A model generated the notes under the pieces. That model was not told the origin of the DNA. It saw nothing but the letters and a program-made list of their open reading frames with translations, and searched no databases. A stretch of 57,811 nt of DNA, counting the filler, from Sphacelaria rigidula (taxonomy: Eukaryota), in the NCBI GenBank assembly GCA_964200075.2. It is 3 parts of 3 records of this genome, joined end to end, with 100 filler letters (N's around TTAATTAATTAA, not from the genome) between each part and the next. Parts side by side here need not be neighbours in the genome. Positions count along the whole stretch, not along the records: positions 19,315 to 38,519 come from CAXNAA020000716.1; 2 more parts are not named here. One strand, 5' to 3'. The translations under genes were made by a program, and so were the position numbers. Shown here piece by piece: positions 1 to 57,811 of the stretch. The number at the start of each line of letters is the position of its first letter. Within the stretch, counting starts at the first letter, position 1.

Positions 1-127
1 CATAACTGCTTCTTTCTTCTTCACTGAAAACGCACTGCTCAGGGCAGATACCCATCGCTGGAACACAGTGCAGTTTCGTTTGTATTGCACGTTGTCCACG
101 TATCTCACGGTGTACGGTTTTTTTTTT

Positions 128-1132
128 AGGCAATGCCCTAGAAAAGGTGAACCTTCTCGTTTTTTGCCCAAGAAAGGAACGAAAAATGCCCAGAAACGCT
201 AAAATAGCCTCATACGCCATTTTTATCGTGTTCGCTCCGGGATTTTCACGCACATCATTCGGGGGGGGCATTAGCACCCGGGACTCGAAAAAAAACGGAT
301 AAAAAGCGTATTACTCGAGAGATGTGGGCACGCGAAAACGGACAAGTCGCCTCCAGAAACCGCTTACCTTATGTAGTCCATATTTCGCCGAGGTATACCT
401 GATCTAGGAATTCTTTTTCAATCGTACCTTGTCTGGGCTACCGATCGGCTGAGAACGTACCTCTCCTAAGCCATCGCTCTCTACACTGTACCGGGGAGTC
501 TCCCCGCCTACTCCAATCATGACGCCCACACATTCGGCTCTTCTCCCGCTCATTTGCCGTTCACGGTCGCCACAAGGACCACGCCCCTTTCTCCCCGGAA
601 ATGGTTCCCGAGTCTCTCCGCATCGACACAAACTGGACCCACAATTCACAACGCGTCGGTCAATTGTCGTGCGGGAGGTTGTGGGACACACCATGTTGTT
701 CCGGGTTCGGGCCTGTCGATACGGTCAAGATAGGTACTTCTGTCGCCAATGGGCGGTGGTCGCATCATTGATGGTTGCTTCAAGTAACGGATACAGTACT
801 GCCGTTCACGCATACACGAAGAGGAGTAGAACAGTAGAAGCGTTCAGCGCTACAGCACACGTGCCCCCAACGAAAACACAAACGGAACACGTGCACGGAG
901 TTGGCGGGGGGACTCCCGGGTATAGAGTTGAGAGCGCTGGCCTAGCAGAGGTTTCTTCTCGGCCGATTGGTATACCTCGGCGAAATGTGGCCTACACAAG
1001 GTATACGGGTGCTGGAGGCGACTTATCCGTTCTCGCGTGCTCGTATCTCGGGTAACACGCCTTTGATCCGTTCTTTTCCGAGTCCCGGGTGCCAATGGCA
1101 CGAGAAGGTATATCTTTTGTAGGCCATAGCCC
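128..1132. mobile_element. Fold-back non-autonomous DNA transposon with long imperfect inverted arms (PIF/Harbinger-like termini)
   Basis: Left end AGGCAATGCCCTAGAAAAGGTGAACCTTCTCGT matches the reverse complement of the right end (GGGCTATGGCCTACAAAAGATATACCTTCTCGT). Internal inverted arms pair ~360-515 with ~897-1003. It sits in a T-run and splits an older repeat. The superfamily call is inference. Confidence 0.75.
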
Positions 1133-1550
1133 TTTTTTTAAAACAGGTGTGCGCACTGCTGAGGTGTTCAAGCTGGAACCAACAATTCACTGCAATAGAC
1201 AGCAGAGCCAACAGTGCTGCAGATTCTCTGCGCTGGGTACTTTCTGTGCTGCAGATTTTCGAGAGAACAAGATCAACATCCACCACTTGTGACATGTCGC
1301 GTGCGCCGGGATGGCGAAGGAAAGTTTGGTCTGATATTGAGGTGCTGGGGATGTTCCACATTGCTATCAGGAGGGCCTGACAGATGTCGAAGGGCACAAA
1401 CATTTTCAGGGCCAGGGGTTAATGCTTGTTTCGCCGCGCCGCAAATGAAAAAACGGGAGAAAGTACAAGTCGGTCTCGTCTCGTATTTTTTTTTAAATAA
1501 CAAGCCAGGATCGCCCTTCCTGTGAGATTATCCCCGTCTTGTATTCTTTC
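1133..1550 (-). repeat. Interspersed repeat; with ~78-120 it is an inverted copy of the family at 42780-43250
   Basis: Shares blocks with the reverse complement of 42780-43250 (e.g. gccgggatggcgaag, gctggggatgttc, gaagggcacaaa, gtattgcacgttgtccac). Confidence 0.8.
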
Positions 1551-1689
1551 TCCAAATTTTTTGTGAAACAACCAACCGTACGTATCTGCAACAGTCAAGT
1601 AGGGTCGACATCCCCCATCGTATCTCCACAGTGGTACTCTTCTCTAATTGGTTGCGAGATACGAGGGGAAATGACCAACCGGAAGAAAC

Positions 1690-2190
1690 GGCGTTAGGCC
1701 CCGCCACTCGAATGTGCCATGAATCACCACGCAAATTTTGATCAACGTGTTGTAGTACTTTGACCGTTTTGCGGCGGTCTGATGGGATCCAGGTCGTTTT
1801 TCGAAGTCATCCATTCCGACTGTATTTCCATGACTTGTTTCATATTCATCGCGGACGCTCTGCCGCCGCAACCCCCGAGGAGAATCGCCACAAAGATTCA
1901 TGATGAAACTCGATTGACTGATGCTTCCATTTCCATATTCCCGTCGAAAAACGCGGCAGAAAGGGGTTATCATCCCAAAATCCAGTAGTTTGACGTTTCA
2001 CCGTGGCATGGCAAGGTCCATTGTACAAACGCGAAGTATATCATGCCGTTTGAAGAAGCTAAACGCTCCAATTTTGCACACGTGTGCTGTGGGTCATTAC
2101 GCGATTCGTATGGACCAGGGTTAAAAAACAGTTTCCGTTTAAACCGTTCTACGGGAGTCCGACAGGATCAAATCTTGACTGAAAAATCAG
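1690..2190 (+). repeat. Old diverged fragment homologous to the interior of the 1.5-kb TIR element at 32641-35887 and 53665-55189
   Basis: Collinear blocks: gggatcc..gtcgtttttcgaa, ctgatgctt, aaaatc.agtagttt, aattttgcaca..tgtgct.tgggtcattacgc, accgtt.tacggg. No TIR is visible here. Confidence 0.8.
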
Positions 2191-3797
2191 TGAGAGTCAA
2201 GGGAAGATTCTCCATCTCGAAAGGGATGTGTCCAATGGTCGAACAATTGCCGTATGGCAGGCAACACATGAGGACGCCCCTCCAAACGCTTCAACATATC
2301 CATTTCCCGATGGTGATGGCTCGCAACTCCTGTACTCTCCCGAAAACGGTGAGACACAATTCTTCCGCTATTCCAGCCCGACGAAACTCGACCGGTCTAC
2401 CACCGTCCGCATGCGTTGATTCAGCTTGGACAACCAGGCCATCAGCGGGCCACCTTCGTTGGTGTTTCCGTCGGAATCTGGTGAGATGTCTGCAAGTAAA
2501 GCCGTCTTCAGCCAATGTGACCTCTCAATACCTCTGAAATCAAGAACGCTATCTTTCGATGCATGTGAAACTGGCGGCTCCTTGGGAATAGCACGTCGAG
2601 CAACTGTAGCGACGTTCGCGATGCTTGATCGGCCCATCAGGACGAGATGAAGCTGCCGGTTCCTGCACCTTCTTCTCCATCGGCTCCCGTGCCTCCACGA
2701 CGACGGCGTGTATCATCGGTATATCGTCGGCGACCGTTCGGTCCGTTCCTTTATCACAATCGACGTTTACTCCAACAAATTCGGCGAAGGTGTTCACCTG
2801 TCGACGACGTTCACAGAAACCGGGAGCGCAACAATGAACACCACGAAAACCTACACTGGGGCTGAGCCGAGTAGCAACTGTCCAATCCACCAAGAGCTCG
2901 CACGTCATTCATCACCGTCAATTTTGTTCACGGTCGCGACGAACGGGTGTTTATGGGACAGTTCGCCGACATGCCTACTGCCTTAGCGTTGACCCACGGA
3001 CATCTCCAGGAGCCCAAATCAACATAAGCGGGAGAGGAGAACGCTCGTTGTGTTGAGCACGGGAAGTAAAAATATGAGACTAATATCCCAGTCCCGTTTG
3101 TCCTGGTGCCAAATTCTCACGTTCGAAGCATCATCCACAAGTGCCATCGTGGAACAGACGTTTGTGGCTTGATGACTTGCAAATATTTGTATGGAAACAA
3201 ACACACACACTAATTCGAACGAGTATTTTCGACGACAAAAATGGCGATCAGATACACACAACTGTCGGCACTAGCAGCCGCGCTTCACTTCACGTGTTCC
3301 GGAAAAGCCAACTGCTACTGAATTTTCGAGTCATAAGAAAGAAACCTGGGCGACACAACAGCAGCCGCCGCAACACGGCCTAGCATAAGACATTACACGG
3401 AATTGAGTGTCGCTCCAATTTGCTAGCAAGTACCGTTTCAAAGTAGATGTCGACAGCGTTCGACCCGCCGAGTACACATCAGGAAGTGTGACCACTCACC
3501 CTTTCACACGGCGGTTCCTATATTTACTGACACTCTTTGCTCTTCGCAGGTCATGGCAGACGAACACACCAATGATTTGGCAGAACTCTGTGGCAGATAG
3601 ACCTGCGTGGAATCTACACAATTAGACATGGTTCCAACACCGCACAATTATCAGAAGGATCTGAAGAGTGTGCTTGCTTTTGTCTGCAGGTGACGGAATT
3701 CTCGGCCCAGTACAGTAGCACTCCAATTGACTCCTCACCTCCAACACCTCATCAGACACGAGTTCGCTTTTCCGATACCTCCCCCAGATAGTGATAC

Positions 3798-4620
3798 GTG
3801 TACTCATTCCACCCGCTCATCAGCAGTTACGTCCATATCGCTTGTAGAGACCAACACAATCCTTCCTCATCTCCCTCGTACAAGATATCCACCGACGGGT
3901 TGTTCCAACCATCACTCGAGTCGCTCCGTAGGAACGGATCCCCTACAGAGTTGGCATTAGTTGACAATGACGTTGTTGATCACGTCTGTCGCCACTTGTC
4001 AACCACGTTACCGTTTGTTTTGCGGTCACCATCACTTGGCAACAGGATATGATCATTACTTTGCCAGTTCGACTTCCTCACGTAGTTCTTTTCTCGATAC
4101 CACTCCGGACGAAATCGCTCGAGCTCATCACGCCGTCGGAGAACTGCAAAACGCGCGTTAAACAGGGTACACGACGAGTTAGGTTTTCCATCAAGGTGGA
4201 AAACAAACATGTTTACACCCTCAGAACAATTCGCTCAAGTAGCCCGGCTCACGATTGTTCCAATACAGATATTTTCGTTAGTCCGCGGTTTCACCGTGAG
4301 GATCAGGATCCAGCGAACCCGAGAGTAGAAACGCCTCTGTCCCTGCACGACAGCAACAGCCACGGTGATGGATTGCGGATGCGTCTCGGCCACAGCACAG
4401 ATATGAGCAGCGGGCGCTCGGAGAATCTGCAACATAGCCATTGGCTTACCGGCATCCACAGAGAACACAACTTGGAATACGATCTTGTGTTCTCCGTCAG
4501 CGAGGTGTGCGAGATATTCCGTCTTCAAACGGGAGTAAAACAATCATGTGGCGTCTACAATTCTCGTACCAGTGAATGATGACAAAGACGAATACGAGAG
4601 ATTACGGTGATGGCATGCAA
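3798..4620 (+). pseudogene. Frameshifted pseudo-ORF with weak Ulp1/SENP (C48) protease-like motifs
   Basis: Motifs in order: LVDNDVVDHVC (cf. WLNDxVID), VRFSIKVENKHVYTL (cf. IPIxxxxHWxL), HDCS or LHDS (cf. YDS), QTGVKQSCGVY (cf. QxNxxDCGVF). The motifs span two frames and the spacing is imperfect. Confidence 0.3.
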
Positions 4621-7600
4621 ACTCATGCCACGAATGTGCTCTGTGTGAGGGTTTGTTCTTCCTAAAAAGCGAATTCCTCATAGGGATCTCTTCCAGATAT
4701 TTTTGAACAAGTAAACCGATTTTCATCATCGCACATGCCGACATATATGAGCAACAGCCGAAACAAAATATTTGGAACATCGAAGTGTGATGACGTGGTA
4801 CGAGACACTCGATAACGGCGTGTCGACGTCATGTACGTCCTAAAAGTCGGCATACTCACCTCTGACATGCGGCAAGGCGGCAGCATCGAAATCGGACAAA
4901 CCGACTCCACAAACTTTCCTCTTCGTGAATTGCCGATCCACGAGAACAAGTCCATGTCACACCCAATCGGCGAACGACTCCCTCGTTGTGTGCCACTTCT
5001 TTGCTGCATGATCACCGGTCGTGGAAGCCTGTACTAGGGAAATTTCATCTGCCTCCCTTCGCCATTTCCCGTTGAGGAGTCGATACGGGTGTCACCACCA
5101 ACGGCTTCCCTGCACACCTGATAGCATAATTGAAGAACGGTGTGGGAGTTCGCGTCGCGTAATAAACCACACGGATTCTCGGGCTTCCCACAGGTCAGCG
5201 TCACAGGTTGACAATCGTACACAGTCTTCCATCGTTGCCCACGCGGGCGCACTCGGTATCTGATGCTGCCTCGTCCTACAGTGTGCATTACCGTCAAACA
5301 ATCCACGTGTTGGTGGCGGGTGTCGACAGAAGGTCTTTAAGCGGTGTATCCACATTTTTGTCACCAACGAAGGAGAGTGTGGCACATCATGCCCTGCTTT
5401 TGGTTACAGGATGCGTCCCAGTCATGCACAATATCACACAGCCCTTCCGAAGCCCACCGTCCTCCGACAGTGGGAGCTTCAGATTTTGACAACAGGTGCA
5501 TGTCCCAGGGCATACTCTCATGGCTGCGTTCTAGATATTATTTCGTATCGATTTCAGAGGAGTGTTCTCATTTCCTTCGACATCATGGTGGACGGGCACA
5601 ATATACGAAACTACGGCAAATGGAAATAAAAAGACTCGTCCGACATCATTGCAAAATAAAATTCTACACGCTCCCATGAGAGGTGGCACAAGTGGTTCCG
5701 ATTTTGCTCAACATGGTTCAATAAACCACAAGGAGGAAAAACGAGAGTAGTGGGCTGAAAGTCCTCATCAAGGTAGGATTGCTCCTCTTCACCCGGCAAT
5801 CAAAACACCTCGACGCGTGCATACTTCGGGCGATAGTCCGCAATATCATCAAGAGTTTACGATTGCTCTCAAGACACGAGCCACACCTCCTACTAAAAAA
5901 TATCGTTTCTACACGGACGAGGGCACCTTTCCGTCAGTAAAAAATTAGAGTGTCATACAAGCTTGGTCGGTCCTCACTGGGATAGGACAGCTTTCTTCCT
6001 TCATTCGGAAAGCCCTTGCACAATGTTGACAGCCAACGTGAGTGTCGCGTCAGCCGCCCGCGCGCCAACACATCTTGACGACGGATATGAATACCGTACA
6101 GACTTGTTTCACTCCCAGAAAATAACCATGGTCCACGGGTGGTGGCTGTGGTTTTGGTCGTGTTACACACGAGGGCTGACGCTCCTCGTTGATAAAAAAA
6201 CTTGCGACTCACGGACGGCGTTTCCAGAAGCAAATCCCCGTGTTTGTAGTCGGTCGGCCTCCACATTGAAATCAAAGTAACCGGCGCGGGGCAAGGGAGA
6301 CTATCGTTTCATCAGCTTGCAATCTTTTTCACTCGAAAGTCGGAGTGAGATTTGTGAGTATTACTCGTCATGTGCAGCGGCGTGATTTCAGGCATGAATA
6401 TATTGATCGATTTTCGGCACGTGAAACAGAGTAGTGAAACCCAACGACTGCGCATTGATCACGAAACAGGGGGTTGTTGTGGAGACAACCAACCGCAAAA
6501 GTTCCACTTCTGTTTCGTTTGCTGAAAAATTCGGAATCATCGACACCAAATATGAAGATACGTACCCGGTCTAGTAGCTGAACCTCGCATCGTGGTTCTC
6601 GACATCTTGATGACCCTTCTCCGACGACTCCGCAAACAGTGTGCATGAGGTTTTTCACGGCAACCGTTTCCTACAAACAGGCAACAGGTGTGAAACAAGA
6701 TCCAAGTTATACACGCTCGACGACTTCCAGTCCAACGAACATCTGTTGACGGGCCACACGCAAGTTTACCACGTCCAACATAGTAAATCTGAGGGAACAC
6801 GTTGTATGAGATTCATTATATCAGCCGAGTGGATTATTCATGGGAAAATGCAAGAGGACTTGATTCGTCACACGCGCGCCCACCTCACGCACACAAGCGG
6901 TACGCACTTTCACGGATTCAGTTGATAGCGCCTACAGTCCAAGCGCGAGGCAGGCGGGTGCAACCCCATTCGTCGTCTTTAGTTTTCTGTCTTGTCTCGC
7001 CTACAGGTCTCGGGTTAGATGTGGACGGAAATAATTGCGGGCACCCTTCCCTCCGTCCATCAATGGTTACCAGGAACGGATCCAAGCTCATCGCACTCAC
7101 CACAAATAAATGTTGAAGTAGCAAGAAACAATATCCTCAAAATTCCTATGACGATCGCCCGGAAGTGTACGGACGACGGTCTCAAACATTCGAGGTGACA
7201 TCAAGTCTCATTAGAGACTATGTCGTCAATGTAGGCATGCGTTCGTTTTTTGTGGAGGTGAACTGCGTACAGTTTGACTTTTGCGGAGTCAACACAGCCA
7301 CCGCTGCTCTTGCCATATGGTCCAACTAGAGGATAACCAAAACTAGACGAGTGATGATGTCGTCGACAGACGGAGACTGCATGGTCTACGACACTTCTAG
7401 CAAAAATCACATCAAAATTGGGTAGGGTTTATCAACTGCGACCTTTCCCGCATGCATCTTCGAGGTAATTCTTTGATACGGAGGTGGTTCAACCAGCGAT
7501 AATCAAGTTCGTCAGACGTGTATGTTGCATGGAACATAGATTGCTTCCTCGAGGACACGAACTCAGCTCGATAGCGAAGTAGGACCAGCTGTCAAAAATC

Positions 7601-9444
7601 TACAGACACCTTGACTGTACCTGCTTCTCAGTTCCAGTCGGGTCCATATACCACCGGTGAACAGTGCAAAAGGCATACCAACCGGAAGCCGCTGCAGGCT
7701 GGAGCTCGACACCGCTGTCACTTCAGCATATCTTGACGCTCGTCACCTGATACGTACTCCAGGCACTCGACCAGTTTCCCTTCCCGAGACTGGGCCTGCA
7801 AAACGCCAAAATTGCACAGCAAGTGTCGGAAGAAGAAACCCGGATCCCATCATTGTAGACCGGCGACCGCCACTTCTGGCGGCGACCACCGCTCCCGCCG
7901 CCACTGCAGCGGAGGTTCACCGCTCCATGTATTTCCCGTGTTTACATCAACAGCAGTGGCGAGCGTGGGTGGGACAACTACCGCAGCGGTGGTGGAAGCT
8001 ATAGCCGACGTGTCGTTTCAGTAGTGGATCAGATGTTGACCACAATACTTGGCATTTCCCACTCCAGCTAATTCGTGTACTCTTCACGTCGTCAGTGGTA
8101 GCATCACATTACGAGCGGTATCCACCCATGTGGCCACCTCGACTCGCGGCGAAGCGGCACGACGTCGGCCGAAGACCCATGCCCCGCGACCTAGAGGCAC
8201 TGACTACGGGCTTTGAACATATATGTGTTTCATGATGAGAAATGTCGGCGTCGGCTTCGGCACTCGGCCAAACGAGACAAGACTTTTCAGTCCCGTCTCA
8301 TGAAGGTGCCGCGTGACCAGCGCCCCCCGCGAGATCCACACCGCCTTTGCAGGCGAAGCTTTCCGGGACTTGGTTTTCATGTCTCCCCGAGTTTGACAAC
8401 CACCAGGTCACAAGACATAGCGTGAGCGATCAAGCTCACGCAAGGCCATGGCGGACAACACTGCCGGGGAGGTCATCGACTGTGGACAAATCCGAGATGT
8501 ATTCGGTCCGTGATCATTCAACGTCGAGGGTAGCTCATCTACAAGATAAGGTGTGTCAGCAGCCAAAAATAATTCTGTCCAACCGTACACTCGTGCTTGC
8601 CTGCTCGATATTGTTGCTGTGACGTCGAAAGACTTGTCTGGAGCGGCGGAAAAAAGAAGCCTCAGTGACACAGGAAGGTTGTTAACATTCCCCATCAACG
8701 TGTCTCACCCGAAGGCTAGCACTGTCATACGGAAACCTGTTTCTTCATCATTAGCTCAACCTTTGTCACCGATAGACGCAAAACTGAAACCAATAATTCC
8801 TTTTTGTTGTACGTACGCTGAAGAGCACAGAAGGGAAAAGCAGTAGAGTGTGAGTGATCCTCGACTCTCGTGGGTACTTGTTTCCCTGTGGTTGTGTGTG
8901 AACCCGGGATTTCTTGTTAGTGATTCCCAAGTCTCCCATCATGGTTTCACGCGCGGGAGATTTTGCCCCTTCCGTGTTTGCCGCAAAATGTATGCTCTCC
9001 GGGAGAGTGAGGTCGTCCAAGCGGCCGCTGCAGTCACAGCTTCACAACAAACTGGTATGTGTCGGTACATACTCCTGTCGTGGAAGGGTCACTCAGCGAA
9101 TGTTATCTACACAGGTGTTCAGGCTCATGAGTGTTTCGAAGCATCCTCGTGGGTATTTCGAAATCCACTACGCAGTACCAGAGAAAATCTGGGAACTTGC
9201 GGCGTACTCATTTCGATCACAGTTGATAATTTTTCATCCAAGCTTCCGACTACATCTTCCGACAGTGTGGGGTCGCCCTAGCGGTCGTAGCGGCCACCGC
9301 AATCGCAGTCAACTGTTTCCATCAGTGTGGGTCACGTACGGTGACGCACTGTGCACGAGGTCACTCAGCGAATGTTTTCAACACAGATTTTCAGGCTCAT
9401 AACCGTTTCGATGCATCCCCGTGACCCCTCCTGTCTCAAGTCTG

Positions 9445-10320
9445 CTACATCCGAATGGAACCTGTGAACTTGCGGCATGTATTAACCGCGCATGCAGATA
9501 CCAGCTGTGTGACAACGCGGTCGCCACCACCGTTCGCCTTTGTATACTGTTTACATCCGTCGTCTGCTACACAATTCCCAATCGATGAATATGTGATGAA
9601 ATGACCGATCTGTCTCAAATTCATCGCTTGATTGGTGGTCGCACTTGAGCGCACCCCTTACATGTCCAGCCGTGGTCGCATGATGACGTACTCAAGAGAA
9701 GCGGGAACACTCCCTGAATCTGTTTCGAGTTTCGAGAAATTTACGATGCCAGTGCGATTGCTTCCACGGAGAGCAACGATACGTACCTGGTCAAAGCAAC
9801 GCAACAGCTTTGTTGCACCCATAGATGGAGTGATAGCAACTTCCGTAAGCCTTGCCCCACGTCCCGCAGCAAGAGCTCGAGAGAGATACTTCTTGCCGGT
9901 ACCATGGTGTTGGACGACTAGCGATGGCCACCCCATGGCTACACACGTGTCTGTTCTCACTGATCTGCACGTCCCCCGACGGTACAACCGGCCCTCCTAG
10001 GTGTCCCCATCTACACTGCAGACTGGGATCGCCTCGGGGAACGTCTCTCGATCCGCACGCGTCATACCGCGTTGGACGTACCAAGTATCCATCAACCGCG
10101 GCTGCCATGCTTCTCCACCCATGGCGACCTCATCCGAGTCATGTCCAACGGGTCGCGTTGTCTCCTGTTCGCGAGTCATGAGTTCACACCATCTGGACAC
10201 GTCGCGAAGATTGTTCATCTCCTCAAAAGAACCCATCGCGTCCGTACGGGCTGACTTTCATGGTATCTTGCCGTACCCGCCTGCTCCGGATACACGACAA
10301 GCGGGAACGATGGTGCGAAA
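9445..10320 (-). pseudogene. Decayed coding region of unknown product
   Basis: Track ORFs 9997-10236, 9658-9987 and 9445-9654 are in the same minus frame, separated only by single stop codons. The translation is protein-like but no family was recognised. Confidence 0.4.
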
Positions 10321-13178
10321 TGGTCAGCAGCGGTGACCACATGAGATATGACCGGCACGTGCGCACCTCATGTAGCGTTGAAGGCACGGGAGAGCAAACG
10401 GCGTGCAGGTACCGAGTGAAGAGTGGGCGCGGGTATGACTCTTCGAAGTGATGTCGAGAACAAGGGACCACTTCACACCCCATACAATATTTTTGTGAAG
10501 AGTTTGCGTTGTGCTAGACTGAAAATATACTGCGTATTTGTCAGATCGTGGACGGCATGTCGGAGATCAAGGTCCACGTGGAGGGGCTGCTGAGTCGCCT
10601 GAGCAAAGGGACAAAACGCCCGATTGGAATCGAGCAGTTGCTGCGACTCCAGCCCTACACGACTCGAGAGTTGACGCGAACGAATAGTTCAAGTGAAGGT
10701 ATGACTCTACGAAGACTTGGGTGCTGAAGGGCCATGGTGAAAGACCAAAACGCGGAAAAAGACTGTGTGCAATCTCGTGTCGAGAGTATGTTCTGGGTTG
10801 ATACAAATATGATCAAGGCTGCGATTATGTGGACTCTTCTTCGGCTCATTCCGGGGGGGAGGGAGGGGGGGTTACCTCACCTGTTGAAATGGATCATGCG
10901 CGCAAGTAACGATGTCGCCCCAGTCGCCGCTGCCTCACCGCCAGCGACAAAATCGTCGTCTCCGGGGCCATTGGCCGTGAAATCTGCACGACGGGAGGCT
11001 CGGGCTCGTGATGACGCCGGCAACCTGTTCGCCGCAATGTACAATAAATCTCGGGGTGTCACGGGTCCAGGGACACCTGTCTGAAGTTCACGACGAAACA
11101 TTTGACGTTGCAGGTTTACCTCTCCACTGTGAGAAATTATTCTAGGCTCCTTCCCTTTTCACCCACGTTCACCACGCGCCCTTGCCACCGGTGTTTTATT
11201 GAAGCTAGGGACTGCACCTGTTCGTCGACGAGACCATGTACAAGATCGCCGTCGACTCCACTCTTCGAGTGATCGACGGGGCAAGGAGGCAGACCTCGGG
11301 TGCAGGCGTAACTTTACGTTCGCTTCAAAATTCTTTCTCGCACCCGTGAATAATTCGTTGACCTCTCAGGACCATGGGGATCGGTCAAGAGGGAGATGCC
11401 GATATGCGTCATCCTATATATTTTACTCACGAACCGCCAATTTTCAGCGGTGGAAAGAAGGGCCAGTACCCCTGTGCATTAGAGTAGAAGCTTTCACCGC
11501 CCGACACTCGCCGACGATCATCGTACACCTATTACAGCAGTACGTGAAATTAAAACTGTGACCAGTCGGGAGTTGTCAGATATTGAAAATCCAACGAGAC
11601 AGTACCTTGCACCACGATGGATAGATATTACGCCAGGCAGAAGATTCGCGTATAAACTTTCTCCCCGAAGACAACAGGGCAGGCTTACCTGGACAATCAT
11701 AATCAAACCAGAGACGTCCAGGTTCTTGGTAAAGGACGAATCGCGCACTTCGCCGGCATTTCCATGAGCATGAACTGCTCATGCCACATGGCACCGCTGA
11801 AATTATCGGGCCCGTTGTCGCAATTCAGACACTAGTTTGTCCCGACCGCGCAGGGGACGGACGCCTCCGAGTGAATCTGCTGCTCCCGTGTCCTGGTGGC
11901 AATTCACAATGTGCATCCTAGTGAAATAAAATGTACAGGAGCGTGTACCCGGTACAGTCATTCATCGTATTTCCATGAAATGAAAATCCAAAATGCTACA
12001 ATTGAGCACCAAGATGGAGAGTTTCCGCATGCGCCTGTCCAGCAACGGTTAAACGCCACATTGCCAAGCATCACCACACAGTTATTTCTATGCGCCCACA
12101 CTTCAATGTTCACGATTCAGTTTCATTCATGATATAAAATATTTCACTGATTTTCGTAGTGAACAAAACCTTCAACTGTTTGAGCCGTGGACGGAAGTAG
12201 GGGCGATATCATGGATCCGTCCCGGACGCAAACCTGCCGATTGAGAAATCAACTCTCATATTCGGCGTCCGTCATTCGAGGACGAACTTTCGATACTTCT
12301 GATTCTCAACATGATCATTCGAGGATGAACTTTCATGAGGGATTGGCTTCAAAATTAGGGGATTATATGCCCGGCCATCACCTCAATTTTGGTATCGAAT
12401 CATCACGACAATCATCACGACAGGTGGACGGTCAAGTTGAAGTTCGATTCGGTTTATCATCGCCAGGCTCCTGCATCTGCATCTACTCTGGGGGCGAAAG
12501 TGTTCGGCGTCGCCACGATTCCGAGTAGACGGGAACACCTTGCGACAGCCACTCTGCAAACCAAGGCAATGTCTTACACCCGGGTGTTGACGTGACGGAA
12601 TTATTTTCAAGTTCTAGTCCGCGTCATATGCGAGGGACATATTGATTGCGTTCGGGGTACCGACGGTCTGCATGTGCTGTAGAAGGGCTCCGCTAATGAG
12701 ATTCCAATTTGTACGTCCACAATGTCGACGTTCACTACAACGGTCTCGGGAAAATCAAATGATGGCATCACTGCCCTTCGGTGAGGCAGACCAAGAGGGG
12801 CTGCGCGACCGACATCTAAACGTTTGATTTAGCCGCTCAGCAGTGCTCAAGAGTAGGCTTTCGGCGGCCACCATCAGATGCCCTAGTGTGAGCAAATCAG
12901 GCCTTATCAGGCACTAGTTGTGCCACACAAAAATCGTCCTAATCAACTTCTAGGCGGCTCAGGAAAATGATGAGATTCGAATGCGGGTTTGTCCCCAGCA
13001 CAAAACGCACTACACGCTCCGTATGCGGATGTCCCTAACTTTTCACATCATTGCAGCCCAGATGCACATGGCGGAATCTGACCTAGGGAAAATCTCACCC
13101 CCCAAGAAAATCAACGTTCACCGCGATTTTCCGTGATGAGCGAAAAAAGAGACACCATGTGTACGTAACCACTGACCC

Positions 13179-13323
13179 GGTCATAGCCACACCCCGAAAA
13201 CCGGCGTCCTGCTCCATGCCTTCCAGCATCTTCTTCATCAGCTTCAGCTGCACGACCCCACCCAGATCATCCATGGCATCTCCAGCGTCTGTTGCACGTA
13301 GTGCGGCGTCGGCACTGTACAGG
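13179..13323 (-). pseudogene. Exon-like segment of an unidentified spliced gene
   Basis: Acceptor ccttccag, then GC3-rich open frame LYSADAALRATDAGDAMDDLGGVVQLKLMKKMLEGMEQDAGFRGVAMT, then a possible donor GG|gtcagt. The 3' boundary is approximate. Confidence 0.4.
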
Positions 13324-15266
13324 CTGGAAGGATCTAGAAAACGTCGACATGTCAGAAGATGAAGCGCGCGTGTCTAGAAGGTTAGCCTCCATGCTCTCCT
13401 TCCCGTGGGTGCGAAGCCGCTCGGTCAGCGGCACGTGACTGCGGAGTAACGTTTGTGATAATCGCACACATTCGAACAATCAATGTTGAAAGACATGAAC
13501 CCACGTGGGTTGCCATACCGTCACACACGTGAAATCAACACATGAAACTCCCCCATTCTCAGCGCTCGACCACCTGCGGCGTTTGCTATATCCGTGTGCG
13601 CGTTATAATCATAGTTCAATTTTACCCACGACCACGTCACATTTTACTGCTGGGCATTACGTGACAGAAAATCACACAGCGTGCGACTCGACCCGAGGTT
13701 CATCACGCATCACACCTGTCAAGGTTCCGAGGTCAGCAAGTTAGCCACTGTAGCAACGGGCACCCAACAGGAATTTGAGATCACTCAAAATCTTCAAGGA
13801 ACGTTCTAGCGTCGAGAGAAGACAAGACTTACTGGTTCTCCCTGGTAGAACGAAAATATGGCATGTATTGATCTGTATATATATATATATAGCCGTACCC
13901 AATCGACGTAGCGAGGGACTGCTCCCTCACTTGCCCCGGCAACACCATCCCCATAGAAAGATACGCCAGAGACATGCCTCAGGTAATGACAGACTCCCGA
14001 TATTGGTCACCCGTTGTAACCAGGCACCCTCGCCCCTCACGTTTTTCGTTGGGAGCAAGCATGTGCGCGTATTGGATGCAACTGCAGTGACCGTCAAGGT
14101 GCATTACGCAGTGAAACAGGCCCGAGGCGATATGTGGGGTAGGCGCAGTAAGTGCCAGGAGTCGGGCCCACGGCCCCCCATTTGACGAACTTTGCGGAAA
14201 ATGGGACTCATGTTGCTGGATTGAAACGGACCAAGGGGCATCGGACTACTGCCTTCCCCGTGATTAGCTGGGCCAGCGAGTGTGCAACAATCTGCTCTCG
14301 TATCCCATCAATAGCAAGGCTCAATATTTTGGGACAAGAGGATCATGTTCCCTTTGCCGCCAGGGCTCGCAGTTTACTCGTGTATTCACAGACTCGGAAC
14401 GCTCTTTGATTGACTACGTTGCGCGTACATGTTGTTTGGCGCAGAGTCGGCAACGATGCCCGTCGAAACGCCAACTCCTCGACTCCACCGTCCAGTGTCC
14501 TCATCCCTATTCTGTAATTTACTGCTTGCCTCGAGGCTCACGCCCGGCCCACCGCCGTGAAACCCGCGAAGATATCGCGGAATGTTTGCCGACATCTAAT
14601 CATGTCTTGATTGTGCCTGCAGAACAAGCGTCGCCGTACACCGGTGTCAGCTCAATCAAGACATGAGTCGGAAAGGAATACGGACAAAAGTTGGACCTTC
14701 CACTCCTGTAGTGAAGACATACGTTGTGTCACCCCCCTGAACATTTGTCAACTCATCTCCCCGTACCTGTAATTCATGTTAGAACCTCGACTAGTACAGT
14801 AGCTTGCAGTGACAGAGGGCCATGCCCCACCGCTCAGCTAGGATTTCCCCCCACTCCGTTCCAGGAATGTAACCAATGTGTACTTCCATCACGGCGATGC
14901 GAGCTAACGATACCCGGCACGAGAAATGATTTCCAACGGTCCATGAAGGAATCAAGGATCAGATTTTTACTTTGGCATGTGGAGGAGATTCAGACAGCGC
15001 ACGCGCCAAAGCCGGATTTCAAGCTCCGCCAGATCGCTCAACATCGCCCATTGCTACTCAACTGACAGGAACAGCTGCACGTTGGCACTGTGAAAACATT
15101 TCGGCCCCTGAACCGTCGAGACGGTGATGATCGACCCATTTTCAACAAGATTTCCCGGGCGATTTCAATGCATGATCACTCGGAGCGAAACATCGACCTC
15201 GAATACGTACAAAACACCACCATTAAACGGTTGCGGAAAGCACGTGAAAACGCCCGCCGTACGCAC

Positions 15267-15383
15267 CTCGCGAGTTCTGTGTCGAGAACAGTCGGAGAGA
15301 CGGGTGTGGGTTGATGGTCTCCGAATTTCAGACAGGTTGGGCTCTCGGTTGTGATCCAGCAGCCTGTTGAGAGCTTCCAGCAC
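15267..15383 (-). pseudogene. Exon-like segment of an unidentified spliced gene
   Basis: Acceptor tttgcag|GTG, 117 nt open (VLEALNRLLDHNREPNLSEIRR...RTRE), donor GAG|gtgcgt. Confidence 0.3.
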
Positions 15384-16637
15384 CTGCAAATTTCATCCAG
15401 TAGATGGACAATAATAATTTAGAGAGTCACATCAGCAAGCTTGCACATGATACGCCCGTACATGAACGACCATGGCAGCACCTTCGGAGGAGCAGTGAGT
15501 CATGAACACATTAGCTCCATCTCTCGATGTTGTGATCACGGGTTGCCAAGAGCATACCACACATAAATGTTCATCAAGCAGCCCGGAGAGGAGGGTAAGA
15601 ATCTCGACATATACACAGGCGCAGGCACCTAAACCACGATAGATACGTTGAAGACTCATCAAGGAAGATCTGCTGGAATTCAGAAGTCGCCACGTACCAA
15701 GAAACAGACTAACGAACGTTGAGGAGCAGACTGTAGTGAAACGAGTCGACACACAAATGTAGGAAGATACAATGGTCCCGCAGCTGGGGGCTTCAAAGCC
15801 TTGCTGAGGGACAAAGTGATCCGCCCGGACCCTTAACCAAAAGGGCCCCGCGTTGCTGTCGCACCGGCATGAAACTCCCCAGACGTTTGTGTAAAATCAA
15901 GTCATGGTGAGGGATTAATAGTGCTCTCTCTGGACGTGAGTCCTACCATCAGCCTCTCGGGAAACCATTTCGTCTGACGTTTCGAATATGGTTCACCTCG
16001 ATGAGTCGCGCGTACTGGCCGTAAAAAAATGCATAAACTCTCTGTTGCCGTCAGAATTCCAGCCCAGGTTCCTGCTCGAAACGCGGGAGCAACTCCAAAA
16101 ATCGGCACAATTACCCGCTACTGCAAGGGCTCAGCTGCTCCGCGGATCGATCCTCACCTCTGAACGGGCAAGGGTGAGCTTGTCCAATATAATCCATTGA
16201 TCTTCGCCTTTAGCCTCCACGAGCACATCCTGCGACCGGTATTACAGATTCGAACGATCACGTCATCCCCAGCTTCACCAGATGATCACGTCATTTCCCG
16301 CATAACATACGACGCGGCGAAAACAGACGCGACCGACATCCCCGACAATCGACTGAACCAACAGTACATAATGCGGTCAAGAGTGAGCCGTTGATGTCCC
16401 CGAGTAGGACATCGACATGTAGCTGTTGGCACACGCTCGTGTTACACACGCGAAGATGAATGGTGTCCCAACGGTACTTTCTGATCTCGGATTTTACGCA
16501 AGGTCGACACTGCAGGGGCTACACAATAACAGCTGCACTTGAGAACATGGGAGAGAACAAGATGCTCCAATGGCCAACTTGTTCACGCGAGTATTCTTAC
16601 GGCAACAGCAGTGATCACGGGCTATTTTTCGGCGGAT

Positions 16638-17228
16638 ATCGATCAGATTTAACCGAACTCCCTTTGGCTTGAAGGGACGGCTCTTTCGGGTTCGATCATG
16701 GTCGATCATATGGGGAAAGAAGCTTTTTTCGTCATTTCGATATCCGCCGTGTGTTGCAGACAAATTCGGAATGTTTTCTCATCCACAACTGTTGAAACTC
16801 ATCAATGGGCGAATCAGACATGTGTTACGACTACACACCCGGCCAGCACCAAGTCATGTCGACGTAAGCTGCGCGGTAGTCGATCAATCAGAATCAACCG
16901 GACACCCTCTGGCTTGTCGGGGCCGGCTCTTTCGAATTAGAACATGGTCGGTCATATGGGGAAAGAAGTGTTTCTCATCACATCGATCGATCACGGGCGC
17001 AGCGAATTAAGGCATGTCAAAAGGAGAGTTCAAAGATGAAGGGGGAAAGAGAAATGTGTGAAGAGAAACTAGTGAATAAAGGATTCGTGTAAGAGAAATG
17101 ACACGAGATACATGCGTGTTCGATCAGAGTCAACCGGATACCCTCTGGCTTGTCGGGGCCGGCTCTTTCGGATGAGAACATGGTCGGTCATATGGGGAAA
17201 GAAGTCTTTCTCGTCATCTCGAACACTC
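16638..17228. repeat. Three ~105-bp direct repeats at ~240-bp period with unrelated spacers
   Basis: Core ...ggctctttcg...catggtcg(g/a)tcatatggggaaagaag...ttc.tc.tca at ~16640, ~16885 and ~17121. Confidence 0.9.
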
Positions 17229-17807
17229 CGGTACGCTCGCAGTGAAGAGTCCAAGCCGGGGTCACGGACAAAAGATTTAAGCAGGTATGTACAGTCCGAC
17301 AAGGGAAAAAGGGGTACGGCAAATCAATCCTCGTAGGAGGAGCGGGCATCTGACGATAGTGGTCGATCGGCTAAGTGTGTGCTTGAGCATCTTCAATGTG
17401 CACAGTTTTGATGCAGGGGCGGTGTCAAACGGTTCCCGCAGCAAATTGTACGTTTGCAGAACAGGTCTCCAAGACTGCTTCTCTTCATTTCGACCACGCA
17501 AACACCTTCATTTCGACCACGCAAACACCTGGCGTGACTGTCGAGATATGGCATCGAGAATCTTCGGTGTTGGGTTATCTAGGATATCGCTCCGAACTGG
17601 GGCATTCTTGGTTCGTGTACCTCATTCCGAAATGAGTACCCGACAATCCACATTTCGAAGGCTGGCGGAGTATCAGGCGGTCCCCCATACGATCCACTCA
17701 GATTGGAAGTTGTTGATGAATATCGATGTGTTTTTAATCACCTCAATTTCGTGCGTCTAGACGACTACAGACTACATGAGAGAAACGATTCATGGATGTT
17801 GTGGTTG

Positions 17808-18676
17808 CCTGCAAGGTAACGAAAGCGGTACAAGGACACGAGGCGTCACCTTCGAAAGTCGATCAGATAGTGGTGCATGTTGATTCATCAAAAAGTGGTT
17901 CAAGGGGTGATCATCGGGACCCGAGACGCGCTTTTCAGCGCAAACCCGCTTCCTTTTGCCGTCCTCAACCGATTACAGAACAGGTCTGTGATGGATGTTC
18001 TTTCCTCATATCGACTCGATGATGACGCAGCTTTTTCAAAAGCTTGTTCACTAATACGGCGTGACGGTTACATCAACTTGGGATATTACACACGTCGGAC
18101 GGCTCATGAACAAAACACCTGGATGTGACTCCTTACTAGAGCACTGATTCGGATCATGAGCTAGTTCATTTAGCCACAATATCTGTATCAGTTCCCGACA
18201 GCGACGGACAATGGGCACGTGGTGCAGCGCGAAGGTGACGATTTGGCTTCTCGGACACTGCGGTCGTTTTGTGCTTTTGTTGAATGGATCTGGGAGTTTT
18301 CATTCCATAAGTCAAGGAAGGTGAATCGTGAGCCGTCCGACGTTTGGAACATAATACTCGTCACAGCTTGATTTGTCTGGTGAAACATTGTGAGAGTTTG
18401 ACTTTCAAACAGGTGTCTGAATTCCAGGCGTCTACGGACCCCATCGACTGACTGCAAGGGAACGAAAGCGGTACAAGCAGAGGCGTCATCCTCGAAAGTC
18501 GATCAGATAGTGGTGCATGTTGATTCATCAAAAAATGGTTCAAGGGGTGGAACATCGGGAAGCGAGACGCGCTTTTCAGCGCAAACTCGCCTCCCTTTGC
18601 CGTCCTCAACCCATTACAGAACAGGTCTGTGATGGATGTTTCTTCCTCACATCGACTCGATGATGACGCCGCTTTA
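17808..18676. repeat. Pair of ~225-bp direct repeats (17808-18035, 18452-18676) flanking a segment also found at 38120-38345
   Basis: Near-identical ctgcaagg.aacgaaagcggtacaag...gaaagtcgatcagatagtggtgcatgttgattcatcaaaaa...atcgactcgatgatgacgc. Confidence 0.9.
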
Positions 18677-19214
18677 CCAACCCAACGCCGCAGCGGCAGT
18701 CAATTCAAAACACGAAGTATACTCGACTTGGCTCGTTTCGCTCGGTACGATGTCTTGAGTGAGCGTTCGGCTCCACCAACGATACAGTTTTCAATATACG
18801 ACCGCCGAATCGATTCGCCTGGACTGTTGCTCATTCCTGGTTCTTCAGGTATTTATCTCACCGAGTTGTCAAGGTAGACGTACTCGACTCGGACAGAGGG
18901 TGAAGGAGGCACGAGAAAATAGCGCAGAACTGAATGTGACCGTGGCTCGCGTACCTCCTCGAAGGCCAGTTTCACGTTCCCATCCGCCATGTAGCTCCCG
19001 GTGTACTCTCATTAGTGTGTTTGTGATTGTTGATGGGCACACACCAGTATCCAGGACGCGCCGCTGGATACTCCACGGTGCTGGGTTTACCCGCAGTGAT
19101 GACGGTCCACCGAATGAGAAGATGCCGGTGGGGGGGGGGGGGGGGGGGGAGCGAGGAAGGGGGGGAAAAAAAAAAGGAGGGAAAAAAAAAACGAGGAGGG
19201 CGTTCACGACGAGA

Positions 19215-19314
19215 NNNNNNNNNNNNNNNNNNNNNNNNNNNNNNNNNNNNNNNNNNNNTTAATTAATTAANNNNNNNNNNNNNNNNNNNNNNNNNNNNNN
19301 NNNNNNNNNNNNNN
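19215..19314. other. Artificial contig-joining linker
   Basis: N44-TTAATTAATTAA-N44, which puts stops in all six frames. Identical to 38520-38619. Confidence 0.98.
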
Positions 19315-19532
19315 ATGATCATGAGTACACCCCCCCCACCCCACCCCACCTTATCTTAGGATGATTCTTCGAGCAAAGATGACGGGGTTATGGGCCTGAG
19401 ATGGCGAAAAGAAAACGTATGTTGTGGGTGTTATTTTGACATTGCACCACTCATGAAAAGGCACGGGCCGTTGTTTGCTCGCTGCTGCGGTTTGGTATTT
19501 TGACGCGCCCGCTCTCGTGTGCCGCCGTGCAG

Positions 19533-19622
19533 TTGCCGTACCACGCGCTGTTGCGCAAACTGGGCAAGACGCTGAAATTGCTGGAGATCTCATCGGAGTA
19601 CCTGTTCAAGCCGGAGACGAAG
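19533..19622 (+). CDS. NPRL2: NPRL2/Npr2 (GATOR1 subunit), internal exon A: LPYHALLRKLGKTLKLLEISSEYLFKPETK
   Basis: gtgcag|TTG...AAG|gtgaac, 90 nt, phase 0. Resembles human NPRL2 [27 protein letters not shown]. Upstream exons are off-contig. Confidence 0.85.
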
Positions 19623-20956
19623 GTGAACACAGACACCGCGTTCTTCGATGGAATGTGTGTAGCCTGATACAAGTGCCTTTGCTGACTTTCCCTCTTTGAA
19701 TTATTCCGGACAAAAAATCCACGGCCAATATATCTATCATCTATATCTATATCTATATATAGATGTATCTCGAGATCTACTGTACACCTGTCGGAAGGTT
19801 AACGGTCAACATGTTGCGGCCGGCGCAACGTGAAAAACACGAAAAAAAATGAATTCATTGCGCAGAGAACTCCGTCCGCTTCAATCCGGATGAGCGGGTG
19901 TGTGCAAAGGTACCGCTGACGAACACCCCAACGCCTCGGTCGTTGGCCTTCACCGAGCGAACTTGTCACTTTATATTGTGCCGATTGACCGTTTTTTTTC
20001 CTTCTAATATTACTCGCTCCTTTCCTTTTCCCCACCCTGGTTTTTTTCCTGTCCCTCTTTTCTTCTCTTCGTCTTCCCTCTTCCTATTTCTCCACATTTT
20101 TTTTCCCGTTCTTGAGCTTTTCTTGATTGTTTCCGCGACCATAACACAGCCCAGACATGGACATGGAATAAATAAGCTATCCATCCTTTATCTTTAACCT
20201 ACCATAACACAGCCCGGATACAGACATGATACAAAGCCTTACCCGTTTTTCGTACCGTGGCGCACAGGACGCATCGGTTCCTCGGCGCAGTAAGAGTTTC
20301 AAAATTGATAATTTCCCTGCGTGTCATGAATGACGTACGGCAAAACTCACACATCGCTATTTTGTTCACCGCACTGTCCGAATCATTCATGCGTACCTGT
20401 GACCCATGGATAAAAAATATGCTGATTTTGTTACAGTGTCGCTGAAGAGAGTGAGTGCTCTGTCGGGTAGAGGTCGTGTTCATTGCTGGGACGGTGCAAT
20501 ACATGAAGGACATTGGACGGTTGTTCCAAGGTCTTGCCCTGCCGGTCATTACGTGCGGAATAATAATAGTGTACTCGTCGGCCATATTCCTGTGGTGTGC
20601 GGTGGGCATCTAGCTTGCGGCATTTTCGTCGTTCGGTTCATCTCGACGGGATCTTTTTCAACGACATGGGTGCTTATGCTCGCCACCAGCGCTGCTTTAC
20701 TGGAGAATTTCAACATTACAAAAAGACTAGCAGGCAGGAGGTGTGTTGCCCTCGCAATCTACCAAAGCTGCTGAGGATGAGGTAAGTACGCTGAAGTAGC
20801 CGGCGGTTTCAGGGTCTTTTTGAGTACCCAATACTGAAAAATCCGGGGTACGCAGAGCATCGACTGCAGTTTGTACGCAATACGTGAAGTATGAGTGGTT
20901 GATTGATTGATCGATTGATTGATTGTCGTACTTTAACTGACCCCCCAGGGGTCCAG

Positions 20957-21076
20957 AAGGAACAGCACCAGGGCTTCCCACGTGGTCCCCAACCGTAGGA
21001 CTAGTCCTGGCCCGACGCCGCTTAACTGCACAGAGCGGACGGGATGTGGTGTTTTCGACGTGGTATGGCCGTTCCT
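20957..21076 (-). rRNA. Full-length 5S rRNA sequence, probably a retroposed copy or SINE head
   Basis: AGGAACGGCCATACCACGTCG...CATCCCGTCCGCTCTGTGCAGTTAAGCGGCGTCGGGCCAGG...GGGGACCACGTGGGAAGCCCTGGTGCTGTTCCTT, 120 nt. The 5'/3' stem AGGAAC/GTTCCT and A- and C-box-like elements are present. There is no T4+ terminator. Confidence 0.9.
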
Positions 21077-21139
21077 GCGAGAAGTATGGACTAAAGAAAA
21101 TATTTTCGGTGTTGATGTTCTGTAGGGTATGCCCGGGCG

Positions 21140-21507
21140 TGGGGGATTTTTGTTCAGCATTTCTTTCCTTCTCTCGTCTTTTGTTCTGTTTTGTTTTAGA
21201 TCGGCTTTGTCTTTCTGAGCTTTGCGTTTGTTGACTTTTTTTTTTCACGTCTTAGTCTACTATGTCGTTCTGTTCGACTTTTTCTGTTCCTTCTTGATCT
21301 TCGCCGAGTATGTCAGTTTTGTTTTTCTTGGGTACATCTATCACGTGACCACGGCTGGATCATGACTGGGGGGGGCGTACTCATTTGTTGCTTGCCTTAG
21401 TCATTTGACCATTGACCACGCATCCCTTTCGAGACGGAGCACCGTTCCTACTCCTAATAGAAAATCATGACTGGGGGGTCACTTGAAGTACGACAATCAA
21501 TCAATCA
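21140..21507 (+). mobile_element. 3' tail of retroposon family B ((CAAT)n-tailed), interrupted by a family A LINE fragment
   Basis: Pyrimidine-rich body then gggtac.tctatca...ccacggctgga...ggggggtca.tt.aagt.cgacaatcaatcaatc. Other copies lie at 25090-25321(+), 31322-31520(-) and 55990-56085(+). Confidence 0.8.
21374..21463 (-). mobile_element. 90-bp 3' fragment of LINE family A with a 15-bp TSD
   Basis: TSD ATCATGACTGGGGGG at 21359-21373 and 21464-21478. Encodes the family's C-terminal ...SRNGAPSRKGCVVNGQMTKASNK*. Confidence 0.9.
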
Positions 21508-22039
21508 TACTAGACCGGCATGAATCAGCAGGGTACCCAGCCCTGTTCCGGACACCACTCCGGTATGCTTCGGACAGGGCATTTGCCGAAAAAACACCTC
21601 CATTACGATGATGTAGATACCCTGTTAATAATTTTAGCCGGTATAACCTACTCGGAAGTATTTGGTAAACCAGAGCACCCACGGGGATTTTGTACCCTTC
21701 CCCACCCTGTGCACCCTGTGCAAAGCTAAAGGTTACGTACGTACCAGCAGGGGTCCGGTTAAAGTGCGAGCTTTTGTTGTCGGCTTTTTTTCGTGCCTCA
21801 AGATGTAACTATTGGTGACTGCCGTAGATGGCGGTGTATATTAACGGTGTGTAGCGCATCACCCCCATGAATTGAGACCTGAAGGTGATGAGTTTTCGGC
21901 GATTTTGGACACAATGCATGCACAGCACAGTTGGGGGTACGTCGTATAGCACCCCCTGAACACCAGCCCCCGGTGATGACGTGTAGGGAAACCCATCTCC
22001 CGGGGATCGTATGCATCGCTGTCTATAATACGCAGGCGC

Positions 22040-25000
22040 CGATGTTTTGCTGGTTTGCGTCCCTCTTCCTAGTATGGCGATCGTTTCTCGCTACTATGTA
22101 ACGAACCCGCAAGGGCTCATGTCACATTCGTTCAGTTTCCCCATCTTCTCCAACACCTTCCGTTGCTCCTTGTATGGTTCACGTCCTCCCACTGCGAGAG
22201 TCCTCCTCTCTGTTGCTTCGTCACGAGGGCAATTCTGTACATCTACTTCCCGCTCCGCTCGACGACAGGTGTACCTCCTCCTTCTTTCTGACAGATCCAG
22301 ATCCTTCACCCCAAGTCGCAGTTACAACGCTTTTGTGTAGTCCGTCGGGCCGTGCCGACATGTTTTCATGTCTACCCCTTCTCTAAATCTCCGGTGAATC
22401 TTCCAGTGTTGTGTCTCGTCCACTTTATCTCTTAGCATTGATTCCCCCTTATTTCTACTCTTCGGTTTACTTTTGTGTTGTACTCCCCGCATTCGCCCAT
22501 ACACATTACAGTTACCTCTTCTTGGTTTCCTCCTATATCCTTCCGTACTTTCTCGGCTATACTATCCCGCCTCTTTCCAGCGTGCCCATTCGTTACTTAT
22601 TTCGATGTAGCCTTGCAAACTATGCCTGGTGATGTCTTTTGCAGCATTTTCCTCTCATTTATTCGCCATTTCAATTTTCTTAGGTCGCTATTTGTTTCAA
22701 GCAGGTACATTCCCAAGTCTGCTCTTGATACTGCACTTCTTATGTGCCATAACTAAAGTCCTTTATCGGGGGCAGATCGTATACATCGCCAACGGAGTTG
22801 CCCACGATGGTATAGTTAGGTTTTTTGAAAAGCTGTTGTTGTGCCGATGCTAGGGAAAAAGAAAATAAGCCGAAGTTACTGTAATTAGTGGGTCAAACAT
22901 GGCCACATTTCGACCAAATTTCGCCAATCTGTGCATTGTCGACCGAACTTGGACGAATTTGGCTTGTTTTTGAAATAATTAAAGGCTGCAATGTGAACGA
23001 ATGGTTTCGGACTAGGCGTAGCTATCGTATGCCAGCGATGAACCGGAGAAAAAGAGCCAGTTATAGTTTTTCTCGCGATTTTTGCCGTTTTTCGGGTTGC
23101 CAGGGTTCTTCTCTGTGTTATGGACAAGGGGCGAAATACGGCCATTTTTGCGCCGACGGATCGTTTATTGGCCATTCACGCACGCCGGCTGCTGCGTAAA
23201 CAGGAAGAAAAAAACGCGATTCAACTAAAAAACCCCTAAAGATTGAAAAAATATATATCGCCTACGGCATTGGACACGCTTAAGGGTCTGTGTGATCATA
23301 ACGGACTATATTTATGGAATAGAGGAAGTATCCCTCATCATTTTTGAGCATCAAAGTATTTTTTTTAGCTGTTGTCATTTGTACTGTTTCCAGCTGATTC
23401 ACAAACTCCGCGTTCCCTTCCCATTCTTCTGCAGATTCTAGCTTTGGTAAGATCACATTGATCGGAATACATATTTTAACCCTGGTGTCCATGCGTGAGT
23501 CTCTCAAGATCACGTCCATCTTGCCTATGGGCGCCTTACCCCTTCCGGTCACTTTCATCGATGTGTACAGCATCCCACGAACAGTATTTTATGTCTAAGA
23601 TCCGCCCAGGTATTTATACCTGTAAAATAGTAACATTTTTTCGATGTTCCCCCATCTGGCATCACAGCACCTCTCGCGCACTGTCGTATTTCTAACCATT
23701 CCCCATGTCTTTCCACTGATTCCAGTTTCTCACTTCTTTTCCCGCAGACCATTTCTCCGTACCGTGGCATGGGCCTTGTGTGCATCTAGATAGACACAGT
23801 AGTTGGGCTGGCGTATTTCCTACTCGAACAATCTTACGCAATGTATACACCTGGTGTACGCTGCTACGGTTTGGTCTGAAACCTGCTTGTCCCTCGTTGA
23901 TTTTTCTTGCTTTTCCAGCATCGTTCCCACTCCGTCATTTCAAATCTTACATAATGTTTCCCCCACAATGCTTTGTAGCGTTATCGCTCTACGATTCCCT
24001 GGGTCAGCCTTGCCTCCTTTTTGGAAAGGTTTGGTGCTGTCCTCCCTCCCTACCTCCTAGGTGTGTTCTCGTTCGCCCAGATCCAGTTCTACATGGCTAT
24101 AATTATAAATTGTATGGAAGAAACGGAATGAGCGCCAAAATGTTGGAGGTGTCTCTATTGGGAGTAGGAAGTGTGCTCCGTCTCAAAGGGGATGCGTGGT
24201 CAATGGTCAAGCGACTAAGGCAAGCAACAAATGAGTACGCCCAGCAAACGTCACCCAGCCCACCGACCCGACTCCCAGACCTGGTCTCGATCAACCAGCC
24301 TATGAACNNNNNNNNNNCCCCCCCCAAGGGGGGGCGTGGTAAAAGGCCAAGCCACAAAGGCAACAAAAAAAAGAGGTCCCCCCCCCCCCCCCCCCCCGGG
24401 ACATACGTGATACTTTTGGTCAGCACTCCGGCATCGCGTCAACTTTTGCCGAAATGTCTGAACCATTCGTGCCATCAAAATCTCGTTTTTTTTAAATATG
24501 CTTTTTCACACTTCCGTTTTTTTCGTCTCCATCATTGTTTCACCTGTAGCATACTCTCCCCACCCTACCGTAGTCTTACTCCATGTACATCTTGCGTGGT
24601 CCTCTCTCCTCACTCTTATATTGCCTCTTTTGTTTTCTCGTCCGGCCATTTCACTGCTCTGTTGCATTTGATCAGTTTCTCCCCCCACGATCTTACTTGC
24701 TGTGGTATTGAGCAGTTGCTCCATCCTTCCGAAATATTCGCTCCTGCCCAATCCCTTCCTATCCCTGGATTAGCTCTACCTACGCTTTCCGGCAACTCAA
24801 ACATTTCACTTTTCGTTTCTGGTTATCTCTTTTCAAAGCTCGTGCTGTTTTTCCGTCACTTCTAGTTGATCTATACTGCATTTTACTCTCGTGTGTTGGC
24901 TGTGCCTGTTCATACTCGGCAACGATCCGTAGTTCCCACGTCCAGCGCGCGTCAATGTACTTTTCGTTTCCTTACTTGTTCACTTGTCCCACCACTATAT

Positions 25001-25130
25001 AGTCAAGAATTGAGCCTACTGACTCTTGCATGCATTATCTGGTCCACTCCGGAATCTGGCTTTTTTGTTATAGTGTTCAAGAATTTTTGTTTTAGGTCAG
25101 CCATTTCTTCCTGTGCTTTGCTTGTGTTGA
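22040..25130 (-). mobile_element. Degenerate non-LTR retrotransposon (family A) with AP-endonuclease, RT and C-terminal zinc-knuckle remnants, interrupted by later insertions
   Basis: PEWTR...SILDYIVV (~24990-25055). RT remnants DPGNRRAITLQSIVG, EGQAGFRPNRSSVHQVYTLRKI and LDAHKAHATVRRNGL (~23740-24010). C-terminal remnant ~22090-22400. Many stops and frameshifts. Confidence 0.85.
22735..23295. mobile_element. Diverged MITE related to 27130-27465 and 28078-28688
   Basis: 22740-22860 is an inverted homolog of 27345-27465. 23120-23285 is homologous to 28485-28650. The right boundary is approximate. Confidence 0.6.
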
Positions 25131-28077
25131 CTTTTTTATTACCTCTTCTTATTGTTACGACTTAGTCTGCTATGTCGTTCTATTCGTCTCCCCTTTTTTT
25201 CTGTTCCTTCCTTTTCTCAGAGCGTGTTTCAGTTTCGTGTTTCTTGGGTACGTCTATCATTAGACCACGGCTGGACCCCTGGGGAGCTAGTTAAAGTGAG
25301 ACAATCAATCAATCAATCAATAGCTTCATCTCCTCAGGGCCGAAGGTCATGAAGAGCATGGCGCATGTGCTGCGCCGTGTTGACAGGGGGTTCTGATAGG
25401 TCCGCCTCCTACACTGTCTTGAGCAAAGCTTTCCGAACGCTCGAGGCGCTTACCCCACATGACTGTCACGAGGCAGTTTAGCCTTACCTCTAGGGAATCG
25501 GCACACGAATCCGCTTGCGGGGTATATGTTGAGTCAGGTTCCGTCCTCCTTCCAACGAAACTAAATCTGAAAGATACCTCTTTTCAGTGATATATCAGAG
25601 ACTGATGCCACACATGTATGCAGACCCAGCGCAAGCAGGGACAAGGTAGGAACGGTCCGGCAGGACCAGATTACCGAGGACCCTGTAATGCCGACGTAAC
25701 TAGACAACTCGGGGTGATGCAAGGAAGACCCTAATATTAGGACGGTCCAACATCCCCCGAGGAACTGGTCGCCCCTGGCGACCACTTCTCGTCTGATCTA
25801 ACTTCTTGTCTACATATACATTAGGAAATCATCGCCAACCTCGCAGTTCCTTCGGTATCCGCGTGGCAGTCTCCCCCGTAGGTCTCTGACTACTCTAGCG
25901 ATACGCCTTTCTCACACATACATATATATATACACATATATATTTACGAGGTCGCTGTGCGGGAGGTTGGTACGGGCCTCCCGGGGGTGACGCAAGTCGA
26001 AAATACATGGTTGAGAGAAGCTACTGTTGTCTCTCAATGTACAGCAGTGTTCGTGGCTGTGCAAAACATCGTACGTGTTATCGGATGTCGTTTGAAAATA
26101 TGGGATTCCGGACGGAGGCCGACGGCGGAGCCGCTGGCGTAGGACGTGTGCGGTATATCCGAGACGCCAGAGTGCGAAGTAGCTCTCGTGCCACGAAGAC
26201 ATGACAGCGGGACACACTTCCGAAAAAAATGGAATGCGTGGAACATTCTTGGCATGTTCCTTGTACATCACTGTGGCTTCCACATCACCAGGCTTTTTTT
26301 TTAAAACAGGGCGATTGTTTTTTGCGGCAAAACACTCCTGTGCAGCGTGCTGCTGTGGCTTGTTCAACTCGCCAACGGCTCATTGCACGGTCTGGTGTTT
26401 GCTGGTGACTAAGGCCGAGGCAATGTTCAATTGTTTTCAACTGCTTTCCTCTCATGTTCTCGTGACATTGGCGGCATAACCGGTGTGTTCGTGCTCCCAA
26501 TTGAACGAGAACGCGACAAAGAGAAAACCGGGGGAAAAGTACCCCGCCAGAAGTAATCCTGCTGCGTGAAGATTTTCAACAGGATTTTGTGGTTCGGGTT
26601 CCTCTTCAAGTTTTTCATGATCGTGAAAAGGTTTTTATGGTTCGGGATCGACACCCTGCGAAAGAGAGCCAGATTGAGCCACTTTCGGTGGCCAGAACAC
26701 GCGCCACAGGTATCAGATGACGCCCAAACCTGAACAGTAATGTACCGCTGAGCCTTCTTAGTGCGCTGCAAAAGAAAGAGTGGGAAGAAATGCCTTGCCA
26801 GAGAACACTTGTCAAAAGTGGTGAAAAGTGTGAAATGATACATGTACATATGTATACTTCCTCTGTTCCATAAGTGAAGGTCCTTGTGATTACACAGGCC
26901 ATTCATGGTGTCGGACGCCGTAGGCGGTATTTTGTTTTCAATTCTTCGGTGTTTTTTGAGTCGGAACCCGTATGTATATATATATTGGCATCCACCACCC
27001 TGCATGCATGAACGGCCGACACAAAAGCAGTCGGCCCAAGGAAGGCCGTATTTCACCCGTGGAAAAGGGACGAAAAAGGGGCGAAAACACAACTTTTTTT
27101 TTGTCAATTGTCCTCGCCGTCACTAGGGCTTGATGCTAGATTGTCCCAGGCCTCTGTAAAGACCCCCGGATTATATTTCACCATCATTTCGAACGTTCCT
27201 GCCTTCTGCCGCGCCGACACCCAGGTATGCTCCGTGCCAAAGTCATTATCGCCCATCGACATGAAAAAAACTTGCAAAAACCCGCAAAATATCTCACTTT
27301 TTGACCCAATAATTCTCAGTAAGTCCGAGTCGGATTTTTTTGTTTTTTGTGAGCATCACGGTATCAATAGCTTTCCAACAAACGTAAGTTTGGTATTGTA
27401 GGCAACTCCATTAACGAGATATGATCTGCCCCCCATAAGGACCTTTACTTATGCGACAGAGGAATTATAATCGTCATTTCGTTGCTTTCAAGGAAGTTAG
27501 ACATATCTTCGCTTCCCCCGTATTTCCCAATATTATCATTCATTTAGCTTGCTTTTCGGATCCTTGCATTAAAATTTCTCACTAATATGAACTCTTCTCG
27601 CCCTGGTGAACGACGGGAGAGGGGCAGCAGCTGTCGTCCAAGAAGGAAAAATTGAGCACAATAGTGCAGCACACAGTGCATTCGATCGAGCAACATACTC
27701 GATTTTTTCAATAGCATCCGAGTCCGGGTACCAAAAACAGTGATCGGGCGCAGGGCGTTTGCTCAGATAGCAGACAAGGCAGCGTTGCAAAAAATATGTG
27801 GGAGCTCTGGAGCGCTGACAGGATACCTTTGGTAAACGTTTAGCTCTATGTAGAGCACTGAGGCGGCAGAATGGCAAAATTGCTGTGGAAATGCTGTAGA
27901 TTCCCCGACTAATGCTGTAAGGAGGGGAAAGAAATCATTTGCAATATAGCTATACTCCCTGCGTTTCGAGTCCCTAGTCCACGGGGAAAGACTCGCACAA
28001 TCTGGACAATGACAATAGGTTACATTTGCATGGAGCGTAGTGCGTACAGTATCGAAGGTTGCGTCTAATGCAGTATA

Positions 28078-28688
28078 CTTACTCTGTCTCATAAGTTAGG
28101 GTACCCATGGGCAATACGTTGTTTGGGTACAACCGTGTCATAATAGTGAGGATAGTATAGTCGGGTTCGTTAGAAAGATGAAACGAAGACGAAGCTATAG
28201 AAAAAAAATGGGGTTCTATTCCTTTACCTATAATCGGTTAAAATATGCCCTATCTTGGCCTATTGTGAGAATATATTTTTAAGAATCATATTTTCGAGTG
28301 TTTTTGAGAATTCTCGAAAAATTCTCAAAAGTGTCCAAATTTAGTACCCTACCTGCCCACTACACCATTCTAGCAATGGACTCGCCCCCCAGCACACCCC
28401 CACCTCGCAATCGGGGCGTCGAGATATCGGTTGGTGGCCGCTACGCAATAGCGGTGGAGATTACGATGGTCCCATGTAGTCCCGTGGGACAGGCGTGAAA
28501 TACGACCATTTTCAGGCCAGGTGATTTTTTCGGCCATTCGGCCGCGTGGTTCAAGCACCGGCTGAAGAAAAAAACACGCTTTTCACTCGAGAAACACCAC
28601 AGATTCCAGCGAAAAAATCGAGAAACAGATTGGACACGGTTGAGGACCCGTACAAATTTAGATACCCTAACTTATGAGACAGACGAAG
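28078..28688. mobile_element. Stowaway/Tc1-mariner-like MITE
   Basis: TA|CTTACTCTGTCTCATAAGTTAGGGTA ... TACCCTAACTTATGAGACAGACGAAG|TA: ~26-bp TIR and a TA duplication. Confidence 0.85.
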
Positions 28689-28916
28689 TACAGTATATGC
28701 GATACTGCCCGCAGTTCACTTTTCGGCGATGTTGCCTATTGTCCAGGTTGTGAAGCCTTGACTGTACGGACTGCGTGAACTTTTCATCGGTCTTGATTGA
28801 TACACGAAGATGAACAATACAGTGTTATCACTCGTCAATAGTCTCCTCGCCCCCTACCCTCCGCCCCCCGCCCCCGTGCCGCTCTCCAAACGTACGGCCT
28901 TTCCAACGTTCCATAG

Positions 28917-29045
28917 GTGGAGGTACGACGTGTGCTGGAAGAGGTCATGAAGGGAATTCACCGACATGGAGAAGTGGAGGTCAGGCTCGATGACTCCAAC
29001 ACCCTTGGTCTCCGAGTGTTCTGGCCTCCCCGGGGTATTCCAGAG
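28917..29045 (+). CDS. NPRL2: NPRL2 exon B: VEVRRVLEEVMKGIHRHGEVEVRLDDSNTLGLRVFWPPRGIPE
   Basis: ccatag|GTG, 129 nt. LDDSNTLGLRV matches NPRL2 IDESNTIHLKV. Ends at a probable GC donor, GAG|gcgagt. Confidence 0.88.
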
Positions 29046-29127
29046 GCGAGTATGTAGAAGCGTATCCTGTACGTGCTTCTGTGGTATGGTTAGCACCAGG
29101 ACCGATTACGTGCTTTGAATGCATACT

Positions 29128-29490
29128 GTTGTGTGTGTTGTCAACGCATCTATTCTGATCGCCAGGGTACACCTTTCGGTATATGTGGGCGCATTAGCCG
29201 GGGTCACACAGGAGGAAGGCCAACACAGGAGTCTTTTTCTTTCTTGTGTTTTGCCCCTTCACCTTCCTTCTGCGGTGCTTGCCCTCTTTCTATCGCGAGA
29301 GGGGTCCAGCATTCTCTTTTCCTCGTCGACGGTAAAGTCGCTTTTTGTGTACCCGCGACATAATCGCTCTCCACCGTTGAGCGTCGTGTGAGAAAAAGTC
29401 CCAGATCGTATGACTGCACCGAGATTCTAACCCACGACCCGACAATCGCAAGAATTCGAGGCTACCAACGGAGCCACCGGGGCGACCGGC
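29128..29490 (-). mobile_element. tRNA-derived SINE
   Basis: Head GCCGGTCGCCCCGGTGGCTCCGTTGG (A box) and GGTTAGAATCTC (B box-like), with a CA-rich tail. A second copy is at 39894-40248. Confidence 0.85.
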
Positions 29491-31109
29491 AGGCGTTTGT
29501 GCTCACAGGTATCACCAAGATATTTCAATGTGTCTTTTTTATTATCTCGGGTAAATACTCGAAACGAGAGAAAGAAGTGCCCATTGCGCTTTTGGCACAA
29601 ACTGCAGTCTTTTTGTTGGTACTCGAGAGCAGAGTGCTCAATTTCCTGTGCGCGAAGGTGGCTCATGTCGCTGCCATCCTAGATTACGGAGGATACCACC
29701 CGCCGAGGTGTTGAAAGGCGGCGATGTGAATCACGCCGAAAGTTAGGTTGTCCGCGAAAAATAGTGAGATCTGTCCATACACAGGATCGTGTCTTAGGTC
29801 GAGGGTTTCCCGGTAAAAAATGTCATGATTGAAGTCTGTATCACCGGGGGGGGTGTTATTCCCCGTTTTGTAGGGTACCCGCTGCTTTCGACTCCAACTA
29901 TGTTGTATCGATGTATCATTCCCCTATTTTCGAGTGTTTTGTTCCCTGTTTGAACCAATGACCCACATTCACCTATCATTTCTCGAGCGTACTTGTTGGA
30001 CTAGAGTTTTGCCTAGGACATGACCGATGTTCGATACCCAGATGCTGTGGAACTTGTTCCTTGTCAAGCAGCTGTTTTAGATTTGCACGGAGTAACGCTC
30101 TTGGTTCGGACGCGCACAGATAGCTGTACAGTACATACTTTGAATTAGTGATGTGGTTCAATTGTAGAGCTCTGTACCCCTTCTGAGGCCTGGACGGGTG
30201 AACGGCCATGAATTTTCTCGTGTGCTTGGATGTACCATTGAGAACAAAAGATGCGTTGCTGTGGATGCGGGAAATGTACCCATTTTGAGTTCCTCGGGCT
30301 GGGGTTGTACACGCGAAATACTTGGAGGATTGCAAATAAAATAAGTCGGTTCTCTAATTGATTGGTTGCTGGATGGGTTGTTGGTTGATTGTTCAATGTC
30401 GTGATTTTGGACCTGTTTTTTTGGGGAGGCGGGGAAGAGACGCAATTAATACAAGTCGGTCTATACATCTCCATTGGATACGCTAGCGCTGACTGGAGTC
30501 GGGCTCTGGTGCTCGCTTGACCTTTCAACATTGTTTCGTCTACATGAGTACTAAAAAAACTAACCAGCCCGACGTCCCAGCATCCCAGTGCTGTACCTCC
30601 TCCAGTGTACCCCTTCCAGGCCATCGAAGTTGCCCATCTATCTAGACACGAGTGACGAAATATTTTCTGACTCATGTGTGGCGTACCTTCTTTATACAGT
30701 GGGGTCTGCGTTTCAAGATGGCACAAATGAAGAGAAGTATCCGAAATCGCTTGTCACACATAACTCTCCGAAATCGAACCCCCGTTTTCTCTTGAATCGT
30801 ACCTTCACCAAAAACCGCTTTTCTAGAGGAACGGAAACCTTACAACACGCACTGTTCGGGACTCACTCTGTACGGTGGTGGGGGCTCTCTAAAAACCATA
30901 CAAGCGTTTTAAGATGGGCATTATAAAAAAAAAAAGGAATATCATTTCAAGTAAACACGTCTCTCTGAAAAGGATTTAACAGAAGGTCGGGTTTAAGAGA
31001 GGTTTTCTTGACATGTCACACCTCTCTATGAAATTGTGTCCCCCACTGTGTACATATACATTTATATTCTCTGACATTTTTATATTTTTCCACGATTTGG
31101 ACGAGGCAG

Positions 31110-31253
31110 GTGCACGATTCCGACGTGCCCGTTAGGAGAGTAGCTATTGGATGGGGGGACAACTCGAACAGCGATGAACAAGCACAGGCAGCGCAAGACT
31201 GGGAACTGCCTTCCTGGGGAGACGAGAGTCGGTTCGACCTTGCCCTCGTTCAG
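31110..31253 (+). CDS. NPRL2: NPRL2 exon C: VHDSDVPVRRVAIGWGDNSNSDEQAQAAQDWELPSWGDESRFDLALVQ
   Basis: ggcag|GTG...CAG|gtatgg, 144 nt, phase 0. DVPV and FDLALVQ match NPRL2 YDVPV and WDLTTQQ. Confidence 0.88.
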
Positions 31254-31692
31254 GTATGGTGAAGATCCATCCCCATAGTGCAGTCCCTTAGCGTGTGCGG
31301 TGCCGCCGCACATAATCGGTTAATTTGATTGGTTGATTTGTTTGTCGCACCGTAACCGACCCCCGAGGGATCCAGCAGTGGTCACATGATGGACGCACCC
31401 GAGACCAAATGAGACACTCGCTGAAGAAAAATAAGAAAAACGAGAAGGTAAAACAGAACAACAGAGTGCACGGAGAAAAGAAAAAAAAACGAAAGGACAA
31501 TAGAATAATAAGAAAAAAAAATTGGTGCGCTGAAAATTGCTCGTCACACGTTCGAAGCAACCGTAGCTTCTGTAGGAGTAGTCGTGCTGTAGTACATACA
31601 TGGGCATAGCGTAAATGATGGTGTATGCAACGCCTAGGAAAAGAATGTTTTTGAACCCGAAAGAACTATCACCTGCGAGTGTTTTCTCGGGG

Positions 31693-32560
31693 GGCTTGCC
31701 CATTTGTTGCTTACCTTGGTCGTTTGACCATTGACTAAGCATTCGGTTCCAGACGGAGCACCGTTCCTACTTCTAATAGAGACACCTCCAACATTGAGGT
31801 GCTCATTTCGTTTCTTTGATACATTACACAAAAGCCTTTTACATATCTTACCCCCATCCTGTTTCGCCGTCTGTGGTCACCATCTATCTCCTAGTATAAC
31901 CATCGTTTTCTCCCTATTGTCTAAGCATCAAACGATCTCATGCCACCTTCGTTTACGTCCCGCATTTCCCGCTCTAGCACGTCCCGTTCTTCCTTGTATA
32001 GTTCACATTCTGCCACTAGATGACTTCTGCTCTCTATTGCTTTGCTACAGCGGCAATTTTGTGCATCTATTTTCTCCTTCACTCGACTACTGGTACATCT
32101 CTTTCTTCTTCCTGGCATGTCCAGGTCCCCCACCCGAAATCGCAATTTCACATTTTTCGCCGCGTCTGTTGGGCCATGCAGATATGTTTTCATCCTGATC
32201 CCCTCTCTCAACCCCCCGTGGTGTTTCGGGGGGTGAGGTGGGGCGTGCTCATTGCTTGGTTGCCTCCAGTCACTTGGCCAGAGGCCACGCATCCCTTTTC
32301 ATACGGAGCATCAATCGTACTCCTAACAGAGACACTTCCCGACATATTGCCGCTCATTACATTGTCCCCATGATTTACATTTAACCCTGTTACCCGTCCT
32401 ATCCTGTCCCCGTTTCGCCGTCTGTGGCCACCGTCTGTCTCCTAGCGTGATGATAGTTTTCTCGCTATAGTACCATGCAGTGTACCGAGCGATTTTATGC
32501 TAAGTTCGTTTGAATTTTTCCCATCTCCTCTTCGAACACGCCCCGTTCCTCGTTGTATAC
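31693..32560 (-). mobile_element. Two 5'-truncated LINE family A copies (31693-32195 and ~32240-32560)
   Basis: KTYLHGPTDAAKNVKLRFRVGDLD...CRCSKAIESRSHLVAECELYKEER (C-x-C...H...C zinc knuckle) plus the shared 3' end. Confidence 0.88.
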
Positions 32561-32640
32561 TTCTCAGGGAAGGGGGTTGGCGGAAGGCGGGGTGATTCAC
32601 TTGTCATTTCTCTCGTACAGTACCTAACCCTTATCCTGTA

Positions 32641-35600
32641 CAGGCTGGTTCACGCTTATCGCCCAAAATTGTGTCATCAGAAAATGCATTTCGCAATACC
32701 TACCCAAAAGTCGCATACATGCTATCATACTGACCGCCATGGACAGCTGAAGAGCGTGACATGGCCGGATTTGTGTGTAAGGCTGTAGCGATGGCGCTAA
32801 GGGCGAAAAGGTATATCGACCAATCAGCGCCCATCAAATTGTTCCGAGATTGAAATTACGAATTCCAAGCCCAAATTTCCAAGGTTGTGTTCTGTAAGAT
32901 ACGGGTACGTTCTGTAGGGTATGATATTCCTTACAGAACTATAGAACTGTCGGGTACCGGTATGAAAGTCTTACAGAAAACACAGAACTTGGTACCGGCA
33001 ATCGGGTAACTCTTTCATGACTTTCCCGCCCCTCGGGTTAGGGTAAAGGTTTTGTACAGAACTCACAGAACTATCAGGTAAGGGTTTAGGAGGCTTACAG
33101 AACTCACAGAAACTGTCGGGTACGGTATGGAGGTTGCACGGAACACCGTACCCGCGACCGGGTATCTTATCAAGAGCATACCCGTGCCCCCCGGTAACGA
33201 TACGAGAGGCTTACAGAACTCACAGAACTATCGGGTACGGGTATGAAGGTTTTACCGAGTTTACAGAACTGTCGGTTACCGGTATGGAAGTCTTGCAAAG
33301 TTTACAGAACTGTCGGGTACGGTAAATACCCGGCAAAATACTCCGGGTATTCAGAAAACCGTACCCTGCAGAACACGACCTTGGTATTATCATCACCCCT
33401 GTGGTGAAACTTCCGTCATCACAACAGTGGCGAAATACAGATGGTGACAGTTCACGAAAACTCTGAACGGCTTTCACGGGGTTGACGAAGAAAGACTACA
33501 CGAACAATCGCAGTAGTACATGGATTGTCAACATCTATCGGTTTCACGTGCACTCCCAGAGAGTACATGAAGTGGCACTCACGGCTGCCCGTTATCTGGA
33601 AGCCCTTCGGCACGCGACAAAATCGCCGACGGCCTTGACGACTTTCGGTGGCAGCTCATATACTCTGTGCTGTGCATGTCGATAACGGCCTGGGGTTCGA
33701 TGACCACGACACAACCACCATCAACGTCGATGACATGTGTCTTGCTACTTGATCCTCTGGTGGCGCAGATTAACCCCCCCCGCTTGAGCCACCACTCGCG
33801 AGTCTGGGGGTGATTGATCCTGACGGTCTGCAGGGTTGATCATGAGTCGTGTTCCCACTCAGCGGTACCTCGTATCCCGTCAGATCCCAGACTGAAGAAC
33901 TTTTCAACATTGAAGTAATTATTGCTTGTATGCAGTGTTGAATGAAGGAGTTGGGTGGGCTGATCGATGGGAGGTACATGTTCAGGTCATGAGTTTATGT
34001 TTGTATTGAACCTATATCCGTGCCTCCTCAAGGTATATAACTGCGCTCATACCTGCAATCGGGTATATCTATAGCGGTATACCCTAACCCCGGGTAGGGG
34101 TATCGGGGGCTTACAGAGGTCACGGAACTGTCGGGTACCGGTACTGGATGAAAGTCTTACAGAAATTACAGAACTTGTCGGGTACGGTATAGGAGGCTTA
34201 CAGAAAACCGGTACCGGCAAGCGGGTATTTCTTGAAGAGCATACCCACGCTCCGGGTACGGGTAAACATTCTGTACAGAACTCAAGGAACTGTCGGGTAA
34301 GGGTATAGGAGGCTCACAGAACTCACAGAAACTGTCGAGTAGGGTATGGAGGTTGCACAGAAAACCGTACCCGCAACCAGGTATCTTATCAAAAGCGTAC
34401 CCGTACTCCCCTGTAATGGTACGGGAGTCTTACAGATATTACAGAACTATCGGGTAAGGGTATGAAAGTCTTACAGAGATTATAGAACTATCGGGTAAGG
34501 GTATGAAAGTCTTACAGAAGTCACAAAACTGTCGGGTTCGTTAAATACCCGGCACAATACCCCAGGTATACAGAAAACGGTACCCTACAGAACACAACGT
34601 TGCAATTTTCACCTAATCTACACATGCTTTAAGTTGTAGTAACCGTCATCGGCTCGGGAATTTGACGAAAAAAAAACATTTGAAAGCGGTTACTACGAGG
34701 GTCGAATAGTACCCGATACCGTAATGTTTCGGTGATGTCGGGTGTTGGCGTCGTCAAATTTCCACTAATGACACGCACGAAAGACCCAGGGAGACTCGTG
34801 ACGGTGTCCCCTATCTCTGTTGTAGAAAAGCTCAGATCGCCCTCAAACTTGGCTGTTCCGTAGATATTGATGTTCCAAGTGAATAAAATTGTATTTTGAT
34901 GACATTTCGAAGTTTCTCCGTTCTCTACCCGCTTCCGGGGGTCCCGGTATGAAGACCTCCGGAAGGCGGTACGGAATGCCCCAAAAGAAAGATAATAGAA
35001 TGATGCGTTCCGGGATAATCCAAGGAACACATGTACAACGTTTGGTCGAGAAACTCGAAAACCTCACACGGTTTTTGTTGCCTGGACGTGAAATTCACCC
35101 AAAAATACGTTTCCATTCTAAAACCAAGTAGTTAGGAGTTGCACATTCCAAGCTCACGTCCTTCTCAAACGCGCAAAAACTTCATGCTGTTATTAGGTGT
35201 CAGGCCCCGAAACTTTGCAAAAATATGCTACGTGTCATTACGCAACTTCCGATGGACGAGGTTTGTTTACTTCTTGAGTTTTTTCCCGTTTTTCGAGGTC
35301 CGACGGGATCCAAGTCGTTTTTCGAATCAGTCTCCCTTCTGGGACCCCGGAAAACAGGCACTACGATATTTTCTCATTTTTTCGCAAACCGATTTAACGC
35401 CGCATAACTCAAGGAAGAGCTCCGCAAACTTCCGTGGCCAAGCTCGGCCAACTGATGCTTGAATTTTCATGTTCACGGCAAGAAGGCCAAAACGCCGTTT
35501 TGGTACTAAAATCAAGTGGTTCGCGGTTTATCGCGGCACTGCAAAGTTCATCGCACAAGAACAAAAAACCACACGCCGTTTTAAGGAGTTAGACCCTGAA

Positions 35601-35887
35601 ATTTTGCACAACTGTGCTATGGGTCATTACGCAACTTTGCATGGACGAGGTTTCTCATTTCCGTTTTTTGACCGTTTTACGGGGTCCGATTGGATCGACG
35701 TTTCCCTGAAAGAACTGGAACCCCCCAAAAATGGTGAAAAAAATCAAGAAGTAGAAGAAAAAAATCGACCTTCGAAAGTTGTGCAAAGGCCCATAGAATA
35801 TCTGTGCAAACTTTCAGGTCTAACTCCTTAAAACGCATGAGGTTTTGGCGATGAGTGTTTCTTGGGTGATGAGCGTGAACCAGTCTG
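32641..35887. mobile_element. ~1.5-kb non-autonomous TIR element (Tc1/mariner-like), copy 1, carrying a nested hAT-like insertion
   Basis: TA|CAGGCTGGTTCACGCTTATCGCCC ... GGGTGATGAGCGTGAACCAGTCTG. Collinear with the uninterrupted copy at 53665-55189. Confidence 0.88.
32880..34602. mobile_element. Composite hAT-like element with minisatellite arms and a ~700-bp unique core
   Basis: TIR CAAGGTTGTGTTCTGTA / TACAGAACACAACGTTG. 8-bp TSD caaatttc/caattttc. Arms consist of ~40-bp 'cagaactgtcgggta.gggtatgaaagtcttacagaa' units. An extra internal right TIR lies at 33370-33384. Confidence 0.85.
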
Positions 35888-36441
35888 TCAAGGGGTGGAT
35901 GTACTACGCGATCCAGCGCAATACGGGGGTATGCCACCGTTCTCTGAAGCGCGGGGTCGCCAAAAATTGTGCAGTTGAAGTCGAATCTAGACATAGTTCA
36001 CATCTGCCAACGTGCAGGGCCGTTAGGTTGGTTTTGCAATCTTGCGGTTCTACACTTGCGGGTAAAATTCACATTTCTTCACCGGATGGGGCTGTTGGTA
36101 GTGCGCGCTGTACGTTGCCCCTCCTGGAACTCGTATCCACAAAGTAGCATAATCAGCTGCAACTGATTCCGAGATTGAGACCAACCCGGAAAGCGGCGAG
36201 AGTTTTTTTTTTCCAGATTCCTTTTTGTACTTTCAAGTGCAAGCCCCCATCCCCTCCTCAAGACGTGTACAAGGTCGATCAAATGATTCCGACGTTGGTG
36301 CATTTTACATGTACTTCATTTTGGGGCATCGGGTCGATACGCCAGCAGTCCGTCAGATTTTATCAAGAAAAAATTACGGTAAGTGTGAAAAATCTAACTC
36401 TTCTAACTTGAACGTCGTTTTATTTCTCATTTTTATCGCAG

Positions 36442-36498
36442 GTGATGCCTCACATTGACGGAGTGAAGTACGTGAAGCTCATCTCCGTACACGCCGAG
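36442..36498 (+). CDS. NPRL2: NPRL2 exon D: VMPHIDGVKYVKLISVHAE
   Basis: ttttatcgcag|GTG...GAG|gtatgt, 57 nt, phase 0. Matches NPRL2 ILPYIDGFRHIQKISAEAD. No downstream exon was found before the contig end. Confidence 0.92.
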
Positions 36499-36846
36499 GT
36501 ATGTTGGTCATACTCCACTGATGCAGTTTGCTGAGGTGTTTTTGTGTCGTACTGCACTTCTGCGGTAGACGCGGTGCCCCTTAGACACATAAAGGTGTAC
36601 CTCCTTGACTTGCAACTCCAGCGGTGTTCTCTGCGTTTGGCTCCGGTTTGGTTTCATGACCTGCTCTTCTTTCCACCACTCCTTTCCTTTCTCTTCATTT
36701 GTTTTTGTTTCTTCTTTCTGCTTCTATTTGTTTTTTGTTCATTTCCTTTTGTTCTCTTTATTCCTTCTCTTTTCGTAAAGATCCCGCTCGTGGGTGAAAC
36801 GGTTCCCCCTCCGATGGCGAAAAATAGTAGTCATTTGGAGTTCCAT

Positions 36847-37555
36847 GTACGCATGTCAATGCCAACGCTTGTAAGTCAGATTTTTACCCGACAAATACCT
36901 GTGTAGTGAGCCATCCATTTTTTTTTGTCCGCTGTCAGGAGAGTGCACTGCCAGGGTGTCATTCTAGACGATGACCTTCGCGCCACTTTTGTACAAGAAA
37001 TAGGATCTTTAACTTGAAAAAACTGAAAAGCATTGGCCGAGGTATTTTACTCCCTGCCCCAAAATGGGCAAATTACCAACAACAGCGTCGGTTAGAGCGA
37101 CCCTGAATCCTTTTTTGCAAATTCACTCATGAGGTTTCGCGGTTACTTTGCAGCAGGCGAGGATCGTGACGATAAAACGCGCACTCATTTTGCGCAGCCC
37201 TATTCATTACGTACGCATGTCAATGCCAACGCTTGAAAATCAGTTTTACCCGATAAATACCTGTGTAGTGAGCCATCCATTTTTTGTTGTTCGCTATCGG
37301 GAGAGTGTAGTGCCAGGGTGTCACTCTAGACGATGACCTTTGCGCCATTTTGGTACAAGAAATAGGATCTTCAACTTGAAAAAAATGAAGAGCATTGGCC
37401 GAGGGATTTTACTCCCTGCCCCAAAATGTGCAAATTACCAAAAATAGCGCCGGTTAGAACGGCCCTAAATCCCTTTTTGCAGTTTCACTCATGAGGTTTC
37501 GCGGTTACTTTGCAGCAGGCGAGGATCGTGACGATAAAAGGCGCACTCATTTTGA
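36847..37555. repeat. Tandem duplication of a ~360-bp unit
   Basis: Two highly similar units run from gtacgcatgtcaatgccaacgcttg to gcgcactcattttg. Confidence 0.92.
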
Positions 37556-38519
37556 GCGCTCCTCTTCGTAAACCAACACATGATCACTGCTACGCAACAC
37601 GGTCGGATTCACGCTGCGTTCCCTCTGCCTAGACGGAACCGGACGTCTTCACCGTTGCTTGTTTCGTTAGGCACGAGAGCTTCGAACGATCAATCCAAGA
37701 AGCGTAAATATTGCCGTTGGGTGACCGTCTGAGGCCGCGGATGTAGAACTCTCCGGTATCCTCCACGTATAGTCACTATCCAGTTGCTTTGGGAATCTGG
37801 ATCACCTAGTGAAGTGTTGTTATTGCTTGACTTGTCCAGGTGTAGCTCTTGGTGTACATAGTAGACATCAGTCTTCAGGACGCAATCTAGATGCAATATT
37901 TACGACCACGTGGGGTTGGTTCCTATGGGCTCTAGTTGTTAAAGCATACTGATTTCGCTTCTGCCTTTTGTGTGAGGAGGAAGCGAGTGCGTTACCCCTG
38001 TTGGCAGGCCGCTTTGCTTGTTTTTGTTCCACAACTGCGTCAGGGTAGTTTCTGCATCAATTAACTTTTTCACACGTCGGACAGCTCTTGAGCTACCTAC
38101 AGTAAATATTACTTCATGATAGTGTACCGATCCGGATCATGAGCTAGCTCATTTGATCCCCTTTTCCATATTTGCTCCCTACAGCACTGGGACGTCGAGC
38201 ACGCGGAGTAGTATATCGCCAAGGCAGTGCTCTGGCTTCTCGGACTCGGGCGTCACGTGTTTTGTGTTCGTGGAGCAGAGATGTGAGGGTCCTCTTCGAT
38301 TTTGGGTACTTTAGTTTGGCTCAAGAGCTGTCCGACGTATGAAGTTGTTTTCGGTGCTTTCCATTCATCCCACGAAACGTGTGGGCGTGACCTCATCGTC
38401 GTAGAAATTTCCTGTCGCGCGCAGTTCAGTGTTCCTGCCAGACCGACGAGAGTAACGAGAAAAGCGTTTTCTCGTGCCGGTTGAATATACACCAGCGCAC
38501 AGACCTTTTCACCCTGATC

Positions 38520-38619
38520 NNNNNNNNNNNNNNNNNNNNNNNNNNNNNNNNNNNNNNNNNNNNTTAATTAATTAANNNNNNNNNNNNNNNNNNNNNNNNN
38601 NNNNNNNNNNNNNNNNNNN
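38520..38619. other. Artificial contig-joining linker
   Basis: N44-TTAATTAATTAA-N44. Confidence 0.98.
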
Positions 38620-39284
38620 CGGCGAGTCGCATGAAGGGTGAGCTGCATCCTGCTGAGATTGTTCGGCCCGAAGCCTACTATCTTGCATCTGGATGACAGC
38701 CTACAATGAGTTGCTTTATTGCCTGGTATCGCCACCTTCAGAGACGGCCACGTCTTATACACTACCTCACGGGTGTTCCACTGGGGGGGGAAGCGGGGGG
38801 CAGTTATATGATATGAAACTGGCTGAATAGGTGCATATACACTCCTAGGTACTGAGGGCCGACGCTTGTGTTCAAAGTACTCAGCGAAGGTAAAATATGG
38901 ACAAGATTAATGACGTCAAACCATCGTCCATTACTGTCGAGTAAAAAGAGACGATCCACTCAAGGAAGGGACGACAGGGTGCTGCCGACAAGCATCTCTG
39001 CCGACAGACGTCTCCGCCGCATTGGCCCTCGCTTCTTCATTCACAAGAGGACCCACATCCACGCAGGATCTGCAAGCGTCATCACGCGATGCAACTGTGC
39101 ACATCGTGCAACGCCTGGACATTTACGCACCTGACTCTTCACAATGGTTGGTGAGGCCCACAGGCTCAAGACACGTTCATACTCCACTAATTTCTAAAAA
39201 CATATTGAGCAGTGCACTATCGTAAAATACCGGTGTCCTTCCCCTAGCCGAAAAGAACCGGTCGACATTCGCGCGGTGGGAGGT

Positions 39285-39810
39285 TGGGGGGCGTACTCAG
39301 TTGTTGCTTGCCTTAGTCGTTCGACCATTGACCACGCATCCCTTTCGAAAAGGAGCACCCTTCCTACTCCCAATATAGACACCTCGAACATTTGAATGCT
39401 CAATACGTTTGTTCCACAAACTACACAAAAATATTTCACGTATCTTATCCCCGTCCTGTTTCGCCGTCTGTGGCCACTATCCACCTGCTGGTATAGCCAT
39501 CGTTTTCTCGCTACTATCTAGTGCATCAAGCGATTTCATGCCACCTTCGTTCACGTCCTGCATTGCCCCCTCTAGCACGTCCCGTTCCTCCTCGTATAGG
39601 TTCTATTCTGCAACTGTATGACTTCTGCTCTCTATTGCTTTTCCACAGGATAATTCTGTGCATCTACTTCCTACTCCTCTCGACTACTGGTATATCTCTT
39701 CTTTTTCTTCTGGCAGGTCCAGTTCCCCCACCCGAACCCCAGTTTCAAATATTTTCCCGCGTCCATTGGGCCATGCAGATATGTTTTCATCCCCATCTCC
39801 GCTCTCACCC
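39285..39810 (-). mobile_element. 5'-truncated LINE family A copy
   Basis: MKTYLHGPMDAGKYLKL...KKRYTSSREE plus the shared 3' end gagtacgccccc. Confidence 0.88.
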
Positions 39811-39893
39811 CCGGTATATCTCTCTCGTCTACTTTGCGTCTGAGCGCTTCTTTTTTCCTTATTTTAATCATGTCTCTTATTTTTGTCTTGTGA

Positions 39894-40248
39894 GCCGGTC
39901 GCCCCGGTAGCTCAGTTAGTAACCTCGAAACCTTCTGACGGTTTTGTCGAGGATTCAAATCTCGGAGCGATCTGGGATTTTTTCTCGCACAATGCCCAAC
40001 AGTGGAGAGCGACCATGTCGTGGGTACACAAAATTCGACTGAAATGGTCGACGAGGGAAAGGGACTATTGAACCCCTCTCGCGATAAAAAAGACAAGCAC
40101 CGCACGGGGAAGGTGGAGAACTAGAAACAAACAAAAAGCAAAAAAACTCCTGATGTTGGACTACCTCCTGTGTGACCCCGGCTGGTGCGCCCACGTGGAC
40201 CGAAAGGTGTAGACTCGCGTCCAGAATAGATTGGACGACAAAACAACA
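39894..40248 (+). mobile_element. tRNA-derived SINE (same family as 29128-29490)
   Basis: gccggtcgccccggtagctcagttag (A box), ggattcaaatctc (B box-like), and a collinear body. Confidence 0.85.
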
Positions 40249-40346
40249 CCCCGCGCCTCCACCTATGGACAGTATTTCGTCTTGGTTTCCTCCTATGATG
40301 GAAGGAAACCAAGACAAATACTGTGCATAGGTGGAGGCGCGGGGTA
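40247..40346. repeat. ~100-bp near-perfect hairpin with a third arm copy at ~40383-40437
   Basis: ccccgcgcctccacctatggacagtatttcgtcttggtttcct - loop - aggaaaccaagacaaatactgtgcataggtggaggcgcgggg. Confidence 0.85.
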
Positions 40347-40672
40347 AAAGACAGAAGGGAACGGGGTGGAGGGGGAAGATAGGAGGAAACCAAGACGAAA
40401 TACTATCCGTAGGTGAAGGCGTGGGGTAAAAGGCAGAACGGAAGGGGGGGGGGGGGGGGGGAAGGGTCCAAACGCACCTTAACTTGCCCTCGTTCGGCGG
40501 AAAAGAAAATGAAGAGCGCCCAGAGGCCCACATCACCCGCAAACTNNNNNNNNNNGGGGGGGGAGGAGAACAAGTAGAAGAAACAAAAACATACGCCAGG
40601 GGGGGGGGGGGGGGGGGGGGAAAAGGGCGGGAGGGGGGGGGGGGGGGGGGGGGGGGAAGGGTCCAAACGCAC

Positions 40673-40975
40673 CTTAACTTGCCCCTGTTTCGCAGCAAAG
40701 TCAATGTAGTGCAGCCAGAGGTCCACATCACCAGCAAACTTCAGCACGGCCCGATCAAAAATCCAGCGAATCAGTCGCACGCAGCAGGTGTCCGACATGG
40801 ACAGCCCTTTTTTCTTTTTTCGTCCCTCGCGGATGCGCTTCGTGCGCATGGCGCGGAGAGACTCCAGGTTAAGCTCATACTCGACGTAGCGCATGAAGTC
40901 TATTTTGCGGGCTTCGTAGCGCCGCAGCAGGTACTCGAACTCCCTACGTTTGGCCACGATGGAGCGTATCTCCGT
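40673..40975 (-). CDS. UTP6: U3 snoRNA-associated protein 6, exon 2
   Basis: tgaag|ACG...AAG|gtgcgt, 303 nt. TEIRSIVAKRREFEYLLRR...DFMRYVEYELNLESLR...IFDRAVLKFAGDVDLWLHYIDF is the Utp6 N-terminal domain and the first HAT repeat. Confidence 0.93.
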
Positions 40976-41329
40976 CTTCAGGTAGGGAAGGAGGCAAGTA
41001 GGGGAGGGGGAGAGGGGGGGTGGGGTCCCTAAGCTTGTGCATGCGCAACATTTTGTTTCTCGACGCTTTCACTCGGCTTCACAGACGTACCAATATTCAA
41101 CTTTTGCCCTGAAGCTTGAAACTGGACTCCTGAAAGAGCCCTCGACACTTGGTATATTGTTGAATATGGATCATCTCCAGGCAAACTCCTTCGGTTCAAA
41201 TGATCGTCCTATACTGCACGATATGAGGAGAATTCCTGTATCCGCATCGATGAAGGACTATCCTTTGCAGAGGAGCATTGGGCAGACAAGCATTGGGCCC
41301 AGTTTATTCGAAATCACGGCACACAGAAA

Positions 41330-41826
41330 ACGCCGCAATTGTGAACCAAGCTTCGCCAGGGTGGGGGGCGTACTCATTTGTTGCTTGCCTTAGTCGTGTG
41401 GCCATTTACCACGCATCCCTTTCGAGACGGAGCACCGTTCCTACTCCTAATAGAGACACCTCCAACATTCTGGCGCTCATTACTTTCTGCTTCGCTAGGG
41501 GGTGAAACAGTAGAGTTACGGGTTCCTAAGAAGAACGTTGTCGCGCCCTGTTGCCGAAGGATCTCCAAAGCGAGCCGTGATTTCCTCCCTTGTCGTTTGA
41601 GGCAAGGATTTGGCCGTGACCGATGATCAGCAAGAAGAACAACTGAACGAGCTGGTACGGCAGCACTGGCAACGCTCAACCAGGGCTCATGCAGTGGCTC
41701 CACCATTCCGAGCTCTTTCTACCGGAGACCCCGCTGCCTAGATTGCTGCAGATCCATTTTCACAGGCTTGAAAGTTTCGCGTCCGCTCATGTATGTCACT
41801 GGCGGACCCCGTTCCGGAGACTGTTT
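41330..41826. repeat. Interspersed repeat duplicated at ~47335-47682; this copy contains a LINE A fragment at 41364-41488
   Basis: Near-identical ggtgaaacagtagagt...ggcggaccccgttcc blocks. The insertion is flanked by a ~14-bp TSD, gcttcgc(c/t)aggg(t/g)g. Confidence 0.88.
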
Positions 41827-42779
41827 CTCAAGTTTCGATGTGTATTCTGGTGCTCATTACGCTCATACATGTATGGTCTCCACATCACCCCTCTCTTTTG
41901 ACGCGCCAGCTGAGGCGATCATTCATGGAGAGAATGATATCAATGTGGATTCCCTTTTGTATGTGTGAAAGTATATCATTATACTGGCCTGTGTGTGTGT
42001 GGAAGATGCCAAATCCTCTGTAAACACAAGACGGTAAAATTTATCGACGTTCGTACCTAGGTTCATGTAATCAGCATACTTGTGTCGGAGGTTTGTGACT
42101 TGATCACATGATCCCGGCATCTGAAAAACCCGTGTGGTGAGCACGGATTTTGATGCCCCCGTAGATGCTGACTTATGAGAACCTGGGTAAAAAACCTTGT
42201 GTTTTCGCATGGGGATGGGTTGTCGTCCCGTGCTTGGCCTGGGCTCTGAACCCGTGATGATTTCCGTACGAGCTGGGCCAGTTGACAGTGATGTTTTAAT
42301 GTTTCCGGGCCCGCCTGTGGGTAATTCGAGAAGTTGGGCGCCGAAATTTTTACACGATATTTTCATCATCAACACGCACAACCTCCCGGGGGATGCACGC
42401 AAAAAAAAAAATAATAGAGCGATTTGAAGTTTCTCCGAGAACTGGAAAAATGCGATTACTTCGTGAAAATCAACAAATACCTCGGCATCCCTCGGGCTGT
42501 TGTGCGAACTTGTGTGCAGCAGGGCATTTTCGGATCAAAAACACTCCAAATTGGACGCAGCAGAGCACTTTTTGTGTGACACCGCTGCGTCGCTTGAATC
42601 CAAGTGATACAGGAGACTCCAGTTATGGAGGTCACGAGTTCGAATCCTGACGGATCCCTCTTTTTTGTGCCGTCAATAAGACAATTTCTTCAGGTTCGTT
42701 TTTCCCCTCGTATTTTGTAAATAACGAGGAAAAAATACAAGATGGCTACCAACTATTCGTATTTTCACAAGATTCCCGG

Positions 42780-43250
42780 GGGATAATACAAGATGAGGGA
42801 AATTTTACGAGATAGGCCCTCCTGGCTTGTACCTTGTTTTTTTAACACAGGACAAGATCGACTTGTATTTTCCCTTGAATTTCACATTCGAGACGCGGCG
42901 AGACTAGCATCGCCCGCCAGCCCTGAAGATATTTGTGCCCTTCGTCATCTCGGGGCTCTACTGACAGCAATGTCGAACATCCCCAGCGCCGTTCACACAC
43001 TAGACCGAACTTTGCTTCGCCATCCCGGCGGGTGCGAGATGTCGTCAGGGGTTGATGATCTACTGGCATCGACCGTGCTCTCGAGAACCTGCAGCATGGA
43101 CAATACCCAGCGCAGGGATTACAGGATACTGTCTGTGCTGCCTCATGCAGTGAGTGGTAGGTGCACACAACAGTACTGTAGTACGCACGGCTGTACTAAA
43201 AATGGTGCGTATAACGTGAGATATGTGGACAACGTGCAATACAGACGACA
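42780..43250 (+). repeat. Interspersed repeat (family shared with contig 1, 78-120 and 1133-1550)
   Basis: Collinear similarity to the reverse complement of 1133-1550. Confidence 0.8.
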
Positions 43251-44175
43251 CTAGGCAGTGCTGTACTGTCTGCACTGCCACATTGAACAGTAGGATGCCC
43301 ATGCCATGCTACACCCAACGGCTACCGAAGATAATCTGGACAACGTGCAGTGCAGACAGTGCAAGGCCTGTACTGCCACATTCAACAGCACAGTACCGAC
43401 AGATCTAAGAAATCCAGTACTATCTGCATTGCCACATATGGCACTATACATGCGCACATGTCAGATTGCAGACGGTGATATACAACAGCTGCATTTATTA
43501 TTTTGATATGGAGGAGTGCAGTACAGACTACTACTCGTACTTTTTGTCCCTCTCCGCTGTTTTAGTACCCCACCCCCCTAAAAAATACAGGGTCCACATC
43601 TCACCGTATTTTTCTAGCGGTATTTTCTCCTCATAATTTGTTGCAAAATATGAGGGGGAAAAAGCGAACCGAAAAAAACGGCCTACAGTTATACATTATG
43701 CAGTGCATTTTTTTCATTTCTTTTTTCATTCAGCGGCGGTGCCGTGCGTCACCAGGTTGGTCTGCAGGTCACACCGATATACTCAAGTCGGGCTGATTCG
43801 GCAAACTTGATAAGTTATGGTGTGACATGCAAATTCGGCATTTACTGCTGGCCCTGTTCGTATGGTAATGGACTACTTGCGTCTAGGGAAGACAAATATT
43901 GAAGAAAAAAGCAAGATAGTGGTTGCAAGTGTATGTCTGGAGTGGTATATTCCAAGACGACAACATTTCCACAGCTATCCTTGCCAGCAATACCCCTTTT
44001 TGCTGGTGAGAGGTCAGACCTTTGGGTCGAGTCTCTTTTCACCGCTGATGTCCTTGTGGTCGCGTTGACCATGGCGTCCAGTTCTTCTGTCCTGACTTTA
44101 TAACTAACGCGTCTGCATGTAGCGGGAAATTTCTCTGCAAGTGCACGTTTCCGGGGATTGTTCTTCCCGGGAAAC

Positions 44176-46050
44176 TTAGTTCCTTGTGAACAGAGTCTCT
44201 GACCCGTTTTCTTCTTTTCGTGTTATGAGACGGCGGGCCTGGTGCAGGCGCGCTATTGAGTTTTTTTGCTCAATTCTGTTCGCGTCTATGAGATGTTGAC
44301 ATTGGGAAACCTCGTCCGTTCTATACTTTAGGTCAGCGGATGGACCGTAGCCTTTGAGTCTGAGGCGGTACTTGTAGTTGAAGTCGTTTTTCCGCTCTGG
44401 GCCCCGTTTATGGCCCACCAGCTTGTCATCGATGTAGCATTCGATTTTCGGTTGCGCTACATTTGGGCGGTCAACTTCTGGGAGAGGCAATATTTTCCCT
44501 AGAAAAAGTCGGCAAGTCGATCGAAATCGGGTGCCGGTGCTTTCTCCTGTGAGTAGTACTTTTTCAAGTGAGCGACGTGTGCCGACGTTTGTTTTGCGTC
44601 ATTGCCCAACTCTTCTTTGTATGCTCGTGGCGATACTATGGAGCAGATGACGCCATTTGCCCGTAAGGCATCATGGTTGCTCAGTTGTCTTGTTCGGCTG
44701 AACTGTGCATTGCCAGCATAGTGTGTTGATTCGAGTGTACCCGCTCTGACACTGAGTTACCTTGAGGTCTAAATGGAGTCGTGCGGGTTTCCTCAGTTTG
44801 TAGCAGCGTATGGGCCCGTGTCCGGTGTGTCGCTGAGGTCACTCGATTCTCAAACTCCTTACTTTGATCAGAGTGCAACTTTTCCGGAATGCCGAATGTT
44901 GTTAAAACTCTGTCAACTAGCATCTGCGCAACCGTATTAGCTGACTTGTTTACAGTCGGGATGAAGAAGTGCATGGCGCGCCTAATGACCAATCACAAAC
45001 ATGGCGTATCAGCAAGGCACTCCAGCTGAGGGTTTCGTTCCGTGTACACATTTGTCGATTACTTATTGTACCCTTGGGTTGGCCCTGTAGGGCGGTCTGT
45101 CGACTCCTTGTATACCCGGTTAGAGTGGAAATGTACCTTCACCTATCGTGCAGCATCCTAACTCCTGCGGTGAGAACGAGACGACTGTCCGGTACTTAGT
45201 ACACAGATCGAGGACTTCGTTCTCTGTTCCTGCGAAAAGGTGGAGCTGCTTGGTCAGACATTTTTGAAACGCCTTTTTCCAACTCTTGACGAGCGTCAGT
45301 GGGTTTTCTTTGTTTTCGGCGACTGCACTGCTTGTGTTTGTCACCTTCAATGTTCGGACCTCTGGTGCGGTGTAATGTGTCCTAACAGAGTGTTTCGCTC
45401 AATACGGACGTGCCTGTTGGATGGATTGGCAACCTGAGCCATAGCTGTCTTTTTCACCGCTGACCATGTACAAATTGCGTGCCACGATCGGACGTTTGAA
45501 GACTGATGGTATGCCCAAAGATTGAACGTCCTGCTCCATGACTATGCGCGGCTCAATTTACGCAGTGGTTGTCACCCCAGGAGGCTCATCTGATTCGACA
45601 TGAAGGGCCATCCATCTCAGCTTGCGAAGGAACAACACTGAGAAATATTGAGACATGCTGCGCCGCATCTTCTACTCAACAACGGGACATGTGTCATGTC
45701 CTCTGCGTGTCGAGTTACTTTGCTCGTTCCATCTTTTGTGTGTAGCTCTCATACAAACATTAGAATTTTGGAACGACAATGTCTCAGCTGCCCATCCTAA
45801 AATGCCTCCAAATGCTCCCATCAGTGAATCCACGATCAGCATGCGGTCGGGACCCAAATCGCGTAAAACGAATGCTCCAACGGGCAGGGTTCTTTCCCCT
45901 AACGTGACGTCGAAACGAATGAAACCCACTACTTTCATGGGTGAATTGTCCGCGCTTCCAGGATCCAAAGATACGCTTGGGACAGGTTTGATGTCTGCTG
46001 TACTCAGAGTAGGATGCGCACGGATGAACTTTAGGTTGATAATAGACAGG
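44176..46050 (-). mobile_element. Internally deleted Ty3/gypsy (chromovirus-like) pol remnant
   Basis: Order is protease-like (SADNSPMKVVGFIRFDVTLG, 45672-45968), integrase core (FGIPEKLHSDQSKEFEN, TTPFRPQGNSVSERVH, 44681-44992), then chromodomain-like (YKYRLRLKGYGPSAD, 44176-44490). Confidence 0.88.
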
Positions 46051-46196
46051 TCGGAAGTGGATCTTTCGTCAGGGCCTGCACAGCATTTTCGATCATTCTA
46101 GTTGGTACTTAGACTCTTACTGAGGCTGGATGTATCCTGACGGGTCCATTTGGGAACCGTGCTAACGAAGACATGTGGAAAGCCATAAACGCTTAA

Positions 46197-46393
46197 CCCT
46201 TAGACCGCGAGATGAGTCTTTCTGGATCATGCATACTTTTTTTCACTTGAAATTGATGCCGATTCAACATAAGACGAACCTCGTGTTCTGAGGGTTAACC
46301 CTTAGACCGCGAGATTAGTCTTTTTGGGTCATGCATATGTTTCACTTGAAATCGATGCCGATTCAACAGAAGACTAACCTCGTGGTCTAAGGG
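46197..46393. mobile_element. Tandem dimer of a ~96-bp piggyBac-like MITE
   Basis: TTAA|CCCTTAGACCGCGAG...GTTCTGAGGG|TTAA|CCCTTAGACCGCGAG...GGTCTAAGGG|TTAA, with ~24-bp TIRs. Confidence 0.88.
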
Positions 46394-49300
46394 TTAAGCG
46401 TCGGGAGTCAGAAATTTCGATTGGTGTTTTGCATTGATGTTACATGACGGTTGAACTATCAAAGCTGCTTGCGGAACACTCTCCAAGTGCGAAGGCTGGC
46501 TACACGGCACCACTTCTCGACTTGTGTTGCTCCCTCTGAGCTTCTGCCTGACTCTATCATGTCCTTTCGCTGCCTTCTTGTGAGACTTCGCACTCCATCT
46601 CACTGAAGGGCATACTGTATGGCAAGCGAATGACCCTCCTCGGTGTTGAACGGTCATGATCAAGTTGAAGATGCAGATCCAAATATCCAAGTGCTACATC
46701 TACCTAGAATGTGACCGGATGAGCTTTTAGAGGGAGTATGGGCAGTTCCGATCAGCGATCAACAGACACTGCTTATTAAATTGTTGTTTATTCTGGCGGC
46801 AGGTTGAACATGTGTCAACATCGGATGAACCGTCACCGATTCATTGGGGTACCGCGCAGAATGCAACATTATATGAGTCTCAACAAGTTGAGCTTCATTT
46901 CTACGATTTTAGGCCCGTGTCCGGTGCATCGCTATCGACGGCTGTTATCAAGGTTGCTTAGGAACCAACTCCAACCACGGAGACTGGTTATATTATACAC
47001 CGCCCTCCTCTTTCCGACCTGCGTTGCTCTAGTTTAGCTTCTGCTTGATCCTAGTATGTACTTTCACGTGACAACTGGGGCTGTTTTGGTGCCTAATCGT
47101 TACGTCTGCCATGAACAACTGCGGGTTCGGATTTCGACACCTCTTCGCCTGTCTGGGTGTCGGCTTTGGTGGGTGCCAGCGTGACCGCTGCTGGCGTAGC
47201 ATTGCTGGAGTTCTTGGCCAGCACGTGGTGTTGATGTCGTCTACAAAGCTGCTTTTCTGCAAACTTGCACTAAATCGTCGGTTGCGCGCGTCAAGGTGCT
47301 TTGCACGCGCGGGTTCAAACCGCTTCGTCGACGCCACTGTGAACCAAGCTTCGCTAGGGGGTGAAACAGTAGAGTCACGGGTTCCGAAGAAGAACGTTGT
47401 CGTGCCCTGTTGCCGAAGGATCTCCAAAGCAACGCGTGATTTTCTCTCTTGTCGTTTGAGGCAAGGATTTGGCCGTGACCTATGGTGGACAAGAACACCT
47501 GAATGAGCCGATATGGTAGTACTGGCAACGCACAACCAGGGTTCATGCAGTGGCTTCAATGTTCCGAGCTCTTTCTACCGGAGACCTCGTTGCATAGGTT
47601 GCTGTAGATTCATTTTCACAGGTTTGAACGTTTCGAGTCCACTCATGTATGTCACTGGCGGACCCCGTTCCTGAGACTGTTTGCCCGTGAATGTAGCCCG
47701 ATTTCAGGCACTGTATACCGGGAAAATAGACCGACCAAGTACACAGTCAGTTAAACGCAGAAGAAATGAAAACTAAATGAGCCCATCAGTATCATCACAA
47801 GAACACGCGTCACTCGAAATGACGACCACGCTCATACAAAACGTAGTGTTGCTCTAGTACATTCTACAACAAACCCGTGAGTGACGTTGCTGTACACGTG
47901 TACACAGGGTTACAACAACAGGAGGATAGTAGCTGCTGCTGGTGTGGTTGTTGTGCCCCACTTGTTGCAGGATGTTGTTGTGCGCGGAACTAGCAACTGG
48001 TAAGGCTGATATCCGGAACGCGCACCGCAGAGACCGCAGCACTCTGCAGACCGCTGCACCAAACCCGAAATGTACTTGAAAACCTTCAACGCTTTGGGGC
48101 TTGTCGGGTCCGCTCTAGCGAATTGGGCAAATCCGCCCCATGGTAATTCGTGGGCAAAAAATCTGTTTCTCCAGTTTACATGGTATATTGGTGCTCAGTA
48201 CGCTCATACAGATATGGTCTCCACACAATAGCTTAACCCCTTTGGGACTGGGCCTCCAGAACGACCAATGAGGCTGGTTAGGAATGACGTGTATGGCGTC
48301 TGCACGAAACAGTGGCTTGTTGTTGCTGAATTCCGCGTATGTCACCGAAGGGTTATGACGAGATCGAAAGTTGAATCCAATCTATTTTCAGGTGCAGGAT
48401 GAACAATAGGTAATGTACACCTGATGTAGGGAACAGTATGGGTCGCCGTAGAGAGCTAACAACAGGATGCGGCGACCGGCGGACCGCCCGCCACTTGTGG
48501 CTTTGGATGATATTTTTACCCCCATCACCTTGCCACTCCACCCTTTGTGGTCGGGGTGGGCCGCGATTTCCCCCTCTGTTGCAAGCGGCAAATTCTCTTC
48601 GAAGGGTGTGAGTGTTGCGGCGCACATACATACAGTGCAGCACAGTGCAGTACGCCTCTCCGACTGCAGCAGCAGCTGCCGTTGCATACTCCCTTGCACA
48701 TTCTGGGCATTTCTCAACAACCGAGATCAACTGCCTATATACCGCTTCTTCATCCCCGCTCACTACATAAATGTTAACCGCACACTGCAAGACATCGGCC
48801 GAGGGATGGGCAGAATTCAGTATGATAGCTCCTTTAGCCTTTCCACGGCCCACCTGGGTTCAGTGCCTCGTGAAAATGATCACATTGTGGCATGTACACT
48901 CCTTCCCGGTTCTTCCCCCTCCACCCTGTGTTAGGGTAGTTACTACGTTTTAGTATAGGATGGCGACCCAAAAAACTCTACGGAAATCCCGGGAGCGCCA
49001 TACTGAAAGCACGTAATACGATAAGCGATGCCCCGAGCATCCGGGATTTGCACACCCGGGAAGATTTATCTGGGCCAGGGACAGGGCCCCCACATGATCT
49101 TTGCAGTGACATCACACCCGGTAACAGCCCCCGCGTTGGTCGTTCGGATCTGGTCGATAAATTTCGCCTCGCCCTGAGTGGGCAGGTCCTTCCCTCACGT
49201 ATTATTTTTCATCAACACATGGTCAGCCCTGTGTCAGTTGGGGGTCGATCCCTCAAGGGTTAATTCTACGCAAAGTTGAGCCGGAACTCAGCGTTTCACG

Positions 49301-50573
49301 GTGACGCGGGATAACACCATGGGTGGAGACAAAATTTGATCCAGACGTCACGAACACGAATTTTCCCGGTTTCGTTTGTGCTCCTGGACAGGACAGGACA
49401 GCTGGAAACGCCTCGCCATCCGTCCATTGACAGTTACTCGTGATGTTCCAATTATTATTATTATTTCCGCACATTTGTCCGATCTCTCGAACCCGTGGTC
49501 ACAGACGTAGCCTTGTCTTTCCCATACCGTCCCTGCTATTCCTTACAAGACATGAAGTCCCTCATCATTTTTTCAGGGACTCCAGCCTAATTACATGAAC
49601 ACACGCAATTAACTCGAATATTACCAAATGAAAATAAGACGAGACGCGAGGGAAAACATGAGAAGTAGGTTCCACGAGTTCAACGGGGTGAAAAAAAAAC
49701 AAAAAAAGCTTCAGATCTGCTGAGAAAAGCACACCGACAGAAAAGGGAAATAAAAGAAAAGACAAGAAAAGAAAAGACAGATGACACAAGGGGATTTGCA
49801 AGGCCACCGGGCGGGGGGAAACTAGAAAGAAAAAAAAAATGTGATCTGTAAATGAACGTATCAAATGCAGTGTTACTACGAGTACTGTTGCGACTGTTAC
49901 TCTCAAAGGCGTGCTGGGTCATTTGCGTTTCCATCTTCTACAGTTCATCTGCAAGGTCGGTTTACTTCATAATTCAAGTGAATGAATTAAAGACACTACG
50001 GGGTGCATATGCCAATCGGGCGCGAGAGGTACGCCATGCTCTTTTGGGAGGCATCAACAGGATCACTATCCGCGATACATGATGGGGGATAACACCCCAT
50101 CAGTGAAGTAGCGAAGACTAGTATCTTGAGAAGGGGACTCGCATGCCTGAAGTACCCTGTTCACCGAAAAGCACACAAATTTCGGCCGCCTTCTGTGTAT
50201 GGGGTTGTCAGGAACATCGGGATTCAATCCATCGCGTGAAAGTGTTGCATGTCGCTGACCGCACGATCTAATTGCACCACAACCTGGGTGCGGTTGACCA
50301 GAAACGAGTGAGCAGCTGTAACTTTCGACAACATTCGCCGCTTGCACCCGACAGCCACGAGCTTATGGCCGGCGAAACCAAGGATCACATTACCCCCGAG
50401 TTTTTTTCTGCGTTCTTCGCTTGCTATTTCTGACTTCGGGCACATCCAGGCACATGTTGGTTAGTTTGGCGTCCAGTACTGCTCTATCCTTGGACTGGAA
50501 GTGTACCATCAGCCAGGGAAATTCAAAGACGAGTACAACATATCTTCCCGATTTCTCTGATCACTCAGCCTAC

Positions 50574-50654
50574 CTCCGAGAATATTCCACGGCGTAGAAG
50601 ATCATTGAGATCATCAGCCATGCGGTCAAGCGCATACTGAACGCTGTCCGCCAT
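50574..50654 (-). CDS. UTP6: UTP6 exon 1: MADSVQYALDRMADDLNDLLRRGIFSE
   Basis: ATG at 50654, donor GAG|gtaggc. Joins exon 2 in phase 0 to give GIFSETEIRSIV, the conserved Utp6 N-terminus. The intron is 9598 bp. Confidence 0.92.
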
Positions 50655-51120
50655 GATGCTGCCTGCTCCGTCGGCTCGCTGGAGCGCGAAGCGCACAACA
50701 GAGTACCACCCTCCTCACCATCCCCGCCATGCCCCTCCACATACCCCTGAGTTATCTCAGACCCGTAGTCCAATGTGTGTTGGTTGCCGTGAAATAACTG
50801 ATCCGAGGGACCCAGCCGTGCCCATAGTATATATGCAGTACACCATGTAGGAACCAAGTCGCCAACCCCATGATCAAGAGGAGGATTCAGATATTTTCTC
50901 GTAGAAAGGTTAGAGTCTTGCTACTTCGGCGCTCTCCATAAGTGTATAATTAATAGCCTGCTCTAGAGAGATTCCGTCGCCGGTCGTCATAGAGAATCGC
51001 ATTAATCACGGTCATTATATTGCGGGATCTCGAAGCTGCACGCCTACCGTACGAGCGCCACAACAGTAGGAGTAAAGTACCAAAAACACCCGCAGGAGTA
51101 GGGTACTAATTAAACAAAGC
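50655..51120. promoter_or_regulatory. Putative bidirectional promoter and 5'UTRs between UTP6 and the J-domain gene
   Basis: 466 bp separate the divergent ATGs, and no repeat was recognised here. Function is inferred from geometry only. Confidence 0.6.
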
Positions 51121-51225
51121 ATGCCGGGGAAACCTTGCTACTACGAGCTACTAGGCGTGCAGCGAGGCGCGAGTGATGATGAGATCAAGAGGGCCTACAA
51201 AAAGCTTGCACTCTGGTGGCATCCG
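51121..51225 (+). CDS. J-domain (DnaJ/Hsp40) protein, exon 1: [35 protein letters not shown]
   Basis: Canonical J-domain helices I-II, with donor CCG|gtgag. The HPD motif is completed by exon 2. The subfamily (DNAJB6-like or Jjj1/DNAJC21-like) is unresolved. Confidence 0.93.
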
Positions 51226-53664
51226 GTGAGCAAGGAGCTGCAGCATCGAAAGTTGAACTGGTTGTAAACTACAGTAACAACTGTGCGACTCCCAGTGTGC
51301 TGTACTGGGCACAGTAACGCCTGTGCTGTAGTTGTACACAGCTTCTTTACCGTCCGTCGTGGCAAGGGCCTCCGTCGTGCATGGGGCGACTTTGTATTTC
51401 TATACTGATGTGTGACACCGCACTGTGTTTTACGTATGACCTGTCTGCAAGGTACAGCGCGACGCTTGGTATCCTCTATGCTGTTTGCTGTTGCTGCTAT
51501 TGCAGCTATGCTCCTTGGCGGACAGTGAAACGATATGGAGTGAGATACGAAAAAATATTTAGCACTGTCGTACTGTCTGTATTGTCCGACACACAAAACA
51601 TTATGCGAAAAATACATTTGTCTGAAAAAAAACGGTCAGATGTCGAATGCGCTCCACCCTCTGTCCTCGTCCAGTCTCGCGTAATTTTTCTTGGTATCTA
51701 ACTACCAGGCTCAATTTGCTCTGCACAGTACTGTGCCATACTGCAAGGCAGGTAGGTAGCAGAAGGTAGGTTATGTAATGCAGTCACCTTGTAGTTTATC
51801 TCGGTGACTTGACCTCTTGCTTGAATACGTAGTAAAATAGTCGGGGTCATGGGGTTGCGGGGATCCATTTTAAATGTCTGTGCCGATTATTCGCAAATAT
51901 ATTCGACCTCGAAGTGACTCAATTTTCCTTGTGTGAGAATGGGTATCGTTGGGCCAACTAGCCGCACCATACCCTGTGGTGCCAGAAAAATATCTCACTA
52001 GTCACAACTCGATCGTTTTGACAACCTACTGTGCTGTTGGGAACGTGCCACACACTGGTGAAAAAGCCTTCACTGGTGAAAAAGCCTTATGTTTTCTCAC
52101 TAATGTACAGGCTGCTCCTTTGAAGGTCCCATGTCTGCTTTCGGAACATTAACGTTCTGTTGATGTTACGTGCTGTGCAAGTACAGTACTCGACGTTTAA
52201 GCATGTGACTCACTTGATCGAGATTTTTTCGCAAACGATTTGTCACCTTCACCCGGAAGTTCCGAAGTCGGTAGGCACAGGAGATTGTGCCTAAGTACAG
52301 TTCTCGATTTTGTCTTATCGGAACTAAACTAAGTGAAACCTCGTTTATCGTAGGGGTGTTATTGACCGCATATGTTCCCAAAGCGCAGTTTTCCGGCTGC
52401 AGCGCAATGAACATCGAGAAAATAGAAAAAGTGAATCCTAGAATTTTGCTTCATGTTGATCTGGATCGGTTCGGTCGAGCAAAAATATTGAAGGGAGGCA
52501 ACCGGGGGGTGTGGACTCATAGGACCCCCGACGGCCGGTGAGCCCATGACTCGTTTAACTTGATCGGGGGAAAAAAAAGCAAGGTTTGTGCCACGCAGGC
52601 ACTTCTCTCGAATCGTGATACTTGGGATCAAGTAGAAACCGAGTCGTGATAACCCTGTAATCTCAAAAAATCGTGCTCAATCGAAAGAAAAGTTTTGAAT
52701 ATTGACTGCTCCAAGGTTTTGGAGTATGACGTGAATGGTGACAGGCGTGGCGACCACTAGTGGCCACGGAAGTCGCCCCCTGTGCGCGTGCCTGTACACG
52801 ATACGAAGACAACGCGCGCAGCAAGAAACAAAATATTTTTAGGCCATCGGCATCTGGTCTTTTTCGCTGTACGGCGCTGCGAAAATACCGACCGTGTTCA
52901 TTTTTATTTATTCGCGCGATCTAGTGTTTCATGTAGTGAACGTATCCGCTCACCTTGTCAGGGTGTATGTGCTGTCCCCACCACTATGGATAGATTCGAA
53001 GCAGATGGATCGATGTGCGACTGTCGATCAATCAATCCGCCAAGTGCCCCGTCTTGTATCGAATACATCCACCTAGGCCTTCAAGATCTAAACGCACTGT
53101 CCTGTCCAGGTACTGGGACTGTACTACTGTGCAGTATAGTATACATGGCGTGCAGTCAAGCAAACGGTGCAGAGTGGTGTCTTTCAGCGATGTGATCCAG
53201 AGCGTCGTCGTACAGCACCATCGATATGTGTTTGCCGCACGAGTGCTTGTTGTCAGCGACATGTCGCACGATATAGTACTGGCCCGCTAGTAAGAAACGT
53301 GTCAATAAGGAAATCAGCCTCAAATTTTAGACAAACTTGAAAAACGGCCCAGCCTCGGCATCTGCCGCAACTTGAGAAAGGACAACCCTTCCCCTGGCTG
53401 CCCACCGTGCCCCTAGATATGTGGGGTACAGTACAGTGTATTCTATCATTTTCCTGTACTACTGTACACTGGCTGTTTCGCTTTTAAGGAAATCATGCTC
53501 ATTTTCCCAGGAAAATGAGAAACCCAGCCTCAGGCCGATTCTTCAGTTTCTTTCTAGCGGGTGGTACTGTACCCGAGGTTCACAGTTGTTTTGACTGCAT
53601 CGGCTCTCGTTTGAGAGAAAACAGATCCCGTACAACGCGCACATGTATTTAATCATGTGCACTA

Positions 53665-55189
53665 CAGGCTGGTTCACGCTGATCACCCCCAAATTGTGTC
53701 ATCAGCAAACGCCTTTCGCAATACCTACCCATAGTCGCCTACACGATATCATACTGACCGCCATACACAGCTGAAGAGCGTGACATAGCCGGATTTGTGT
53801 GTAAGACCATAGTGGTGGTGCTAAGGGCGAAAAGGTATGTGGACCAATCAGCACCCGTTAAATTGTTCCGAGATCGAAATTACGAATTCTAAGCATTTTC
53901 ACCCAATCTCCACATGGTTCAAATCGTAGTAACCGTCATCGACTCGAGAATCTAACGAAAAAAACGTATTTAAAAAAAGTTACTATGGGGGTCGAATTAT
54001 ACCCGAAACCATGATGTTTCGGTGATGTCGGGTGTTGGCGTCGTCTACTGTAATTTCCACCAATGATGCGCACGAAAGTCCCGGAGAGCCTCGTGACGGT
54101 GTCCCCTATATCTGTTGTAGAGAAGCTCAGATCGCCCTTATCCTTGGTAGTTCCGTAGATATTGATGCTCCAGATAGAAAAATTGTTTTTTGTCAACATT
54201 TCATGGTTTCTCCGTTTTTTCACCGGCTTCCGGGGGTCCCTATATAAAGACCCCCGGGGGGCGGTACAAAACGCCCTGAAAGAAAAGTAATAAAACGACA
54301 CCTCCCGGGATAGTGTAAGGAACACATGTACAAAGTTTGGTAAAGAAACTCGAAAACCTCTTACTGTGTTTCTTGCCTTATCGTAAAAGTCACCCCAGAA
54401 AACGTTTCGATATTAAAACCAAGTAGTTAGGAGTTGCACGTTTCAAGCTCACGTTCTCAAAAACGCGCAAACCTTGACGCCGTCATTAGGAGTTAGATCC
54501 TGGAACTTTGCAAAAATATGCGATGTATCATTACGCAACTTTCTATGGACGATGCTTTTTCACTTCTTGGGCTTTCCACCGTTTCTCGGGGATGCGACGG
54601 GATCCAAATCGTTTTTCGAAGTAGTCTCCATCCTGGGACCCCGGAATACCAGTACTACGATGTTTTTCTTCATTTTTTCGTGAATGAGCTGTCGCCGCAT
54701 AACCCAAGGAAGGGCCCCACAAATTTCATCGTAGAACTCGATCAACTGATGGTTGAATTTCCATGTTCACGTCAAAAAAGGCGCAAAAACGCCGTTTCGG
54801 TACTAAAATCAAGTAGTTTGCGCTTTCACCGCGGCACGTCAAAGTTCATCGCTCAAAAGCAAAAAACCTCACACCGTTCTAAGGAGATAGACCCTGAAAT
54901 TTTGCACAACTGTGCTATGGATCATTACGCAAATTTGGATGAACAAGGTTTTTTCAGTATTTTTCTTCTCTGCCGTTTGACGGGGATCCGATTGGATCGA
55001 TGTCTTCCGGAAAAAACTGGGATCCCCGAAAAACGGTGAAAAAACCAAGGAAGCCGGAAAACCTCGACCTTCGAAAGTTACGCAATGCCCCATGAAACAT
55101 CTATGCAAAATTTCAGGGTCTAACTCTTCCGAACGGCGTGGGGTTTTGCCGGTGAGTGTTTTTAGGGTGATCAAGCCTGAACCAGCCGG
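53665..55189. mobile_element. ~1.5-kb non-autonomous TIR element, copy 2 (uninterrupted)
   Basis: TA|CAGGCTGGTTCACGCTGATCACCC ... GGGTGATCAAGCCTGAACCAGCCGG. Collinear with 32641-35887. Confidence 0.88.
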
Positions 55190-56121
55190 AATTATGCGAC
55201 GGAACTATTTTTGATACACAAAAGCCCTCTTTGACGCCAAGTATCATCATTAAATGAGAATTCATTTCGTTTATACATACTTTTTCATTTTACCGAACGA
55301 TGAGAATTTTTTCGAACCTCTCCACGAGACGTCTTGGAGAAGGAAAGTGCTGAAAAGAAAATACTACACGAGATTCTCAGAGAAATTTGTAGAGAGTCTT
55401 GAATCGATCTATTGTCCGAACTGCTCAAGACACCTGCTCTCCAATTTTTCGGAGAAAGCAAAGAAAGTCCAAAAATGTCGGGAGATTTCGGGAGGGAAAT
55501 ATGCCAGGTAATGAAACCCCTGAAAGAGGCTGTAGTGTCGCTTTTGGCCTGGTAACCACCAGTGCGGGTCTTCAAGCTCCGACCCTTCCGTATTTCGTTT
55601 TACCTCGTTCGTCTCGCTGCATAAGTACTGCGGACAGATTCAGATCAGGACGCAGGCAAATGTGATCAAGAGTATATCGTTGAGCGTCCACTCTGATAAT
55701 CGCGGTGGGATGCAGGGAGTTGGGGTGCAAAAACGCGTTCTTCTTTCCAATGTGTACGGTGACGCGTGCGTATCCATCGCACGACTAGCAGTGGCGCCAC
55801 CGATCTGTATTATTTTATTTTATTTTATTTTCTCACACTGTGAACCCTTCCCCTTCCTCGGGATCAGCCCGTGGTCTCAAGGGATCAGCCCATCTCTCCC
55901 CCGGTACGTGCCATAATTTCGTCTCGCAGATTGGGTCAGCACTTCCGCACCGCATCCACTCGCGTCACACAAACCCAGTCGACTAATTTGTTTACTCGGG
56001 TTCTCCCGTTTTTCTTGGGTACGTCTATCATGAGACCCCGGGGGGGTCAGTTAGAGTGCGACAATAAAAAAAATAAAAAATCAACCACGCTTTCCACGGT
56101 GGAAATTATGTAAAACGGAGA

Positions 56122-56205
56122 AGAAACCCATCGCATCGGGAATCGAACCCCCGTTCTCTCCACCCTAATGGCGACAGTGGGACCATTACACCACCGGGGC
56201 GCGGC
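56122..56205 (-). mobile_element. tRNA-like SINE head or tRNA pseudogene
   Basis: GCCCCGGTGGTGTAATGG (A box) and GGGGGTTCGATTCCC (B box/T-arm). The acceptor and anticodon stems are not intact. Confidence 0.55.
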
Positions 56206-57582
56206 GGCACGATTGAACAGATCATTTTGGTCGGTGTACGGTGTCAACTATCGAGGCAGTACGTTGGATTTGTGAAAGATGTATCTTGTGGCGCATATTC
56301 ATTGCACGCCAACCGGCGGTTCAACTCATCTGTGCCGAACAGATCATTCTGACCGGGGCGCAGCGTACCCCGTACAGGCTGAATATGGGTGAACAACAGG
56401 AATTTACTCCCCAGCGAAAGCGCACGCCCTTTTTTCGACTTGGACCCTTGAATTTTGCACGCGGGTGCTCTGAGATATTCTCAAGGGCTGCATAAATGGG
56501 ATCTTTTGATTTTTTTTCCGCGCCAGATACCCGGGATCACAGGAGGCGCTGTCGAGATAATGGTTGCAAAAGGCCTTACTCGACGCAGTGCATTTTTCGT
56601 CTGTTGCAACTATTGAGCGTATATTTTCCAAGGTGTGATACTTTGTATGTATACCTAGAAAAGAACCAGTACGGCAAAAAGCGATAAATGATGCAAGAGT
56701 GGGACGAAATAATTATTCACGATTCACCATGCATTGAATAAAATAAGACCAGGTCCGGTATCTTTGTTAGGCCACCGCATGTTCGTGGCACCTGACAGAA
56801 AAAAACAGTAGGGACAACTTTGGGAACAAGTACTGTACATGGCTGTCATTCCCCGGACAAGAAAACAGCTTTGTCAACAACAACAACAAAAGTGTACTGT
56901 GAAGTGTCTAATCAGCGAAAGCAAATTAGACGACAGATTCGATACTGCACTCAGCACACTGGTTGACAAGGTTGTGTTATTTGTCATTGCCCAGGGCGTG
57001 CACAATCCGTCGCGACGTGTACCTTGATACGTTTAACCTCAACCGCACAGTGTTTCATTCATTCGTGAAATCGACTGCATAAAAGTACGAGAGACCAACA
57101 TCATGTGTGTTCGTGTATCGTTTGTATATTTAGAGATGTATGTATGGCATGGGTATACTATCTTCCAGGTGATCAGTCAGCTTTGTTTTCCGCTGCCCGC
57201 AGAACGGTGGCCCTATCTTGGCGGCCTGTACGGTTATCGCATCTGTTCTATAACCATGATCACTGAATTCGCTACTCGTCGTATTACCTCCTCGTATCAC
57301 CCCATGAAATAATATGTGCTGCTTGAAACACTTATCCCTTCCTCTTCTTTTGTGCCCTTTGGCCAACCGACTCTCGTCCCGACTTGCCGATCGACTCGTG
57401 TCCGCCTTCTTCACTCCCTCAATTGATCGTGAATCTTGCATCGTAAATCTGTGCTGCTGGGTGATGCGCTGGCTTCGCTGCCTCTGGCTCCGGCTCCGGC
57501 TCCGGTGGGCGCGGGGGGGCGCCTGCAATCCTGCTGGGTGTATGACTCGTGATCGAACCCGTCCTGCGACAACTATTATCAG

Positions 57583-57639
57583 GATAAAAACCCGGAGAAC
57601 AGAGAGGAGGCAACGGACGTATTTCGCCTCGTTTGCGAG
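57583..57639 (+). CDS. J-domain protein, exon 2: DKNPENREEATDVFRLVCE
   Basis: atcag|GAT...GAG|gtgcgt, 57 nt, phase 0. Gives WHP-DKNPENREEA across a 6357-bp intron. Confidence 0.92.
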
Positions 57640-57811
57640 GTGCGTGTGCGTTGCGCACAGATCGTACTCATGTCGCCTGTTTGCTCAGTTGCACGCGTCT
57701 GTAAGCTGTGTTTCTAGCGATGATGGTTCCCCCCCCCCCTCCCCCTCCCCCGCCTGGTCCGGCGAAAACCCGGCGTGCTCCGTCCCGGCTTTGTAGGGAT
57801 GCGAGGTCAAT

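Follow-up and report, generated by a model that had tools for sequence, protein, structure and literature searches.

In the alga Sphacelaria rigidula, a complete copy of 5S ribosomal RNA is joined directly to the 3′ end of a retroposon. Both parts lie on the minus strand of the window, the 57,811-nucleotide stretch analysed here (filler letters included), and one short duplication frames them together. The arrangement supports the insertion of a copied 5S transcript, together with the 3′ end of a retroposon, as a single unit with a single target-site duplication. Judged by sequence, its anatomy would be that of a newborn minimal SINE3 element, namely a 5S head with the internal RNA polymerase III (pol III) promoter region, no terminator and a LINE tail. 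This architecture fits a minimal SINE3 and a template-switch chimera of the U6/L1 type equally. A solitary or low-copy chimeric retrocopy is tentatively preferred, as a reading with close to an even chance of being right. The initial annotation had proposed either a family of 5S-headed SINEs or a chimera made once by template switching. The core shared by the two stands, namely a 5S copy and a retroposon end brought in by one insertion with one duplication.

Read in the sense of the 5S, the locus consists of AAAATATTTT followed by CTTT (21106-21093), AGTC, CATACTTCTCG, a C (21077), the 5S, the tail, the microsatellite and CATACTTCACG (Table 1). The head was identified by Rfam cmscan with 91.5 bits (gathering threshold 38) and an E value of 1.9e-18, the match covering model positions 1-120 of 120 with no cut-off. 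In the 57,811 bases of the window, 5S_rRNA is the sole family to reach its gathering threshold, and neither Rfam at E up to 1 nor a comparison of the window with itself found a second 5S or 5S fragment there. The Rfam match thus gives the unit a 5′ head derived from 5S, as in SINE3 elements. The head is in sense and runs from position 1 through the ...CCUU end expected of the mature pol III transcript. Its internal promoter region (box A, IE and box C) appears to be present.

Table 1. Features of the chimeric unit and of the related repeat copies in the window
Feature	Position	Strand	Remark
First downstream T5 run	20837..20841	-	
3′ target-site duplication copy, CATACTTCACG	20883..20893	-	
Microsatellite end	20894..20924	-	(AATC)n, two units mutated, ending in AACCACT
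32-nt retroposon 3′ tail, CTGGACCCCTGGGGGGTCAGTTAAAGTACGAC	20925..20956	-	Joined to last 5S base
Full-length 5S rRNA copy (head)	20957..21076	-	Rfam RF00001, 91.5 bits
5′ target-site duplication copy, CATACTTCTCG	21078..21088	-	C at 21077 separates duplication from 5S position 1
A/T-only run, AAAATATTTT, then CTTT	21093..21106	-	Just upstream of 5′ duplication
Family A copy with tail	21189..21507	+	Tail at 21465-21507; split by element B
Family A copy with tail and (AATC)5	25085..25321	+	
Diverged family A copy with tail	31322..31450	-	
Short family A copy	56008..56085	+	Tail and decayed A-rich microsatellite

The 5S ends ...GCTGTTCCTT and passes directly into CTGGACC..., with no spacer at the junction and no T-run terminator directly after the 5S (...CCTT then CTGGACC). 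The first run of at least four T on the 5S strand is a T5 located 116 nt past the 5S end, and none lies inside the unit. A pol III transcript begun in the 5S head would probably cross the whole tail and could stop at that T5. Two descriptions given by the initial annotation are borne out by these data: a complete 120-nt minus-strand 5S devoid of an oligo-T terminator, by the Rfam match and the T-run scan, and its direct fusion to a tail and (AATC)n, by the sequence 20956-20894.

Four further repeat copies in the window carry the same tail, at 81-92% identity. These tails are located at 25270-25301 (+; 27/32 identical to the 32-nt tail), ~31343-31374 (-; 26/32), ~56034-56062 (+; 26/29) and ~21471-21494 (+; 22/24). 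The same four had been counted beforehand from the sequence, and all were recovered, with identities from 22/24 to 26/32. Before CTGGACC, each of them carries sequence of a repeat designated family A (...TCTTGGGTACGTCTATCATG.GACCACGG) where the chimera carries 5S. None of the four is preceded by 5S, and the window holds one 5S/tail junction among five tails. The tail of the 5S unit has one difference from the tail consensus, and the contig tables of the sequencing runs discussed below list no differing letter over 20930-20956, which keeps it close to the consensus of the family. A 26-nt tail pattern with up to three mismatches matches two sites in the window versus none in 100 shuffles. The microsatellite that follows reads AATC AATC AATC GATC AATC AATC AACC ACT (20924-20894), and ATCAACCA is also found after the tail in the copies at ~56066-56085 and 31322-31342. 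By this comparison of copies, the LINE part of the unit appears to be a 5′-truncated 3′ end with the family's own tail.

The tail may also have a structural feature, although at present this is a suggestion only. A small GACCCC/GGGGUC hairpin is present in the minimum-energy fold predicted for the tail, the fold of the 60-nt stretch having a z of 0.19 relative to shuffles. Across the five tails, the hairpin is predicted in the minimum-energy fold of two, with z from -1.35 to +0.90 and none clearly beating shuffles.

The duplication around the unit is CATACTTC(T/A)CG, 11 nt with one mismatch (21088-21078 and 20893-20883). Its rarity was gauged with pairs of 25-nt flanks 180 nt apart, drawn at random from the window: an 11-mer with no more than one mismatch was common to the flanks in 112 of 19,764 pairs (0.57%), and an exact 8-mer in 1,971 of 197,905 (1.0%). 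A motif shared by the flanks had previously been noted as a possible degenerate target-site duplication, and the 11-mer with its low frequency in these controls strengthens that proposal. Because one duplication frames the 5S and the tail together, the unit was probably inserted whole by reverse transcription. The start at 5S position 1, the mature ...CCUU end, the spacerless join and the single duplication point to a fusion at the RNA level, reverse-transcribed in one event. At the other four tail copies, no duplications were detected (10-mers, one mismatch allowed, within 700 nt).

The target itself resembles those of a known LINE group. In RTE-related retroposons, the available text of one study describes an insertion signature consisting of a T-stretch near P-10 and a T or A as the first duplicated base (PMC6007223). 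A T-stretch is likewise found here, whereas the first duplicated base is C, and the comparison rests on one insertion. The run in question, TTTT, lies 9-12 nt ahead of the first duplicated base, and a T4 run in P-14..P-7 occurs at 3.6% of random window positions. Its placement fits the RTE-type signature and thereby favors a chimeric retrocopy.

Public sequencing data provide a second view of the locus. Seven public runs contain the stretch or part of it, none of them given as RNA and one of the studies being labelled as an algae metagenome, and Logan contigs of four runs were compared with 20600-21700. Summed contig depth is not equal to copy number and is read here as orders of magnitude only; on that scale, run X1 gives ~76 over the unique flanks, 630,000-740,000 over the 5S bins and ~300,000 over family A (21229-21302). 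Nearly all of the 5S depth differs from the window letters at four sites. In X1, these are 20991 A>C (576,076 of 582,301), 20999 G>T (243,259 of 244,970), 21024 A>G (617,238 of 637,785) and 21028 G>T (640,526 of 650,329), with comparable proportions in X3 and X4. The dominant 5S is also without a base at 21005 (loose-end consensus at 21006). In run X6, guessed to be RNA, depth is 0-5 across the body of the 5S but ~2,000 in the bin of the tail, values that are unusable for a pol III transcript.

Compared with this dominant variant, the head has four substitutions and one insertion, and therefore shares ~96% identity with the organism's dominant 5S. The changes, with the dominant base in brackets, are 49 C (A), 53 T (C), 78 C (A) and 86 T (G), together with an extra A at 72. 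At position 78, the C replaces the A of the loop E AGUA, a motif that is, to our knowledge, universally conserved in 5S. A functional 5S gene would have an adjacent T-run and the dominant sequence with a conserved loop E, and the head has neither. On the strength of the changes from the dominant 5S, including the lost loop E AGUA, the head is most probably a pseudogene that provides no working 5S. All five differences fall within positions 49-86, presumably the region of the 5S internal control elements, with box positions taken as in Xenopus.

The bases upstream of the unit allow another account. The A/T run with its CTTT can be either an RTE-type endonuclease target signature or, at -30..-21 relative to a 5S gene, a TATA-like element. 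In the latter case, the locus would be a genuine dispersed 5S gene with its upstream promoter, whose terminator was hit by a severely 5′-truncated (AATC)n retroposon, the 11-mer being coincidental. The A/T-only 10-mer at -30..-21 and the C at -1 occupy what we take to be the sites of the TATA-like and -1 C elements in plant 5S genes. Such an A/T run within -35..-18 occurs at only 1.07% of random positions (1,230/114,966). In addition, 12 of the 15 longest 5S pieces listed from the run contigs, which derive from other loci, still agree with the window for one or two bases ahead of position 1, and T-runs are plausible endonuclease targets. However, a tail that landed in a terminator would not explain why the duplication encloses 5S and tail alike, an arrangement expected by chance in 0.57% of cases. 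The sequence that precedes the tail (...GTTCCTT) does not recur past it, where there is also no remnant of a terminator T-run. The upstream T-stretch is equally explained as an RTE-type target signature, and the head departs from the dominant 5S by five changes that include the loss of the loop E AGUA. A disrupted 5S gene is consequently regarded as improbable. Insertion of a tail at the terminator of a normal 5S was the very scenario that the initial annotation had named as refuting its proposal; it is disfavored by the repeat that flanks the whole unit and by the lack of a repeat of the 5S end.

An assembly artefact could also have brought a 5S repeat and a retroposon tail together, given that both parts are highly repeated and that N gaps exist elsewhere in the window. 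Independent contigs of X1 nevertheless cover 21047-21264, that is 5S positions 1-30 and the upstream flank, with no differences. On the other side, contigs from three runs and two studies cover 20600-20886 and continue for 29-39 further letters, which would reach the microsatellite. Since contigs anchor both ends of the unit, misassembly is unlikely; with anchors only ~160 bases apart and a duplication framing the unit, it is considered very improbable indeed. The same contigs suggest that the insertion of the unit is present in more than one sample.

If the preferred reading holds and the unit is a chimeric retrocopy, the (AATC)n-tailed family A would be mobilized by a LINE whose reverse transcriptase nicked the target downstream of the T-stretch. 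The enzyme would have been primed at the microsatellite terminus of an RNA from that LINE or from family A, and would have copied the last 32 nt of this RNA. A jump to the 3′ terminus of mature 5S rRNA would have followed, and that RNA would have been copied as far as its 5′ end. Alternatively, the 5S and the LINE or family A RNAs may have been ligated ahead of reverse transcription, with the same product. Integration of the bipartite cDNA as one unit would have produced the 11-nt target-site duplication, and the 5S copy would since have decayed by ~4%. The junction would thus have been born at this locus and would exist once, or at most in few copies. The template switch, the enzyme involved and the single occurrence are all inferred. 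Family A is abundant (four other copies in 57.8 kb; depth ~300,000 versus 76 in the unique flanks), so both the machinery and the template RNA would have been plentiful.

Several observations are consistent with this origin. The full-length 5S with its mature end, the spacerless fusion and the duplication are those of a single event, and the tail comes from an abundant family. No other 5S exists in the window to accompany the four remaining tails. The five changes in 120 head positions, the single mismatch of the duplication and the one tail difference fit the decay of a single old insertion. Moreover, all five changes fall inside the presumed promoter region, whereas a SINE family with a conserved promoter head would be expected to keep that region intact.

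A plausible, if somewhat doubtful, alternative is that the unit belongs to a 5S-headed SINE family that has amplified in this alga, SINE3-like with a simple head and tail. Pol III, acting at the internal promoter of the 5S, would transcribe a master across the tail and (AATC)n as far as a downstream T-run, and the enzyme of a partner LINE, possibly RTE-like, would recognize the tail and microsatellite and insert the copy by target-primed reverse transcription. The unit would then be a member, or the still-recognizable founder, of that family, a status given the same qualified credence. Everything that such a family would require at the level of sequence is present here: a complete head, no T4 inside the unit, a shared, near-consensus tail and a duplication. 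The LINE part, only 32 nt and repeats, begins at the foot of the hairpin and looks like a selected, minimal hairpin and repeat module for recognition, a feature less readily expected of a solitary chimera. A single 58-kb window taken at random would also be far likelier to catch an element that exists in many copies than the product of a unique event. Finally, the 5S here is complete and in sense, unlike the 5S/L1 chimeras of primates, which are mostly truncated and antisense as far as the available text describes them; this, too, counts for a family and against a solitary chimera. A family is opposed by the single junction among the five tails of the window, by the position of the head changes and by the lack of a partner LINE in the window.

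The run contigs bear on copy number in both directions. Depth lacking the dominant letter at 20991, 20999, 21024 and 21028 amounts to 5-270 times the unique-flank depth. It may represent other copies that share the states of the head, which would weigh against a solitary chimera, or it could come from error and rare-variant contigs of the 5S repeat, whose summed depth is 250,000-740,000. Likewise, contigs keeping the extra base at 21005 reach ~15-90 times the unique-flank depth, a point in favor of a family, although rare variants and errors of a very deep 5S array could produce the same signal. The 15 longest listed 5S pieces (four in X1, five in X3 and six in X4) have roughly single-copy depth and 10-16 letters unlike the window. 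All start at 20957-20970 and none enters the tail, as a solitary chimera would predict. Nine extend 47-330 letters beyond the 5S 3′ end into sequence that does not match the window tail, and the other six stop at the contig end or within one letter of it. The pieces with other flanks therefore indicate diverged 5S copies scattered in the genome, and those seen are without the junction. No listed piece spans 20887-21046, the locus itself included, and the tables are therefore compatible with either the presence or the absence of further junction copies. They are also silent on the number of copies as near to the dominant 5S as the window copy. Contig building may drop a low-depth path between very deep repeats, which is a guess at the cause of the 20887-21046 gap.

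Searches of public sequence collections were less informative. The junction pattern had no match in metagenome, viral and prokaryote genome collections, where the organism is probably absent, which makes the result uninformative on copy number. A 28-nt pattern from the 5′ half of the 5S matched nothing in the same three collections, nor did the tail pattern in the viral contig collection, the organism again being probably absent. A protein-word search with the open frame across the unit gave no candidates among proteins of 33-107 residues; the search was powerless, as the unchanged 5S part itself matched nothing.

Among known systems, the closest SINE3 families are those with RTE-derived tails: HaSE3 in Helicoverpa, CoeSINE5 in the coelacanth and SINE-1_Pmo in the python (PMC3272025; PMC5786205). 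Like the unit, in the parts of those reports available, they combine a sense 5S head with a LINE 3′ end bearing short tandem repeats, and they have target-site duplications. Their proposed origin is a template switch from LINE or SINE RNA to 5S rRNA, a precedent that favors a SINE family here (PMC3272025; PMC5786205). In contrast to the unit, the available descriptions give them many copies, usually a body, heads diverged outside the promoter boxes and animal hosts, whereas the unit is one copy as seen, with a whole ~96% 5S, no body, a 32-nt tail and an algal host. A literature search gave no 5S-headed SINE outside animals and Aspergillus, which speaks against a family in this lineage. The earlier statement that SINE3 elements are mainly from animals is roughly right, except that 5S-related SINEs have also been reported in Aspergillus.

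Chimeras made by LINEs provide the other comparison. The accessible account of U6/L1 and 5S/L1 retrocopies describes a small RNA placed 5′ of a truncated LINE end within one duplication, as in the unit, and in the U6/L1 chimeras the U6 resembles the present 5S in its full length and sense orientation (10.1101/2025.02.02.635956). According to the same account, each U6/L1 junction is a separate, non-propagating event, which documents for L1 the kind of solitary product preferred here (10.1101/2025.02.02.635956). The mammalian chimeras involve the L1 enzyme and poly(A), as far as they are described there, whereas the unit has a specific tail of 32 nt followed by (AATC)n, as is typical where a LINE recognizes its own 3′ end. 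For U6/L1, a partly available study has modelled ligation of the RNAs by RtcB ahead of reverse transcription (PMC6789731). Outside animals, LINE-made chimeric retrogenes of Magnaporthe are similar in that template jumps fuse cellular RNAs to retroelement ends, but in the portion of the report at hand they involve other RNAs and another LINE (PMC2104539). The documented status of the unit is thus that of a chimeric retrocopy of the U6/L1 kind, and as a SINE it is still only a candidate.

Within algae, RTEX-N1_Ec32 of Ectocarpus is described, in the text available, as an abundant non-autonomous element whose 3′ end is held in common with RTE-X LINEs, and according to that text no pol III-type SINE was identifiable in Ectocarpus (PMC12477816). 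By its description, this element is an analogue of family A: short, very abundant, with a LINE-like 3′ end and no recognizable pol III head.

The prevailing view is that a SINE originates when the reverse transcriptase of a LINE leaves its own RNA for a pol III transcript. Most such products come to light only once they have been amplified and have decayed for a long time, by which point the head and the tail are difficult to trace. In the unit, the parts are still legible: a whole 5S, a junction at the exact mature end, a hairpin tail, a microsatellite, a duplication and a target T-stretch. It shows how a new 5S-headed SINE would begin. If it proved to be multi-copy, 5S-headed SINEs would extend to an algal lineage, a very small tail would be sufficient for mobilization by its LINE, and the copies would offer presence/absence markers for work on algal populations. 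A true family would mean that SINE3 arose independently in a lineage that is neither animal nor fungal, and would give this lineage its first described pol III-type SINE. If single-copy, the unit would be a clean example of the intermediate stage, produced by a LINE other than L1 whose tail is a microsatellite, which is useful but not surprising.

The repeats around the unit were also searched for coding capacity and pol III heads. An autonomous LINE with the same tail was not found within the window, and Pfam returned no families for the eight longest window ORFs tested. A LINE-like ORF at 31924-32298 (-), with a weak zf-RVT match (E 0.13), was rejected as partner; it belongs to another element, which ends in a C-run rather than (AATC)n. 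Neither family A nor element B gave a tRNA-like head, ARAGORN predicting no genes and Rfam reporting nothing at E up to 1. The family A copy nearest to the 5S unit (21189..21507) lies head-to-head with it, 112 bases apart, and is interrupted by an insertion of element B at 21369-21461. Over this insertion, the summed contig depth in X1 rises to ~22 million.

The abundant form of family A, the (AATC)n-tailed retroposon family whose 3′ tail is shared with the 5S-headed unit, is a short unit (~165 nt) that begins at a defined 5′ end. Contig depth over family A increases ~20-fold at ~21229-21238, and the family A contig pieces listed begin at 21238-21254; therefore the abundant form is a discrete unit and not a series of random truncations. 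Family A showed neither a tRNA-like head nor any other head matching Rfam; it may have been derived from a LINE as a non-autonomous element, or be a SINE whose head is of an unrecognised type.

For the 5S-headed unit, 12 of the 15 longest 5S pieces listed from contigs of other loci also match the C, or GC, directly upstream of Rfam position 1 (21077-21078). The true start of the repeated unit, or of the 5S RNA, may lie 1-2 bases ahead of the model start.

Element B, a separate repeat, occurs in six copies of 92-130 nt each within the window. In five of them it terminates in ACG followed by a run of 6-8 C, an unusual tail. The copy nested in a family A copy is bordered on both sides by (CCCCCC)AGTCATGAT. 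A LINE-like unit has element B as its 3′ end, and the last ORF of that unit, on the minus strand at 31924-32298, gives a weak zf-RVT match (E 0.13). In run X1 the summed contig depth of element B, an order of magnitude rather than a copy number, is ~22 million vs 76 in unique flanks. The element B contigs carry many tandem joints of the type ‘goes back 70-77’ and G-rich loose ends, and a satellite form of element B may also be present.

Repeats and related features of the window
Feature	Position	Remark
Family A, abundant form	21238-21359 + 21465-21507	also the matching part of 25148-25321
Element B copy	21369-21461	
Element B copy	24111-24242	opposite strand
Element B copy	31689-31815	
Element B copy	32240-32360	
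Element B copy	39286-39416	
Element B copy	41363-41488	
Tandem array	32916-34600	nested periodicities
360-nt tandem duplication	36847-37567	90.6% identity
Long diverged dispersed duplication	34605-35883 vs 53895-55185	80.6%
Long diverged dispersed duplication	41489-41826 vs 47348-47682	88.5%
SNORD12-like unit	16634-16745	minus strand
SNORD12-like unit	16879-16991	minus strand
SNORD12-like unit	17115-17227	minus strand

The window is dense in repeats, and the eight longest ORFs tested gave no match to any Pfam family. A near-perfect palindrome at 40248-40345 is matched on both strands by miRNA precursor models, scoring 39.5 bits, far below the threshold of 95; it is probably a transposon inverted repeat, not a miRNA. 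Three tandem units resemble the C/D-box snoRNA model SNORD12 (33, 28.5, and 25.5 bits, each below the gathering score of 43) and may constitute a snoRNA cluster.
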